DNA of 64,000 nt. Origin: an uncultured delta proteobacterium (lineage in GTDB: Bacteria > Desulfobacterota > Binatia > Binatales > Binataceae). The DNA is taken from contig CAWCDG010000004.1 of NCBI GenBank assembly GCA_963794325.1, forward strand, positions 1,696,001 through 1,760,000, in the 5' to 3' direction. Below the pieces are notes generated by a model that did not search any database, had not been told where the DNA came from, and worked only from the letters and a program-made list of their open reading frames with translations. The first letter of the stretch is position 1, and each line of letters begins with the position of its first letter. Below are positions 1-64,000 of this stretch, piece by piece. The translations under genes were made by a program, and so were the position numbers.

Positions 1-2
1 CC

Positions 3-746
3 GGCGGTACCCGCGGTCTCGGCCGCGCAATATCGATCGGCCTCGCGCGCCTCGGCGCAACTGTCGCGATGAACTATCGCCGCGACGAAGCTAGCGCCGC
101 GAAAGCGCTCGACGAAGTCCGCGCGATTTCCCCGCGCTCGATCCTCGTCAAGGCCGACCTCGAAGACGACGCGCAGGTGCGTGCGATGGTGACGCGCGCC
201 GCCTCCGAACTCGGCGGCCTCGACATCCTGATCGCAAACGCCGCCGCGACCGCATTCAAACCGCTGCTCGAAACCAAGCCGCACAATCTCGCGCGCACCT
301 TCGCACTGAGCGTCAACGGATTCGTCGCCGCCGTCCAGGAAGCGAACAAGGTGATGCGCGATGGCGGCCGGGTCCTGATGATTTCCGGCATCGACTCGAT
401 CCGCAACCTGCCCGGCCACGGCGTGCTCGGCGCCGCCAAAGCCGCGCTCGAGAGTATGGTGCGCGACTTCGCCTTCGAGCTCGGCCCGCGTGGCATCACG
501 GTCAACGGCCTCAACGTTGGCTACATCGACACCGACTCCGCCCGCTTCTATGCGAACTACCTGGGCGACAATTACGAAGATTTCCAGCGCCGATGTGCCG
601 AGCGCTCCGCCCTGAAACGCCTCCCAACCCTCGACGAGATCGCAGCAGTTGCCTGCCTGCTCTGCCTCCCCGCCGCCAGCTACCTAACCGCGCAGACGAT
701 CATGGTGGACGGCGGCTTCACCTTGAGTTTCCCCGGCGTGAAGTGA
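3..746 (+). CDS. SDR oxidoreductase, enoyl-ACP reductase FabL/FabI-like (5' truncated by window edge)
   Basis: The frame runs open from base 3: GGTRGLG Rossmann motif, ANAA, HGVLGAAKAALE, C-terminal VDGG. Confidence 0.85.
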   Translation, partial: GGTRGLGRAISIGLARLGATVAMNYRRDEASAAKALDEVRAISPRSILVKADLEDDAQVRAMVTRAASELGGLDILIANAAATAFKPLLETKPHNLARTFALSVNGFVAAVQEANKVMRDGGRVLMISGIDSIRNLPGHGVLGAAKAALESMVRDFAFELGPRGITVNGLNVGYIDTDSARFYANYLGDNYEDFQRRCAERSALKRLPTLDEIAAVACLLCLPAASYLTAQTIMVDGGFTLSFPGVK

Positions 747-769
747 TTACCCCGCTCGGTCTGGCGGTT

Positions 770-1222
770 TCATGATGCGGATTTGCTCTTTGCGATCGCG
801 TCGGCGGCGGCTCCGACTGCCTTCCAGCCTTCGGGTGGGATGTAGTTCATCTCGAGACGCGTGCCGTCCGGATCTTCGAAGACTACCGAATAGTAGCCGG
901 GCCAGAACGGGCCTGGCTCTGCGGGATAAATGATCTTCGCACCGATTTCTTTGAGCATCGCGTAGCACGAATCGACCTCGTCGCGGCTGCGCGCTCGAAA
1001 TGACAGGTGATGCAATCCGGTGCGCCATTGCGAAAATCGATCGCCCGCCGGCGCCGCATGTCCCATCACAAACATGTACTCGTCCGCGCACCATCCCACG
1101 CCGAGCGGCGACTCGTAGTAGCGGCGCATCCCGATGTGCGTCATCAGGCGATCGTAAAATTTCAGGCACGCCTCGTAGTTGCTGACCGTCAGCGTGACAT
1201 GCGCAAATCCTGCAAACTCCAT
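770..1222 (-). CDS. VOC/glyoxalase family protein
   Basis: HVTLTV, LHHLSFRA and YYSVVFEDPDGTRLE motifs; ATG at 1222. Confidence 0.85.
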   Translation of the reverse strand: MEFAGFAHVTLTVSNYEACLKFYDRLMTHIGMRRYYESPLGVGWCADEYMFVMGHAAPAGDRFSQWRTGLHHLSFRARSRDEVDSCYAMLKEIGAKIIYPAEPGPFWPGYYSVVFEDPDGTRLEMNYIPPEGWKAVGAAADAIAKSKSAS

Positions 1223-1232
1223 TTTCAGCACC

Positions 1233-2000
1233 TTAGCCGCGAGCGGCGGTCGCAATCCGGATATTGCCCCATTTGCCGACTGCGCCCTGCCCGTGGCATG
1301 ACACGCTGCCCTTGCCCGGCGCTATATCCTTTTCGCTCATCAGGCCGAGCGCGAGCGTGCACGGCCCCAGCTTGAACGGGACGTTGGAATACTGGCGCAC
1401 CTGCTTGCCGTCAACCGAGAAGGTCACGCGGTCGGCAGCGGAGTCGTACGCGATTTCAAGGTGATGGAGCCGGCCGGGCGCGCTCGCGTCGCGAATCTCC
1501 TCGAACAGGCAGAAGTGCCTCGGGCCGTGCGCCGGATCGACGATCGGCACTCCCGGAAATGGCAGCTTGCCGTACACCGTCGCGATCGTTTCGTTGCCAA
1601 CGAAGAAATCGAGCGCTGCGCCAGTCGAAAAATCGAGCACGTTGAATGAAACGAAACCGTCGTAGAGATCGCCGGGCGCGCCATCAATGATCGTCGCGGC
1701 GAGATCGATCGAAAATGTAATCGTGCCGCCGTCGGGGCATGCGAAGGTGCGCGTGCTGAAATACATGTGCTTTGCGTTATCCAGAAACTGGATCTTGTCG
1801 TGTCCGCGCGTGTACGGCATCGCAGCGACGCGCAGAAATCCGTCCTGCACGATCACGACCGCGTCGGGCTCGCGATATTGCCAGAAGCCGCCGTCAGGCA
1901 ACGGGAATCCTGCGAGCATCCAGTCGCCCTCACCGGTGACGGCCGACGCGAAGTTGGAGTATTCGATCACCTGGTTGGCGGATGGGGAGGACTTACTCAT
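1233..2000 (-). CDS. Conserved hypothetical protein (DUF6081-like, ConA-like beta fold)
   Basis: FWQYREP...LDNAKHMYFST pattern; start placed at ATG 2000 because the upstream ORF extension is repeat DNA. Confidence 0.6.
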   Translation of the reverse strand: MSKSSPSANQVIEYSNFASAVTGEGDWMLAGFPLPDGGFWQYREPDAVVIVQDGFLRVAAMPYTRGHDKIQFLDNAKHMYFSTRTFACPDGGTITFSIDLAATIIDGAPGDLYDGFVSFNVLDFSTGAALDFFVGNETIATVYGKLPFPGVPIVDPAHGPRHFCLFEEIRDASAPGRLHHLEIAYDSAADRVTFSVDGKQVRQYSNVPFKLGPCTLALGLMSEKDIAPGKGSVSCHGQGAVGKWGNIRIATAARG

Positions 2001-2030
2001 GCGAGAGAAGATACTGAATACGGAATATTG

Positions 2031-2218
2031 AATCACCTGCGCGGTGGGCGGCAGGGGTGACCCCTGCACCCAGTATCTACACCGAAACGCCCTGCGGACA
2101 GGTCTTTTCGAAAAACTTCTAACAGAGGCCCTACGAGTACTCAGGGTAAACTCCGCCCCGCATCTTGAATGGATACCGGGTGCAGGGGTCACCCCTGCCG
2201 CCCACCGCGCAGGTGATT
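2031..2218. repeat. REP doublet: 47-bp inverted repeats (2031-2077 / 2172-2218) with core GGCAGGGGTGACCCCTGCACC
   Basis: Arms are reverse complements with 1 mismatch; the core recurs at 5.9, 34.6, 40.6, 58.7 and 61.8 kb. Confidence 0.9.
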
Positions 2219-2280
2219 GTGTGGATGATTGCGCTGATCCGCGCGTGGCGAAAGAATGGGTCGGTAGCAGGAGGTTATCA

Positions 2281-2715
2281 ATGGCGCAGCAAACTAAAGA
2301 TTCCGACCGGGCCCGGCAGGCCGATCAGGAAAAGCATCACGCCAGGCATCCCCACAATGAGAATATTTTGGCGCAAGGCGGATTGATTGCGGTCGATGTC
2401 CGCGCGGAGATCGTGCGGCTCAAGGGCGAGCCCGCGTGGGCCGGCAACGATCGGCATGGCAGTTCGCTGGTCAAGGGCGACGGGATCAACGTCGCGCTGA
2501 TTGTGCTGAAGAAGGGGGCGAAGATGCAGGAGCATCACACGCGAGCGCCGATCACCGTGCATGTGATCGAGGGCCGGATCAATTTTGTCGCGAACAGCAA
2601 GACCCAGCCTGTAACGGCAGGGATAGTCGTCGCGCTGGATCGTGGAATCGAGCACTCGATCGAGGCGGTCGAGGAGAGTGCGCTCGTGCTGACGGTCGGC
2701 GGAGAGCAGATGTAG
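2281..2715 (+). CDS. Cupin-domain protein
   Basis: SD AGGAGG before ATG 2281; EHH...ITVHVIEG...IEHSIEAVEES cupin pattern. Confidence 0.85.
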   Translation: MAQQTKDSDRARQADQEKHHARHPHNENILAQGGLIAVDVRAEIVRLKGEPAWAGNDRHGSSLVKGDGINVALIVLKKGAKMQEHHTRAPITVHVIEGRINFVANSKTQPVTAGIVVALDRGIEHSIEAVEESALVLTVGGEQM

Positions 2716-3492
2716 GTGGCGCTGTACGACCGGATTGGAGTTGGATACGACACGACGCGCCAAGCCGATCCGTACCTGCTGTCGCGACTGATTCATCATC
2801 TGCGCCCTCGAGCGAGCGGGCGCTACCTCGACATCGGATCGGGCACCGGGAATTACACGATCGCGATGCATCAGGCGGGCGTGCCGATTCGCGGACTGGA
2901 GCTGTCGGCGACGATGCTCGCGCGGGCGAAGGAGAAGTGTCCGGCGATTGCGTGGCACAACGGACGCGCGGAGGCGATTCCGTTCGCGTCGGGCAGTTTC
3001 GAGGGCGCGACCTGCACCTTCGTGCATCATCATATGGCGGACCCAGTCGCGGCGTTCAAGGAAGTCCATCGCGTGCTGAGGCCGGGTGCGCGATTCGTGA
3101 TTCTCAACGGCACCGCGGAGCAGATGCGCCATTACTGGCTCAACGAATATTTCCCGCGCATGATGGAAAAGGCGACGGCGCCGTATCTGCGATTCGTCAC
3201 GATCGACTTGCTCGAGGCGGCGGGTTTCCGAATCGCGTGTGAGGAGAAATACGATGTCACGCCTGACCTGAAAGATTTTTTTCTCTGTTGCGGAAAGCTC
3301 CAACCCGAGCGGTACCTGGACCCGGGCATCCGAAGCGGAATATCGAGTTTCGCCGACGCTCCCGATCAGGACGAAATCGCGCGCGGCGTTCAGCGAATCG
3401 CCGAGGACATCGAGTCGGGGCGCATCAACGACGTGATTCGAAAGTTCGCCTATGACGGCGGCGACTACATGTTCACAGTCGCGGCGAGATAG
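2716..3492 (+). CDS. Class I SAM-dependent methyltransferase
   Basis: YLDIGSGTG motif I; EVHRVLRPGA. Confidence 0.9.
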   Translation: MALYDRIGVGYDTTRQADPYLLSRLIHHLRPRASGRYLDIGSGTGNYTIAMHQAGVPIRGLELSATMLARAKEKCPAIAWHNGRAEAIPFASGSFEGATCTFVHHHMADPVAAFKEVHRVLRPGARFVILNGTAEQMRHYWLNEYFPRMMEKATAPYLRFVTIDLLEAAGFRIACEEKYDVTPDLKDFFLCCGKLQPERYLDPGIRSGISSFADAPDQDEIARGVQRIAEDIESGRINDVIRKFAYDGGDYMFTVAAR

Positions 3493-3500
3493 ATCGGTTC

Positions 3501-4286
3501 CTACACCCGCGCGCGGATTGCGCCGTCCACTGCGATCGATTCTCCGGTTACGAAGCCTGCGGCGGGAGAACACAAATAGAGCAGGGCGCCGCCGAGTTCT
3601 TCGGGCTTCACCAGACGGTTGTCGGGCAGGTACTTGAGCAGGGTCTTGCTGAACTCGTCGTCCTTGCTCGCGGGACTCGATTCGTCGTCGAGCCATCCGG
3701 CTTCGATCGCGTTGACGCGGATACCTTTGCGAGCCCACTCGAGCGCAAGTGCGCGCGTCAGATTCAGGACGGCCGCCTTCGCCGCGCAGTACAGCGCCGC
3801 GTTGGGGACGCCGCGCTCCGCCAGCACCGACGTGATATTGACGATGACGCCGCCGCCTCGCGTGAGCATCACGCGCGCGCCCTCCTGACACGACATCCAC
3901 ACCGTCTTCAGATTGTTCTCCATGATCTTGTCGAACTTTGTGTCGTCGCCGGCTTCTGCCGGTCCAAAGGCGGGCGCATCGAGCGCGTTGACGACGATGT
4001 GCAACCCGCCGAGCTCCTTCGCGGCCAGGTCGGCAGTGGCGGACACATCGGCGCGAGTCGCCGCGTCCTGCACGCGAACGACGGCCTTGCTTCCAGCCGA
4101 AGTCACCAGCTTGGCGATTTCCTTGAGTTGCTTGTCGGTGCCGGGCTCCTGCGAAGCGAGCACGATTTTTGCGCCGGCCTCGGCGAGAGCGACTGCCGCG
4201 GCGCGGCCTATGGCATGCTCGGCGCCAACGACCAGCGCGCCTTTGCCTTCGAGGGAGAAGTCATTCGATGAGTTCGAGGAGGCCAT
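3501..4286 (-). CDS. SDR oxidoreductase
   Basis: YCAAK catalytic motif, GIRVNAI, VDG; degenerate GAEHAIG nucleotide-binding motif. Confidence 0.85.
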   Translation of the reverse strand: MASSNSSNDFSLEGKGALVVGAEHAIGRAAAVALAEAGAKIVLASQEPGTDKQLKEIAKLVTSAGSKAVVRVQDAATRADVSATADLAAKELGGLHIVVNALDAPAFGPAEAGDDTKFDKIMENNLKTVWMSCQEGARVMLTRGGGVIVNITSVLAERGVPNAALYCAAKAAVLNLTRALALEWARKGIRVNAIEAGWLDDESSPASKDDEFSKTLLKYLPDNRLVKPEELGGALLYLCSPAAGFVTGESIAVDGAIRARV

Positions 4287-4318
4287 TTTTAGCTCCGCTG
4301 TTTTCTGACTTTTTCACG

Positions 4319-5113
4319 CTAGTGCGAAGTTTCCGGCGACACTCCGGTCGGCGCGATTCCGCCCGCGAGGCCGCCGCCGTCGATCGCAACCATTTCGCCA
4401 TTGATGTGGTTGGACGCATCGGAGGCGAGGAACACGGCGAGCGGACCGAGTTCGCTGTCCTCGCCGACGCGCCCGAGAGGAATAAATTTGCCGCCCTTGA
4501 AAAACTGCAACATCTCTTCGTTGTGCGGGAAGACGCCGGGCACGATGCAATTGGTCTGGATGTTGAACTGCGCGTAGGTCAGCGCCATCGAGCGCGTCAA
4601 CTGGATGGTGCCGCCCTTGGCGCACGCGTACATGAAGTTGTGCTTGCCGCCGCGGAGCGCATAGCCCGACGCGATGTTGATGATCTTGCCGCGCTTTTGC
4701 TTGACCATCTGCGGAGCGACCGCACGACATCCGTAGAACTGGCTGGTGAGATTGGTGTCGATGCCGCGGCGCCAATCTTCGTCGGAAATTTCCGGGAGCT
4801 GCTTTCCCGCTCCGCCGTCGCCGCCGCCGGCATTGTTAATCAGGATGTCGATTTTGCCGAACTCTTTGATCGTCGCCTCGGCCAGTGCGTTCACCTGCGC
4901 CGAGATTGTCACATCGGTTGGCACGATGAGGCACTTGCGCCCGGTTTTTTTGACCGCTTCGGCAGTCTCTTCGAGTTGCGATTGAGTGCGGGCCGCTGCG
5001 ACGATATCGGCGCCCGTCTCGGCGAACTTCACTGCCATCGCACGGCCGAGTCCGCGGCCGGCGCCGGTGATGATGGCGACTTTTCCGTCAAGCTTGAAAG
5101 AATCCAGAATCAT
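4319..5113 (-). CDS. SDR oxidoreductase (FabG/KduD-like)
   Basis: TGAGRGLG, NNAG, YACAK. Confidence 0.9.
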   Translation of the reverse strand: MILDSFKLDGKVAIITGAGRGLGRAMAVKFAETGADIVAAARTQSQLEETAEAVKKTGRKCLIVPTDVTISAQVNALAEATIKEFGKIDILINNAGGGDGGAGKQLPEISDEDWRRGIDTNLTSQFYGCRAVAPQMVKQKRGKIINIASGYALRGGKHNFMYACAKGGTIQLTRSMALTYAQFNIQTNCIVPGVFPHNEEMLQFFKGGKFIPLGRVGEDSELGPLAVFLASDASNHINGEMVAIDGGGLAGGIAPTGVSPETSH

Positions 5114-5239
5114 TGCGTCACCTCAACCAGGCCTGGCGCAGTTCTTCTAGCTCAATAACATAGCTGCGCCGTTGCGGAAAATGCGGTTTTGACGCGCGCT
5201 CAAGCGCGGGTCCTATATTGAGGTCAGGAGGATCGAGCA

Positions 5240-5857
5240 ATGGCGCTGAAGATCGTGATGTTCTCGGACTACATCTGTCCGTTCTGCTACGTCGGCTTCG
5301 AAACGATGCGGCGGCTGAAGCCGGAATTCGATTTCCAACTCGAATGGCGCGGCTTTCAGATTCATCCCGATTGGCCCGCCGAAGGAATGCCAGCCGAGAA
5401 GTTTCGTGAAGGGGGCGACGCGGCAGCGCGGCATGCGACCTGGCAGCGGATAGTCGCGATGGCCGATGCGGTGGGATTTTCGATCAAGCCGCCGACCGTT
5501 ATTACCAACTCGCGTGCTGCGTTGGCGGCCACCGAATTTGCGCGCGAGTCGGGCCGCGACGAGGCGCTCGAGGAGCGAATCTACCGCGCGTACTTCAATG
5601 ACGGCGAGAATATCGGCGATGCGAGTGTCGTCGCGCGGCTGGCCGGAGAAGCTGGACTCGATGCGGGCGAGGTTGCCGATGCGATCAAATCGCCGAAGTA
5701 CGAGATGCGGCTGAAAAACAATTCACTCGCGGCACATCAGCGCGGAGTCAGCGGAGTTCCGACCTTCTTCATCGGCGAGTATCCGCTGGTCGGCGCGCAA
5801 AGCCTCGACGCGATGCGCGCGATCCTCAAACGCGCGACCGAAAGATTCGCGAGCTGA
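5240..5857 (+). CDS. DsbA-family (FrnE-like) oxidoreductase
   Basis: SDYICPFCY and GVSGVPTF motifs. Confidence 0.9.
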   Translation: MALKIVMFSDYICPFCYVGFETMRRLKPEFDFQLEWRGFQIHPDWPAEGMPAEKFREGGDAAARHATWQRIVAMADAVGFSIKPPTVITNSRAALAATEFARESGRDEALEERIYRAYFNDGENIGDASVVARLAGEAGLDAGEVADAIKSPKYEMRLKNNSLAAHQRGVSGVPTFFIGEYPLVGAQSLDAMRAILKRATERFAS

Positions 5858-5866
5858 CGGCGACAC

Positions 5867-5966
5867 TATTGAATGTGAAACCCTCCGCGGGTTTCACGCT
5901 TCCGCGGCAGGGGTGACCCCTGCACCCAGTATTAAGAAAAGATGCGGGACTTCGTCCCTGTTAGAA
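5867..5966. repeat. Composite REP-like element (GTGAAACC..GGTTTCAC hairpin + GCAGGGGTGACCCCTGC hairpin + tail)
   Basis: Near-identical to 61761-61853 and to the start of 58640-58728. Confidence 0.9.
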
Positions 5967-5970
5967 CTCT

Positions 5971-6070
5971 TTTTTGTGTCATTCTAGAGCGAAGCGAAGA
6001 ATCCCGGATCTTTTCTTGCCTCTCACTATCAGGGAGAGGCCGACGCGCGTCCGCGCGCGTCGGGTGAGGG
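5971..6070. repeat. GTCATTCT..AGCGAAGAATC REP joined to a GGGAGAGG..GGTGAGGG module
   Basis: The same module series recurs at about 40818-40970 with an internal insertion. Confidence 0.75.
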
Positions 6071-6092
6071 TCCAAATTCCTGATTCTTCAGC

Positions 6093-6794
6093 TCACGTGC
6101 GGTGACGCGCGATGTACATGCCGCGCCCCATAAGGCCTTCGGTGTCGTAGCGGACGTCCATGTTCGCTGATTCGAATGCGCGCGTCATTTCTTCGCGCGT
6201 GAACAGGCCGAGCTCTAGCCGCTCGCTGTAGTGCTCGATGCCTGAAGAGGTGCTCCTGAGATAATGCATGAGGACGACAGACAGATTGCCCTCACGCCCG
6301 CTCAGGCTCATGCGGCAGACTTTGTCCGGGCCGATTTCGCCGGCGTGAATGAAAGGATGGCTGGGTTTCCACGCATCCGGAGTAATCCAGGGTTCAACGA
6401 TCAGCACACCGCCGGGCTTTACGTGACGCGCCATGCATGCGACTGCGCGATTCATCCGGTCGACCGTTTTCACATAGCCGATCGCGCTGAACAGGCATGT
6501 CACAGCGTCGTAAGTCGTCGCCAGATCGAAATCAGTCATGTCGGCGCGGGTGTACCGGCCCGCGGGATTCTTCGCGCGCGCGGCGCGCAAATATTCTTCG
6601 TTGAGATCGACGCCGTCGACTGAGTAATGACTCTTCAGGAATTTGTCGTGCTGACCGGTGCCGCACGCGACGTCGAGAATCGTGCGCGCTCCCGGCGCGG
6701 CGACCGCAATCACGGCGCGCAAAATCTCGCATTCGTGTGCGTAGTTCTTGAAGTGATAGATGGCGTCGTAGAGCTCGGGACTTTCGAGGAACAT
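6093..6794 (-). CDS. SAM-dependent methyltransferase (TylM1/DesVI N-methyltransferase-like)
   Basis: LDVACGTG, DAVTCLFSAIGY, PGGVLIVEPW, GRGMY. Confidence 0.85.
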   Translation of the reverse strand: MFLESPELYDAIYHFKNYAHECEILRAVIAVAAPGARTILDVACGTGQHDKFLKSHYSVDGVDLNEEYLRAARAKNPAGRYTRADMTDFDLATTYDAVTCLFSAIGYVKTVDRMNRAVACMARHVKPGGVLIVEPWITPDAWKPSHPFIHAGEIGPDKVCRMSLSGREGNLSVVLMHYLRSTSSGIEHYSERLELGLFTREEMTRAFESANMDVRYDTEGLMGRGMYIARHRT

Positions 6795-6860
6795 CGCGTC
6801 AGCTTAGCGATTTCGCGGGGCGGATTCACCGACGCGCAGTGTGGTAAGAATCTTGGTGGG

Positions 6861-7091
6861 ATGAAAGCGCGTGAAGGGGTTCGCCTCGACCTGCGAGGCG
6901 TCAAATGTCCGCTCAACTGGGCGCGGGCGAAGGTGCGCCTCGAGCAGATGGCGCGTGGCGAGGTGCTCGACCTGACGCTCGACGATCCGCGCGGTGCTCG
7001 CGACATCCCCGGCGCCGCTGAGGCGGAAGGCTACGTGATTCTCGAATCGACCGCGCGCAACGGCATCTTTCATCTGCGCATCGAAAGGTAG
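6861..7091 (+). CDS. TusA/SirA-family sulfur carrier
   Basis: LDLRGVKCP...LDDP..DIP motif; 76 aa. Confidence 0.85.
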   Translation: MKAREGVRLDLRGVKCPLNWARAKVRLEQMARGEVLDLTLDDPRGARDIPGAAEAEGYVILESTARNGIFHLRIER

Positions 7092-7129
7092 TTTGCACCT
7101 CACAGTCGTTCGCGTTAGAAGTCACGCCG

Positions 7130-7972
7130 ATGCGCGTACAAGTTGGTGACGTTCGATTGTTCTTTGACGTGGAAGGCGCCAAGCTGCGGCCCGACGGCGC
7201 GAAGATGCGCGAGGCGCCGACGGTTGTCCTGCTGCATGGCGGCCCTGGCTTCGACCATTCGAACTTCAAGCCCGACTTCTCGCGGCTCGCGGAGAGTGTG
7301 CAGGTCGTCTATCTCGACCATCGCGGGAACGGCCGCAGCGATCACGGCGACCCGTCGAAATGGAATCTCGCGCAATGGGGCGACGATGTGCGCGCATTTT
7401 GCGAGGCGCTGGAGATCGAGCGCCCGATCGTGCTCGGAGTCTCGTTCGGCGGGATGGTTGCGATGTCGTACGCCACGCGTCATCCGGAGCATCCCGCGAA
7501 GCTCGTGCTCAGCAGCACGGCGGCGGTAAGCCGGCAGGATCGATCGCTGGAAATGTTCGACAAGCTCGGCGGTCCTGAAGTGCGCGAAGTGGCGCGCAGA
7601 TTTTTCGAGAATCCCGGGCCGGAAGCGATGGTCGAATATACGAAGAAGTGTCTGCCGCTTTACAACCGGACTCCGTCGCCGCCCGAGTTCATGCAGCGCG
7701 CGGTGATGAATCCGAAGGTGACCGCCGATTTTTTTCTGCACGAATCGCACACCTTCAACTTTCTGCCTGACCTCGCGAAGATAAAATGCCCGACTCTGAT
7801 TACCGCCGGCGAACTCGATCCGATTCTGCCCGTTGCCGATTCGAAGGACATCGCCGATGCGATGGCGCCGGGAGTTGCGCGGCTCGAAGTCTTCGAGAAT
7901 GCCGGCCATGGGGTGCATCGCGATCAGCCTGATCGCTTCTTCAAAATGCTCGACGAATTCATCCGAGCGTGA
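7130..7972 (+). CDS. Alpha/beta hydrolase (proline iminopeptidase-like)
   Basis: HGGPG, GVSFGG nucleophile elbow, GELDP, AGH. Confidence 0.9.
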   Translation: MRVQVGDVRLFFDVEGAKLRPDGAKMREAPTVVLLHGGPGFDHSNFKPDFSRLAESVQVVYLDHRGNGRSDHGDPSKWNLAQWGDDVRAFCEALEIERPIVLGVSFGGMVAMSYATRHPEHPAKLVLSSTAAVSRQDRSLEMFDKLGGPEVREVARRFFENPGPEAMVEYTKKCLPLYNRTPSPPEFMQRAVMNPKVTADFFLHESHTFNFLPDLAKIKCPTLITAGELDPILPVADSKDIADAMAPGVARLEVFENAGHGVHRDQPDRFFKMLDEFIRA

Positions 7973-7982
7973 CTTGGGCGAG

Positions 7983-8669
7983 ATGGGCAAGCGCTATTTC
8001 ACTCCGCGATTTTTTGAATTCTTCGAAGAGCTGAGCCGCAACAACAATCGCGAGTGGTTCACAGCCAACAAGCCGCGCTATGAGCGCGACGTGCGGGAGC
8101 CGATGCTCGCGTTTATCGCGGACTTCGCGCCGCGGCTCAGAAAGATCAATCCATGCTACGTCGCCGACCCGCGCCCGTCTGGCGGATCGATGATGCGCAT
8201 CTATCGCAATCTGCGCTTCTCGCGCGACAAGACGCCCTATCACACAAATGCGAGCGCAGCATTCGGCCATCGCGACGGCGCGCATTTCAACTCGCCGTCG
8301 TTCTACCTGTCGCTCTCGCCGGCGGAGGCTTTCGCGGGCGTCGGCGTGTGGCATCCGCAGGCGGACACCATCGCGAAGATCCGCGATGCGATCGTCGCAC
8401 ATCCCGCGAAGTGGAAGAGCGCGATCAACGATAAAAAATTCAAGGCGCGCTTCGACATGATGGGCGACATGCTGTCGCGCCCACCAAAGGGCTACGACGC
8501 CAGCTATCCGATGATCGAGGACCTCAAGCGCAAGGATTTCGTCGGTGGCACTCAATTCACCCGCAAGGAAGTCTGCTCGCCAGAGTTCATGGATCTGTTC
8601 TCCAAAGCGTGCGCGACGTCGGCCCCATTCATGAAGTTCCTGACCGAAGCGATGGGCCTGAAGTGGTAA
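7983..8669 (+). CDS. DUF2461/TIGR02453-like protein
   Basis: NNNREWF...RIYRNLRFSRDKTPY pattern. Confidence 0.85.
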   Translation: MGKRYFTPRFFEFFEELSRNNNREWFTANKPRYERDVREPMLAFIADFAPRLRKINPCYVADPRPSGGSMMRIYRNLRFSRDKTPYHTNASAAFGHRDGAHFNSPSFYLSLSPAEAFAGVGVWHPQADTIAKIRDAIVAHPAKWKSAINDKKFKARFDMMGDMLSRPPKGYDASYPMIEDLKRKDFVGGTQFTRKEVCSPEFMDLFSKACATSAPFMKFLTEAMGLKW

Positions 8670-8673
8670 CTGG

Positions 8674-8915
8674 ATCCTAACCTCTTCTTGTCCGAGGAGA
8701 GGTCGGCGCGAGCCGAAGGCGAGCGACGGGAGAGGTGCAACGCCAGACTGTCGCAACAGTGCCCGTTGTGCTGCTGTCGAGCGGCGAACCCTTGTCTGTT
8801 CATTGAGATTAAACGAGTCGGGGTTGGTGGGCTGTCGAGCGTTGCACCTCACCCGGCGACACCGCCTTTCACGCGGCTTACGCCGACCTCCCCTCGGACA
8901 AGGAGAGGTTAGGAT
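8674..8915. repeat. MITE/REPIN-like element with 35-bp terminal inverted repeats and nested inner IRs
   Basis: 8674-8708 vs 8881-8915 are reverse complements with 2 mismatches; inner GAGGTGCAACGC/GCGTTGCACCTC; collapsed relative at 26673-26708. Confidence 0.85.
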
Positions 8916-8985
8916 TTTTGGATTGTTCGCGCCGTCTGGTTTGACGGTTGGGTCTCATGGGGATGCCGGGATAAACTCAATCGCG

Positions 8986-11900
8986 ATGAGATGTTCTGGT
9001 TGCGGCGCTGAGAATCCGGCGGGGATGAAGTTCTGTGGCAGCTGCGGAGTTGCGCTGCGGAACAAATGTCCGCGCTGCGGATTTGAAAACTCGCCAGAGT
9101 TTAAATTTTGCGGGGAATGCGGGATGGCGCTGACGGTGGCTCGGGAAGCCATCGCTGGCGCGAACTCGCCTTCGCCGGTTGTCGAGCCCGCAGTGCGCGT
9201 CAGACTGGAGCACGAGGCGGCGGATGCGGCGGGCGGGGAGCGCAAGACTGTCACGGCGCTGTTTGCGGATATCAAAGGGTCGATGGATCTGATGGAGCGG
9301 CTCGATCCTGAAGAGGCGCGGGCGATTGTCGATCCGGCGCTGAAACTGATGATCGACGCGATGCATCGCTACGACGGTTACATCGTGCAGTCCACTGGCG
9401 ATGGAATCTTTGCGCTGTTCGGGGCGCCAGTTGCGCATGAAGATCATGCTCAGCGCGCGCTCTATGCTGCGCTGCGCGTGCAGGAGGACATGGCGAAATA
9501 TTCGGCCGGGTTGCGGGCACAGGGAAGTCCGCCGGTCGAGATTCGGGTGGGCCTCAACACCGGCGAGGTGGTGGTGCGCTCGATTCGCACCGACGACGCG
9601 CACACTGAGTACACGCCGATTGGGCATTCGATGAGCCTGGCAGCGCGAATGCAAACGCTCGCGCCGACCGGCTCGATCGTAATCACGGAGCAGACGCAGA
9701 AACTCACGGCCGGTTATTTCGAGTTGAAGCCGCTCGGCCCGGCGCGAATCAAAGGCGTCAGCGATCCGATCAACGTGTACGAGGTGCTTGGAATCGGTCC
9801 GCTCAAGACGCGGCTGCAGATGTCAGCGTCGCGCGGTTTGTCGAAGTTTGTCGGGCGACGCGCGGAGCTCGAGCAGCTCGACGGGGCGCTCGAGCTGGCG
9901 CGCGGCGGGCATGGCCAGATTGTCGCGGCGATGGCCGAGGCGGGAGTCGGCAAGTCGCGCCTGTTTCACGAATTCAAAATGCGCCGGCAGGCTGAATGCC
10001 TGGTGCTCGAAGCGTTCTCGTTCTCACACGGCAAAGCGTCGGCATATTTGCCGGTGGTCGATCTGTTGAAGACTTATTTCCGAATTGCCGATCGCGACGA
10101 CGAGCGCACGCGTCGCGAGAAGGTTACCGGCAAGGTGCTGGCGCTGGACCGCGCGCTCGAGGATACGTTGCCGCATCTGTTCGCGCTGCTCGGAATTCCG
10201 GCCGGCGACGCTGGCCTGGACGGGATGGACCCCGCGATTCGACGCCGCCGCACGCGCGAGGCGGTTAAGAGTCTGATCGTGCGCGAGAGCCTCAATCAGC
10301 CGCTGATTCTGATTTTCGAAGATCTCCATTGGGTCGATGCGGAGTCCGAAGCGCTGTTGCAGCTGATGGCCGATTCGCTTGGCACCGCGCAAATTTTGAT
10401 GATGGTCAACTATCGGCCCGAGTATCGCCATAGCTGGGGCAACAAAACCTACTACACGCAGTTGCGGCTCGATCCGCTGGGGCCCGACAACGCGGCCGAG
10501 CTGCTGACGGCGATGATTGGCGACGCGTCCGCGCTGGCGCCGTTGAAGACGACGATAATCGAACGCACCCAGGGCAATCCATTTTTCATGGAGGAGATGG
10601 TTCAGGTGCTGTTCGACCAGGGAGTGCTGGTGCGCGACGGCGAGGTGTCGATTGCCAAGCCACTCACTTCGATTGCGATACCGTCGACGGTCAAGGGTAT
10701 CCTTGCGGCGCGAATCGACAAGCTCGCTCCCGCGGACAAGGACCTGCTGCAATCGCTCGCGGTGATCGGCAAGGAATTTCCGATCGGCCTCGTGCGCCGC
10801 GTGGTCGGAAAGGCCGATGAAGAGCTGGCGCCGATGCTATCCAACCTGCAAGCGTCCGAGTTTATCTACGAACAACCGGCCTTTCCTGAAAACGAATACA
10901 CCTTCAAGCACGCGCTGACCCAGGAAGTCGCGTACGACTCGGTTTTGATGCAACGGCGCAGGGCGATCCATGAGCGCGCGGCGACGGCGCTCGAGGAGAT
11001 GTTCGCATCGACGCTGGACGATCACGTGGCCGAACTGGCGCATCACTACGGCCGCAGTGCGAACGCGCCGAAGGCGATAGAATATCTGCGCCGCGCGGCC
11101 GAGCAGGCGGGGGCGCGGTCGGCGTACAATGACGCGATCGGTTATGTGCGCGAGGGGTTGCGGCTCCTCGCGACGATGCCGGAATCGCGCGAGCGCGATC
11201 ACAGTGAGCTGAAGATCCAGATGATGATGGGGCCGCTGATCGTTGCGGTCCAGGGATTTTCGTCGGCGGAGTTGGCGACCAACGTCAAGCGCGCGCAGGA
11301 ACTATGCCGCAGCGCGGGCGAGACACCGGAAGTCTTCGCTGTGCTGGCGGGGCTGTGGAGCTTCGACCACGCGAACGGACAGCTGCGCGAAAGCCGCGAG
11401 CTCGCGGACAAATTGCTCACGATGGCCGAGCGCATGCAGACCGATCTGGCGACGGGAGTCGCGCATAACGCGATGGGAACGTCGTGTCTCTGGATGGGCG
11501 AATTTGCGGCGGCGCGCGAACATCTGGAGATTGCCGGCAAAGCCTTCGACCGCGATCTGCCGCGCTTCGTGCCGATGATGCAGACGCCGGTCACGCCGTC
11601 ACGCTGCAATCTTGCGTGGGCGCTTCATATGTCCGGATTTCCCGATCAGGCGCAACGCCGGATGGACGAAGCGACTGAAATGGCGCTGCAGATTCGCCGT
11701 CCGTTCAGCGTCGCGTTCGCCAATCTGTACGCGATCGTGCTGATGCACTTCCGGCGTGAATATGCGGACATACGGCCACGCTCGGAAGCCTTGATCGAAC
11801 TGTCTCGCGAAAATGGACTTCCCTTTTGGCTGGCGGCGGGAGAGATGTGCCTGGCGCGCACGATTGCCGGCGAGGGCGAGTTTAGCGGCGACGAAGCGGC

Positions 11901-12375
11901 GATGACGTCCGGGCTCGCGATGCTGAAAAAAGCCGTCGAGAGCCTGGCCGCCAGCGGCGCCGACCTGATCTACACGTTCTCATTCATCATGCTTGCGGAA
12001 GTCTATCTGACGATGAAACGAGTGGACGAATGCCTGCGCGCGCTCGACCAGATTGCGGAAAGGATCGAACAGAAGGATCATCGCCTGCTCGAGGTCGAAG
12101 TTCACCGGATCCGCGGCGAGGCTATTCTGCTGCGTCCCGACGGCGCCCTCGAAGCCGAGCGATGCTTCCGGCGCGCAATCGAGATTGGGGTGCGTCAGGG
12201 AGCGCGCTCATGGAAACTGCGCGCCGCGACGAGCCTGGCGCGGCTGTTAATGAAGACGGCCAGGCGCGACGAGGCGCGCGCAACCTTGACGCCGGCGTTC
12301 GCGGAGTTCACCGAGGGCTTCGATACGACCGATCTGCGCGAGGCGAAAGCGATACTCGAAGAATTAAAATCGTAG
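8986..12375 (+). CDS. Double zinc ribbon - class III adenylate/guanylate cyclase - STAND/AAA ATPase - TPR protein
   Basis: Four CxxC pairs; ERKTVTALFADIKGS, TGDG, IRVGLNTGE; Walker A AEAGVGKS; FEDLHW; GNPFF; C-terminal EGFDT.DL. Confidence 0.92.
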   Translation: MRCSGCGAENPAGMKFCGSCGVALRNKCPRCGFENSPEFKFCGECGMALTVAREAIAGANSPSPVVEPAVRVRLEHEAADAAGGERKTVTALFADIKGSMDLMERLDPEEARAIVDPALKLMIDAMHRYDGYIVQSTGDGIFALFGAPVAHEDHAQRALYAALRVQEDMAKYSAGLRAQGSPPVEIRVGLNTGEVVVRSIRTDDAHTEYTPIGHSMSLAARMQTLAPTGSIVITEQTQKLTAGYFELKPLGPARIKGVSDPINVYEVLGIGPLKTRLQMSASRGLSKFVGRRAELEQLDGALELARGGHGQIVAAMAEAGVGKSRLFHEFKMRRQAECLVLEAFSFSHGKASAYLPVVDLLKTYFRIADRDDERTRREKVTGKVLALDRALEDTLPHLFALLGIPAGDAGLDGMDPAIRRRRTREAVKSLIVRESLNQPLILIFEDLHWVDAESEALLQLMADSLGTAQILMMVNYRPEYRHSWGNKTYYTQLRLDPLGPDNAAELLTAMIGDASALAPLKTTIIERTQGNPFFMEEMVQVLFDQGVLVRDGEVSIAKPLTSIAIPSTVKGILAARIDKLAPADKDLLQSLAVIGKEFPIGLVRRVVGKADEELAPMLSNLQASEFIYEQPAFPENEYTFKHALTQEVAYDSVLMQRRRAIHERAATALEEMFASTLDDHVAELAHHYGRSANAPKAIEYLRRAAEQAGARSAYNDAIGYVREGLRLLATMPESRERDHSELKIQMMMGPLIVAVQGFSSAELATNVKRAQELCRSAGETPEVFAVLAGLWSFDHANGQLRESRELADKLLTMAERMQTDLATGVAHNAMGTSCLWMGEFAAAREHLEIAGKAFDRDLPRFVPMMQTPVTPSRCNLAWALHMSGFPDQAQRRMDEATEMALQIRRPFSVAFANLYAIVLMHFRREYADIRPRSEALIELSRENGLPFWLAAGEMCLARTIAGEGEFSGDEAAMTSGLAMLKKAVESLAASGADLIYTFSFIMLAEVYLTMKRVDECLRALDQIAERIEQKDHRLLEVEVHRIRGEAILLRPDGALEAERCFRRAIEIGVRQGARSWKLRAATSLARLLMKTARRDEARATLTPAFAEFTEGFDTTDLREAKAILEELKS

Positions 12376-12385
12376 CGCGATGCGC

Positions 12386-13630
12386 TTAGAGCATGCGGCC
12401 TATCTTCTGGCGCAGGCGGCCGAAGAATCCGGCGCGAGCGACTTCACGTTTAGCCACGATCGGAATCGTCGCTTCAGGCTTGCCATTAAACAGGACCGTC
12501 AGATTGCCGACCGAGACTCCCGGTTGAACCGGCGCCTCGAGGTACCGCACTGACGGCTCGAACTGAACCGTCGCCTTGGTCTCCTCGCCGCGCCCGAGCG
12601 TAAACACCGCATCGCCATTAGGCCCGATCGCGACAGTTTCATCGACACCGTCGTGCACTGGTATCGTCCTGGGCAGCGTCTTTCTCAGATCAGGCCGGTA
12701 GCTGACGAAAGTGCGAAACGCCCAATCGATCAATTTCTCGGATTCGGTAACGCGCCGCGCCTCGCTCGGCGCGCCCAGCACCGCCGACAGCAGATTCATC
12801 CCGTTGGAGGTCGCCGACGCGACCAGATGATAGCCGGCTTCGTCGACGTGGCCGGTCTTGATTCCGTTCACGCGCGGGTCGTGGAGCAGCAGCTTGTTGA
12901 AGTTTGGCTGCGAGATTTTGTCGAAGGTGAATTCCTTGGCCGAGGTGTATTTGATCGCTTCAGGATGATGCGTGACGAGCGAGTGTGCCAGCGCGACCAT
13001 GTCGGCCGCGGTGGTGAACTCGCCTTCTTCGGGCAGGCCGTCGGGATTGTCGAAGTGAGTCTCCTTGAGGCCGATTTCCGCGGCCTTGTCGTTCATCATC
13101 TTGGTGAACGCATCGGTGCTTCCTCCGAGGTATTCAGCGAGCGCGACGGCGGCATCGTTGCCCGAGGAGACCATCAGACCAAAAAGGAGATCGTTCACCG
13201 CGACTTTCTGCCCGACGCCCAGGAACATCCGCGAGACGGTATCGTTCATGGAGAGCCGCCAGGCATTTTCGCTGATCGTGATGTCGGTCGAAGGCGAGAT
13301 CTTGCCCGCCTTGAGCGCGTCGAGAGTGAGATAGAACGTCATGATCTTCGCGAGGCTCGCGGGCTGCATCTTCTCGTGCTCGTTGTAGGCGTACAGCACC
13401 GCACCGGTGTCGGCGTCGATCATCATGGCGGCCCTCGCGTCGAGGGCGAACGGCGCCGGCCGATCTCCGAGCACGTGAATCGAGCTCAGCGCAACGGCTG
13501 GGGCCTCTTCGTGCGGCTTCGGTGCGACGGGATGCCGGTGAATGACCTTCGCAAACGCAGCAGTGGAACTCGCCGCCACCACAGCGATCGCTGCAAGCAC
13601 AATTATTTTCGAGATTGGTTTTATCCGCAC
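12386..13630 (-). CDS. dacA: D-alanyl-D-alanine carboxypeptidase (PBP5/6, peptidase S11)
   Basis: SxxK (ASLAK), SGN and KTG motifs; signal peptide; GTG start approximate. Confidence 0.9.
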   Translation of the reverse strand: MRIKPISKIIVLAAIAVVAASSTAAFAKVIHRHPVAPKPHEEAPAVALSSIHVLGDRPAPFALDARAAMMIDADTGAVLYAYNEHEKMQPASLAKIMTFYLTLDALKAGKISPSTDITISENAWRLSMNDTVSRMFLGVGQKVAVNDLLFGLMVSSGNDAAVALAEYLGGSTDAFTKMMNDKAAEIGLKETHFDNPDGLPEEGEFTTAADMVALAHSLVTHHPEAIKYTSAKEFTFDKISQPNFNKLLLHDPRVNGIKTGHVDEAGYHLVASATSNGMNLLSAVLGAPSEARRVTESEKLIDWAFRTFVSYRPDLRKTLPRTIPVHDGVDETVAIGPNGDAVFTLGRGEETKATVQFEPSVRYLEAPVQPGVSVGNLTVLFNGKPEATIPIVAKREVARAGFFGRLRQKIGRML

Positions 13631-13733
13631 GCCCGTCCTCAGCCGCCTGAACAGATTACTACGCGAGCGCCCGACGCGCGACGTTCGCCAATCGTCATAT
13701 TCCATTTTGTCGAAGCATAAAGGAAACTGAACC

Positions 13734-15047
13734 TTGGTGGATATCTCCGTAATTTTACCGGTCATGAACGAGGCCGAAAACCTGCGGGTGCTGATCCCCA
13801 GGCTGACCGCGTTGCTGGACCGCGAGCGGATCAGTCACGAGATCGTCGTGATCGACGGCCCCTCCACCGACGGCACTCGTGAAGTATCGCAGGAACTCGG
13901 CGCGCGGGTGGTTGAAGAACGCCGGCACGGATTCGCAGGCGCGTTGGAGACGGGTATTGCCGAGGCGCGCGGCGACTACGTGCTGACGCTCGACGCCGAC
14001 CAATCGCACGACCCGGATTTCGTCGTCAAGATGTGGCGCGCTCGGACGCGCGCGGACATCGTAGTTGCGTCGCGCTACGTGCTGGGCGGCGTCGCTTACT
14101 CGGATTTTATCCGCCGATCGACCAGCTGGTTTCTGAACCAGGCATTGCGGCGGATGCTCTCGATACCGGTGCTCGACATGTCCAGCGGATATCGCCTGTA
14201 CCGGCGCGAGGTGTTTGCCGAGCTGGAACTCACCTCCTCGAACTTCGAGGTGCAGGAGGAAATCCTGGTCAAGGCCTACGCCAGCGGATTCAGCGTGGTG
14301 GAAGTTCCGTTCACCTATTTTCCGCGCGGCGCGGGACGCTCGCACGCGAAGCTATTCAGCTTCGGCTGGAAGATTTTCCGCTCTTCGCTGTCACTGTGGA
14401 AAATCCGCAACTCGCTCATGTCCGCCGACTATGACGAGCGCGCCTTCTACAGCCGGATTCCGCCGCAACGCTATTGGCAGCGCCGGCGCCACCGCATCAC
14501 TGTGCTATGGGCGCGCGGCGCAGACCGGGTACTCGACGCGGGATGCGGCTCCAGCTTGATCGTGCAGAGCCTCAACAACGTGGTCGGCATGGACTTCAAC
14601 TACGCGAAGCTCCGCTTCTTACGCCGCTACGGGATTCCGCTGATCAACGGATCGGCCTTCGCGCTGCCATTCAAGGACGGCTCCTTCGATTGCGTAATGA
14701 GCTCGCAGGTCATTGAGCATATTCGATACGACGAGTCGATTTTCAGCGAGATGCATCGGGTGCTCCGCGCGGGCGGCACGTTGGTACTCGGCACACCCGA
14801 CTACGCGACTATTGGCTGGCGGATGATCGAGCCGATTTATGGATTTCTGATGCCGGGCGGATACAAGGACCAGCACATTACGCATTACACGCTCGACCAG
14901 CTGCGCGAGATCCTGACGCGCTACGGAATCGTGATCGAGGAGGTTGCTTACATCGCGCGCAGCGAAGTGATCCTCAAGTGCCGCAAGACTGGAATTGAGA
15001 ATCGTGCGCGGGCTGAGGCCGCCGCGGTCGCATCGACGGCGGCATGA
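13734..15047 (+). CDS. GT2 polyprenol-phosphate glycosyltransferase fused to a class I SAM methyltransferase
   Basis: SVILPV.NE, DAD, SSGYRLY; C-terminal VLDAGCGS, VIEH, RVLRAGG. Confidence 0.88.
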   Translation: MVDISVILPVMNEAENLRVLIPRLTALLDRERISHEIVVIDGPSTDGTREVSQELGARVVEERRHGFAGALETGIAEARGDYVLTLDADQSHDPDFVVKMWRARTRADIVVASRYVLGGVAYSDFIRRSTSWFLNQALRRMLSIPVLDMSSGYRLYRREVFAELELTSSNFEVQEEILVKAYASGFSVVEVPFTYFPRGAGRSHAKLFSFGWKIFRSSLSLWKIRNSLMSADYDERAFYSRIPPQRYWQRRRHRITVLWARGADRVLDAGCGSSLIVQSLNNVVGMDFNYAKLRFLRRYGIPLINGSAFALPFKDGSFDCVMSSQVIEHIRYDESIFSEMHRVLRAGGTLVLGTPDYATIGWRMIEPIYGFLMPGGYKDQHITHYTLDQLREILTRYGIVIEEVAYIARSEVILKCRKTGIENRARAEAAAVASTAA

Positions 15048-15475
15048 AGGCTGAGCGAGTCGTGCCGCTGAGAAGATCAGCCGGTGCGCTGTCTATTCTG
15101 CTGGCGATCGCGACTTGCACCGCCTCGTGCTCGAGCAATGAGGAGCAGGCGCCCGAGATGAATCTGCCCAGCATGCAAATCTCGCCCGCTGCGCCCGGCA
15201 GTTGCCGGATCGATGCAATCAAGATGTGCCAGGCGGAGGGCGGCGGGAGCGCGGCGCCGCAGGAGGAGCAGAAGGCGACGATGCCGATGCCTACCTACGG
15301 ACCTCCCAATCTTCCTGACTCAATCGAATTTCAAATTCCCGCGGGCCAGGCAATCAAGCTGACGTGCTATTACGATCCCCAGCACAAATCGGTTTACAAG
15401 GCCGACGCCACCCCGGACGCCGCGCTTACGGCGAACTCGGTCGAGTACATGACAAAACAGGGCTTCTGCGAGTAG
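15044..15475 (+). CDS. Hypothetical lipoprotein
   Basis: Hydrophobic leader with lipobox-like Cys; ATGA overlap with the upstream gene. Confidence 0.6.
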   Translation: MKAERVVPLRRSAGALSILLAIATCTASCSSNEEQAPEMNLPSMQISPAAPGSCRIDAIKMCQAEGGGSAAPQEEQKATMPMPTYGPPNLPDSIEFQIPAGQAIKLTCYYDPQHKSVYKADATPDAALTANSVEYMTKQGFCE

Positions 15476-15485
15476 AGGCCCTCGG

Positions 15486-16070
15486 CTACTGGCCCGCGCG
15501 GTCGGCGGCTTTCTGCGCGGCGGCTGCTGCCGCTGCCGCGGCGGCGTGGGTCTGAGCAGTCTTTTCCATGGCGGCTTTGCGCTGCTCGCCGCGCGCGAGA
15601 TTCTGTCTCATCTGAGCCCCGCCTGCGGCGCCCAGATCTTGCGATTCCCACTTGGGCTTCGCGACCGAGACCCATCGGCCACCATCGAGCGCGTAGGTGA
15701 AAACCAGGTACTTGAGCTTGCCGGTCGCGAAACCTTTGGGGGTGCCGCCCTTCTTGCTCGGATCGTACTCGACCCCGCCGAGCTTGCAGCTTACGACGAG
15801 ATGGTTGTGCGGGCCGTAGGTTGGCAGATACTCGAACTTCTGCATCAGGTCGATGTACACTTGGCCCTTGCCTTTCTTTTCATCCTGCTCGTCGAAGTAG
15901 GGCCCGGACACATCGGAGAGTTTGTCCTGGAGCGACTGCTCCAGGGCGGGCGTCAGATCCTTTTGCGCGCGCGCATGTTGCAAGTCATATGCATTTGCGA
16001 GCGACGCATTCAGCGGAAAAAAGAGCGCGGCCGCAAGGGCGACCGCGCTGAGGATCTTGAGGTTCTTCAT
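15486..16070 (-). CDS. Secreted hypothetical protein with Ala-rich tail
   Basis: Sec signal (..LANA); co-oriented downstream of the exbBD-VWA genes. Confidence 0.7.
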   Translation of the reverse strand: MKNLKILSAVALAAALFFPLNASLANAYDLQHARAQKDLTPALEQSLQDKLSDVSGPYFDEQDEKKGKGQVYIDLMQKFEYLPTYGPHNHLVVSCKLGGVEYDPSKKGGTPKGFATGKLKYLVFTYALDGGRWVSVAKPKWESQDLGAAGGAQMRQNLARGEQRKAAMEKTAQTHAAAAAAAAAAQKAADRAGQ

Positions 16071-16116
16071 AACGTCCCAGCCATCGTCTTACTAGACGAC
16101 TGGCTCGCGCAAATAT

Positions 16117-17340
16117 TTACTGACTCCCGCTGCCGCCGCTATTCAGCCCGCGGCCGAAAGCAGACACTTGCGACTGCCACTGGTCGCCGAAGGCGAGGAT
16201 CAGGACCTGCTGGTTGATATGGGCGTCCTTGGTCAGCGACTTCATCGAGCCGCCACCCGCTGCCGCGAGCACTTTGTACGCCGCTTGAGTCTGCCGATAG
16301 AACGCCGGCAACGGCGAGATCTTCGGCGGCTCCTCGCGATGCACCTTCAGCCAGAACTCGCGCTCGAACCGCTCGTGCTCTTCAGCCGCGACGTCCACCG
16401 TGTTGAAAGTCCCGTTGTTGGATTTGAATTGGCGTATCAGCGCAAGCAGCGGTGCGAAGTCCTCGGTGCGCGGGGGCGAATCGCCGACCAGCACCACGAC
16501 CTTCTTGGCGTACGGCTTCCAGTCCATCTTGTTGATTCCGGTCTGGACCGCGCCCAGCGTGTCCTCTTCCCATTCGCCGCCGCCCATCGCCTGGATGCCG
16601 TTAAGGAATTCGCTGAGCTTCTGCGGCGACAGCGTCAGCGGCTGGATATTCATCTTCTCGCCCTTGCCGCCGAACACGATTATTCCGATTCGCGCAATCG
16701 GCACCAGCCGGTGAATCGACTGAACGAGTTGCTCCATCTTGGCTTTGACGTCGTCGATGATCAGTTTCATCGAGCCGGTGCCGTCGATTACCAGCACCAC
16801 GTCGAGGCCTTTACGTCGCAGCTCGCCGATGAAGCCGCCGAAGCCCGAGCCGATGCCGTGGCCGTAGCCTGAGCCCATGCCGCCGCCACGGCCGATACCG
16901 ATACCGCCGCCGCCGGCTGCGCGCACGTAGTCATTGGCGAGACCGACTGCCTGCGAGGTGTCGACCGCGGTCGGCTGTTCCATCTGTTGCGGCGCCGAGT
17001 CGGGCATCGGCACTTCGGGCATGTCGAGATCCTGCATCTCGTTGCCGCCGCCACCGCCGCCGCCCGCCTCGAGGTTCACCATGATCAATTCGCGGCCACG
17101 CTGCTCGTGGACCGTGATGATCAGGAAAAGCAGGGCGAGAACGTGAAGGGCGACCGATAGAGGAAAAGGCCCGATCAACAGACCAAGCGCATCTTTTATC
17201 TTCTGCAGGCGGGTCGCATCCGCCTCGTCATCGTCGCGATTGGCCTCGGCGAGGGCCTCTCGCTTGCCGATAATTCGGTAGAAGATAAAAGCGACGACGA
17301 ACGTCGAGAGGACCAGTAAAGCGATGATTACTGCGATCAT
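16117..17340 (-). CDS. Membrane-anchored VWA-domain protein with TonB/TolA-like SxxxH helix
   Basis: Two TM segments, the second SVALHVLALL; Gly/Pro linker; MIDAS-type DGTGS; LVGDSPP. Confidence 0.85.
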   Translation of the reverse strand: MIAVIIALLVLSTFVVAFIFYRIIGKREALAEANRDDDEADATRLQKIKDALGLLIGPFPLSVALHVLALLFLIITVHEQRGRELIMVNLEAGGGGGGGNEMQDLDMPEVPMPDSAPQQMEQPTAVDTSQAVGLANDYVRAAGGGGIGIGRGGGMGSGYGHGIGSGFGGFIGELRRKGLDVVLVIDGTGSMKLIIDDVKAKMEQLVQSIHRLVPIARIGIIVFGGKGEKMNIQPLTLSPQKLSEFLNGIQAMGGGEWEEDTLGAVQTGINKMDWKPYAKKVVVLVGDSPPRTEDFAPLLALIRQFKSNNGTFNTVDVAAEEHERFEREFWLKVHREEPPKISPLPAFYRQTQAAYKVLAAAGGGSMKSLTKDAHINQQVLILAFGDQWQSQVSAFGRGLNSGGSGSQ

Positions 17341-17350
17341 ATGTAAATTC

Positions 17351-17812
17351 CTACGCTCCGCCTCCGGGGGCCGGCGCGCCGCCGCCTCCTGGAGGTAGCG
17401 AAGAGACTGCTATTGCGATTGCTTCGGCACCTGCCGACTTTGCAAGGTCAAGGATACGAACCATATCTCCCAGTATAACCTTTGGGTCGCCCTGGAAAAT
17501 CACAATCTTGTCGGTCGAATTCTGCAAGGCATCATGAAGCTGCGGCACCAGCTCGGCCTCAGTGACCTGCTTGTCGTTGAGGTACACCAGATGCTCCGCC
17601 GTATACGTGACGATGATGCCCTTGGGCTTGTCGGTGGTCGTAGTTTGATCATTGGCTTTCGGTAAATCGACGTGCGCCGCCGATTCGATCGTCACTGCCG
17701 TGGTCACCATGAAGATGATCAGCAGGACGAGAAAAATATCGGTCAGCGGGGTGATATTGATATCGGCAAATACCCCGCCGCCTTTGTTCTTAGTCATTTT
17801 TCCTTTTGCCAT
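17351..17812 (-). CDS. exbD: ExbD/TolR family protein
   Basis: INITPLTDIFLVLLIIFMV signature. Confidence 0.9.
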   Translation of the reverse strand: MAKGKMTKNKGGGVFADINITPLTDIFLVLLIIFMVTTAVTIESAAHVDLPKANDQTTTTDKPKGIIVTYTAEHLVYLNDKQVTEAELVPQLHDALQNSTDKIVIFQGDPKVILGDMVRILDLAKSAGAEAIAIAVSSLPPGGGGAPAPGGGA

Positions 17813-17836
17813 GCGCAATACCTCAGCGGATGCCGA

Positions 17837-18286
17837 TCAACTTCCACCACCGGAGGGGTTGTTGGCTAATTGCGCGCCGGTCACCCGCTTGGCCGCGATT
17901 GCAATTTGTTCGGCGCCGGCTTGTTTGGCGATTCCGAGAATCCGCACCATGTCGCCGAGCAGCACTTTGCGATCGCCCTGGAAGACGACGATCTTCTGAT
18001 CGACCTTGGCCAGCGCCTCGCTCAAGGCGGACTTGAGTTCGCGCTCGGGCACGTCCTTCGAGTTCACGAACAGCTCGTGCTGTGCGGTGTAGGTTACGAT
18101 GACGCCCTTGTTTTCGGGCGCGGTGTTGGTTGCGTTAGGCAGATCGACGTGTGCGGCGGACTCGATGGTGACGGAAGTCGTCACCATGAAGATGATCAGC
18201 AGAACCAGGAAGATGTCGGTCAGCGGCGTGATATTGATGTCGGCGAATACCCCGCCTTCGCTGCCATGAGGTCCGCTAATTGCCAC
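17837..18286 (-). CDS. exbD: ExbD/TolR family protein (second copy)
   Basis: INITPLTDIFLVLLIIFMV signature. Confidence 0.9.
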   Translation of the reverse strand: MAISGPHGSEGGVFADINITPLTDIFLVLLIIFMVTTSVTIESAAHVDLPNATNTAPENKGVIVTYTAQHELFVNSKDVPERELKSALSEALAKVDQKIVVFQGDRKVLLGDMVRILGIAKQAGAEQIAIAAKRVTGAQLANNPSGGGS

Positions 18287-18917
18287 GCGCTTGTCTCCCT
18301 TGGAGTGCGGCGTCGATCAGACGGTCGTCGTTGATGTGCTGGATCGCGCTGATGTTCTCAACCTTGACCGAAAAATAGTTGTAGAAAATAACCGCGACGA
18401 TCGCGACCGCGAGTCCGAGCGCAGTCGAAATCAATGCTTCCGAAATACCGGCCGCGACGACCGAGAAACCGCCGGTACCCATGATTGCCATCGACTGGAA
18501 CGCCACCAGAATACCGACGACCGTGCCGAACAGCCCGATGAACGGTGCCGATGCGCCCGCAGTCGCGAGTACCCAGATGTAGCGCTTGAACTCGAGGCCT
18601 TCCTGATAGCGCCGCTCGTCGTCGAGCTCGAGCAGATGGTCGCGGTCCATCGTCTGCGCGCCCGAAATCAGCGTGTGGAAGATACGCTCGGCCGCCGTCG
18701 CGCGAGCCTGCGTCGCTTGCAGTGCTTCGTTGAACTTGCCCTGACGCAGTTGCGGGATCAGGCCGTCGGCCAGCTTGGCCGTTCTCGGTCCTACGCCCCA
18801 TAGCGCCCACACGCGCTCGAAAATGATTGCGAGGCATACGACCGAAATGAAGAGCAGGGGATACGTCGCATAGTATCCCTGCTGGATCATACCCAGAATT
18901 CCGAATTGGCTTTGCAT
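18276..18917 (-). CDS. exbB: MotA/TolQ/ExbB proton channel protein
   Basis: APFIGLFGTVVGI and GISEALISTALGL motifs. Confidence 0.92.
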   Translation of the reverse strand: MQSQFGILGMIQQGYYATYPLLFISVVCLAIIFERVWALWGVGPRTAKLADGLIPQLRQGKFNEALQATQARATAAERIFHTLISGAQTMDRDHLLELDDERRYQEGLEFKRYIWVLATAGASAPFIGLFGTVVGILVAFQSMAIMGTGGFSVVAAGISEALISTALGLAVAIVAVIFYNYFSVKVENISAIQHINDDRLIDAALQGRQARGN

Positions 18918-19420
18918 CTCTTATCCTCTCAAGATTGATATAGATTGAGCGGCGAAAATTTGGCCCCGCCCGAACCGTTGCGATAACTGCCCCAAAATGC
19001 CTCTACGGTCGTCCCTGACCCGGTCGCTAGTCCAATTTTTACGAAATTGGATTCCCACCAGCCGGTCAAAGCTACCGATGGCGCGGAAAGTCTGAATGCA
19101 ACAATGGAAAGTATTTGTCAAGAGTCGCTGCGCGGAAGCAAAAATTTTGACCCCTCGGTCCACGATTGCGAATGGCATTTGGCGGCTTCCCACGCCGTGC
19201 CACGTTGCAATCCTCGCGCCCCCTCGGCTAGCGAGGTCGGGCTACCATTTAAATCTAGTCTTGTTGCCATGCTTGCGACTAGCCTAAACGGGGTGGCCGG
19301 CGGTACGACGCGCACTGCTCCTCGCCTTGACTACTCGCCCACTCTCGTCTATCCAGAAGCTTGCCACAGCATGCTTGCAGCAGGGTTTGACCGCGATGCG
19401 GTCTTTGTTTTTTTGGGCGA

Positions 19421-20041
19421 TTGAAGCTTTTGAGAAATCTGCAGCCACTACCTAATCAGACGTTGAACAGGCCCGCTCTCTTCATATGTGCGGCGCTGCT
19501 AGGCGCGTGCTTACTAGGATTCGCAGCCTGCAAAGCGACGCCAGTAGCGGCTCCCATCGCGCCCCCGCCTGTGCAAGCCGCCACCGGCCCCACCGACGAG
19601 GCCAGCCAGGCGTTGCCGAAAGATCTGTACCCCTCTATGCCCATCTATCCGGGCGCCAAGATCGAGCACGTCCGCAAGCCCAAGGGTGCGATGCGCGAAA
19701 TCATGTTCAGCTCGGACGCCCAGATGCAGCAGATGGTCGCCTACTACAAGGAGCAGCTGAAGAAGAACGACTTTCACATCACGTCGTCGCTCATCATGCC
19801 GGCACGCAAAACGTGGTCATGCGACTTCCATTACAACGGGCGCCCCGGCAGCATCATGCTCTATCCGAGCGATCAGGATAAGACGAAAATGACGATCGAT
19901 CTCATCTACGAGCTGCCCGCGCACGTGGATGAATCGCTGATGGAACCCAAGGAAGAATTCGATATAGAAGGACCGGGCGAACTGGCCCAGCAGGCACCGA
20001 GTACAAATCCAAATCCAAGCGAGAAGGCAAAGAGGAACTAG
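19421..20041 (+). CDS. Hypothetical lipoprotein
   Basis: FAAC lipobox, Pro-rich linker, PIYPGA motif; start uncertain. Confidence 0.65.
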   Translation: MKLLRNLQPLPNQTLNRPALFICAALLGACLLGFAACKATPVAAPIAPPPVQAATGPTDEASQALPKDLYPSMPIYPGAKIEHVRKPKGAMREIMFSSDAQMQQMVAYYKEQLKKNDFHITSSLIMPARKTWSCDFHYNGRPGSIMLYPSDQDKTKMTIDLIYELPAHVDESLMEPKEEFDIEGPGELAQQAPSTNPNPSEKAKRN

Positions 20042-20045
20042 TTAG

Positions 20046-20978
20046 ATGGCACTACTGACAGGCAAAGTTGCGGTAATCACCGGCGCCGGCCGCGGCATCG
20101 GGCGCGAAGAGGCGTTGTTGCTGGCGAAGCACGGCGCCAAGGTCGTCGTGAACGATCTCGGCGGACACTTCGACGGCACCGGGCAATCGCGCTCCCCGGC
20201 CGAGGACGTCGTCAAGGAAATCCGCTCGGCGGGCGGCGAGGCGGTCGCCAACTTCGAGAGCGTCACCGATTTCAAGGCGGCCAAGCGCATCATCGATTGC
20301 GCAATCGATAACTTCGGCAAGCTCAACATCGTGGTGAACAACGCCGGCATCCTGCGCGACCGCATGATCTTCAACATGAGCGAAGAGGACTGGGACGCCG
20401 TCGTCACCGTCCATCTGAAGGGATCGTTCAACGTCGCGCGCCACGCGACCGCGTACTGGCGCGAGCAGCACAAGGCCGGCAACGTGCTCAACGGCCGGCT
20501 CATCAACACCAGCTCCGACTCGGGCATCCTGGGCAATGCGGGACAGAGCAACTACGGCGCTGCGAAAGCGGCAGTGGCTGCGATGGCGATAATCGTGGAC
20601 CGCGAGATGAGCCGCTACGGCGTCACCGCCAATGCGATCGCGCCGGTCGCGCGCACTCGGCTGACAGTCGATGCGACTCCGCAGACCGCCGCCGGCATGG
20701 CGAAGAAAGAAGGTGAGTGGGACGCGTTCACGCCTGCGCACGTCGCGCCGCTGGTTGCGTGGCTCGGCAGCGACGACGCCAAAGACGTTCACGGCGAAGT
20801 CTTCCGCGTCGGCCTGGGCAACGTGTGGCTGATGCGCGGATGGCACACCGGCGCCAAGGTATCGAAGAAGGGCTCGATGTGGGAGCCGGCCGAACTTGGC
20901 ACGAAGCTCAAGGAAGAGCTCGCCAAGGGCGTGACCAAGAAGGAGAGCATGGGCGAGGTGATGGGCGGGGGCGTGTAG
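20046..20978 (+). CDS. SDR oxidoreductase (3-hydroxyacyl-CoA dehydrogenase/MFE-like)
   Basis: TGAGRGIG, VVVNDLG, NNAGILRD, GQSNYGAAK. Confidence 0.92.
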   Translation: MALLTGKVAVITGAGRGIGREEALLLAKHGAKVVVNDLGGHFDGTGQSRSPAEDVVKEIRSAGGEAVANFESVTDFKAAKRIIDCAIDNFGKLNIVVNNAGILRDRMIFNMSEEDWDAVVTVHLKGSFNVARHATAYWREQHKAGNVLNGRLINTSSDSGILGNAGQSNYGAAKAAVAAMAIIVDREMSRYGVTANAIAPVARTRLTVDATPQTAAGMAKKEGEWDAFTPAHVAPLVAWLGSDDAKDVHGEVFRVGLGNVWLMRGWHTGAKVSKKGSMWEPAELGTKLKEELAKGVTKKESMGEVMGGGV

Positions 20979-20982
20979 ATTT

Positions 20983-21504
20983 TTGACCGCTGGGAAGAAA
21001 GCCAAAAGCGCGGCTCCTCGTGAGCCGCGCTTTCGTTCCATCCTGTTTATCTGCGCCGCCAACACCGCGCGCAGCGTGATGGCCGAGCATATCCTGCGTC
21101 GCGAACTCGACGCGCTCGGCTTCGACCACAAGATCGTGATCACGTCCGCGGGCATCGCGCCGTACGCGCGCGACGGTGCGCTGGTCTCGCTCGATACGCG
21201 GATGGCGCTGCGCGAAGTCGGCATCGACATCGGCGACGAAGCGACCTCCACCGATTTGAAGCGTCATCCCGAGATGCTTGAGCAGACTGATCTCATCATC
21301 GCCATGACCGAGCAGCAGGCGCGCGAGCTGGTCGAGCGATTCCCCGGCGCGAAAGAGCGGCCGGTATTCACGCTGCGCTCGTTCGCCGGCGAGCAGGGCG
21401 ATATCGAAGACCCTTACGAGAAGGGCGACCTGGTATTCGCCGAATGCCGCGATGAAATCCACCGACTGGCCCCGACCATCATCGATCGGCTCTTTCACAA
21501 CTAG
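20983..21504 (+). CDS. Low-molecular-weight protein tyrosine/arginine phosphatase family
   Basis: CAANTARS P-loop (CX5R), SAGI, DIEDPY. Confidence 0.88.
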   Translation: MTAGKKAKSAAPREPRFRSILFICAANTARSVMAEHILRRELDALGFDHKIVITSAGIAPYARDGALVSLDTRMALREVGIDIGDEATSTDLKRHPEMLEQTDLIIAMTEQQARELVERFPGAKERPVFTLRSFAGEQGDIEDPYEKGDLVFAECRDEIHRLAPTIIDRLFHN

Positions 21505-21536
21505 CCTCGGCGCACGTCGCGCGCGATTATGCGACT

Positions 21537-21965
21537 ATGGAATTCACCAATCCGCCTGACGCCGAAATTCGCGCGATCTTGTCGAAGCCGACCACAGTCG
21601 CTGTCATCGGATGCTCCGACAATCCGGCGCGCGACTCACTTCGAATCGCGAAATTGCTGAAGGGCCGCGGTTTCAAGGTGATCCCCGTAAATCCGCAGCT
21701 CGACGCCAACGCACTGCGCGCCGCTCTCGGCGAAAAATGCTACCCCGACCTCGCATCGATTCCCGAGTCTGTCGAGATCGTGGACGTGTTCCGCCGCTCG
21801 GAGTTCGTCCCGCAAATCGTCGAGGACGCGATCGCGAAAGGCGCCCGCGTTCTGTGGTGCCAGCTCGGCGTAATCCACCTCGACGCCGCCCGCCGCGCTA
21901 AACAGGCCGGCATGACAGTCTTGATGGACCGATGCCCGGCAATCGAATACGCGCGCCTGTTCTGA
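21537..21965 (+). CDS. CoA-binding protein (YccU-like)
   Basis: VAVIG.S..P.R.S, PVNP, VDVFR, WCQLG, MDRC. Confidence 0.9.
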   Translation: MEFTNPPDAEIRAILSKPTTVAVIGCSDNPARDSLRIAKLLKGRGFKVIPVNPQLDANALRAALGEKCYPDLASIPESVEIVDVFRRSEFVPQIVEDAIAKGARVLWCQLGVIHLDAARRAKQAGMTVLMDRCPAIEYARLF

Positions 21966-21983
21966 GGTGCTTGGGGGAATATT

Positions 21984-22310
21984 ATGACGCGCTGGGAGAG
22001 CAGAACCTTCTACGTGTACATCATGGGCAGCAAGTTTGGTGTTCTGTATATCGGGGTCACAAATAATTTGGAGCGGCGCGTGAGTGAGCATCGCAAAGGA
22101 CTGATTCCCGGATTTACGAAGAAGTATCGTGTCCGGCGGCTCTTATATTTCGAACAGTTCGAAAGAGCGGTGGATGCAATCACTCGTGAGAAACAGCTCA
22201 AAGGATGGAAGCGGGCAAGAAAGCTCGATCTGATCCATTCGATGAACCTTGAGATGGTCGATCTTAGCGCGTGCTGGAGCACGCGAGATTCTTCGCTGCG
22301 CTCAGAATGA
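21984..22310 (+). CDS. Stand-alone GIY-YIG nuclease
   Basis: YVYIM...LYIGVTNNLERRV.EH...AI.REKQLKGW.R. Confidence 0.92.
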   Translation: MTRWESRTFYVYIMGSKFGVLYIGVTNNLERRVSEHRKGLIPGFTKKYRVRRLLYFEQFERAVDAITREKQLKGWKRARKLDLIHSMNLEMVDLSACWSTRDSSLRSE

Positions 22311-22398
22311 CGGAAGTTATGATGTTCCACGAAATTTCTTTTTTCTGTCTTCGTTTTATCCGTCATCCTGAGCGGAGTCTGCGCAGCGAAGGATCTCG
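22285..22398. repeat. CGTC/GTCAT-type REP doublet overlapping the GIY-YIG 3' end
   Basis: GAGATTCTTCGCTGCGCTCAGAATGACG plus the inverted CGTCATCCTGAGCG..GCGAAGGATCTC. Confidence 0.85.
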
Positions 22399-22461
22399 TC
22401 CGCCGCGCAGCGGCGGCGCCGTTGGATTCAACCGACGAGCTGGAATCGGCGGAGGTCGCAC

Positions 22462-23643
22462 ATGCGAATAATCGTGATCGGCGCCGGAATCGGCGGACTC
22501 GCCGCGGCACTCACGCTTCGACGCGCTGGTCTCGATGTTCAGGTCTTCGAGCAGGCCGCCGAATTGCGCGAGGTCGGCGCCGGCATCCAGATAAGTCCCA
22601 ACGCGTCGCGAATCCTACATCGTCTCGGACTCGAGGAGCCGATGAGCCGCATGGGAGTGAGGCCGCACGCGGTTGTCGTCCGGCGATGGGACGACGGGCG
22701 CGAGCTAACCCGGCAGCCTCTCGCCGACGCATACGAACGTAACTTTGGCGCGCCCTACTACAACTTCCATCGCGCCGATCTGCTCGATCTTCTATCAGCG
22801 GCCGTGCCCAAAGCGATGCTGCACCTGGACCATCGATGCGTCGGACTGACCCAGCGTGCGGACCGCGTCGAGGTGCAATTCCATAACGGCGCGACCGCTG
22901 ATGCCGACGTTGTCGTCGGCGCCGACGGCATTCACTCGACGGTGCGCAAAGCCATCATGGGCCCGGAGTCGCCGCGATTTTCGGGACACGTGGCGTATCG
23001 CGGGCTGGTTCCCGCGGATCGGATAGCGCACCTGGGGATGGAGCTTGCGGTCGCCGCATGGTGGGGGCCGGAGCATCATTTCGTCCACTACTATGTCGGC
23101 GCCGGCGCCCGTTACCACAATTGGGTCGCGGTCACTCCCGGCGAATGGCGCGTCGAGTCGTGGACGGCCAAAGGCGAGGTGGCAGACGCGCTCAAGGAGT
23201 TTGATGGATGGCATCCGCGGGTCCGCGAGATCATCGGCGCGGTCGAGACCACCAATCGTTGGGCGCTCTACGACCGCGACCCCCTTCCGCGATGGACCGT
23301 CGGGCGTGTCACGCTGATGGGCGATGCGGCGCATCCGATGCTCCCCTACATGGCGCAAGGCGCGGTGCAATCGATCGAGGACGCCGCGGTGCTGGCGAAA
23401 TGTCTCGAGCGCGCCGATGCGCACGATGTGGACGCGGCGCTCCAGCGCTACGAACAGACGCGCAAGCCGCGCGCATCGCGATGCCAGGAGGGATCGCGCC
23501 GCAACGGCATCATGAACCACCTCGCCGACGGCGAAGAGCAACGAAAGCGCGATGCCAACCTGGCCTCGGCCGCCACCGCTCCGCTGCCTCAGAACGCGTG
23601 GCTTTACGGTCACGACGTCGAAGCCGAATTCGAGCAAAAGTGA
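22462..23643 (+). CDS. FAD-dependent monooxygenase (salicylate hydroxylase-like, group A)
   Basis: GAGIGG, GADGIHS, GDAAHPMLP..AQGA motifs. Confidence 0.92.
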   Translation: MRIIVIGAGIGGLAAALTLRRAGLDVQVFEQAAELREVGAGIQISPNASRILHRLGLEEPMSRMGVRPHAVVVRRWDDGRELTRQPLADAYERNFGAPYYNFHRADLLDLLSAAVPKAMLHLDHRCVGLTQRADRVEVQFHNGATADADVVVGADGIHSTVRKAIMGPESPRFSGHVAYRGLVPADRIAHLGMELAVAAWWGPEHHFVHYYVGAGARYHNWVAVTPGEWRVESWTAKGEVADALKEFDGWHPRVREIIGAVETTNRWALYDRDPLPRWTVGRVTLMGDAAHPMLPYMAQGAVQSIEDAAVLAKCLERADAHDVDAALQRYEQTRKPRASRCQEGSRRNGIMNHLADGEEQRKRDANLASAATAPLPQNAWLYGHDVEAEFEQK

Positions 23644-23665
23644 AATCCGTGGGCGTCGCTGTCAG

Positions 23666-24232
23666 ATGAAGCCGCGCAAATGGAAGACGCTCAGGAGCGA
23701 CGTCGCGTACAGCACGCCGATTTTCGATTTGCATCGGCGGCGCTCGACGCACGCGCGGCGCGGCGAGCGCGACTTCTTCATCCTCGATGCGCCCAACTGG
23801 GTGAATATCATCCCGCTGGCGAAAAACGGCGACGTCGTGATGATTCGGCAATGGCGTCACGGCATCTCGGAGTTCACGCTCGAGGTGCCGGGCGGAATGG
23901 TCGATCCCGAGGATTCGTCGCCATTGCATGCCGCGCGTCGCGAGATGGTCGAGGAGACCGGCTTCGATTCAGACAAGATCGTCGCACTCGGCAAGGTGCA
24001 TCCGAATCCCGCAATCCAGGGCAACATCTGCTTCTCCTTCCTCGCCGAGAACGTGCACGAAGTTTCGCGTGTGGTGTCGCAAGGCGACGAAGAGACCGAG
24101 GTCGTGATGGTCCCGATGCGCGAAATACCCATCCTGATTGCGTCGGGCGATATAATGCATGCGCTGACGATCGCCGCATTTTCATTCCTGCACGTCTATA
24201 ACCCCCCGCCAAAGCGCCGCCGCAAAAAGTAG
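23666..24232 (+). CDS. NUDIX hydrolase (ADP-ribose pyrophosphatase-like)
   Basis: Nudix box PGG.VDPED...AARREMVEETGF. Confidence 0.9.
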   Translation: MKPRKWKTLRSDVAYSTPIFDLHRRRSTHARRGERDFFILDAPNWVNIIPLAKNGDVVMIRQWRHGISEFTLEVPGGMVDPEDSSPLHAARREMVEETGFDSDKIVALGKVHPNPAIQGNICFSFLAENVHEVSRVVSQGDEETEVVMVPMREIPILIASGDIMHALTIAAFSFLHVYNPPPKRRRKK

Positions 24233-24247
24233 TTTTCCAATAACTCT

Positions 24248-24287
24248 GGTTCCCCTTCCCGCTCGGGAAGGGGTTAGGGGTTAGGTT
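24248..24287. repeat. REP module GGTTCCCCTTCCCGCTCGGGAAGGGGTTAGGGGTTAGGTT
   Basis: Recurs at 34574-34615 and 40656-40697. Confidence 0.9.
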
Positions 24288-24384
24288 CCCCGATTCCACC
24301 ACCGCGCGAATGATTGCCGTCGCATAAGAAACCTCTGCAAGAAAATTCGGCGGCCGCGTTCAAAGAGTCGAGAGGGACGACTCG

Positions 24385-25289
24385 ATGGACGCATTCAGCT
24401 CGAAGCTCAAGCACTGGACTGGCTCATTCGCCGATCCCCGCCTGTTTCAGATTTTCTCGCTGGGCATCTTGCTCGCCGCCGGTGCGTACTTCCGCGATTT
24501 CAGCATCCGTCCATCGCAAGTCTTCCTGACCTTCGCCGCCGGCCTGCTGACGCAGACCGCGTGTTGGACGCTTACCCCGTCGAAGCCGCGCACACTGCGG
24601 AGCGTGTCATCACCTGCCTCAGCCTCACTCTGCTGCTGCGCGCTGATAATCTGATCGCGCATCCGATCGCTGCCGCCGCCGCGATTTTGTCGAAGTCGCT
24701 TTTCCGATTTCGCGGCAAGCACCTCTTCAATCCCGCGACCTTCGGCATCATTTTCGCGATCATCTTTCTCCCCGGCACGTGGGTGTCTCCCGGTCAGTGG
24801 GGCCAGGACTTCGCGATTGCTGGATGGGTCGTGATGCTCGGCATGCTGGTGACGAGTCGCGCGCGCCGCGGCGACATTAGCTGGACGTTCCTCGCGTTCT
24901 ATCTCGGCGCGCTCGCGCTTCGCGTCGAATACCTCGGACAGCGATTCTATGTCTGGACGCATCAGCTCGAGAGCGGCGCGTTGCTGCTGTTCGCATTCTT
25001 TATGATTTCCGATCCGATGACCGGCCCCGACGATCGCCGCGGCAGAATCGCGCACGCCGCTCTGGTCGCCGCGATCGCGTACGCGTGGCAGTTCAGGCTC
25101 TACCACACCAACGGACTCATCTGGGCTCTGTTTATCGCGGCAGTATGCGTTCCGCTTTGGGACGCGATTTGGCCCGCGCGCAAATTCGAATGGACACAAA
25201 ATGGAGGTGGCCATGTTTTATCGACGAATGCGGATTCTCGTTTCGGTGACGTTGACGATCGTCGCGCTTCTGCTCGCCGCGCCGCATGA
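24385..25289 (+). pseudogene. Stand-alone RnfD/NqrB-like membrane protein, frameshifted near 24600 (possible sequencing error)
   Basis: Two overlapping ORFs; DPR, SK..FR..GKHLFNPA.FG, FFMISDP.T.P motifs. Confidence 0.75.
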
Positions 25290-26613
25290 TGCGCGCGCGT
25301 TCTGCGGGTTCTACGTCGGCAAGGCTGACGGCGCGCTGGTCAATCACGCGTCGCAAGTCGTGATCGCGCATCATGACGACAAGACCGTCATCAGCCTGAT
25401 GAACGACTACCAGGGCGAGCCGTCGAATTTCGCGCTGGTGGTGCCGGTCCCGGTCGTGCTGCAGAAGGGACAGGTGCATATCGGCGATCGCGAATTGTTC
25501 CAGAAGATCGACGCATACAGTTCGCCGCGCCTGGTCGAGTACTACGATCCTGATCCGTGCCAGCTGATGATGCCGATGGCGGCGGCCGGCGGCGCGATGA
25601 TGATGCATAGAGAGGCGAACGAATCGAGTCAGCCCGAAGCCAAGACTCTCGGCGTCAAGATCGAGGCGGAATACACCGTCGGCGAATACGACATCGTGAT
25701 TCTGTCGGCCAGGGAATCGACGGGCCTGCAGACCTGGCTGCAGCTTAACGGTTACAAGGTTCCGCTCGGCGCCGACCGGGCGCTCGAGCCGTACATTCGC
25801 AGCGATATGAAGTTCTTCGTCGCGAAGGTCAATATTGCCGAGCACAATCGCACTGGGCTGACCTACCTGCGGCCGCTGCAGTTCGCCTTCGAATCGCCAA
25901 AGTTCATGCTGCCGATTCGCCTCGGGATGATTAACTCGCAAGGCCCGCAGGACCTCGTCATCTACATGCTCACCGAAAACGGCCGGGTCGAGACCACCAA
26001 CTATCGCACCGTGAAATTGCCGACCGGCATGGACCTCCCCGAGTACGTGCGTGGCGAGTTCGGCGACTTTTACAAGGCGATGTTCGAAGAGCAGGTCAAG
26101 CGCAACGACATGCGCGCCGTGTTCACCGAATACGTTTGGAACATGGGATGGTGCGATCCGTGCGCGGGGCCGCCGTTGTCGCGCGACGAGTTGAAAAGTC
26201 TCGGCGTGTTCTGGCTTGACGATCAGCCGGGCGGAGCGGCCCCGATGTACCGGCGTCCCGGCGGAGCGATGATGCCGTATCCGCAGCCGATGAATGGTGC
26301 GACGCCGGTGACGCTCACGCGCCTCCATGTCCGCTACAGCGCCGACACATTCCCCGAAGATTTGATTTTTCAGGAGACGCAGGATCAGGAGAATTTCCAG
26401 GCGCGCTACGTGCTGCATCGTCCATGGGACGGCTCGCCCACCGCATGCGAGGGCGCCCGCAACTATTTCGAAGAATTGAACAAGCGCAAAGCGCAGGAGG
26501 CCGAAACCTTGGCCGATCTGACGGGATGGAATCTGCAGGATGTAATCAGGAAGGCGGGCCTGCCGCCGGAATCGCAGCCAAAGCCATGGTGGCAGGGCAT
26601 CTGGGGCTCGTGA
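25213..26613 (+). CDS. DUF2330-like secreted protein
   Basis: Signal peptide then AFCGFYV; FALVVPVP; SPRLVEY.DPDPC; LPIRLG; GGAGG upstream. Confidence 0.85.
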   Translation: MFYRRMRILVSVTLTIVALLLAAPHDARAFCGFYVGKADGALVNHASQVVIAHHDDKTVISLMNDYQGEPSNFALVVPVPVVLQKGQVHIGDRELFQKIDAYSSPRLVEYYDPDPCQLMMPMAAAGGAMMMHREANESSQPEAKTLGVKIEAEYTVGEYDIVILSARESTGLQTWLQLNGYKVPLGADRALEPYIRSDMKFFVAKVNIAEHNRTGLTYLRPLQFAFESPKFMLPIRLGMINSQGPQDLVIYMLTENGRVETTNYRTVKLPTGMDLPEYVRGEFGDFYKAMFEEQVKRNDMRAVFTEYVWNMGWCDPCAGPPLSRDELKSLGVFWLDDQPGGAAPMYRRPGGAMMPYPQPMNGATPVTLTRLHVRYSADTFPEDLIFQETQDQENFQARYVLHRPWDGSPTACEGARNYFEELNKRKAQEAETLADLTGWNLQDVIRKAGLPPESQPKPWWQGIWGS

Positions 26614-26726
26614 GGATGCGGATGGTGTGGATGGCGCGGGGTCGTCATCGACCCCGCGCGCCCGTGGTATCGATCCTAACCTCTCCTCGGACAAGAAGAG
26701 ATTAGGATTCCGTCGGCCTGCGTGTC

Positions 26727-26933
26727 TCAGCGCTTCTCGAGCAGCCTGATCAGATTTTCAGTGTACGCCACCAAATCTCCGCAGTTCGCGCACTTGACGT
26801 TCTGAACTCCGTTCTCCTCGATGTAGATCAGCATCGACTTCCCGCCGCATTTTGAACAAGCCAGGACGTCATCAGCGGGATCGATCGGCCTCCGCCGCAT
26901 CCATCGAGAGATCCGATTTCTGAATTTGTTCAA
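26727..26933 (-). CDS. Small putative zinc-ribbon protein
   Basis: CSKCG...CANCG in a 68-aa ORF; start uncertain. Confidence 0.5.
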   Translation of the reverse strand: MNKFRNRISRWMRRRPIDPADDVLACSKCGGKSMLIYIEENGVQNVKCANCGDLVAYTENLIRLLEKR

Positions 26934-27154
26934 GTATGAGAGAATTGTAACATATAGAACAATTCCTCGAACCGCCTCGAAACCTGCCGAAATGGTGAAT
27001 CTGACACAATTGAAGATTAGGCATGAGCTCGCTGACGCCGCTGCATTGACAGATGCCCGAGTGTGCCCTAGCCTTGCCGGTTTGCTATATTATCTAACTC
27101 AGCCGGCTGGGCCGAAACTGCTTTCCTCGACCTGCAATACCCGAGTTTTTATTC

Positions 27155-28495
27155 ATGTTTGATACGCTCAGCGACCGCCTCGAAGGAGTTTTCAAAAAAC
27201 TCAAGGGTCAGGGACGCATCACCGAGCGCAATATCGAGGATGCGCTCCGCGAAGTCCGCCTCGCGCTGCTCGAAGCCGACGTCAATATCAAAGTCGTCCG
27301 CGATTTTATCGAGCACGTCAAATCCAAGGCGCTCGGCGCCGAAGTGCTGCGCTCGCTCTCGCCCGAGCAGCATCTGATCAAGTTCGTCGCCACCGAGTTG
27401 CAGAACGCGATGGGCGGTACGGCGCGCGAGCTCGATCTCAAGGTTAAGCCGCCGGTCAAAATCATGGTGGTGGGCCTGCAGGGCGCGGGCAAAACCACTT
27501 CGATTGCCAAGCTCGCGCGATGGCTCAAATCCGAGCGCAAGCGCCATCCGCTTCTGGCCTCCACCGACGTTTATCGCCCGGCCGCGATGGAGCAACTCCG
27601 CGTGCTCGGTGCGCAGGCGCAAATTCCGGTCCTCGACAGCAACGAGCAGCAGGATCCAATCGAGATCGCGTCGCGCGCGATGGCCCGCGCCGAGACCGGC
27701 GGGCATGACGCGATTCTGATCGATACCGCCGGCCGCCTGCAGATCGACGAAGAGCTGATGGACGAGCTCACGCGCCTGAAGGCGGCGCTCAATCCGCATC
27801 ACATCCTTTTCGTCGCCGACGCGATGACCGGCCAGGAGGCCGCCAACGTCGCGGCCGGCTTCCACGAGCGGCTGGGAATCTCAGGCGTCATTCTGACCAA
27901 GCTCGACTCCGATGCGCGCGGTGGCGCGGCGCTTTCCGTGCGCACGATAACCGGCGCTCCGATTCTGTTCGCGGCGACCAGCGAGAAGCTCGACGGGTTC
28001 GAAGTTTTCTACCCGGATCGGCTGACCTCGCGCATCCTCGGGATGGGCGACGTGCTGACGCTGATCGAAAAGGCGCAACAGAACTACGATCAGACCAAGG
28101 CCAAGGAGCTCGAGCGCAAGTTCAAGAAGAACGAGTTCACCATCACGGATTTCGCCGAGCAGATTCGCGCGATCAAAAAGATGGGATCGCTCGGTGAGCT
28201 GATGGGCATGATACCGGGGCTTAAGAAATTCGCGGGCGCGGCGGATTCCGAAGGCGCCAAGCTCGAGCTCGGGCGCATCGAGGCGATTATCGACTCGATG
28301 ACGTTGCAGGAGCGCGGCAATCATCTGATTATCAACGGGCGCCGGCGCGCGCGAATCGCCGGCGGCAGCGGGACCTCGGTGCAGGACGTGAATCGTTTTC
28401 TCAAACAGTTCGAACAGACGCGCAAAATGATGAAGAAAATCACCCGTATGGGCGCGGGAAAAATGATGATGCGCGGACTAGGGCTCGGCAGCTAG
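27155..28495 (+). CDS. ffh: Signal recognition particle protein
   Basis: ALLEADV, GLQGAGKTT, DTAGR, TKLD, Met-rich M domain. Confidence 0.98.
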   Translation: MFDTLSDRLEGVFKKLKGQGRITERNIEDALREVRLALLEADVNIKVVRDFIEHVKSKALGAEVLRSLSPEQHLIKFVATELQNAMGGTARELDLKVKPPVKIMVVGLQGAGKTTSIAKLARWLKSERKRHPLLASTDVYRPAAMEQLRVLGAQAQIPVLDSNEQQDPIEIASRAMARAETGGHDAILIDTAGRLQIDEELMDELTRLKAALNPHHILFVADAMTGQEAANVAAGFHERLGISGVILTKLDSDARGGAALSVRTITGAPILFAATSEKLDGFEVFYPDRLTSRILGMGDVLTLIEKAQQNYDQTKAKELERKFKKNEFTITDFAEQIRAIKKMGSLGELMGMIPGLKKFAGAADSEGAKLELGRIEAIIDSMTLQERGNHLIINGRRRARIAGGSGTSVQDVNRFLKQFEQTRKMMKKITRMGAGKMMMRGLGLGS

Positions 28496-28515
28496 AATAT
28501 TAACAGGAGAACTGA

Positions 28516-28770
28516 ATGGCACTTGTAATCCGATTGCGCCGCCATGGCGCGCGCAAGAAACCTTTCTACCGCATCGTGGTGGCTGACTCGCGATCGCCCC
28601 GTGACGGACGCTTCGTCGCACAGGTCGGAACCTACGATCCGGCGTTCGATCCGCCGCGCGTCACGATCAAAAAGGACTTGGCCGACCAATGGCTCAAGGC
28701 TGGCGCCAAGCCGAGCGACACAGTAAGAAAGTTAATTAAACGGGCTGAAACAGCAACGGCCTCCGCCTGA
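28516..28770 (+). CDS. rpsP: 30S ribosomal protein S16
   Basis: [23 protein letters not shown]. Confidence 0.98.
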
Positions 28771-28797
28771 TGCGACCCGCTGCAACGGAGCCATCCT

Positions 28798-29034
28798 ATG
28801 AAGGAGCTCGTCGTATTTCTCGCGCAACAACTGGTGAACGACGCTAACGCAGTGGACGTTAAGGAGACCCAGGGCGATACCGCCTCGGTACTTGAACTGC
28901 GGGTGGCGAAGGAAGATTTAGGACGCGTGATCGGCAAGCAGGGCCGAACCGCAAAGTCGATCCGCACGATCCTGAACGCCGTCGCCTCGCGCACCAACCG
29001 CAAGGTTGTTCTCGAAATCGTCGAAGACCGATGA
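28798..29034 (+). CDS. khpA: KH-domain RNA-binding protein
   Basis: DLGRVIGKQGRTAKSIR; syntenic after rpsP. Confidence 0.93.
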   Translation: MKELVVFLAQQLVNDANAVDVKETQGDTASVLELRVAKEDLGRVIGKQGRTAKSIRTILNAVASRTNRKVVLEIVEDR

Positions 29035-29083
29035 TCGCGCGGGCCTCGGCAACACATTTTTACCGTCCCGCTTGACAGCCTCA

Positions 29084-29584
29084 ATGCTGCGTGTCGGCCG
29101 CATAAGCGGCGCCCATGGCCTCAAGGGTGCGCTGAGATTTCGGCCCGACAATCCCGATTCCGACATATTGCAACAGGTTAAGCGGATTTTCCTGGAGCGT
29201 TCGGGGGAATCACGCGAGTTCCACGTGACCGGAGTGGCGCCGCTCAACGCGACGACCGATCGAATCACGCTCGAGGGCGTCGCGGACATCGACGCGGCCG
29301 AATCGCTCAAGGGCGCGGTCGTGATGCTCGCGACAGAGGACGTCCCGCCTGCCAAGCCGGGCGAGTTCTACTATTACGAAGCGATCGGATGCGAGGTTTT
29401 TCTCACCGACGGCAGCCGCCTCGGTGCGATCGAAGAAGTTTTCTCCAACGGCGCGCAGGACATCTGGATTGTCCGGGACGGCGAGCGCGAGGTGCTGATT
29501 CCGGTTATTGAAAATGTCGTGAAGTCGATGGATCTTCCGGGACGTCGCGTCACCATCGATCCGATTCCCGGCCTGCTCGACTGA
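29084..29584 (+). CDS. rimM: 16S rRNA processing protein RimM
   Basis: VGRI.GAHGLKG, EFYY, VLIP; synteny. Confidence 0.95.
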   Translation: MLRVGRISGAHGLKGALRFRPDNPDSDILQQVKRIFLERSGESREFHVTGVAPLNATTDRITLEGVADIDAAESLKGAVVMLATEDVPPAKPGEFYYYEAIGCEVFLTDGSRLGAIEEVFSNGAQDIWIVRDGEREVLIPVIENVVKSMDLPGRRVTIDPIPGLLD

Positions 29585-29619
29585 CCATCCGGCAGCCGGA
29601 TAGATTTAGACTCGCATCG

Positions 29620-30306
29620 ATGGAGTTTCACGTAATCACATTGTTCCCCGAAATGTTCGAGTCGCCGTTTCGCGGCGGCATGATCGGACGCGCGGTCGAG
29701 AATGGACTGATCGCGATCAAGGCGCATCCGTTGCGCGAGCACGGTCTCGGCAACTACCGGCAAGTCGACGACGCTCCGTACGGCGGCGGCAGCGGGATGG
29801 TGATGCGGCCGGAGCCAATCGGAGCTGCGATCGACGCAGTCAACGCACAGCATCCCGGTCTTTGGCGCATCCTGATGACGCCTCAGGGCGAAGTGTTCGA
29901 CAACTCGATGGCGCGCGACCTCGCCAAGCGCGCACCCGGCCTGATGATCGTCGCGGGCCGCTACGAAGGAATCGACGAGCGCGTGCGCTCGCTGGTCGAT
30001 CAGGAAATCTCTATCGGCGACTACGTGCTGAGCGGCGGTGAGATCCCCGCGATGGCGGTGATCGAGGCGGTGGGCAGGATGATACCCGGCGTGCTCGGCA
30101 ATCCCGAATCGCTCGACGAGGAATCGTTCGCCGCCGGGATGCTCGAATATCCGCAATACACCCGGCCCGAGGAGTTCCGCGGCATGACGGTGCCCAACAT
30201 TCTGCTCAGCGGCGACCACGCCAAAATTCGCGCATGGCGCGAGGCCGAAGCAAAAAAGCGCACGGCGCGCCGGCGTCCCGATCTGATCGAACGCCGCAAA
30301 TTCTGA
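29620..30306 (+). CDS. trmD: tRNA (guanine37-N1)-methyltransferase
   Basis: VDDAPYGGGSGM, GRYEGIDER, SIGDYVLSGGE. Confidence 0.98.
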   Translation: MEFHVITLFPEMFESPFRGGMIGRAVENGLIAIKAHPLREHGLGNYRQVDDAPYGGGSGMVMRPEPIGAAIDAVNAQHPGLWRILMTPQGEVFDNSMARDLAKRAPGLMIVAGRYEGIDERVRSLVDQEISIGDYVLSGGEIPAMAVIEAVGRMIPGVLGNPESLDEESFAAGMLEYPQYTRPEEFRGMTVPNILLSGDHAKIRAWREAEAKKRTARRRPDLIERRKF

Positions 30307-30308
30307 AA

Positions 30309-30866
30309 GTGTCCGACCTTTTTGTAGCGCTGATTCATCATCCGGTCGTCAATCGCAACGGAGAAACCGTAACCTCGGCAATCACCAGCCTCGACATCCA
30401 CGATATCGCGCGCGCGTCGCGAACCTACGACGTGCGCGGAGTGTTCATCGTCCATCCGATTCCCGAGCAGCGGAAATTCGCGGCGAGCATAATCGATCAT
30501 TGGCGCTTCGACTTCGGCCGCGCCCACGATTCACGCCGTCGCGAAGCGCTCGAACGGGTGCAGATCGTCGTCGAACTCGACGACGCAATCGCTGAGGCAT
30601 CGCGAATCTCGGGCATCCGCCCGTTAATCGTACACACCTCCGCCCGCACCGAAGGCGGCACCAGCTATACAGATCTGCGCGCGCGCCTCGAAGCACCGGA
30701 CGCCCCACCAATGATGATCCTGCTAGGCACCGGTTTCGGCATGTCCCCCGAAGTCGCCGAGCGCGCCGACATCATACTCGCGCCAATAATCGGCCCCACC
30801 GACTACAACCACCTGTCAGTCCGCTCCGCCGCCGGAATTATTTTAGATCGCCTCCGCGGCAAGTAA
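30309..30866 (+). CDS. SPOUT-class RNA methyltransferase (trmD-associated)
   Basis: LIHHPV, LDIHDIAR...TY, GTGFG, YNHLSVRSA..I.LDRL. Confidence 0.88.
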   Translation: MSDLFVALIHHPVVNRNGETVTSAITSLDIHDIARASRTYDVRGVFIVHPIPEQRKFAASIIDHWRFDFGRAHDSRRREALERVQIVVELDDAIAEASRISGIRPLIVHTSARTEGGTSYTDLRARLEAPDAPPMMILLGTGFGMSPEVAERADIILAPIIGPTDYNHLSVRSAAGIILDRLRGK

Positions 30867-30924
30867 CCTCAGCGCCGATCACGAGAACTGTGCGCGCAAA
30901 GCGCCGGCCGCAGTAGCGTCCATC

Positions 30925-31014
30925 GAGGTTCTTCGCTACAGCAGCTTTCGCTCAGAATGACACCTAAAGGCGGCTCGCTTTTTTGTGTCATCCTGAGCGC
31001 AGCGAAGGATCTCG
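30925..31014. repeat. GTCAT-type REP doublet
   Basis: CTTCGC..CGCTCAGAATGACA plus the inverted TGTCATCCTGAGCGCAGCGAAGGATCTC; same family as 22285-22398. Confidence 0.85.
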
Positions 31015-31061
31015 CGCTTCCGGCGCGTACCGCCTCACCACCAAGGCCCACACTTGGAAGA

Positions 31062-31616
31062 CTAGTGGTCAAGGAGGACGAGCGCCCGCAACTTCTCCAC
31101 GAAGCGCCGCATATGCGGATCGGACCGCTCGAACGGGATCTCGTCGAATCCAAACCATCGCACGTCATGAAACTCGCCACGATCGAATTCAATCGCTCGA
31201 GAGCTGTCGCCTCGCAGCAAATACCAAAGCGACACGTCGGTATGCCCTCCGTCTTTGCCGACCGTCCGCGTCACTGTGATGAACATGGGTTCCGGCCGTA
31301 TGAACTCCGCCGCGAGGTTCAGTTCCTCCGACAACTCCCTGACCACGGTTGCGGTCGGATCTTCGTCCGGCTCGACATGACCTCCGCTAGGCAGCCACAA
31401 CCCAGCCAGCTTGTGATCGACCAGCAGCACCTTTCCGCGCTGCTCATCGACGAGGGCGAAATAACTCACCAGATGCATGGGCGGAACATCTGGTTTCTTA
31501 GTCCTGAAGATGGGCGCACCCGAACGAATCCATTCGATCGTCGAGTCGCGATGCGCCCGCTCGAGGTCGTCAAGAGGTTCAATAGCGGCGACTATTTCGG
31601 TGATCCTGGCGCGCAT
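31062..31616 (-). CDS. NUDIX hydrolase
   Basis: HLVSYF, WLPSGGHVEPDEDP..TV.RELSEEL; start uncertain. Confidence 0.85.
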   Translation of the reverse strand: MRARITEIVAAIEPLDDLERAHRDSTIEWIRSGAPIFRTKKPDVPPMHLVSYFALVDEQRGKVLLVDHKLAGLWLPSGGHVEPDEDPTATVVRELSEELNLAAEFIRPEPMFITVTRTVGKDGGHTDVSLWYLLRGDSSRAIEFDRGEFHDVRWFGFDEIPFERSDPHMRRFVEKLRALVLLDH

Positions 31617-31724
31617 TTGGTCCACAGCCTGCGAGGATACCGTCCGTGAAATCTGCGAACCACCCATTGAGTGGGCTCGCGCATTTGGATAAATTTACTG
31701 GCTCGACTCGAGGTCTTTTCTCCC

Positions 31725-32069
31725 ATGAATACCGTTATCCAGAAGCTCGAAGAGCGGGGCCTGCGCAAGGACCTGCCTGAATTTCGCGTCGGCGACTCGG
31801 TTCGCGTTCACGTCAAGGTCGTCGAAGGCGAGAAAGAGCGCATCCAGTCCTTCGAAGGCATCGTGATCAAAATGAACCGCGGCGCCAATCGCGCCACCTT
31901 CACCGTGCGCAAGGTTTCGTACGGCGTCGGCGTTGAGCGAATCTTCCCGATGCATTCGCCGCGAATCGACAAGCTGCAAGTGCTGACGCGAAACCGCGTG
32001 CGCCGCGCCCGTCTCTACTATCTGCGCGGACTGTCCGGCAAAGCGGCAAGGCTCGACACCGCGACCTGA
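31725..32069 (+). CDS. rplS: 50S ribosomal protein L19
   Basis: [34 protein letters not shown]. Confidence 0.98.
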
Positions 32070-32088
32070 GCGTCAAGCGCGTCCTCGT

Positions 32089-32490
32089 TCATCGGTTGTT
32101 GGAGGCTGCGGTCTGCTCGACGCGAATTCCGGTCATGCGAACGTCGCCTTCCAGGTAGGCGCCTTCGGATATCGCCAGGTTGCGTGTCTCGATATTTCCG
32201 AAAACTTTGGCGCGCGGCCCGAGCACCACGCGATCGCATCCGACCAGGTCTCCGCGCAACTCGCCCATTATCAGTAGTCGCGGCGCGAAGACTTTGCCCT
32301 CGATCATTCCTTCTTCGCCGACCACCACCAGATCGACCGAGCGGACCTCGCCGCGGAACCGTCCCTCGATTCTCACCGGCTCGTGAAAGATCAGTTTGCC
32401 CGAGACGTTGACGTTGCGGCCGACTGCGACGCGGGTGCGCGCCTCGGCCCACGCCGCGCCTGCGTCCTGCGGTATCTGTGTTGATTCCAT
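32089..32490 (-). CDS. Bactofilin (polymer-forming cytoskeletal protein)
   Basis: Beta-helix repeats: IEGRF.G, VVGEEG.IEG, I.EGA.LEG. Confidence 0.85.
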   Translation of the reverse strand: MESTQIPQDAGAAWAEARTRVAVGRNVNVSGKLIFHEPVRIEGRFRGEVRSVDLVVVGEEGMIEGKVFAPRLLIMGELRGDLVGCDRVVLGPRAKVFGNIETRNLAISEGAYLEGDVRMTGIRVEQTAASNNR

Positions 32491-32494
32491 GAAA

Positions 32495-33520
32495 CTACGG
32501 GGCCGGGAATACGTGGCACGACACGGCGTGTCCACCGCGCCCGGTTTCTAATTTCGGTTCGACGTTTGTACAAACATCTTTCGCATAAGGGCATCTTGGA
32601 TGGAAGGCACAGCCGGTCGGCGGGTTCATCGGGCTCGGCATCTCACCGGGCAGCTTGATGCGATCGGGCTTGTGCGCGGTGTCGATGGTCGGAATCGCTG
32701 AGAGCAGCGCGCGCGTGTAGGGATGCCGCGGGTTCAGATAGATCTCGTCGCGCGATGCGATCTCGACAATCTTGCCGAGGTACATGATCGCGACGCGATT
32801 GCTGATGTGCTCGACCACGCGCAAGTCGTGCGCGATGAACAGGTACGTCAGCTTCAGCTTGTCCTGCAGGTCCTGCAGCAGGTTGATTATCTGCGCCTGG
32901 ATCGAGACGTCGAGCGCCGAGACCGGCTCGTCGAGCACCAGGAAGCGCGGGTTCACCGCGAGCGCCCGCGCGATTCCGATTCGCTGACGCTGCCCGCCGG
33001 AAAATTCGTGCGGCAGTCGATCCATCGCGTCGGCGCTCATCCCGACCATCGCGAGCAGCTCGGCGATTCGCCGCTCCTTTTCCACTCCGCGCGCGAGTTT
33101 GTGAATCTCGATTCCCTCGCCGACGATCGACCGCACCCGCATCCGCGGATTCAACGACGCGTACGGATCCTGGAACACCAGCTGCATCTGCTGGCGCAGC
33201 GTGCGAAGTTCCGCGCGGCCCAGCGTCGAGAGATCGCGGCCGTCGAAATAGACTTTGCCTTCGGTCGGCTCGAGCAGTTTCAGAATCAGTCGCCCCAGCG
33301 TCGATTTGCCCGAGCCCGATTCTCCGACCAATCCCAACGTTTCGCCCGGCTGGATCTCCAGGTTGACGCCCGCGACTGCTTTCACCGAAAGCTTTTTCCC
33401 GCCGATGATGCTCGTCGATCCCGCCGGAAACTCCTTGCTGAGATTCACGACGCGAACCAGCGGCGCGGTGGACGCGCTCGCGACAGGCGCGATCGGGTTA
33501 GGCGCGGATGCAGGCGACAT
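32495..33520 (-). CDS. oppF: Oligopeptide ABC transporter ATPase
   Basis: [35 protein letters not shown]. Confidence 0.92.
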
Positions 33521-34460
33521 AGTGATTGGGGGCCTTTTGTTCGAGCGGTGGATCGGCTTCGGAGCATTTGGGGATTGCGCGCGGGCATCGCGGATGGAAT
33601 CGGCAGCCTGACGGCGGACGCAACGAGCTCGGAATCGAGCCGGGGATCGCCTGCAAGCGATGGTGTCGAGTGCCGTCGATGCCCGGAATCGATCCGAGCA
33701 AACCGAGCGTGTACGGGTTGAGCGGATTTTGAAACAGATCGGCAGTCGGCGCCTGCTCCATCACGCGCGCCGCGTAGAGAATCGTCACGTCGTCGGCATA
33801 CTCGGCGACGATTCCGAGATCGTGGGTGACGAGTATCACGGCGAGGCCGAGCCGGACCTGCAGTTCGCGGATCAGGTCGAGAATCTGCGCCTGGATGGTG
33901 ACGTCGAGCGCGGTGGTCGGCTCGTCGGCAATCAGCAGGCGCGGATTGCACGACAGCGCCATCGCGATCATCACGCGCTGACGCATCCCGCCGGACAACT
34001 GATGCGGGTAGTCGTCGATGCGATGCTCGGGGTCGGCAATCCCGACCATCCGGAGCGCCTCGATCGTGCGATTACGGGTCTCGGCGCGATTGGTGTGCTG
34101 ATGCAGCCGGACCGCCTCGCCAATCTGGCTGCCGATGGTGAAGACGGGATTCAGCGAGGTCATCGGCTCCTGGAAGATCATTGCGATGCGCGCGCCGCGA
34201 ACGTGGCGCATCTCGGGCTCGCTCAGCTTCAGCAGATCCTGATCCTCGAAAATCACTTCGCCGCCGACGATGCGCGCCGACTCCGGCAGCAGCCGCATGA
34301 TCGAGAGCATCGACGCCGACTTGCCCGAGCCCGACTCGCCAACGATTCCCAGCAGCTTCCCCGGCTCGACCGAAAAACTAACGCCGTCGACCGCGCGCAC
34401 CTCTCCCGCGTCGGTAAAAAACGAAGTGCGCAGCGATTTAACTTCGAGCAGAGGCTTCAC
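33498..34460 (-). CDS. oppD: Oligopeptide ABC transporter ATPase
   Basis: [34 protein letters not shown]. Confidence 0.92.
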
Positions 34461-34491
34461 GTGAGGTTCAGCGTATCATCGCCGCGCCGCA

Positions 34492-34560
34492 GCCATCCAG
34501 ACGGATGCGACGTGGGGGAGTGGGGAAGGGGAAATCACTTTATCAAATGTGAAACCCGCG
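34492..34560 (+). repeat. 69-bp direct repeat, left copy
   Basis: Identical to 40533-40601 (GCCATCCAGACGG...GTGAAACCCGCG). Confidence 0.93.
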
Positions 34561-34771
34561 TACCGACGCGCGTCCGGTTCCCCTTCCCGCTCGGGAAGGG
34601 GTCAGGGGTTAGGTTCTTCGGCAGGGGTGACCCCTGCACCCAGTGATAAAGTGAAAAGTGAAAAGTGAGAAGCGCGAAATGTTGAGGACAACCGCTTCTG
34701 TTCCCCTTTCCCGCAGGAAAGGGGGAACAGAAGCCACACGGTCGCGACCGAGTAAAATCCGCTGGCGATAA

Positions 34772-36037
34772 CTATTGAACCTGGTGGACGATAGAGCTCA
34801 CGAGGAAAATTGCGAGCGTGTTGGAACCGAATTCCGTCAGATAGAGCAATCGGTGGTCGGGCGATTCGGCCCATTGGCGCGGGAACACACCCGCATCGAA
34901 AGTGCCCACCGTCGCCGCGGCGCCGCCGCTTTTCAGCGCCGTTTCGAAATCGAGAATGCTGACCGTGCCGCCGGCCCCGACACACATATCGAATCGGTTC
35001 GTATTCGCCACCGCCATCAAACGCTTACTGAAAAAAGGCTGAGCGCCATCGGGTTCGATTCCTACCGGCGTGGTCGACAAGAGCGCATTGGTGGGATCGC
35101 TGATGAACTTGCTGGTGTCGAAAGCGAGCAGACTGTCAGAGTCACGCGCGGAAACCCATGCTACCGTATCGTTGTTCGTCAGAATGACCCGCGTCGGGGA
35201 GCATCCGGCCGGAATAGTCGCCATTACCTTGCCACTGTGGATATCCACCACCGACAATGTCCCGGGGGGACCGGGATTCATGACCGGGAGACAGCCGTCA
35301 CTGGCAATCTCGCAAGAGTTCTCGCCCGATAGCGCTTTCTCATTGGTGACGTAGAGACTACGGCCGTTGGCGGAGACCGCGAGTCCGACCGGCGCGCGGT
35401 CAACCAGGATTGTGCCGACGATCGGTTTTGGGCCCTTGCCGGAGGCGAAGGCGAGCGCCTGCTTGAAATCGATCGCACTGACGGTATCGGGATCGCTATC
35501 CTTCTTGCCGGCAAACTCATTGGCTACGAAGATAATTCCGTTTTCGCCGGTTCTCTTGTCGACCGAAATTGCCACCTCGATCGCACTGGAATCGGTATGT
35601 ATCGTTCCCATCGCGGCCTTGGAATCGTCGGCAATCGCCTTTCGCACATCGATAAACTGCACTCCGTCGGAAGTTCCGCCGGAAGGACACGATTTGCCTT
35701 GCTGGACCGTAACCAGCAGATAGCGCCCACCCTTGCTCATCGCCATGCCATGGGCAGAGCCGCAAGTCGAGATGATGCCTTTGATGGTCGCGGAATTTTT
35801 CCTCTGCCGGATTACCTCGACGCCGCCGGTGGTTGTCGTAATGACCATCGAGACAAAGACGTAGCGCCCATCTGCGGTTGTGACCGCCGCGAATGGAGAG
35901 CCCGGCAAGGGAATTTGCTGCTGGACCGGATTGATAGTTTGAGCGGACGAAGGATCCGAAATGCCTGGAATCGCCGCGCACAAAATGATGGCGCTCAATA
36001 CCACGCGGGACCACTTGAATTTATTTGATGATGACAT
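34772..36037 (-). CDS. Secreted YncE/YVTN-like beta-propeller protein
   Basis: Signal peptide; repeated P.G.A.S.DG..LYV and 'TIP.G..P' blades. Confidence 0.8.
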   Translation of the reverse strand: MSSSNKFKWSRVVLSAIILCAAIPGISDPSSAQTINPVQQQIPLPGSPFAAVTTADGRYVFVSMVITTTTGGVEVIRQRKNSATIKGIISTCGSAHGMAMSKGGRYLLVTVQQGKSCPSGGTSDGVQFIDVRKAIADDSKAAMGTIHTDSSAIEVAISVDKRTGENGIIFVANEFAGKKDSDPDTVSAIDFKQALAFASGKGPKPIVGTILVDRAPVGLAVSANGRSLYVTNEKALSGENSCEIASDGCLPVMNPGPPGTLSVVDIHSGKVMATIPAGCSPTRVILTNNDTVAWVSARDSDSLLAFDTSKFISDPTNALLSTTPVGIEPDGAQPFFSKRLMAVANTNRFDMCVGAGGTVSILDFETALKSGGAAATVGTFDAGVFPRQWAESPDHRLLYLTEFGSNTLAIFLVSSIVHQVQ

Positions 36038-36115
36038 TCCCTCTTTGCGGCGAATTTTCGTTTCTGAGATTCGATCCTGCGATATGTAGCCGTTGGGGCA
36101 GTTGCGGCGGTCCCT

Positions 36116-36253
36116 CTACGGCAGGCAGACCGTCGCGGGCGGAGTTTGCTGGAGGCAGGCGACTATCGGCGTCAGGCCCGGAGCCGCCACTCCGACCAGT
36201 TCGGTTACGTTGGCGCCCTCGGAGTTCGGCACCCAGACGTTGCCCGAGCCAGC
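36116..36253 (-). pseudogene. C-terminal remnant of an NHL-repeat-like secreted protein
   Basis: Reads AGSGNVWVPNSEGANVTELVGVAAPGLTPIVACLQQTPPATVCLP* with no 5' part. Confidence 0.6.
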
Positions 36254-36266
36254 AGGTCGCGGGCCG

Positions 36267-37037
36267 TTAATTCTTGGCGGTCGGCCCCTGCTTTAGCAAC
36301 TCCTGGATCTTGGCGTCGAATTGCTGGTAAGGCATCGCACCGACGATGCGGACCCCGTTGAGGTTGCCATTCTGTACGTGCCCCAAGACGAACGAAGGGG
36401 TTCCCGTAATGCCCGCAGCTGTCCCTTCGGCGATGTCTTTGTCGATCACTGCCTTGTACTTGTCCGAATCGACACAGGCCTTGAACTTGGTGACATCGAG
36501 CGACGACTTCCCGGCGTCATCGAGTATTTTGTCGGCTTGTAGCTGGCCCGAATTGGCGAATATCGTCTGGCGCATTTCCCAATATTTTCCCTGCTCGGCG
36601 GCACACCGACCGGCAACCGCGGCGCGCCGCGCATTCTCGTGGAATTCGAGCGGGAAGTCGCGGCTCACGAATCGGAGCTTGCCGGTGTCGATGTAGTTGG
36701 TCTTGATCTGCGCGAACGCGCCGCTCTGAAAGCGCTGGCAGAACGGGCACTGGTAGTCGGTGTATTCGACCAGGACCAGCGGCGCGTTATCGCTGCCGAC
36801 CGATAATCCGCCAGCGGGAAATGCATAGCTCACTTTGCTGTCTACGGGGCCACCCGGCGCGGGCGCGGTCGGCACCAAGGGGCGCTGCTCGAGGTCTTTG
36901 CGAATCGCCTTGAGCTCCTCGATTATTTGCTGCGCCTGCTCCGACGTAATGCTGTCAGCGGCCGCAGGTAGCGCACAAAAAAACAGCGCCACTACCGCAG
37001 CGAGTCCAATTACGCGTCGCCAGGTCTCGTTCATCAT
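36267..37037 (-). CDS. Periplasmic DsbA/thioredoxin-fold oxidoreductase
   Basis: Signal peptide; EYTDYQCPFC, RDFPL..H, GITGTPSF. Confidence 0.92.
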   Translation of the reverse strand: MMNETWRRVIGLAAVVALFFCALPAAADSITSEQAQQIIEELKAIRKDLEQRPLVPTAPAPGGPVDSKVSYAFPAGGLSVGSDNAPLVLVEYTDYQCPFCQRFQSGAFAQIKTNYIDTGKLRFVSRDFPLEFHENARRAAVAGRCAAEQGKYWEMRQTIFANSGQLQADKILDDAGKSSLDVTKFKACVDSDKYKAVIDKDIAEGTAAGITGTPSFVLGHVQNGNLNGVRIVGAMPYQQFDAKIQELLKQGPTAKN

Positions 37038-37374
37038 TGTCCATCCGTTTTGGTTGGTGATTCACTCCGCCGCTCCTCGCGAACCGGCGGAGCCGCCGGG
37101 TGACATACACATTTAAGGCGCGGCCTGACCCACCATTACTCCACCTTACACATAGCGACGGGTCGCTGCACTCACGATTGGGAGATAACAGTATTTTGTT
37201 TGTCATAACAGCACCCTTTTGCTAAAGCAACTGTCGAAACCTCAAGACGTAGGAATCGAGTCCTAAAACGTCTGCGGCTCGCGCGGGAAGCACGACGGCT
37301 TCGCCTCCCCCAAACGCACCAGCCCTCACCTCATCACCTGCAGCAAGTGAGGTAGTGCCTTTTCGGAGGGAGCT

Positions 37375-40300
37375 ATGACTCGCATCGGAATCGTCGTGAC
37401 TCGCTTGTTCGCGTTCACCTGCCTATTCTTCGCCGCGCTGTTGCTCATCACCGCTTGCACGGCGCTCGCAGAAAGCGACTGCAAGCCCGCGGCTCCGCTG
37501 CCGCAATCGAAGTGCAACAAGGATGCGCAATGTTGCACGGGCCTGGTTTGCGGGCCGGCTGGCAGTTCTCAAAATAATGCGACGACCCAATGCCAGCCAG
37601 GCTGCCGCATCGACGGCGTGTTCTATGCGAGCGGCGCCGTCAACGCCACACAGTGCCAGAGCTGCCAGCCCGCAGTGAGCACGAAGGCATGGAGTGATCT
37701 GGGCAACGGCACGAGCTGTAACGACCACAACGCCTGTACCCAGACCGACACATGCCAAGCTGGAGCGTGCGTCGGCAGCAAACCAATCGTCTGCACCGCC
37801 TCCGACCAGTGCCACACCGCCGGGACGTGTAATCCCAGTACGGGCGTGTGCTCGAACCCCGACAAGACCAACGGCACGACCTGTAACGACGGCAACGCCT
37901 GCACCCAGACCGACACCTGCCAGAGCGGCACGTGCGCAGGCAGCAACCCGGTCGTCTGCACCGCCTCCGACCAGTGCCACGTCGCGGGAACCTGTAACTC
38001 CAGCACGGGGGTGTGCTCGAACCCCAACAAGACCGACGGCACCGCTTGCAACGACAACAACGCCTGCACGAGCAACGACGTGTGCACCGGCGGCAGCTGC
38101 GCCGGTACCGCCGTCACCTGTACGGCATCTGACCAGTGCCACGGCGCGGGCACGTGCAATCCGCAGACCGGGTGCTCGAACCCGCCGCTAGCCAACGGCA
38201 CAGCATGCAACGACGGCAACGCCTGCACGAGCAACGACGTCTGCACCGGCGGCAGCTGCGCCGGCGCCGCCGTCACCTGTACGGCATCTGACCAGTGCCA
38301 CGGCGCGGGCACGTGCAATCCGCAGACCGGGTGCTCGAACCCGCCGCTAGCCAACGGCACGGCATGCAACGACAACAACGCCTGCACGAGCAACGACGTG
38401 TGCACCGGCGGCAGCTGCGCCGGCACCGCCGTCACCTGTACGGCGTCTGACCAGTGCCACACGGCCGGGACGTGTGACCCCAGCACCGGCGCGTGCTCGA
38501 ACCCAGTGGCGGCCAGCGGCACGACCTGCGTCAACGCCAACGATTGCGTTTCGGGCACCGCCACCTGCAACGGATCGGGACAGTGTATCGGGGGCACCAA
38601 TGTCGCAAACGGCACTTCCTGCAATGGCGGTAACCTTTGTTTGACAGGCGGAAAGTGCTCGACGGGAACGTGCAGCGGCGGCACCCCTACGATTTGCTCC
38701 GGTCAAGACGCATGCCACACGGCTGCCACTTGTAATCCAGCTGATGGAACCTGTGCTGCCGCCACCCCGATAGCAGATGGCCAGACCTGCAATAGCGTCG
38801 CTTGTCAGGTAGGCGGAACATGCACGGCCGGTGCGTGCAGCGGCGATAAGGCGGCGGCAGGGGGCAAGAAGGTCCTTTGTCGCCCGGCTGCAGTTGGGGC
38901 AGACGGCACGACCTGTGATGTTCCTGAATATTGCGATGGTACGAATGTAACCTGTCCGGCAGATGGTTACGTACCTGCGGGCACGCTTTGCCGAGCCATT
39001 GGGACTAATCCATCTTTTTCTACATACAATCTTTGTGACCAGGCAGAATATTGTACCGGGACGTCGAACGCTTGCCCGGCCGATACCGGCCTCGCGCTTG
39101 GTGTAGCGTGCGGAGGCGTGGGCTGCACTTCGACGGGATTTTGCCAAGGACGTTGCGGTGGAGTTAACGGGATTGGTACCATTGCATGCAGCAGCGATAA
39201 TGATTGCATGGGTCAGCCCGCAACCCGAACCCAATGTCTCCCGAGTACATTTGACCACGGCCTGCTGAAATGTAGCGGCGGATTCAGCGAGCCCAACGGC
39301 CATACATGCACCGACAGCAATAGCGACGCTGGGACATGCGCAGATGGTCTTTGCAAAACGAGCTTTTGCAGCTACGACATCATGTGCCCTGATGGATACG
39401 TCTGTGACTCAAACCATGGTTGCGTCCTAGCTACTGCTGGTGGTTTGGGCGTCTCATGCACCGGTGACCCCACCGGCGCCACCGTCTCCGGTACCTGCGG
39501 CTTTGATCCTGAGATCGGTACGAAAGACGACTGCTGCGCCGGGATGCAGGGAACCGGCCAAGGTGCCGCCGCAGGCCCTAACGTGTCTGGGCGCTGCGAG
39601 CAGTGCTGCAATAGCAGTACGTCAGTTAGTAGTGTTGTGAGTTGTGGTACTGACGATGTAACCCAGTGCTGTAACGGCAGATGCGCCGACACCGCCCACG
39701 ACATCGACAACTGCGGCGGCTGTGCATATACCCCCCCCAGCCTCGGCGGCGGCACCAATTGCAATGAACTCCTCAGTGCTTGCTCCCCGAGTGCGACATG
39801 CAACCCGGATAATGGCGGCTGCATTTTGTCGGACGCTTGTGGCAGCACCACGGACGGGGGCCCGAATATTTGCCAAATCCCGACAGTGACGGTTACGAAC
39901 TCCGCTTGTAGCGAATGCTACGCGACGAGCCTCACCGAGGTCGCAGCACTTGGAGTGACTTTTGGCAGGAATTGTAGCACGGATGCTGATTGCCAGGGCG
40001 TTGCTGGGGCGTGCCGATTCTTCACGAGCTTCTGTGATGCAAACAGCGTGTCACCTGGCTTGGGCTGCTCCTCGAGCACTGGTTGCAGGAATGCGACTTT
40101 TAGCCAAGGTGCATGCAATGTCAATTTCACGTGCCTAACCACACTCGGGGTTACAACTTCTATCGCACCTGAGTGCACCACTTCGCCTTACACGTCCTGC
40201 GGGCTGATTTGTGCTACTGGAACTTTAAGCCAGGGGAACATCGGGACCCAATGTAGCGTAGATTCCGATTGCACCAGTGGACCGGACGGGTACCCCGGAG

Positions 40301-40440
40301 AGCGGTGTGAACTGACCAGCTGTCCAATTTCCCCTGGCGCGGCGCTGGCCACGTCCGGCGGCCCAGTGGCAGCTCAGTGCTTAATTAATGCCACCTACAC
40401 CTGCCAGATACCTCTAGGAGGCGATCAATTCCAGCAGTGA
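37375..40440 (+). CDS. Large secreted cysteine-rich repeat protein
   Basis: GGAGG SD; signal peptide; CND.NACT..D.C repeats; disintegrin-like and STIG1-like motifs. Confidence 0.85.
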   Translation: MTRIGIVVTRLFAFTCLFFAALLLITACTALAESDCKPAAPLPQSKCNKDAQCCTGLVCGPAGSSQNNATTQCQPGCRIDGVFYASGAVNATQCQSCQPAVSTKAWSDLGNGTSCNDHNACTQTDTCQAGACVGSKPIVCTASDQCHTAGTCNPSTGVCSNPDKTNGTTCNDGNACTQTDTCQSGTCAGSNPVVCTASDQCHVAGTCNSSTGVCSNPNKTDGTACNDNNACTSNDVCTGGSCAGTAVTCTASDQCHGAGTCNPQTGCSNPPLANGTACNDGNACTSNDVCTGGSCAGAAVTCTASDQCHGAGTCNPQTGCSNPPLANGTACNDNNACTSNDVCTGGSCAGTAVTCTASDQCHTAGTCDPSTGACSNPVAASGTTCVNANDCVSGTATCNGSGQCIGGTNVANGTSCNGGNLCLTGGKCSTGTCSGGTPTICSGQDACHTAATCNPADGTCAAATPIADGQTCNSVACQVGGTCTAGACSGDKAAAGGKKVLCRPAAVGADGTTCDVPEYCDGTNVTCPADGYVPAGTLCRAIGTNPSFSTYNLCDQAEYCTGTSNACPADTGLALGVACGGVGCTSTGFCQGRCGGVNGIGTIACSSDNDCMGQPATRTQCLPSTFDHGLLKCSGGFSEPNGHTCTDSNSDAGTCADGLCKTSFCSYDIMCPDGYVCDSNHGCVLATAGGLGVSCTGDPTGATVSGTCGFDPEIGTKDDCCAGMQGTGQGAAAGPNVSGRCEQCCNSSTSVSSVVSCGTDDVTQCCNGRCADTAHDIDNCGGCAYTPPSLGGGTNCNELLSACSPSATCNPDNGGCILSDACGSTTDGGPNICQIPTVTVTNSACSECYATSLTEVAALGVTFGRNCSTDADCQGVAGACRFFTSFCDANSVSPGLGCSSSTGCRNATFSQGACNVNFTCLTTLGVTTSIAPECTTSPYTSCGLICATGTLSQGNIGTQCSVDSDCTSGPDGYPGERCELTSCPISPGAALATSGGPVAAQCLINATYTCQIPLGGDQFQQ
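37708..38517 (+). repeat. Five intragenic tandem repeats of 159-165 bp (53-55 aa, 8 Cys each)
   Basis: Units start at 37708, 37873, 38038, 38197 and 38356; units 3 and 4 are nearly identical at DNA level. Confidence 0.9.
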
Positions 40441-40470
40441 GTGACTAATTCAGACAAGCGGTCGTGCATT

Positions 40471-40517
40471 ACCAGGTTGACTCTTACGCGACAAGAACGC
40501 GTAAGAGTCAACCTGGT
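40471..40517. terminator. Perfect 20-bp-stem hairpin downstream of the Cys-rich gene
   Basis: ACCAGGTTGACTCTTACGCG-7 nt-CGCGTAAGAGTCAACCTGGT; no U-tract, so the role is uncertain. Confidence 0.5.
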
Positions 40518-40532
40518 GCTCGCCGCGACGCC

Positions 40533-40601
40533 GCCATCCAGACGGATGCGACGTGGGGGAGTGGGGAAGGGGAAATCACTTTATCAAATGTGAAACCCGC
40601 G
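40533..40601 (+). repeat. 69-bp direct repeat, right copy, followed by a REP mosaic to about 40970
   Basis: Identical to 34492-34560. Confidence 0.93.
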
Positions 40602-41170
40602 GTGGGTTTCACACTTCCTTCGGCAGGGGTGACCCCTGCAACCAGTATCCTACAACCGGTTCCCCTTCCCGCTCGGGAAGGGGTTAGGGGTTAGGTTCTT
40701 CGTGCGTGCGCGCGATTCCGAATACCTCGCCCGTTACTTTACGGGAGAGGCGGCCGGCGGGCGCAGCCGCCGGTAGGTGAGGGTTCCGGGCCACATCGCA
40801 AGAGCTGGCCTAATGACTTTTTGTGTCATTCTTGAGCGCTTCTGGATAACTCCGCTTTCACCAGCCGAAGCCCTGAGCCCAGCCGAGCGGGGAAGAATCC
40901 CGGATTCTTCTTTGCCTCGCTCACTGAAGGGGAGCCGTCGCGACGCGCGTCCGCGTGCGGCGAGTGAGGGACGTTTGCGCGGCGCGATTGTCTCGCGCGT
41001 CGCGATCAGATCCCAAGCTAAATACGAACGTTTGACGTGCGAGAAGTAAAATCAAGGCAAGCAGTTGCCTCGTCACAAAATCGCTGAGGTTTCAGTGGCC
41101 GAATGTTTCAGAACCGTACATCGCACGCGGGAAGGTTGCTCAGTGTATAATTCTGAACCCTAACGCGCCT

Positions 41171-43623
41171 ATGCCAAAGAAGAGAAATATACGGACGCAA
41201 CGGCCAGACGATGCGTTTTCGATGGGGCCAATCTCGTTCGCTCGCTTCGGAAAAAATCTTGTCTGGAAGAGCGATTGGCCTGAAGGCGCCTTTAATGAAA
41301 TGCAAGAGCAGCGAATCCAACACTATCCCAAAACCGTAGAGAAGATTGACAAGCTCATATCTGAGATCACAAGCCTCATCGGCGAGCTGCCGCCTGATAG
41401 GCTTCTACATCGAGCTTGGTGGGAAATGACCCATCTGCACAGGAAAGTTGCCAACGAAACCAGCGTCGCGTCAGACGAGAGCGCTTCGGTTCGAATGATC
41501 GACTACGTTCAAAGCGTTATCGCTGCTGCGCCGCGAGAGCATAGTCCACGAGAAGAGTTAACAGAAGAAGAGTGGGCAACGCTACGAGAAAAGGTCGACG
41601 AGCTTTTCCGAACGGTCTCCTTTGACTATCAATTCTGCCGTACCGCAAAGAACAAAGCCGAAGATCCGAATTTCGACAAAGACTTCGAAGAATTCCGATT
41701 GCGGCTGAGATCTACTGGTGCAACGTCAGGGGTAAGAGATATCAGGTCCATGAAACCGCCTACCTGAAGGATATGTTCCTTCCACATTCTGACGTGTTGC
41801 AGGAACTATTTGGCATCTCTGGCGAGCAGTTCGTCGATGAGATTACTAAAATCTGGCATGTACTATCGTTTGGCATCAGCGATGCGGCCGAGTCATTCGG
41901 TCGATTTCAGGACGATGTAATGGACGCGCTCGACAGGAAGAGGATCGGCTTACCACCGCCGACTGAAGATGAAATGTTAGCCTTGACGTCTGAGGTCGTG
42001 AAGGAACACGGATGGGAAGATCGCCAAGATGACGTTTTAGGCCGCTTCTTTGGTATGGATCTTTTCGATCTTCAAAAAACCACAACACTCCCGCGTCGCT
42101 TACTGGACGAGTTATCTTGGTCGCCCGGAGAGGAAGTGGAATTCTTTGCAGAAGGTGCGTATAGCGGTTGGCCTCTTCGTGTCTGGCCGATCTTCAAGCG
42201 TCCTTTCATCCGATTGGACGGCCGATACTATTGTTTCGATCTCTATAGCCTTCTCGACAATCTTTACCGCGTCATGCAGCGCCTGATCCGAAATCTTAAG
42301 CCATCCTATGAGCAAACTTGGAACCGCATTCAGCAGAAAGCATCGGAAGACCTTCCTTTCAAATACTTAGAGACCTTGCTGCCAGGGGCAGATGTATGGA
42401 GGCAGGTTTACTATCGCGGTAAAACAGTCACGGGCGCCAGCGAATGGTGCGAGACTGACGGACTCCTCATTTATGATGACCACCTGTTCGTCATCGAGCG
42501 AGAGGTGGGGCCTTCACGTACACGCCTCCTGCGATCGATTTTCCTGCCTATGTTGCATCACTTAGGAACCTCGTCTTAAAGCCCGCAACGCAGGGCAAGC
42601 GATTCGTTGAGTATTTGAAAAGTGCCGACGCGGTTCCTTTGTTCGACAGAGATCACAAGCAGGTCGGTGAGCTACGCAAGAAGAACTTTCGCCACATCAC
42701 AATATGCCCGGTAACCCTCGACCCATTCACCGAAATAGCCGCTCAGGTACAACATCTCCGTAAGATTGGTGTCGACGTTGGTTCCGAGCCCATTTGGGTC
42801 GTATCTCTAGACGATCTCCGCGTGTACGCGGACATTTTCGAAAATCCCCTGCTTTTCCTGACACTACGTGGAGCAGAGAATGCAAGGTTTCCGGTCGAAC
42901 GTTATCAGGTCCGACGACGAGCTTGATCATCTGGGCCTCTACCTAAAGCACAACCATTTCACTACCTATGCTCAGGAAATTCACGGTGACTCCGATGCCA
43001 GAATCAGGTTCGTCGGATACCGGGCGAGTATCGACAAATTTTTTAGTGAGCGCATGCTTGACCCAACCACACCCTGCCCTTTAAAGCAGGAAATCCCACC
43101 ACGCATTCTGGAGATTGTCGAGTTCCTATCGCGCAGCAACAAACCGGGCCGCGCGGAAATCGCTGCCTTTCTGCTGGATATTGACGCCGTAAGGCGTACG
43201 CCGGTCGCGAGGAACATCGATGAGGAATTGTTGAGGCAGCCCACCACTAAGCGACCGATGCCATTCTCGATGCATGCTGGCGTGAATCTGACAGTCTTCT
43301 GCTGGACCAACGCTTGGGCCCAGAGACGAGCTCCCCTTGCGCTTTACCACACGCGGACAGTGTTCCTGATCCACGAAGAGTCGCGTCGCCTTTTGCTTGA
43401 ACTAAGTTACACAGACTCCGGCGTTCTCAAAGACATCGACTGGAATTGGGTAGACTCAGCCAGCATACCTTCGCATGAGTTGCCAAGCTTGCGCGCCAAC
43501 GCAGACGGGTTGCGTCGCGAAAGGATCACCAAGGCGAAGGGCGCAAAGGGGAAAATCGAAAGAAACGATCCGTGTCCTTGCGGCAGCGGCAGGAAGTACA
43601 AGCGATGCTGCCTGGGGCGATAG
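41171..43623 (+). pseudogene. Large protein with NERD/PD-(D/E)XK-like motif and C-terminal SEC-C zinc motif, broken by three frameshifts
   Basis: Four collinear ORFs joined by shifts near 41700, 42500 and 42865; ETDGLLIYDDHLFVIE; RNDPCPCGSGRKYKRCC; lower GC than the flanks. Confidence 0.75.
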
Positions 43624-43987
43624 CAAGCCAATGAAAGGGATAGAGTTCTCTCGTTGCTCTCTCTGCGCGATATGCATCGCATCAAGCAATCCTGCTTTAG
43701 TTGTCCCTCACCCGCGCCGGAGGCGCGGCCTCTCCCCACGAACGGGCGAGGCTAAGAACCCAGGGTCCCTCTGCGGAGCCTGCCCTGAGCGAAGTCGAAG
43801 GGGTCGGGATGACACAAGGACTCAGGAGTGGCTGCGCAGGATCCGGATGCGCACCTTGAATCGCGCGCGAAAAAAATCGCGCGCTGAACAAGGTCCCTCT
43901 CCTTAAATCCTCTCCCGTCGGGAGAGGGGAAGATAAGAAAAACACATCGCCTGCTCAGTTTCGGTATCAACGCCAAGCCGGAAAACT

Positions 43988-44015
43988 ATTCGTGTTTCGT
44001 TCTCCTGAACTTTAT
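43988..44015 (+). repeat. 28-bp direct repeat flanking the IS (left copy; right copy 46799-46826)
   Basis: ATTCGTGTTTCGTTCTCCTGAACTTTAT is identical on both sides. Confidence 0.95.
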
Positions 44016-44195
44016 GGGGATTAGTAGTTTGTTGACACCATTCCTGCTAATCTGGCGTCGGCGTGACAGGCCGACGACAACCGTTGACATTCGCACCTGC
44101 TATATTCGCTGTCTGATCGCCTTGCGTTTTTAAGTGCGGTCTATAACCAAGGACGTTCTCCGCTTCGTCGGAGTTCGTGTTATAAGGTCAGCGTC

Positions 44196-45041
44196 ATGGC
44201 AAGATTGCGGTTTCGGTTTGAATTGAGGCGGGACGCCAAGGGCGTCCAATTGCAGAAGCTCGCCAAGATCGCCGAGGAGACGCAACGTTTCTTGCGAATG
44301 ATGGCGAAGGACGTAGAGAACGACCGGCTTCAGGAAGATTGGGTTGCCGTTAATTTCTTGGACCACTCGATCGGTTACGACTTAGAATTCATCGGTGACG
44401 CCGACGAAGACGAAGCACGAATCTTCCGCCGCGCTGTTCTCCATGTTGCAAATTGGACTACGAACGGTCACTCGCGCGAGGGTGTGCAAGGTGTTCGGAA
44501 GGAAACGCTTCTCCAATTCGCAAAGATCGCAGAGCCGCTCGAATCTACAGAGAAAATAGATTGGGGGTTTTTTAACGGAACCGATCCCGATCTTCCTACC
44601 GACGCTCCCTTGGACTGGCGTTCCTTAACTAAGAGCCAGGCTCTCGCTGTCTCTGAGCGATTGAGCCAAATAATTGAATACCGAGGAATGATTCAGGGAA
44701 TCATTCACTCTCTGTACAAAGAATCGTCGCCTCCGTACTTCGACGCTAGGCAGTTATCTACTCAAGATATAGTTAAGTGCTTGTATAAACAGGAAGACTA
44801 CAGACTTGTAGTTAACTTGTTGCAACGGCGGGACGCCGTAGTAATAGTCTCTGGACTCATTAAGGCACGTCGCCTAGATCGCAAAATCACAGAGATTCGT
44901 ATCGAACGAATGCGTTCCACAGAACCATTGTCCGATGCGGAGTTTGCGAAGTTGCAGGGCGCTGCACCGGAGTTGACAGGACGACTAAGCACTGACGATT
45001 TCATTGAGCGCCAGCGCCGTAGAGACAATGGCGACGAATAA
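44196..45041 (+). CDS. IS passenger hypothetical protein (putative antitoxin/partner of the PIN protein)
   Basis: 281-aa ORF overlapping the PIN start; antitoxin-like C-terminal LTGRLSTDDFIERQR. Confidence 0.7.
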   Translation: MARLRFRFELRRDAKGVQLQKLAKIAEETQRFLRMMAKDVENDRLQEDWVAVNFLDHSIGYDLEFIGDADEDEARIFRRAVLHVANWTTNGHSREGVQGVRKETLLQFAKIAEPLESTEKIDWGFFNGTDPDLPTDAPLDWRSLTKSQALAVSERLSQIIEYRGMIQGIIHSLYKESSPPYFDARQLSTQDIVKCLYKQEDYRLVVNLLQRRDAVVIVSGLIKARRLDRKITEIRIERMRSTEPLSDAEFAKLQGAAPELTGRLSTDDFIERQRRRDNGDE

Positions 45042-45600
45042 ACAACAAGCGTACATGGATTCTTGCTGCTTTATCGAATACGTAAAGCACAAGGTGGGCA
45101 TTCCATTAAGTACCGAGCGCGACAACGAAGCTTGGTATATTGGCCAATTGCTACAAGCATCGGCTGACCGAGACATTGAAATATACACTTCTACGTTAAC
45201 CGTCGCCGAATGCACTCACGCTGAAGGCGATATAAGTGATGAAGTTCAGGATTGGTTTATTCGGCTTCTAACGTCGGGGAAGCACGTAATATTAGTAGAG
45301 CCAGATATTTTCGTCGCAGAACTCGCTAGAGACCTACGATGGAGACATAACATTCGCCTAGGGGGTGCGGATGGCTTGCACGTCGCTTCAGGTATCGATA
45401 GGGCTTGCGTCGAATTCTTGACGTTGGAAGGCGAGAAAAAGAATAACGCGATTCTCAGAAACAAGGGTGAGATCGTAAAGCTGGGCATGACTCCTCGGCA
45501 TCCCTCCGATACAACCTGTCTTAGCGAGGAGTACCGACAACAGGTCGTGCCTGGTGTGCCTCCAGCGCCACGAAAAAGGAAGATGGGAAAGAAGAAGTAA
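45028..45600 (+). CDS. PIN-domain (VapC-like) ribonuclease
   Basis: YMDSCCFI, STLTVAE, ADGLHVASG, FLT acidic pattern. Confidence 0.85.
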   Translation: MATNKQQAYMDSCCFIEYVKHKVGIPLSTERDNEAWYIGQLLQASADRDIEIYTSTLTVAECTHAEGDISDEVQDWFIRLLTSGKHVILVEPDIFVAELARDLRWRHNIRLGGADGLHVASGIDRACVEFLTLEGEKKNNAILRNKGEIVKLGMTPRHPSDTTCLSEEYRQQVVPGVPPAPRKRKMGKKK

Positions 45601-45608
45601 GGCGCTAT

Positions 45609-45770
45609 CTAGCGCTTCTGCTTTTGCGCCTTATCGATTTTTTCTTTCGGGACGTTCACCAGGTGCCGCATCATCCGGTCGAATTCTGACATGTCCGCGT
45701 TTTTCAGTGCTTCGCGGAGTTCTTTTGTCTTCGCGCGGATTGACGGGGAATCTGAAGTCGCCTTGGGCAC
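45609..45770 (-). CDS. Small 53-aa ORF downstream of the transposase
   Basis: GTG..TAG: MPKATSDSPSIRAKTKELREALKNADMSEFDRMMRHLVNVPKEKIDKAQKQKR; below the ORF-track cutoff. Confidence 0.6.
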   Translation of the reverse strand: MPKATSDSPSIRAKTKELREALKNADMSEFDRMMRHLVNVPKEKIDKAQKQKR

Positions 45771-45809
45771 GTCGCCACTTTAGCGAATTCACAGGCACGC
45801 GGCTACGGA

Positions 45810-46745
45810 CTAGACGTTTGATATGAGTTCAGCAAACGGATCGTCGTCGTGACGCCGATTGTGCCGATACGTGAACTCCGACAGATAAAGCGGTAAGTAG
45901 TCTTTCGATACTTTATGATAGCTGCCCATGATGCCGCGCCGGAGCAACGACCAGAACGATTCAATCGTCTGCGTATGCACACGACCGCGCACGTACTCAT
46001 CGTTCTTGTGCGTAACGAAATCGTGCTTGAAGCCCATCCGATCCAGATTCCGGTAACGGAAGCTCTCATCAGTCGCGATCAGATCGACCTTACTCGAAAC
46101 CGTCTTTTTGACGAAATCATCATACGTTCGGAAATCGGCATCTTCGACCATCTGGCAGACTACGTTGCCTTTGCGGGCAATGGCTCCGATGACTTCGGTC
46201 TTTCCGACAGGGCCGCGCCGATTGGCGCGTTGGCTCTTGTGCTTGTTGCGCTCCAAGCCGCCAAGGTAAACCTCATCGATCTCGACCACGCCCATCAGTT
46301 GTTCCCACTGCGAATCTTTCATCGCGGCGCGCAGTCTCATGCACTGATACCAAGTCGTGTGATAGTTGTTCAGGTGCTTCGAGCCGTACATCATCCGGTG
46401 AAGCTGGAGCGCACTGATTCCCTTCTTCGACGTGAGCATCAAGTATCCGATTTTGAACCACGATTTGAGCGGGCGTTTCGTGTTCTCAAAAATCGTGTGC
46501 GTGATCACGCTGAACCTGTAGCCGTTCTGCTTGCCGCACGTGAGCACTTCGCCAGTCTCTTTGTTGACCGACTCTTTGCCGCTCTTGCAGACCCAATTGA
46601 ATGGACGCGCCTTGAGTTCGTAAACCTTTTCGTTCCCGCATCGCGGACAGGTAACCTTGCCATCCGGCCAGCGCATATCCTTGACGTACTGGCGACAAGC
46701 TTCTTCGGTCGGGAACCGTTGATCGAAAGCATCTAGCGTTTGCAT
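45810..46745 (-). CDS. IS1595-family (ISXO2-like) DDE transposase with Zn ribbon
   Basis: RWP..CPRCG, KGISALQL, VEIDEVY.GG, TDE, HTQTIESFWS..R, YLSEF.YR.N. Confidence 0.95.
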   Translation of the reverse strand: MQTLDAFDQRFPTEEACRQYVKDMRWPDGKVTCPRCGNEKVYELKARPFNWVCKSGKESVNKETGEVLTCGKQNGYRFSVITHTIFENTKRPLKSWFKIGYLMLTSKKGISALQLHRMMYGSKHLNNYHTTWYQCMRLRAAMKDSQWEQLMGVVEIDEVYLGGLERNKHKSQRANRRGPVGKTEVIGAIARKGNVVCQMVEDADFRTYDDFVKKTVSSKVDLIATDESFRYRNLDRMGFKHDFVTHKNDEYVRGRVHTQTIESFWSLLRRGIMGSYHKVSKDYLPLYLSEFTYRHNRRHDDDPFAELISNV

Positions 46746-46752
46746 ACTGATC

Positions 46753-46781
46753 AGAATAGCGGATTAGCGAGTCGGTGTCAA
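46753..46781 (-). promoter_or_regulatory. Sigma70-type transposase promoter with the -35 inside the TIR; probably leaderless
   Basis: Minus strand TTGACA-17 nt-TATTCT-7 nt-ATG. Confidence 0.7.
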
Positions 46782-46835
46782 CAGCCTACTAATCCCCGAT
46801 TCGTGTTTCGTTCTCCTGAACTTTATTGCCAAAAA

Positions 46836-46851
46836 CGTTTCACGTGAAACG
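46836..46851. promoter_or_regulatory. parS: parS centromere site 1
   Basis: CGTTTCACGTGAAACG matches the tGTTtCACGTGaAACa consensus; within a perfect 28-bp palindrome 46830-46857. Confidence 0.9.
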
Positions 46852-46970
46852 TTTTTGCACAAAAAGCGAACAAAATCAGGCGCTTGTGAAATCTGAAACC
46901 CGGGAATCGCACCAATTTAATGTGACGATCGGTCGGCGCCGATCAACTCGATGTTATCGGCGTCCGAAAA

Positions 46971-46986
46971 CGTTTCACGTGAAACG
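46971..46986. promoter_or_regulatory. parS: parS centromere site 2
   Basis: CGTTTCACGTGAAACG within a 24-bp palindrome 46967-46990. Confidence 0.9.
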
Positions 46987-47009
46987 TTTTGCTCCTGGAC
47001 GCCGGTTAA

Positions 47010-48093
47010 TCAGGTGGCGTTAGCGGGGTCCAGGCGGTCTCTTAGGTGGTCGCCCAGGAAGTTAAACGACATTACGGCCAGGAAGATGAAGATTCCCGGG
47101 ATTAAGATCCAGGGGTAGCGGGCCAGGTTTTGGACGTCCTGGGCTTGGGCCAGGAGGTTGCCCCAGCTGGCGGCGGGTTCCTGGATGCCGAGGCCCAACA
47201 GCGACAGGGCGCTTTCGCCTAAGATGAAGCCGGGGATTGAGAGGGTGGCGGCGACGATTGCGTAGCCCATCACCGACGGGATGATGTGGCGGGTGATGAT
47301 GCGCCATCGCGAGGCGCCGAGCGCGCGGGCTGCTTCGACGTACGGCCGCGAGCGCACCGAGGACGCCATCCCGCGGATGATTCGCGCGAAGCCGGCCCAA
47401 CTGATGAAGCTCATGATCGCGACGATCATGAAAAACGTCGCGACCGCGCCAAGTCCCGACGGAATCACCGCCGCGAGCGCCAGTAAAAAATAGAATGACG
47501 GCAGCGACATCTCGATTTCGGACCATCGCATGATCAGGAAATCGACTGTGCCGCCGATGTATCCCGACAGCGCGCCGACCGTGATGCCCAGTGAAAAAGT
47601 GATCAGCACGCCGATCAGCCCGACGCACATGCTCACGCGCGAGCCGTAAACGATTCGCGACCAAAGGTCGCGGCCCAAGGCCGTCGCTGCCGAGCATGAA
47701 GTACGGCACGCGCTCGCTGTCAGTGGTGAACAGGTGCCAGTGCGAGAACAGGTGGATGTCGAGCCGCTGCGAATTGTCGGCGGCGAAGGTGCGCGCACTG
47801 CTGTCCTGCATATGCATCGGATGCGTATAGAAAATACTGCGCGACCATTCGGACGGCGCGCTCAGGTGAAGCGACATCGGCGGACAATCGGGCATCTCGC
47901 GATTCTGATACGCGGGATCGTAGCTCGCGAAGAACGGCGACGCAGCGGCGAGCAGGTAGAATACGGCGAGGCAGATTGCGGAAAAGCGCACCGTCCGCGA
48001 CGCGAGACGCCACTCGCGCGCGATGCTCAATGTTCTCGGCGCGGATACCTCAGCGCCTTGTAGATTTGCCTGCAATGCGGGAACGGCGTTCAT
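47010..48093 (-). CDS. oppC: Oligopeptide ABC permease with a single frameshift near 47680 (likely sequence error)
   Basis: LGSDG|LGRD split across two frames; YVEAARALGAS, HIIP, E.ALS.LGLG. Confidence 0.85.
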
Positions 48094-48094
48094 A

Positions 48095-49075
48095 TCATTC
48101 GGCCGCCACCGACGAAAAATCGACGCGCGGATCGACCGCGACCAGCGCGATGTCGGCGAGCAGGTTGCCGACCAGCAGCAGGATCGTGCCCATCAGCACC
48201 GATCCCATGACCAGGTAGATGTCGAGCGAGCGGACCGCGTCGAGCATCAAGAGCCCGAGCCCCTGCAGGTTCATCACGGCCTCGACCAGGGCGGCGCCGC
48301 CGAGCAGGTCGCCCAGCGAGTATCCCGCCATCGTGACGAACGGGTTCATCGCGTTGCGCAGCACGTGCTTGTAGATCACGACGCGCTCGGAAAGTCCCTT
48401 GGCGCGCGCGGTGCGCACGAATTCGGAATTTTTAATTTCGAGAATCTGCGATCGCATCAGGCGCATCAGTCCGGCGGTTCCCGAAATGCCCAGCACCAAC
48501 ACGGGCAGTATGAGATGGTTGATGCGATCGGCGACCTGGTTCAGCGGAGAGAGCGTCGCATAGTCGGGCGAGTAAGTGCCGCCGATTGGAAACCATCCGG
48601 TCTCCAGCGCGAAGTACATCGTGAGGAAGGCGAGAAAGAAACTCGGCACCGACATCCCGAAGAACGCGAGGAAGGACAGAAAGCGATCCCAGATCGAGTT
48701 CTGATTCACCGCGACGATAATTCCGATCGGTATCGCGATCAGCCACGATAAAAGCATGCTGCTCGCCGCCAGGATGATCGTGTTGAAGGCGCGCGACGCG
48801 ATAAGGCCGGTGACGCTCACCCGGTACTGCAGCGAGAAGCCGAAATTGAGATGCAGCACGCCCCACAGCCACTTGAAGTATCGGACCATCAGGGGCTGGT
48901 CGAGCCCGAACTGCGCTTCGAGCTGATGAATCACTTCGGGCGTCATAGTCGGGTTGAGCTTGAGATTGGAGACGAAGTCGCCCGGCACCATCGACATCGC
49001 AAGAAACGAAATGAAGGTGATCCCGAGAATCAGCGGGATCATATTGAGCAGGCGACGGATCAGGAAGCGGGTCAT
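48095..49075 (-). CDS. oppB: Oligopeptide ABC permease
   Basis: FLIRRL, FVRTARAKGLSE..V..KHVLRNA, DPR. Confidence 0.93.
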   Translation of the reverse strand: MTRFLIRRLLNMIPLILGITFISFLAMSMVPGDFVSNLKLNPTMTPEVIHQLEAQFGLDQPLMVRYFKWLWGVLHLNFGFSLQYRVSVTGLIASRAFNTIILAASSMLLSWLIAIPIGIIVAVNQNSIWDRFLSFLAFFGMSVPSFFLAFLTMYFALETGWFPIGGTYSPDYATLSPLNQVADRINHLILPVLVLGISGTAGLMRLMRSQILEIKNSEFVRTARAKGLSERVVIYKHVLRNAMNPFVTMAGYSLGDLLGGAALVEAVMNLQGLGLLMLDAVRSLDIYLVMGSVLMGTILLLVGNLLADIALVAVDPRVDFSSVAAE

Positions 49076-49129
49076 CGTGTCATCGGGGTGTCGGGCCTGA
49101 TATTTCGACGTGGGTGATGCGCGGGATGT

Positions 49130-50878
49130 TCAGTCGGCCTTGAATTCCATCCACTCCGGTTTGTAGAGGCCCCAAACTTTCGGTTGATAGTTTTCGAGAG
49201 AGTTTTTCCACGAGGCATAGCGCTGCCCGCGCACAGTTTCGATTATCGGCAGCTGGTCGTGCAGAATTTGCTGGATTTTCCAGTAGTACGGCGCGCGCTT
49301 GTTGGGATCCATCTCGGACGCTCCCTGGTCGAGCAGCGTGTCGATCTCGGCTTCCCACGGCGTGGCCGGCGTCGGCTGATTGGGATTCCAGATATGAAGA
49401 TTGCCCGACGAGCGATAGAAATTCGCGCCATCGTTCGGCTCGACGCCGCCGGTGAATCCCATCAGTATGCAATCCCAATCGAACGATGAATCGAGCTTAT
49501 CCACCAGCGTGGTGAACTCGAGCGGCCGATAGTTCACCTTGATGCCGAGGCGCTCGAGGTCCTGTTTGAAGATGGTGCACATCTCGTTGCGCTCGGGGTT
49601 GCCGGTGTTGGTAGTGAGATCGAATTCGAGGCGATTGCCTTTCGGATCGGTTCGCACGCCGGGTTTGACCAGATGATAACCGGCGCCTTCGAGCATGTCG
49701 GCGGCGAGTTTCGGATCGTACTCGTAGTCCTTCAGATTCGGATTGGAGAAAATTTTGTTCTCGGGAGAGATATCCGCGACCGCCGACTCCGCGAGACCAT
49801 GAAAGACAAGATCGATCATCGATTTCTTATCGACCATGTGCGCCATCGCCTGCAGGAACTTCAGATCGGTAAACCAGGTGAGCTTCGGATTAGTGACTCC
49901 GCCTTTTACGAAACGCCGCGGATTGCGATTGAAGCTGAAGAAGAGCGTGCCGGTATCGACGCCCATTTTCTGAATCGAGATGTCGAGTTCGTGATTCTTC
50001 GCCTTCTGCTCCAGCGGATAGACCTCCTCAGCTCGTGGACTGTAAACGTCGATTTGTCCGGATAGATAGCGCAGATACTCAGCGTTCGCGTCGGGCACGA
50101 TTGTGAAGTTCTGCCCGTGCAGGCGCGGCAACTGGCCGCCATGCTCGTCTTTCATCCAGAAGCTGTCGTTGCGCACGTAATTGACCACCTGGCTTTGCGA
50201 GTAACGCACCATCTTGTAAATCCCGTTGCCGATAATCTGGCCGGGCGGTGTGTTGATACCCCAGGCGTGGTTGAAATCGCCGGCTTTCCAAACTGGCTCG
50301 AGGATATGGGCTGGAAGGACTTGCAGACCCTCCAGCGCAGCGATCAGCGGCGCAAAGGGCTTGGGCAGATGCAGCACTACGGTGTAATCGTCAGGTGCCT
50401 CGGCTTCGATTCGCTTTTTGTCGACCAGAAGCACCGGACGCGAGCTGTTCGGCACCTTAGGATCGTAGATAACGTCCAGCGTGAACAATACGTCGTGTGC
50501 GGTGAAAGGCTGCCCATCAAACCACTTCACGTCCCGGCGCAGATGAAGCGTGATCGACTTGTTATCGGGCGCGAGGTCCCATTTCTCGGCCAAGCGAGGT
50601 TCCGGAAGAGTCGTGACGGGATTGAGTTGGAGCAGCGTTTCGAACAGGTCGCCGGTGAGCTGACCCGAGCTGGCATCGGTGATCAGAATCGGATTGAAGG
50701 TGCGCGGATCGCTGCCGATAACGGTGTAGAGGATTTGTTCCTTTTCGTGTTCGTTGCCGGGACGATTCACGCGGCATCCGGAGAAGATCGCGATCGAGAG
50801 CAGCGCGATCACGCAGGTGACGGCCGGTAAAATTCGCTCGTGCCGGTTATCAGCTTTTGTTTGGAAACGGGCTGCCAT
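49130..50878 (-). CDS. oppA: Peptide ABC transporter substrate-binding lipoprotein (family 5)
   Basis: FSGC lipobox; DPRTFNP, P.LAEKW, LR.DVKW.DG.PFTA.DV. Confidence 0.9.
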   Translation of the reverse strand: MAARFQTKADNRHERILPAVTCVIALLSIAIFSGCRVNRPGNEHEKEQILYTVIGSDPRTFNPILITDASSGQLTGDLFETLLQLNPVTTLPEPRLAEKWDLAPDNKSITLHLRRDVKWFDGQPFTAHDVLFTLDVIYDPKVPNSSRPVLLVDKKRIEAEAPDDYTVVLHLPKPFAPLIAALEGLQVLPAHILEPVWKAGDFNHAWGINTPPGQIIGNGIYKMVRYSQSQVVNYVRNDSFWMKDEHGGQLPRLHGQNFTIVPDANAEYLRYLSGQIDVYSPRAEEVYPLEQKAKNHELDISIQKMGVDTGTLFFSFNRNPRRFVKGGVTNPKLTWFTDLKFLQAMAHMVDKKSMIDLVFHGLAESAVADISPENKIFSNPNLKDYEYDPKLAADMLEGAGYHLVKPGVRTDPKGNRLEFDLTTNTGNPERNEMCTIFKQDLERLGIKVNYRPLEFTTLVDKLDSSFDWDCILMGFTGGVEPNDGANFYRSSGNLHIWNPNQPTPATPWEAEIDTLLDQGASEMDPNKRAPYYWKIQQILHDQLPIIETVRGQRYASWKNSLENYQPKVWGLYKPEWMEFKAD

Positions 50879-51737
50879 CGTCGAGGCTCAAGTTTATTAC
50901 ATTGGCTCCTGGAGCCGGGGTCAACACGAAAGTCGAATCGGGGATGACGCCATTGACGATCGGCCGGAGATAGCGAAAGGTCACGCGGCTGCCGGCCTCT
51001 GGAAAAGTCGCATCGACGACGTACGGGAAGGTCACTCCGCCGATATCATGATAGTCGCTGTACCGCACTTCGTAACTGACGCGGCCGTCGGCGCCCGTCT
51101 CGCGCACCATCGCGAGATTGCCGTCGGTGAATCCAAGCTCGCGAGTTCCCGCCGAGCTGTTGCCGTACGTCGCGATAATCATATCGCCGTCTTTCGATAC
51201 CAGATCCGGAGGTGTGCTTAGCGGGAAATCAGGCGGCGCGAGGCCCATCAGCAGGCCGACGGCGTCAGTGGGCGCCATCGGGATTCGCACATATTTGTAG
51301 AGCGTGTCGGCGTTCGCCTGCCCGCGCATGAAGCGATTCTGCGCGGGCTCGAAGATGGCGAGGTCCGTGCCCTGCGCTGCGAGCAACAATGCGACGCCGA
51401 ACGGCGACATCGCCTCGACGCGGAGATTACCCGGCCGCTTGGCGACGATTTCCTCTTTCGCCTTCACATGCTGAGTGCCCGCCGTATATTCCATCACGGC
51501 AGGACTCTGCACGCACGCGAGTTTTCGGTCGCGATCTACCAGCGCCGCCGTCATTTTCCCGGCCTGGTATTTGTCCTCGGTCCAGCCCGGGATTGGCGTC
51601 GCGTCATCCGGAACGGCGGGAGTGTGAATGATGATGCAGGCGGACGTTCCAACCATCGCCAGCAGCAGCATGGATGCGACCGCCAGCGAGATTGTTTTTC
51701 GGCGCCGGGCGCGTTCAGTGGCCCGCGCTGGCGGCAT
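50850..51737 (-). CDS. LolB/LolA-like (DUF4292-like) lipoprotein
   Basis: TSAC lipobox; RPGNLRVE..SPFG; position directly after the TPR gene; start approximate. Confidence 0.65.
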   Translation of the reverse strand: MPPARATERARRRKTISLAVASMLLLAMVGTSACIIIHTPAVPDDATPIPGWTEDKYQAGKMTAALVDRDRKLACVQSPAVMEYTAGTQHVKAKEEIVAKRPGNLRVEAMSPFGVALLLAAQGTDLAIFEPAQNRFMRGQANADTLYKYVRIPMAPTDAVGLLMGLAPPDFPLSTPPDLVSKDGDMIIATYGNSSAGTRELGFTDGNLAMVRETGADGRVSYEVRYSDYHDIGGVTFPYVVDATFPEAGSRVTFRYLRPIVNGVIPDSTFVLTPAPGANVINLSLDDGSPFPNKS

Positions 51738-53484
51738 TCTGCAGAACCTGAATCTTGTCCTTGAGTCGAGCGACCTGGTCGGTCTCCTGCGCCTTCTTGA
51801 GCGCGTCGGTGTACTCGTGGCCCGCTTCCTTGGTTTTGCCCAGCTTCCGATAGGCGTCGCCAAGATGCTCGGTAATCGTCGGATCGCTGCCGGTCAGGTT
51901 GACCGCTCGCTCCAACTGCTCGACTGCTTTTTTGTAATCGCCCTTCTGATAGTAAACCCATCCGAGGCTGTCGACGTAAAATCCGTCTTCGGGTTCGATA
52001 TCGAGCGCGCGCTTGATGAGCTTTTCGGCCTCGACCAGATTTACGCCCTGCTCGGCGTAACTGTAGCCGAGGTAGTTCAGCGCCTGCGCGTTGGCGGGAT
52101 TCAGCTCGATGGCCTTCTTCATCTCGGCCATGCCCTCATCGCGCTGCTTGTTCTGATCGAGCGCGGCGCCGAGCGTGAAGTGGAACTTGTCACTCTTGGG
52201 ATCGGCCGCGACCATCTTGCGCGCGAGCTCGATCGCCGCCGGGTAATCTTTCTTTTCCTGATAAACGCCGACCATGAAGCCGATGATTTCCGGATCGTTG
52301 GGCTTCTTGGCGAGCGCGTCCTTCAACGCTCCCAGCGCCTCATCGTATTTGTTCTGCTTGTCGTACAGGTACGCGAGCTGGAGGCGCGACTCGATGTAGT
52401 GCTCGTTGTCGGTGGGAATCTTGTTGAACTCGGCGATCGCCTTGTCGCTCTCGGACAGCTCCGTGTATACGGTGCCGAGGTAGTAGTGGACTCGATAATT
52501 CTTCGGCTCTGATCCGAGCACGAGGTTGAACTCGGTCGCGGCGTCGTCGAAATTTCCCTGCTCGACGTACAGCAGGCCAATCTTGGTGCGGGTGTCGGCG
52601 GGATTGGTCTCGACCTGCTCGGCGCGCTTCAGCTCGTCGAGCGCTTCGTTGTATTTCTTCTGGCCGACGAGGATTTCGGCCTTGCGCTTGCGGACCAGCT
52701 CGTTGTTCGGATTGATTTGAGTGATCTTGTTGTAATAGACCAGCGCATCCTGCGGGCGTTCCTGCCGTTCGCGAAGCAGCGCAAAATCAAGCAGCACCAG
52801 CTCCGACTGCGGATTGAGGTCGAGCGCTTTCTGATACTCTTTTTCGGCGCCAGCGTAATCCTTCGACGCCACCATCACCTTGCCGGCGTAGTAGTAGCCA
52901 AGGAATGACGTGGGATCGAGCTTGATCAGCTCTTCGAAGGTCTTCTCGGCTTCGGGGTAGTCGCCGCGCTTGGCGTATAGAGTTCCGAGATAGAGGTAGG
53001 CTTCCTGATTCTTGGGATTGAGGCGCAGCACCTCGCGGTAATCTTTTTCCGCCGTCGTATCGTCGCCGAGCGCCGAACTGATTCCCGCGCCGAGCAGACG
53101 CGCGTCGGCCGAGTCGGGATTGATCGCGAGCGCCTGGTTTACCTGCTCGAGGGCCTCCTTCAGCCGTCCGTCGCGGACGTAGAGCTTGGCGAGCTGGACC
53201 TTCAGCGCGGCGTTGCCGGGATCGTACTGGACCGCCTCGGCGTAGTCCTTCATCGCTTCTTCGCGGTCGCCGTCATTGGTGGCGACCTCGGCCCGCAGGA
53301 ACGCGCTCATCGCGCGCGCATCCGATGGCACGTCGACCGCCGGCGCTCCGCCGAAGGGATTGTCGCCGCCGACGCTGGCGCTGCGGAGCAGTTCAGGCTT
53401 GGTACGAGTGACCGAGGTGCAGCCGATAAACGCTAAGGATACGACGCCTAGCGCGATGGCCGCGCGTGTTCTGAAACATATCAT
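51715..53484 (-). CDS. Tetratricopeptide-repeat lipoprotein
   Basis: FIGC lipobox; many TPRs; ALNYLGY, DSLGWVYY, EHLGD. Confidence 0.9.
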   Translation of the reverse strand: MICFRTRAAIALGVVSLAFIGCTSVTRTKPELLRSASVGGDNPFGGAPAVDVPSDARAMSAFLRAEVATNDGDREEAMKDYAEAVQYDPGNAALKVQLAKLYVRDGRLKEALEQVNQALAINPDSADARLLGAGISSALGDDTTAEKDYREVLRLNPKNQEAYLYLGTLYAKRGDYPEAEKTFEELIKLDPTSFLGYYYAGKVMVASKDYAGAEKEYQKALDLNPQSELVLLDFALLRERQERPQDALVYYNKITQINPNNELVRKRKAEILVGQKKYNEALDELKRAEQVETNPADTRTKIGLLYVEQGNFDDAATEFNLVLGSEPKNYRVHYYLGTVYTELSESDKAIAEFNKIPTDNEHYIESRLQLAYLYDKQNKYDEALGALKDALAKKPNDPEIIGFMVGVYQEKKDYPAAIELARKMVAADPKSDKFHFTLGAALDQNKQRDEGMAEMKKAIELNPANAQALNYLGYSYAEQGVNLVEAEKLIKRALDIEPEDGFYVDSLGWVYYQKGDYKKAVEQLERAVNLTGSDPTITEHLGDAYRKLGKTKEAGHEYTDALKKAQETDQVARLKDKIQVLQNAASAGH

Positions 53485-53717
53485 CGCTAAAAAAGATTCC
53501 CGGGAGAGCTTCTCAATTGACGCTCGTACCAACACTACTATAACGATCGTGAGCGCAAAGGTGTACCGCATCCTCGAAACCGATCGGGACCGATGCGCTC
53601 TTAAATACACTACAAGATTTCCGCCACCGGATGCGACCGCGCAAGCCTCTTTTGATTTTCCCGATGCTTGCCACCGCCCATCGCCTCGGCTAGGCAGGAG
53701 CCGGAGCCGCCTCTCAA

Positions 53718-55118
53718 TTGCCGCATCTCACTACCGAAAATCCGCAACCAGCCGCCGTGCCGAGCGCGCCGGCGATCACTCTGCGTACTCCGCGCAAGCT
53801 CGGCCTGATCCCGCTGGCGTGCGTGATGTACCTGGTGGTGAGCGGGGGCGCGTACGGCCTCGAAGATGCGGTCAAGATGGCGGGTCCGCGCCTGACGCTC
53901 CTGCTATGCCTGGTCGTGCCGCTGACGCTCAGCATCCCGACCGCCCTGATGGCGGCTGAGCTGACGGCGCTGATGCCGGTCGAGGGCGGCTTCTACTTTT
54001 GGGTCAAGGAAGCGATTGGCCCGTTCGCGGGCTTCGCCGAGGCGTACCTGACAATTTTATACACCGCCTTCGACATGGCGATTTATCCGGTACTGTTTGC
54101 CAGCTATCTTTCGTTCATTGTGCCACTCGGCCCGATTGGGCAAATCGCGATCGGAGTGGCGCTGGTCTGGGCGGCGGGCGGACTGAATTTTCTCGGGGTC
54201 AGGCCGGTCGGGATGGCGTCGGTAATACTCGCCGCAATTCTCGTCTCGCCGTTCGCGATCCTGGTGATCGCCGGCCTCCCGCGGCTGGTTCATTTCACGA
54301 TGCCGACGCCGCCGCTGTTCGGCACAGACCCGTGGGGTGCGCTCGCGGCCGGACTGACAGTCGTCATCTGGAATTTCAGCGGATGGGAAAATCTGAGCGT
54401 GGTGTCCGCGGAAATCGAAAATCCGCGGCGCAACTACCTGCGCGCGATTATGATCGCGATGCCGATAATCGTCGCCGGTTACGTTCTCCCGCTCGCGGTT
54501 TCCGTCTCGGGCGCGACCACCGCCGCCGATTGGGGCACCGGCTACTTCTCGCAAATCGGCAAACTGATCGGCGGTCCCGCACTCGGCGGCGCGCTGGCGA
54601 TAGGCGGCGCCGTGATGTCATTCGCAGTGTTCGAAGCCGCGATGCTGTGGGTGTCGCGCATGCCGTTCGTCCTCGCGCGCGAGCGCTACCTGTCACCGCC
54701 GCTGGCACAACTGTGGTCCACGACTGCAACGCCGGGCAAATCGATCCTGCTCTGCTGCATCGTGTTCACGCTGCTGGTGCCAGTGGGATTCGTCGCGCTG
54801 GTAGTGCTCGACGTCTTCTTCTACATGGCAGCGCTGGCATTGGAGTTGTTCGCACTATTGAGACTGCGCAAACTGATGCCTCATCGCACCGGCATGTTCA
54901 CAATCGGCGGCGGCCGGGTCGGCCTCGCGATAGTCGTAACGCTCCCGATTCTAACGTGGGCCGCAACCTTCGGCTTGGCAATCTCAGCCGGCGTCGCAAA
55001 AAGAGATTTCATACTGGCGATCGCCCTCGGCGCCCTGGTCTGGCCCGCGTACCGGTTTTGTCAGCGCCACTATGGCGGCCCGCCCGCAATCGATCCCGCA
55101 CCCACGAGCATCAGTTGA
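53718..55118 (+). CDS. APC-family amino acid/polyamine permease
   Basis: VSGGAYGLE, AELT..P.EGG.Y.W, WNFSGWE, E.ENP.R; about 12 TMs. Confidence 0.9.
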   Translation: MPHLTTENPQPAAVPSAPAITLRTPRKLGLIPLACVMYLVVSGGAYGLEDAVKMAGPRLTLLLCLVVPLTLSIPTALMAAELTALMPVEGGFYFWVKEAIGPFAGFAEAYLTILYTAFDMAIYPVLFASYLSFIVPLGPIGQIAIGVALVWAAGGLNFLGVRPVGMASVILAAILVSPFAILVIAGLPRLVHFTMPTPPLFGTDPWGALAAGLTVVIWNFSGWENLSVVSAEIENPRRNYLRAIMIAMPIIVAGYVLPLAVSVSGATTAADWGTGYFSQIGKLIGGPALGGALAIGGAVMSFAVFEAAMLWVSRMPFVLARERYLSPPLAQLWSTTATPGKSILLCCIVFTLLVPVGFVALVVLDVFFYMAALALELFALLRLRKLMPHRTGMFTIGGGRVGLAIVVTLPILTWAATFGLAISAGVAKRDFILAIALGALVWPAYRFCQRHYGGPPAIDPAPTSIS

Positions 55119-55163
55119 AGCTTTTCACCCCTGATGACATAGAGACTATGCACGCGCCGCAGC

Positions 55164-55263
55164 ACCCTCACCTACCGGCCGCGATGCGGCCGGCCTCCTC
55201 TCCCGTAAAGCTCCCCTCACCCGCGCCAAGGGCGCGACCTCTCCCGCAACTCAGCGGGAGAGG
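55164..55263. repeat. CCCTCACC..CTCTCCC..GGGAGAGG REP-like modules
   Basis: Relatives at 43705-43752, 40727-40783 and 6019-6070. Confidence 0.7.
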
Positions 55264-55320
55264 CGAATAAGATGTCGCGTGGAACGCAACATCCTAACTG
55301 GGGCGAGGTATTTCGGAGCG

Positions 55321-57099
55321 TCACTTGCGCGCGGTCAGGCGGTACACGGCGAGTGCTTCGTTCTCCGAGACCGGCTCAATCGCGAACTTTCCTTGCAGAG
55401 CATCGAGCTCGCCCTTTAACACATCGGCGTATTGCTGTGACTCGGGCGGCGCGATCAGGAGAAAGACCGGCGTCTTCGCATCAATCGCCGATGCGAGCGA
55501 ATCCGCCACCGCCGCAGACATCTGATCGCCATCAAAGACGACCGGGGGCACCGGACCGGTCCATCCATTCGCACGCTTCTCGTACAGGCGATGCAGATGG
55601 TAGTCGGTGAACCGTTCGCCCGGATCGAGCGAGTTCAATCCCACGAATCGGCGACTCCCCGCGGGCAGATACAATTCGAGAAACTGCAGCGAGATGTTGC
55701 TGACGACGGTCGCGTCGGGAGGCATCGTCGAATCCATATCTTCCAGCGTCGAAACCATCACGGAATTGACAATGGAAGGCTGCACGGACAATCTCGCCAT
55801 CACCTCCGACGCCAGCGACACGACCATCAGCACGTCGAGCACGATCACCGCAGCCGCGGTCGCGATCTGACTCGCGCTCAGGGTTTTATTGCGCAGCACG
55901 TTGCGCATCCAGCGATTCGCCTGCGCCGCTCCCGCACCGGCCGCGATGAACAGTACGAAGGCCGCTGGAAGAATGAACGCCACGTCGGTGAATAAATAGA
56001 AACAATAGAGCCCGGTCAGCGCTGCCAGATATCCGATCCCGAACCACAACAATCGGCGAGCCGCAGTTCTTTCAGGAGCGCGAAGGATCGCGACGAATCC
56101 GACAATCGCGAACGCCGCCGCCGCGAACGGGTAGAGGAAGTAGCGCGCATCACCGCGATCACCGAGCATCCCGTCGAGCCCGAGCAGCGTGGTGGCGTAC
56201 ACGATCAAATTGCCATGCGGATTTCGCGGCAGCGTAGGACCAAACAGGTACGCGATGCTGAACGTCTTCCCGCCCGCGCCATAGACTTCAGGCACCCACC
56301 ACGAGTATCCACTCGCGAACGCGCTTCCGAGATTGAGCTCATTCTGATGCAACTGCCACGCGACCGGAATCGAGAAACCAATTGCAATCGCGATTCCCGC
56401 TTTGAGCAGGCTGGAGAGATCTTGACGCTCCAACGGCACCATCAAAACGCACACCGCGAGACCGACGAGGATGGTGGCGTTGGTGGGGCGGATTATCGTC
56501 GAGAACCCGGCCAAGATACCGAATATCAACCATGCGCACACTCGCATCCAGCTCGGCAGCCGGCTCACGTAGCCCGACGTCGCAACCATCATCATCACCG
56601 CAGCGCAAATCGTCACGAACAACGTGGGCACGTCGCTCATCACCAGCGACGAATAGGTGATGAACACCGGGGAGAGCGTGAGCAGCAGCGCCGCAATCGT
56701 CGCCGCTAGCCCCCGGAACAGGCCGCGCGTCAGCATGAAAACGCCGAGCACCGAGAGCATCCCGAGAACCATCGAAGTGTAAGGCCGGAAATCCGCGCCA
56801 TTCAATCGGTAGAAAAATTCCAGAATCAGCGGGTAGCCGCCGGTATAGCGCGACGGGTAAGTATATCCACCGAAATGCAGCACCGCACCGCGACCCTTCG
56901 CCAGGTTCACCGCCGACGCGGCGTACTCGAGCCCGTCCGGCCACGGCATCAGCTCCAACCCCCGCCGCCAGCCGGCAAACAAAGTCGTCAGGGCCATCAG
57001 CAACATGATTGCCAAGAGGACTGCGAAGCTCAGAAAGTCGCGGCGGGATATCGCCAGACCGGACGCGGCGGACGGCTCCGATGACTTCGCGCGACTCAT
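55321..57099 (-). CDS. GT-C fold membrane glycosyltransferase (ArnT/PMT-like)
   Basis: PD..EY, YTGGYP, VMSDVP, IRP; polytopic; start uncertain. Confidence 0.75.
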   Translation of the reverse strand: MSRAKSSEPSAASGLAISRRDFLSFAVLLAIMLLMALTTLFAGWRRGLELMPWPDGLEYAASAVNLAKGRGAVLHFGGYTYPSRYTGGYPLILEFFYRLNGADFRPYTSMVLGMLSVLGVFMLTRGLFRGLAATIAALLLTLSPVFITYSSLVMSDVPTLFVTICAAVMMMVATSGYVSRLPSWMRVCAWLIFGILAGFSTIIRPTNATILVGLAVCVLMVPLERQDLSSLLKAGIAIAIGFSIPVAWQLHQNELNLGSAFASGYSWWVPEVYGAGGKTFSIAYLFGPTLPRNPHGNLIVYATTLLGLDGMLGDRGDARYFLYPFAAAAFAIVGFVAILRAPERTAARRLLWFGIGYLAALTGLYCFYLFTDVAFILPAAFVLFIAAGAGAAQANRWMRNVLRNKTLSASQIATAAAVIVLDVLMVVSLASEVMARLSVQPSIVNSVMVSTLEDMDSTMPPDATVVSNISLQFLELYLPAGSRRFVGLNSLDPGERFTDYHLHRLYEKRANGWTGPVPPVVFDGDQMSAAVADSLASAIDAKTPVFLLIAPPESQQYADVLKGELDALQGKFAIEPVSENEALAVYRLTARK

Positions 57100-58625
57100 C
57101 GCGAGACGACTCCGCGCGCGTCGGCGCGTGGCTCATCGTCGTACTGCTCATCCCGCGCGTCGCGCGGATGCTCTACCCAACAATATGGGTCGAGGACGAT
57201 TTCTACCTCGAGAGCGCGTGGCTGGTGAGCGTTGGGATGCGCCCGTACCTGGATTTCGTTCAACCGCATATGCCGCTGCTCGAATGGATCGCGGCAGGTT
57301 ACCTCAAGTTGTTCGGCGCAAGCTATCTGTCGATCGAAATCCTGAACGAGGCCGCGATCTTCGCAACCAGCCTGCTGACCTACGCGCTCGCGCGCCGAGT
57401 CGCCGGCCGTCCGACCGCGATCGCCGCGTCGATTCTGTACGCCTACAGCTCGCTGGTCTTTCGCTACCACGCGTACGAGCGCGAGAGCTTCGTCGCGCCG
57501 CTGCTTGTCCTCGCCGCGATCGTCACGCTCGACGATACGATGCCCGCGATACGCCAGGCCGTTTTGGTTGCTCTCATTTTCTTCGTCGCGTGCGCAATCA
57601 AGCTGACCGCCGGGATTGCGTTCCCGGTGATGCTGATTTTCATCGCATACCCACAGGCTAAAGCCCGTGCCACTGGCGCGATCGTATCGGGCTTAGTCTT
57701 CACCCTCGCGCTCGGCGCATTCAGCGCGATCCTCTATTCGCTCTACGGCAACGAGTTCATCTTTCAGACTTTCGCGTTTCACTTCCTGAAAGGGCGCGAC
57801 CTTGCGCTCGACACCGCACTTTTCCCGCGCATGATTCTCGACGTGCTGGTACCGATGTTCATCCTCGGATGCTGGCACGTCTTCGCCGATCGCATTTTCA
57901 ATCGCGGGACGATTCTGGTGATCGCGATCGTCGCCGCCGAGTACGCGTTTTACGGCGTGCTGAGTCCGACCGCATGGGCCCACAACTATCTCGAGGTGCT
58001 GCCATTCATCGCAATCGTCGCGGGAATCGGCGCATCGGCTCTCGCACACGCGGCCGCGATATCGCCACGACGATGGCAGTCGATTGTAGGCGGTGCGGCG
58101 TTGATCCTGATTTCTCTCATCTGGATCGCGCCGATTATCAACGAGAACTGGCTGCATGGCAGCGTCTATGGATTCGGCTTCGTGCCGCGCGCCGAAATCT
58201 CCAAGGTCGCGGACGCGTTGCGCGCCGCCAGCAAACCGGACGACGACGTGATCGCGCCGTCGTTCCTGTGCTTCGAAGCCAACCGCCGCGAATTGATCCG
58301 CTATCCCGAAACCTACGGCGTCTATCGCGAAGCAGAAGTGGAATACGATCGCGACGGTTTCTTCGCCGCCCGCCGCCACATGGGCGCCGCCGATTTCTTC
58401 CAGCTGATCTCGGACACGCGTCACTTCTGGACCGATCAGATGCGCGCCGCAATCGTCGGCGGGAAAGTCTCAGCGGTCATCAGCGACTCACCGATCCAAC
58501 TGTTCCCGCTGGTGCTGGTCCCCGAAGATTTCCTGACAAGCAACGGCTTCCGCCCGATGCTGATTACCGATCACTTCACGCTGTGGACCCGAACCCCCGC
58601 GCCGCCGGCGACGCCAAATCAGTAG
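57081..58625 (+). CDS. GT-C fold membrane glycosyltransferase
   Basis: EDDFY..G.RPY.DF..H.PL, E.F, IK, W.HNY; polytopic; start uncertain. Confidence 0.75.
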   Translation: MTSRDSSRDDSARVGAWLIVVLLIPRVARMLYPTIWVEDDFYLESAWLVSVGMRPYLDFVQPHMPLLEWIAAGYLKLFGASYLSIEILNEAAIFATSLLTYALARRVAGRPTAIAASILYAYSSLVFRYHAYERESFVAPLLVLAAIVTLDDTMPAIRQAVLVALIFFVACAIKLTAGIAFPVMLIFIAYPQAKARATGAIVSGLVFTLALGAFSAILYSLYGNEFIFQTFAFHFLKGRDLALDTALFPRMILDVLVPMFILGCWHVFADRIFNRGTILVIAIVAAEYAFYGVLSPTAWAHNYLEVLPFIAIVAGIGASALAHAAAISPRRWQSIVGGAALILISLIWIAPIINENWLHGSVYGFGFVPRAEISKVADALRAASKPDDDVIAPSFLCFEANRRELIRYPETYGVYREAEVEYDRDGFFAARRHMGAADFFQLISDTRHFWTDQMRAAIVGGKVSAVISDSPIQLFPLVLVPEDFLTSNGFRPMLITDHFTLWTRTPAPPATPNQ

Positions 58626-58639
58626 GGAGAGGAACGTAA

Positions 58640-58728
58640 TTGAATGTGAAACCCTCCGCGGGTTTCACGCTTCCGCGGCAGGGGTGACCCCTGCACCCGG
58701 TGCTAATCGCGAAATGTTGAGGACAACC
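58640..58728. repeat. Composite REP-like element (same family as 5867-5966) with the tail GCGAAATGTTGAGGACAACC
   Basis: Hairpins match the 5.9 kb copy; the tail matches about 34674-34693. Confidence 0.88.
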
Positions 58729-58751
58729 TTTCGCTCTGAGGTTCCTGATAT

Positions 58752-58830
58752 TAGTGGCACAGGCTTTAGCCTGTGATTTTCTGGTCCATGCAGATCAGGA
58801 AAGAATCACAGGCTAAAGCCTGTGCCACTA
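58752..58830. repeat. GTAG/GTGG-type REP doublet with 27-bp perfect inverted arms
   Basis: TAGTGGCACAGGCTTTAGCCTGTGATT at 58752-58778 and its reverse complement at 58804-58830. Confidence 0.9.
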
Positions 58831-59856
58831 TTTCGAATGCCAGGTCGCGCCGCCGTCGGAAGTCGCGAAACTCTTTCCGCGCTCCGTTGTGATAGTTGCG
58901 TCCTTCGCGCTGCTCGCCAACACCCGCGTAAGATTGTCGCTGATGGGCGCTGTGATGCGCACCCAATGATCGCCACCGTCTGTCGTGCGGATGATCGTCC
59001 CGCTAAGACCCACGACCCAACACACAGTCGCCGACGGCGCCGATCCCGCAACGAGATCATTGCTCACACCGCTCTGCTGCAGCCTCAACCCGGAATTGCT
59101 CGCGTCGCGTCGCCGCACGAATCCATTCTTACCCACGATCCACGTGACAGATCGGTCGGGCGACATGATCGTGACGAGCACTTCACCACCGATCGCTCCA
59201 CCCGCGCCAGCGCCAGCCGGGGCCGCCTGCGCGACCATCGCGCGTGGGCCTGGAACCTGCGCGCTCTCCATTCGATGGAGACGCGCGCCGCCGCTCATCG
59301 CTTCCGCGCGAGGCGCCAGCTGCGTCTTCGCTTCATTCATCGCGAGCTCGTTCGAGGCTGGCGGCGCAGATGCGGGAGCGGGCGCGGCAGGTGCGGACGC
59401 TGATTCGGCGGCTGGCGATGCGGGCGCAGGTGCGGGCGCCCTTTCCGCAAGTTCGACGGCCGGAGCTTCATGCTTCGCCATCGCGACGAGCTGATCGCTT
59501 TGCGGCTGCTCATTCACGGACTGCCGTATCGCGACGAAAACGAGCAGCGCAGCGACGGCAGCGAGCGCGGGAATCGCGATTCGCCATCTTCGATACCACG
59601 GGACTTCAGATGCCGACTCCAAGCTGCGCGCACTCTCGCCGGCGCGAGCGATATCGGCCAACAGCAGCTGGCATCGCATGCAATCGGCGAAGTGCGTTTC
59701 CAGACGATCGCGTTCCGCCGCCGCCAATGACCGATCGCTGTACGCTGCGAGCGATTCCGCGTCGGCGCATTCGGGCGTAGCCGGACCGGCTTGCGCGCGC
59801 ATCGCACGGCGCAGAATCGGGTCGAGCTGATCGTTATTTCGATTGGCCGGCGTCAC
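58828..59856 (-). CDS. Anti-sigma factor: zf-HC2 + TM + YCF48/BNR-like C-terminal repeats
   Basis: H.ADC.RC; TM helix; WVVG..G.I.RTTDGG.HW, TSDGG.TW. Confidence 0.85.
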   Translation of the reverse strand: MTPANRNNDQLDPILRRAMRAQAGPATPECADAESLAAYSDRSLAAAERDRLETHFADCMRCQLLLADIARAGESARSLESASEVPWYRRWRIAIPALAAVAALLVFVAIRQSVNEQPQSDQLVAMAKHEAPAVELAERAPAPAPASPAAESASAPAAPAPASAPPASNELAMNEAKTQLAPRAEAMSGGARLHRMESAQVPGPRAMVAQAAPAGAGAGGAIGGEVLVTIMSPDRSVTWIVGKNGFVRRRDASNSGLRLQQSGVSNDLVAGSAPSATVCWVVGLSGTIIRTTDGGDHWVRITAPISDNLTRVLASSAKDATITTERGKSFATSDGGATWHSK

Positions 59857-59920
59857 GTCGTCACTATCCTTCTACACTTTGAACGTGCGGCCGCCCGAAA
59901 ATTGCACTGTGATTGTTGCC

Positions 59921-60784
59921 TCATTTGGGGTCCGGGAGCGCGCGCGACAGATCGATCTGCAAATCGCCCGCAGCCCAATCATAACACAGCAGGATCTGCT
60001 CGCGGCTGAGCTGGTTGCCCTCGCGCAGCGCGCGCTCGATCTCGCGTTTGAGTCCATCGCGCGTGCGTGCCAACCGGCGCGACACCGTGGATTCATGCTC
60101 GTCCATCACGCGGCCAATCTCCTTGAGCGACAGGTCGTGCCGGTAGTAGTACGCCATCCGCATCCGGTCCCGCGGCGCGAGCGACTTGAGCGCATTGTCG
60201 AGCGCTTCGCCCAGCATCGCGACGTAGCGGGCGCGCTCACCGGATTCCTCGCCATGGTCGTCGCTCGATGCAGCAGCCTGATCGGCGTGATCGTCCAGCG
60301 GCGCGATACGGCTCTGAGAGCGGATGTAATCGACGTGGCGCTGCGCCAGCACCGCTCGCATCCAGGTGAGAAGAGAGCTGCGGCCGTGAAAGTAGCTGAG
60401 GATCGAGCGGCGGCGACCGTCGCGAACTTCCATCCCGTACATCTCGGCCCACAAAGAATCCGCGAGATCGCGGCCGCGGGCCTCATCGCCGGCAATCGCG
60501 CGCGCCGCGGCATAGAGCTGCGGCCTGAAACCCGTGATGAAATGCTCCCACGGCGCGGATTCGCCGTGCTGACACGCGAGCGCGAGGCTCAGGTCTTCGG
60601 CGTGGATAGCGTCGATGAACGAATCGATGCCGGCCTCGAGCACGCCGGTCGCGCACGCGCCGCGATAGGCCGTATCGCGGAGCGACTCGTCGCTGACACC
60701 CCATCGAGCGCCGCCCGCGCGTTTGCAAAGCCGCTCCAGTGCGCGAGCATGTCGCGCGACGAACTCTGGCGGCGCTTCGCTCAC
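59921..60784 (-). CDS. ECF-type sigma-70 factor with N-terminal extension
   Basis: DL.LA.AC..G...W, GRSSL.TW.RAV; region 4 SLKEIG...HESTVSR.L.R. Confidence 0.85.
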   Translation of the reverse strand: MSEAPPEFVARHARALERLCKRAGGARWGVSDESLRDTAYRGACATGVLEAGIDSFIDAIHAEDLSLALACQHGESAPWEHFITGFRPQLYAAARAIAGDEARGRDLADSLWAEMYGMEVRDGRRRSILSYFHGRSSLLTWMRAVLAQRHVDYIRSQSRIAPLDDHADQAAASSDDHGEESGERARYVAMLGEALDNALKSLAPRDRMRMAYYYRHDLSLKEIGRVMDEHESTVSRRLARTRDGLKREIERALREGNQLSREQILLCYDWAAGDLQIDLSRALPDPK

Positions 60785-60955
60785 GTTGGTCGCCGACTTA
60801 CCACGCGATCGAGGATAGACAAGAGGACGCGCATTCGGAATCGTGCGCGCAAAGAATCTGCGTGCGGCTTCGACGAGCCGTTCTTAAAGGAGAACAGTAC
60901 GGGAACCCAGTCCGCGCGTATCGCGCGTCTGAGTCTAGCGGTCCGCCCCCGCGGA

Positions 60956-61057
60956 TTAGCCGGCGGTGGTGGAGAGGTAACTCGCCAGCATCAGGGCCCC
61001 GACCGTCAATGCGGAACCCATGACCACGAATACCGCCATACGCGCCATGCTGCTCAT
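60956..61057 (-). CDS. Putative 33-aa single-TM small protein
   Basis: AGGAGA SD then MSSMARMAVFVVMGSALTVGALMLASYLSTTAG*. Confidence 0.5.
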   Translation of the reverse strand: MSSMARMAVFVVMGSALTVGALMLASYLSTTAG

Positions 61058-61247
61058 CGCAGATTCTCCTGGCGAAAAGCCCCCTGAAAGGCTGGCTTTC
61101 CGCAACTTCGGACATTACCACGCCTTATCTGACAAATCAGTTAGCGCGATGCTCCACAGTCGTCAAGAGGGGCGATAGCGGGGTGCAAATTCAGTCAAAC
61201 GTCGCTGAATTTGCTTGTTGCTTCGGGATAGGAGAGAACTCGGAACG

Positions 61248-61742
61248 ATGAAGATGATGCGCAGATGGGTTGGACTGATCGGGGCCGGGGTGCTCGCGAT
61301 GCTCTTGTTAGCGGCGTACGCGCAAGCGGCGGATGACGACTCGGCAGCGGTGCAGAATCAGATTCGTATCGCGCTCGAGAAGTGGAAACTCGATTTCAAC
61401 GCCCGCGACGCGTCGCAAGTCTGCGCGCTATTCGCTCCGGACTTAATTTCCAATTTTCGCGGCGAGCCCGAAGACACCTACAACTCTCTATGCGCCAATA
61501 TGCAGGCCGCGCTGACTGACCCGGCCAAGACTTATCACTACGAGCTGGAAATCAAGGAGATCCTGGTCTCGGGCGACCTCGCCGTCGTAAGGCTGGTGTG
61601 GACGCTCCACGTGCACCCAAAAGACAACACCGCATCTGGAACGACGACTCGCGAGCCCGGCATGGACATCTTCCGGCGCCAGCCCGACGGCAGTTGGAAG
61701 ATATCGAGATATATGGCGTATGAGTCGCCGGGTCCGACGTAG
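61248..61742 (+). CDS. Secreted NTF2-like (SnoaL/DUF4440) protein
   Basis: Signal peptide; FNARD, SGDLAVV, RRQPDGSWKI. Confidence 0.85.
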   Translation: MKMMRRWVGLIGAGVLAMLLLAAYAQAADDDSAAVQNQIRIALEKWKLDFNARDASQVCALFAPDLISNFRGEPEDTYNSLCANMQAALTDPAKTYHYELEIKEILVSGDLAVVRLVWTLHVHPKDNTASGTTTREPGMDIFRRQPDGSWKISRYMAYESPGPT

Positions 61743-61760
61743 AGAGAGGAACTGATTGTA

Positions 61761-61853
61761 TGTGAAACCCTCCGCGGGTTTCACGCTTCCGCGGCAGGGG
61801 TAACCCCTGCACCTTGGAATTAAGAAAGATGCGGGGCTTCGCCCCTGTTAGAA
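61761..61853. repeat. Composite REP-like element (copy of 5867-5966)
   Basis: Same two hairpins and the GATGCGGG.CTTCG.CCCTGTTAGAA tail. Confidence 0.9.
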
Positions 61854-61873
61854 GGGGCTAAGGGGAAGTGTCG

Positions 61874-61910
61874 GGCGCCGAGCGATCCTTTGTGATCGCT
61901 CGGCGCCTTT
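61874..61910. terminator. Hairpin between convergent genes, probable terminator
   Basis: GGCGCCGAGCGATC-6 nt-GATCGCTCGGCGCC followed by TTT. Confidence 0.65.
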
Positions 61911-61920
61911 ATCTTTGTGG

Positions 61921-62433
61921 CTAGTGCTTCTGATCGTAGTGGCGCTCGGAGGCCATATAGCGGTATGGGTGCGACTTCCAGTCGTGGCGCGCTATTGGAT
62001 GATTCTCGAGGTACTCGTGCAGTCCCGGGTGACTGTCGAGGTAGCCATGATTGTCGACGAGTGCCGGGTCCTTCTCGAGCTGCCGCGACACCTCGGGATG
62101 CGAGTCCATGTAGCGATCAGTGGTTGCCAGCGGATGTCCGCCGTTCCATTCGCGATGGTCGTGACGCCATTCGTCGCTCATGAAGCGGTACGGATGCTGC
62201 TGCAGGTCGCGTCTTACTTCCGGATGCGCCGACATGTAGGCGTCGAGACCCGGATGAGTCGCGAGGAATTGCGGGTTATCCGCCAGCGAAGGATTGGCTC
62301 CCAATTGATGCGCGACTTCGGGATGCTCGTCGAGGTAGCGGTTGTCGAAGTGGCCGACCGGGCCGGCGAAGGCGGTCGCGCTAATCGCGCCGGCGAAGGC
62401 TATCGCCGCTAAAATTGTGATGGATTTTTTCAT
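61921..62433 (-). CDS. Secreted His-Pro-rich two-repeat protein
   Basis: SD AGGAG; signal peptide (AFA); duplicated Y.D.HPEV..QL..(N/D)P.L.DN..L..HPGL..Y...HP....D...HPYR unit. Confidence 0.8.
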   Translation of the reverse strand: MKKSITILAAIAFAGAISATAFAGPVGHFDNRYLDEHPEVAHQLGANPSLADNPQFLATHPGLDAYMSAHPEVRRDLQQHPYRFMSDEWRHDHREWNGGHPLATTDRYMDSHPEVSRQLEKDPALVDNHGYLDSHPGLHEYLENHPIARHDWKSHPYRYMASERHYDQKH

Positions 62434-62655
62434 GATTGATCTCCTGTTCTAGCAACGCGCGTTTTGCGCTGTTGTTGGTTGCTGCGATGAGAGTGAGACG
62501 GGGTGTATCGCGGATTCGTTTACATCGCGTCGGTGGAATTTTGATCGGAGCGTGTAAACGAACATTAAGGTTGTTTCGTCAAATGGGTCGGGAATTTGTA
62601 ATATCGGTCGCGGGCCGATTTGTTTCAGTTTTGACGCGTCCCGGGACTGATTACG

Positions 62656-63225
62656 GTGGAGCTTTCCGATGAGGACCTGTGCAGGAGAATCGCCGAGCGC
62701 GATGCGGACGCATTCGAGCTCATGGTCGACCGCCATCAGGCGCGTGCGTACCGGCTCGCGGCGTCAATCCTCGGCAACGAGGCCGACGCGCGCGACGTCT
62801 CGCAGGACGCGTTCATTCGCTTGTACGAGTCGGCGGCGCAGTTCGATAGGCGATCGCGCTTTTCGACCTGGTTCTACCGGATCCTGGTCAATTTGTGCAT
62901 CGACCATCAGCGCAAGAATCGATGGTGGAAGCGGCTGTCGCCGCTTGCGACTCCCGGAATCGACGACCCCGACGAACGCGCTTTCGATCCGCCGTCGAGC
63001 GAGGCCGGTCCCGAAGAAGACGTGATGTTGAAACAATCGATAAGCCGGCTTCGTCCGGCGCTCGCGAAGCTGTCGCCGCAACAGCGTGCCGCCGTCTTGC
63101 TGCAGACGCAGGAGGGGCTCTCCAGCCGCGAGATTGGCGAGGTGCTCAAGTGCTCGGAAGCGACCGCGCGCGTGCATGTGCATCGCGGGATCGCGCAGCT
63201 GCGCAAATTGATTTCGAACGACTGA
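62656..63225 (+). CDS. ECF RNA polymerase sigma factor (RpoE/SigW-like)
   Basis: DVSQDAF, FSTWFYRI.VN.CID, EIG..L. Confidence 0.92.
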   Translation: MELSDEDLCRRIAERDADAFELMVDRHQARAYRLAASILGNEADARDVSQDAFIRLYESAAQFDRRSRFSTWFYRILVNLCIDHQRKNRWWKRLSPLATPGIDDPDERAFDPPSSEAGPEEDVMLKQSISRLRPALAKLSPQQRAAVLLQTQEGLSSREIGEVLKCSEATARVHVHRGIAQLRKLISND

Positions 63226-63230
63226 CCACG

Positions 63231-63788
63231 ATGGCTACTACTCATCCAGAGACCGAACTAATCCCGTATCTGCGCAATGAGTTGAGCGCGGATGAACGCG
63301 AGCGGGTCGGGGCGCATCTGGCGCGATGTGCGCAGTGTCGCGAGTCGGCCGAGGCGTCGTCGGCGATGCTGTCGAATCTCGCGCGTGTGGTCGATGACGT
63401 CAGTGAGCCGGATTGGGCGGCGTACCGCGGCGAGCTAAGACGCAAGCTGCGCGCGAGCCAGTCACCGAGCGCAAGCGTTCGCGGCCGGTGGCGATGGCGG
63501 CGAGAGGACCTTCGATTGCCGGTCTTCGGCTGGCCGTCGATGGCGATGGGCGCGGCGGCGGTCGCCGTGCTCGCGATCGCAATCGTGATGCATCGTGGGG
63601 CAGGAAGTTCGCAAGCACCCGGCGTCGATCAGCTCGAACTGCAACAGGAGCTGAGCAGCACGGATGTCGGCCTGCTGGCGAATTATCACGTCGTCGAGCA
63701 TCTCGATTTGCTCGAGAACTACGACGTGATCGAGCATCTGGATGAGCTGGGGCCCGGGAATCGCCAGAACAATGAAACGCCTTCGTAA
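63231..63788 (+). CDS. zf-HC2 anti-sigma factor
   Basis: HLARCAQC, TM helix, LDLLENY. Confidence 0.85.
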   Translation: MATTHPETELIPYLRNELSADERERVGAHLARCAQCRESAEASSAMLSNLARVVDDVSEPDWAAYRGELRRKLRASQSPSASVRGRWRWRREDLRLPVFGWPSMAMGAAAVAVLAIAIVMHRGAGSSQAPGVDQLELQQELSSTDVGLLANYHVVEHLDLLENYDVIEHLDELGPGNRQNNETPS

Positions 63789-64000
63789 AGTGGCAGCGAC
63801 GACGCTCGTGGCGGTCATACTGGTGGTTTTCGAAAATGGGAGGATTTCGGCGCAGGAGGCGCCGCCGGATTTGAAAATGCTGATGAACCTCGACCTCTTC
63901 GAACCACGCCATGGTGGCATCGCAAGGCACGCCGGGGGCGGGCGCATCAGGCGACGACTCGATGCTCGATCAAATTCGCACGCTCGACGCTATGGGATAC
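63772..64000 (+). CDS. Secreted hypothetical protein (3' truncated; possible frameshift near 63940)
   Basis: Signal-like N-terminus overlapping the anti-sigma stop; LMNLDLF. Confidence 0.5.
   Translation, partial: MKRLRKVAATTLVAVILVVFENGRISAQEAPPDLKMLMNLDLFEPRHGGIARHAGGGRIRRRLDARSNSHARRYGI

Follow-up and report, generated by a model that had tools for sequence, protein, structure and literature searches.

Apparent site-specific insertion of an IS1595-family clade into a box-parS module of Candidatus Binataceae, with a 28-bp duplication at one copy

IS1595 is an ISfinder family of insertion sequences, some of whose subgroups carry passenger genes; it is reportedly the subject of a 2009 study by Siguier, Gagnevin and Chandler. 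By the usual description, its members duplicate 8 bp of A/T-rich DNA and have no defined target. IS1397 and ISKpn1 of the IS3 family insert in REP/BIME palindromes. The Tn5053/Tn402 "res-site hunters" and Tn7 (attTn7) select a specific conserved target, which for Tn5053/Tn402 is occupied by a protein related to partition or resolution. Long, variable direct repeats are the rule for IS1634/IS1549-type elements of the IS4 family. To our knowledge, the chemistry of IS1595 transposition has not been characterised. Passages of PMC12561309 state that ISApl4 makes A/T-rich 8-bp direct repeats and quote 7-9 bp for the direct repeats of IS1016 elements.

The element studied here lies in a 64,000-nt stretch of a Candidatus Binataceae genome (the whole stretch is called the window) and is a passenger-carrying IS1595-family insertion sequence, made up of a transposase gene, a conserved small ORF and two cargo genes (Table 1). 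The transposase matched Pfam DDE_Tnp_IS1595 (PF12762; E 1e-36, 126.7 bits), Pfam Zn_ribbon_IS1595 (PF12760; E 2.7e-13, residues 12-55) and NCBIfam transpos_IS1595 (NF033547; E 6.8e-50, 169.9 bits versus a cut-off of 75). These matches and the 24-nt inverted ends bear out the family assignment of the original prediction. A repeat search of positions 43500-47500 also recovered the exact 28-bp repeat bracketing the element, and the sequence shows the one-base offset, a g, at its right end; both had been predicted. The window copy shares with the family its DDE transposase, N-terminal zinc ribbon and short terminal inverted repeats; in place of a duplication of about 8 bp, it is flanked by 28 bp and one odd base. 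Related elements (sisters) do have 8-bp duplications. Unlike described members, it has no close annotated counterpart in the plasmid collection, the nearest transposases there being at most 37% identical.

Table 1. Coordinates of the element, its flanking repeats and the neighbouring parS-like sites in the window
Feature	Position	Strand	Remarks
Left 28-bp repeat copy	43988..44015	+	host box ATTCGTGTTTCGTTCTCCTG plus AACTTTAT, the 8 bp duplicated by sisters
IS1595-family element	44016..46797		2,782 bp
Terminal inverted repeat, transposase-distal end	44016..44039	+	24 nt, 92% complementary to 46774-46797
Passenger gene A, 281 aa	44196..45041	+	homologues in the same position in the G018 and G017 sisters
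Passenger gene B, PIN-like, 198 aa from TTG	45004..45600	+	weak Pfam PIN match
Small ORF, 53 aa, basic C-terminus	45609..45770	-	directly downstream of transposase gene
IS1595-family DDE transposase, 311 aa, intact, N-terminal zinc ribbon	45810..46745	-	Pfam and NCBIfam
Terminal inverted repeat, transposase-proximal end	46774..46797	+	inward-facing TTGACA inside
Single extra base g	46798..46798	+	between IS end and right repeat copy
Right 28-bp repeat copy	46799..46826	+	with downstream DNA, an uninterrupted box-parS module
parS-like 16-mer CGTTTCACGTGAAACG	46836..46851	.	14-mer core 46837-46850; part of longer palindrome
Second parS-like 16-mer CGTTTCACGTGAAACG	46971..46986	.	no box alongside

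Neither cargo gene matched PADLOC or NCBIfam. Gene A matched no Pfam family either, and its closest Atlas clusters were unnamed hypothetical proteins; homologues of 268-284 aa occupy the same position in sister elements of genomes G018 and G017. Gene B, which has an in-frame ATG at 45028 overlapping the end of gene A, gave a Pfam PIN match below the cut-off (E 0.002); its counterpart in the G018 sister passed (38.5 bits versus 23.6). The 53-aa ORF is kept in many related elements irrespective of target. It was rejected as a targeting factor, since clades with other targets keep it as well and its presence does not explain specificity.

The DNA to the right of the element contains two parS-like 16-mers. 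As predicted, the first begins 9 bp past the right repeat copy and the second 144 bp past it, 135 bp apart from start to start. Their central 14 positions are identical to those of tGTTTCACGTGAAACa, the consensus of the chromosomal parS palindrome. The 14-mer GTTTCACGTGAAAC had 11 genomic occurrences versus 0 for the reversed control. Four parS-like sites, at C4:1042130-1043315, are 1.5-3 kb away from parB (C4:1040352), with dnaA at a distance of about 40 kb. The two sites of the window are 660-700 kb from both genes, so the insertion site is not origin-proximal as had been proposed; in the closed chromosome of the relative G007, 14 of the 17 parS-like sites are scattered all round, modules included.

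Throughout the genus, represented by Candidatus Binataceae soil MAGs, dispersed parS sites are adjoined by the box present in the repeat. Together they form a module of a conserved box of about 20 nt (TTCGYGTTTYGTTCTCCTG), a spacer of a few bases and the parS palindrome, scattered over the chromosomes. In G007, 13 dispersed modules are unoccupied versus one occupied by an IS. In the genome under study, the 28-mer was found at three places when up to 3 mismatches were allowed (the two copies and one paralogue; reversed control, 0), and the box (up to 5 mismatches of 22) occurred away from parS only as the IS-split copy and at one degenerate site. With these two exceptions, box and parS always go together here, so that natural data cannot fully separate them as determinants. 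Single-strand folding of the module showed the parS palindrome in extended form and, within the box, a mini-hairpin of 4 bp (GTTC/GAAC). Folding placed the insertion point at a stem edge and not in a loop, and a hairpin-loop target is not supported for the module. No Rfam family matched the modules, the sole matches being hairpin noise in element L006, and no tRNA or tmRNA that could serve as target was found within 40000-50000.

Comparison with empty sites identified the 28-mer as target DNA. A paralogous site of the same genome (G000:C4:1893164-1893334), homologous in its flanks on both sides, carries a single box adjoining parS. An orthologous empty site was reached via the left-hand SEC-C gene, which was searched for in the 46 other genomes of the genus and was present in two (G008 and G050), with the module following it only in G050. 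There the neighbouring gene is 75% identical over 2,143 nt and is followed by one box-parS. The base preceding the left repeat copy is a t, as at the G050 site; at the paralogue it is a g. With a single box at both empty sites, the repeat most likely arose with the insertion, and the predicted empty allele, one copy next to parS in a related genome, was indeed found. At the locus beside the ABC permease gene, 9 of 11 loci in relatives have an ATPase gene straight after the permease gene and no module, and no empty allele was obtained by this route; one of the two exceptions, L016, comes from the unpublished genome G024. An exact 25-nt word of the left flank had no match in metagenome_contigs.

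The target specificity of the group was evident from the sisters. Both junctions were resolved in 13 of them (L031, L032, L033, L034, L036, L037, L038, L048, L056, L090, L093, L094 and L172), all inserted in a box-parS module and all with 8-bp duplications, whose copies differ by one mismatch in L093 and L094. Sister ends were joined 8 bp apart directly after the box CCTG, with AACTNNNN duplicated whichever way the element faces; in ten of the sisters the duplication begins 0 nt past CCTG and in three it begins 2 nt past it. The insertions occur in both orientations, and their outer flanks differ. The duplication lies 0-14 nt from the parS core in the 13 sisters and 15 nt in L199, one of four further elements (L035, L181, L198 and L199) with one end at a box-parS site. 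All seven members of the window's own clade are at box-parS; the placement of L036 ("unk" in the tree) and L035 was made by reading their junctions. The left copy/IS junction of the window element is the canonical one. Independent insertions at the same motif position and in both orientations, the mark of a repeat-targeting IS, were therefore found for the 13 sisters together with this left junction, and the clade appears to integrate site-specifically into the host module. The occurrence of relatives next to parS, which the original prediction had anticipated, proved systematic. In the tree, module targeting occurs in several transposase clades interleaved with clades using other targets, and clade comparison tied no single transposase feature to it.

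Like IS1397 and ISKpn1, the clade has inserted again and again, in many genomes, at one point of an intergenic motif that is dispersed in the host and offers a harmless site. It differs in IS family and target; here the motif flanks parS, and insertion occurs beside a small hairpin instead of in a loop. Other clades of the same transposase group insert in the loops of REP-like hairpins. With Tn5053/Tn402 and Tn7 the clade shares the choice of a specific conserved target, but those elements are multi-gene modules with dedicated targeting proteins, whereas one transposase and one small conserved ORF are all that is seen here. Relative to other IS1595 elements, the clade appears sequence-specific for a host repeat and not merely A/T-preferring, and the window copy has its 28 bp.

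The longest repeat shared by the two flanks was determined for 80 elements with credible ends; it was 8 bp in 30 and 28 bp only in the window copy. Given 8 bp in all 13 same-module sisters, the clade fits the IS1595 duplication size with the window copy as the exception, and the long duplication is a one-off and not a signature of parS targeting; the view that it is a trait of the element or of parS-adjacent targets had to be given up. IS1634/IS1549-type elements likewise combine a DDE transposase with target duplications of tens of bases, but long duplications are normal for them and were seen in 1 of 80 elements here.

We consider it reasonably probable (about 0.6) that a box-reading clade and one aberrant integration of the window copy explain the structure. 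The transposition complex would read the box rather than parS or ParB. The distal end of the window copy would have been joined at the canonical place and the transposase-proximal end 20-21 bp further off, at the outer edge of the box. As a result of this displaced joining, gap repair would have copied the entire box together with the canonical 8 bp, 28 bp in all, with one odd base. Such a single, probably non-concerted event would leave a solo box at the left and an intact box-parS module at the right. On its outer side, the duplication ends within 1 nt of the start of module conservation. Only one long duplication was found, and it would have originated at insertion. The extra g lacks an explanation under this reading.

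An unlikely alternative is a canonical 8-bp insertion, after which another event at the transposase-proximal end added the g and 20 nt of box, either by break repair after abortive excision copying the sister chromosome or by template switching. It would agree with the exactly canonical left junction and with an extra segment that is confined to the right junction and starts with the unexplained base. The two copies are moreover identical to each other and unlike every paralogue of the genome, so the template would have been local. However, two events are needed where one suffices, no repair footprint is visible, and nothing comparable was seen in the 80 related elements.

The proposal that ParB at parS, or DNA bent there, directs transposition, with the long duplication reflecting a staggered cut across the nucleoprotein, is rather improbable. 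The window's clade is found entirely within 0-15 nt of an intact parS, which is never disrupted, and box and parS are inseparable in this genome. The extra 20-21 bp, approximately two helical turns, would also agree with an attack on one and the same face of a target that is bent or covered by protein. Against this stand the 8-bp duplications at like sites in every one of the 13 sisters and an insertion register that tracks the box, not parS. Furthermore, the close relatives L050, L045 and L058 are inserted at box-like motifs with no parS nearby, and the ends of L058 are the same as those of the parS-module element L056. With the insertion point fixed to the box and box-like targets lacking parS, parS or ParB need not be the determinant. 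Finally, the displaced junction is 39 nt from the parS core, with the box lying between the two. The staggered-cut claim of the original prediction is not upheld by these data.

An assembly artefact, in which the assembler made the second box copy at the right junction, is very improbable. The genome is a MAG (85% complete, 10 contigs) and no independent contig bridges either junction, but an exact 28-nt copy placed precisely at the IS end would be an unusual assembly error. In the soil metagenome run X1, a quarter of the sampled words were found, and the contigs on the stretch are short and of low depth, none of them crossing a junction; a short one matches 43907-44017 (the left box and the first two IS bases) without difference. 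X1 is possibly the source sample, and its contig is thus not independent support. That the 28-mer belongs to the ends of the element and moves with it, a possibility that the prediction had also raised, was refuted: box-like sequence does abut one end of every sister, but the sisters have the box on one side, parS on the other and an 8-bp duplication bracketing the element, the box lies beside either end depending on orientation, and many modules carry no IS.

A wider and doubtful reading takes the module as a chromosomal docking site, a ParB-parS complex with the box as additional contact that would organise the chromosome at a dozen conserved points, read by a radiation of cargo-carrying IS1595 elements as an attachment site. 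It might be a safe, possibly ParB-silenced location for PIN, DUF3800 and further cargo of a selfish or defensive kind, and the 28 bp might reflect integration across a protein-covered box, kept since it regenerates an intact module.

A full-text literature search returned no paper linking IS1595 elements to parS. The 28-bp one-off matters less than the targeting; it may illustrate an aberrant integration event of such an element, and it is a warning against taking a single long repeat as a family trait. Within an uncultured soil phylum, a whole clade with varied cargo appears to insert at a single nucleotide of the conserved host motif found beside dispersed parS sites. It would constitute a naturally occurring example of DDE transposition directed by sequence to a short target that can be defined, and it brings to notice a conserved, previously undescribed box-parS module spread round these chromosomes.

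The insertion is 2,782 bp long and carries four ORFs; its assignment to the IS1595 family was borne out by the Pfam and NCBIfam transposase matches and by the inverted ends. The exact 28-bp repeat, the lone base at the right junction and both parS copies were likewise reproduced, and the observation is real. In the genome containing the window the element is present once in full, alongside a degraded relative on contig 3.

Features of the IS1595-family element and its flanks (window coordinates)
Feature	Position	Strand	Evidence or remark
Direct repeat, 28 nt, exact	43988-44015; 46799-46826		repeat search and sequence reading of 43800-47200
Inverted ends, 24 nt, 92% complementary	44016-44039; 46774-46797		repeat search
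Single g between right end and right repeat copy	46798		sequence reading
Palindrome CGTTTCACGTGAAACG (parS-like), two occurrences	46836-46851; 46971-46986
Transposase, 311 aa, intact	45810-46745	minus	Pfam DDE_Tnp_IS1595 and Zn_ribbon_IS1595, NCBIfam transpos_IS1595
Small basic ORF, 53 aa, directly after transposase gene	45609-45770	minus	motif like ADMxxFDRxxRxLVxVPK
281-aa protein, no known family	44196-45041		Atlas: unnamed hypothetical clusters
PIN-like protein	45004-45600		weak Pfam match in window copy

Transposase homologues were sought in 41 relatives, and surrounding DNA was fetched for every homologue of 49% identity or more; 78 further loci were added from the genome collection, and ends and flanks were set by script. 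Two unpublished genomes, G024 and G019, enter the homologue tallies, as they do those of the left-flank search below; the conclusions are independent of both. Both junctions were resolved for 13 sister elements lying between a conserved host motif (the box) and parS: L031, L032, L033, L034, L036, L037, L038, L048, L056, L090, L093, L094 and L172. All 13 were flanked by 8-bp duplications, with one mismatch in L093 and L094. The duplication began immediately 3' of the box CCTG in ten sisters (AACTAAAA, AACTAAAG, AACTCTCC and similar) and two bases further on in three, all of one clade; 0-14 nt separated it from the parS core. Four more elements had one readable end at a box-parS site (L035, L181, L198 and L199), among them two metagenome copies, L198 and L199, with identical transposase-proximal ends; L199 lay 15 nt from a parS-like core. 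Because both orientations and differing outer flanks occurred, the sister insertions were deduced to be independent events. L048 matches the window in its 8-mer (AACTTTAT) and in its TTGCC spacer. The sister junctions thus identify the left junction of the window as canonical; the right one contains 21 extra bases, namely g plus a 20-nt box.

Of 80 elements surveyed whose ends were credible, 30 had a longest flank repeat of 8 bp and only the window copy one of 28 bp; values of 9-17 arose from overlap with the element ends. The original prediction had tied the long duplication to the parS-side target. The uniform sister duplications and the single 28-bp case speak against that link; the proximity of the elements to parS, 0-15 nt, was upheld. 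The 28-bp duplication is an exception and not a rule revealing the mechanism. At L139 and L146, a single target carries two different elements in head-to-tail order, the second inserted at the duplication that its predecessor regenerated (ACTTGTGG / ACTTGAGG).

Sisters that share this type of site differed in their cargo (L031-L038, L048, L056). The unknown protein and the PIN-like protein are carried by the window, G018 and G017 elements, the G018 counterpart of the latter clearing the Pfam cut-off; DUF3800 proteins occur in G004, G014 and G013 and HARE-HTH proteins in G011 and G009. PADLOC recognised none of the cargo of the window or these sisters, and that of the window had no NCBIfam match. 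The 53-aa ORF is kept in many related elements, whatever their target, and may encode an accessory protein.

A box of about 22 nt precedes 6 of the 11 parS 14-mers in the window's own genome at a fixed distance. Scanning that genome for the box (up to five mismatches) returned eight places, six adjoining parS, one being the left copy split off by the IS and one degenerate; the reversed control returned none. Dispersed parS sites of this kind are C2:207558, C2:653474, C3:424930, C4:1893282, C7:260340, window 46799-46851 and loci L096-L119. The closed relative G007 has 17 parS cores: three beside parB are box-less, a further one has a sister IS in it, and all 13 others have the box with at most two mismatches. 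Since at least four module sites have flanks common to G007 and G018, the modules are conserved chromosomal features rather than fast-moving repeats. They occupy syntenic intergenic positions across species, all round the chromosome, often with further conserved sequence downstream. C3:124590 of the window's genome, orthologous to a G007/G018 module, has a degenerate box (five mismatches) and is missing parS, showing that modules can decay. An Rfam search of the modules gave no fitting family, and no tRNA fitted the module site. Related contigs came from Candidatus Binataceae/Binatus of soil and peat metagenomes.

A slightly divergent third copy of the 28-mer was located at C4:1893307-1893334, 150 kb from the window copies. 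This locus is a paralogue of the entire intergenic stretch, its left and right flanks resembling those of the window, and has one box with parS directly after it and no IS. When the left flank was searched against the 47 genomes of the genus, the SEC-C gene next to it turned up in G008 and G050. In G050 (75% identity over 2,143 nt) one box-parS lies after the gene, with a T before it, as at the left copy of the window. This is the expected empty allele, with one box beside parS. As paralogue and orthologue each have one box, the site had a single box before insertion, and the duplication came with the IS; the 28-mer is host DNA and did not travel with the element.

The 11 loci beside the ABC permease in relatives yielded no empty allele. 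In nine of them an ATPase gene directly follows the permease, one of the two exceptions being unpublished G024. In the genome studied here the ATPase gene is at window 32976-34478, which makes window 34,479-47,008 a genome-specific insert of 12.5 kb. The insert interrupts an operon for an oligopeptide-type ABC transporter, between the ATPase (33498-34460) and permease (47010-47798) genes. It includes a gene for a DsbA-like thioredoxin, an ORF of 1021 aa, the SEC-C-motif gene and the box-IS-parS region, with no sign of an integrase. The SEC-C-motif gene (41485-43623) consists of three overlapping or adjacent ORFs (41773-42579, 42615-42926, 42868-43623) aligning with one continuous G050 stretch over 2,143 nt, and may be frameshifted in the genome or its assembly.

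The insertion register tracks the box. Three close relatives (L050, L045, L058) lie at box-like motifs with parS absent within 120 nt, and the ends of L058 are those of L056, a module element. In a tree built from 129 distinct transposases, targeting of the module was clustered (11 changes vs 17.1 in shuffles; 0 of 500 as low). It was spread over several clades, interleaved with inserters into REP-like hairpin loops and two further motifs; all seven members of the window's own clade lie at box-parS. Thus, of the proposed centromere-directed transposition, the link to parS holds systematically but is probably indirect, the more likely determinant being the box, with parS as its constant neighbour. 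ParB may contribute to targeting, since box and parS never stand apart in the window's genome. Other clades target the hairpin loops (e.g. ccccttccc-TSD-gggaagggg, with 8-bp duplications), a 'ttcgctctttcttcgcct' motif or a 'cttcgcataagaaatattatgtcaACT' motif (L041, L042, L046, L060, L065, L068, L072, L075, L079, L081, L082, L084, L086, L087, L091). The entire transposase group appears to be target-specific, with switching of targets.

An origin-proximal landing site was not borne out. The IS, at C4:1740016, is 660-700 kb from parB (C4:1040352; four parS sites, none with a box, are 1.5-3 kb from that gene) and dnaA (C4:1080787), and G007 modules lie all round the chromosome, opposite the origin included.

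Systems for comparison are IS1397/ISKpn1, Tn5053/Tn402, Tn7 and IS1634. A full-text literature search returned nothing connecting IS1595 elements with parS or a defined target. For an IS1595/IS1016 element, PMC12561309 describes direct repeats of 8 bp that are A/T-rich, and it refers to the description of the family from 2009. The element in the window is a new, site-specific form of a known IS family.

The simplest account of the 28-bp repeat is one aberrant integration. The distal end would have joined at the canonical phosphate, whereas the proximal end would have missed it by 20-21 bp, or about two helical turns, and joined where the conserved box has its outer edge; repair would then have copied the box together with the canonical 8 bp. 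To within 1 nt, the repeat stops on its outer side where module conservation starts, which is consistent with a complex positioned on the box. The base at the position of the odd g is T in the orthologue and G in the paralogue. In the main rival account the insertion was canonical and a local repair event came after it. An artefact of assembly is unlikely, even though none of the metagenome contigs examined bridges the junctions. The long duplication leaves an intact box-parS module on the right, and we speculate that this surviving module might favour retention of such a copy.
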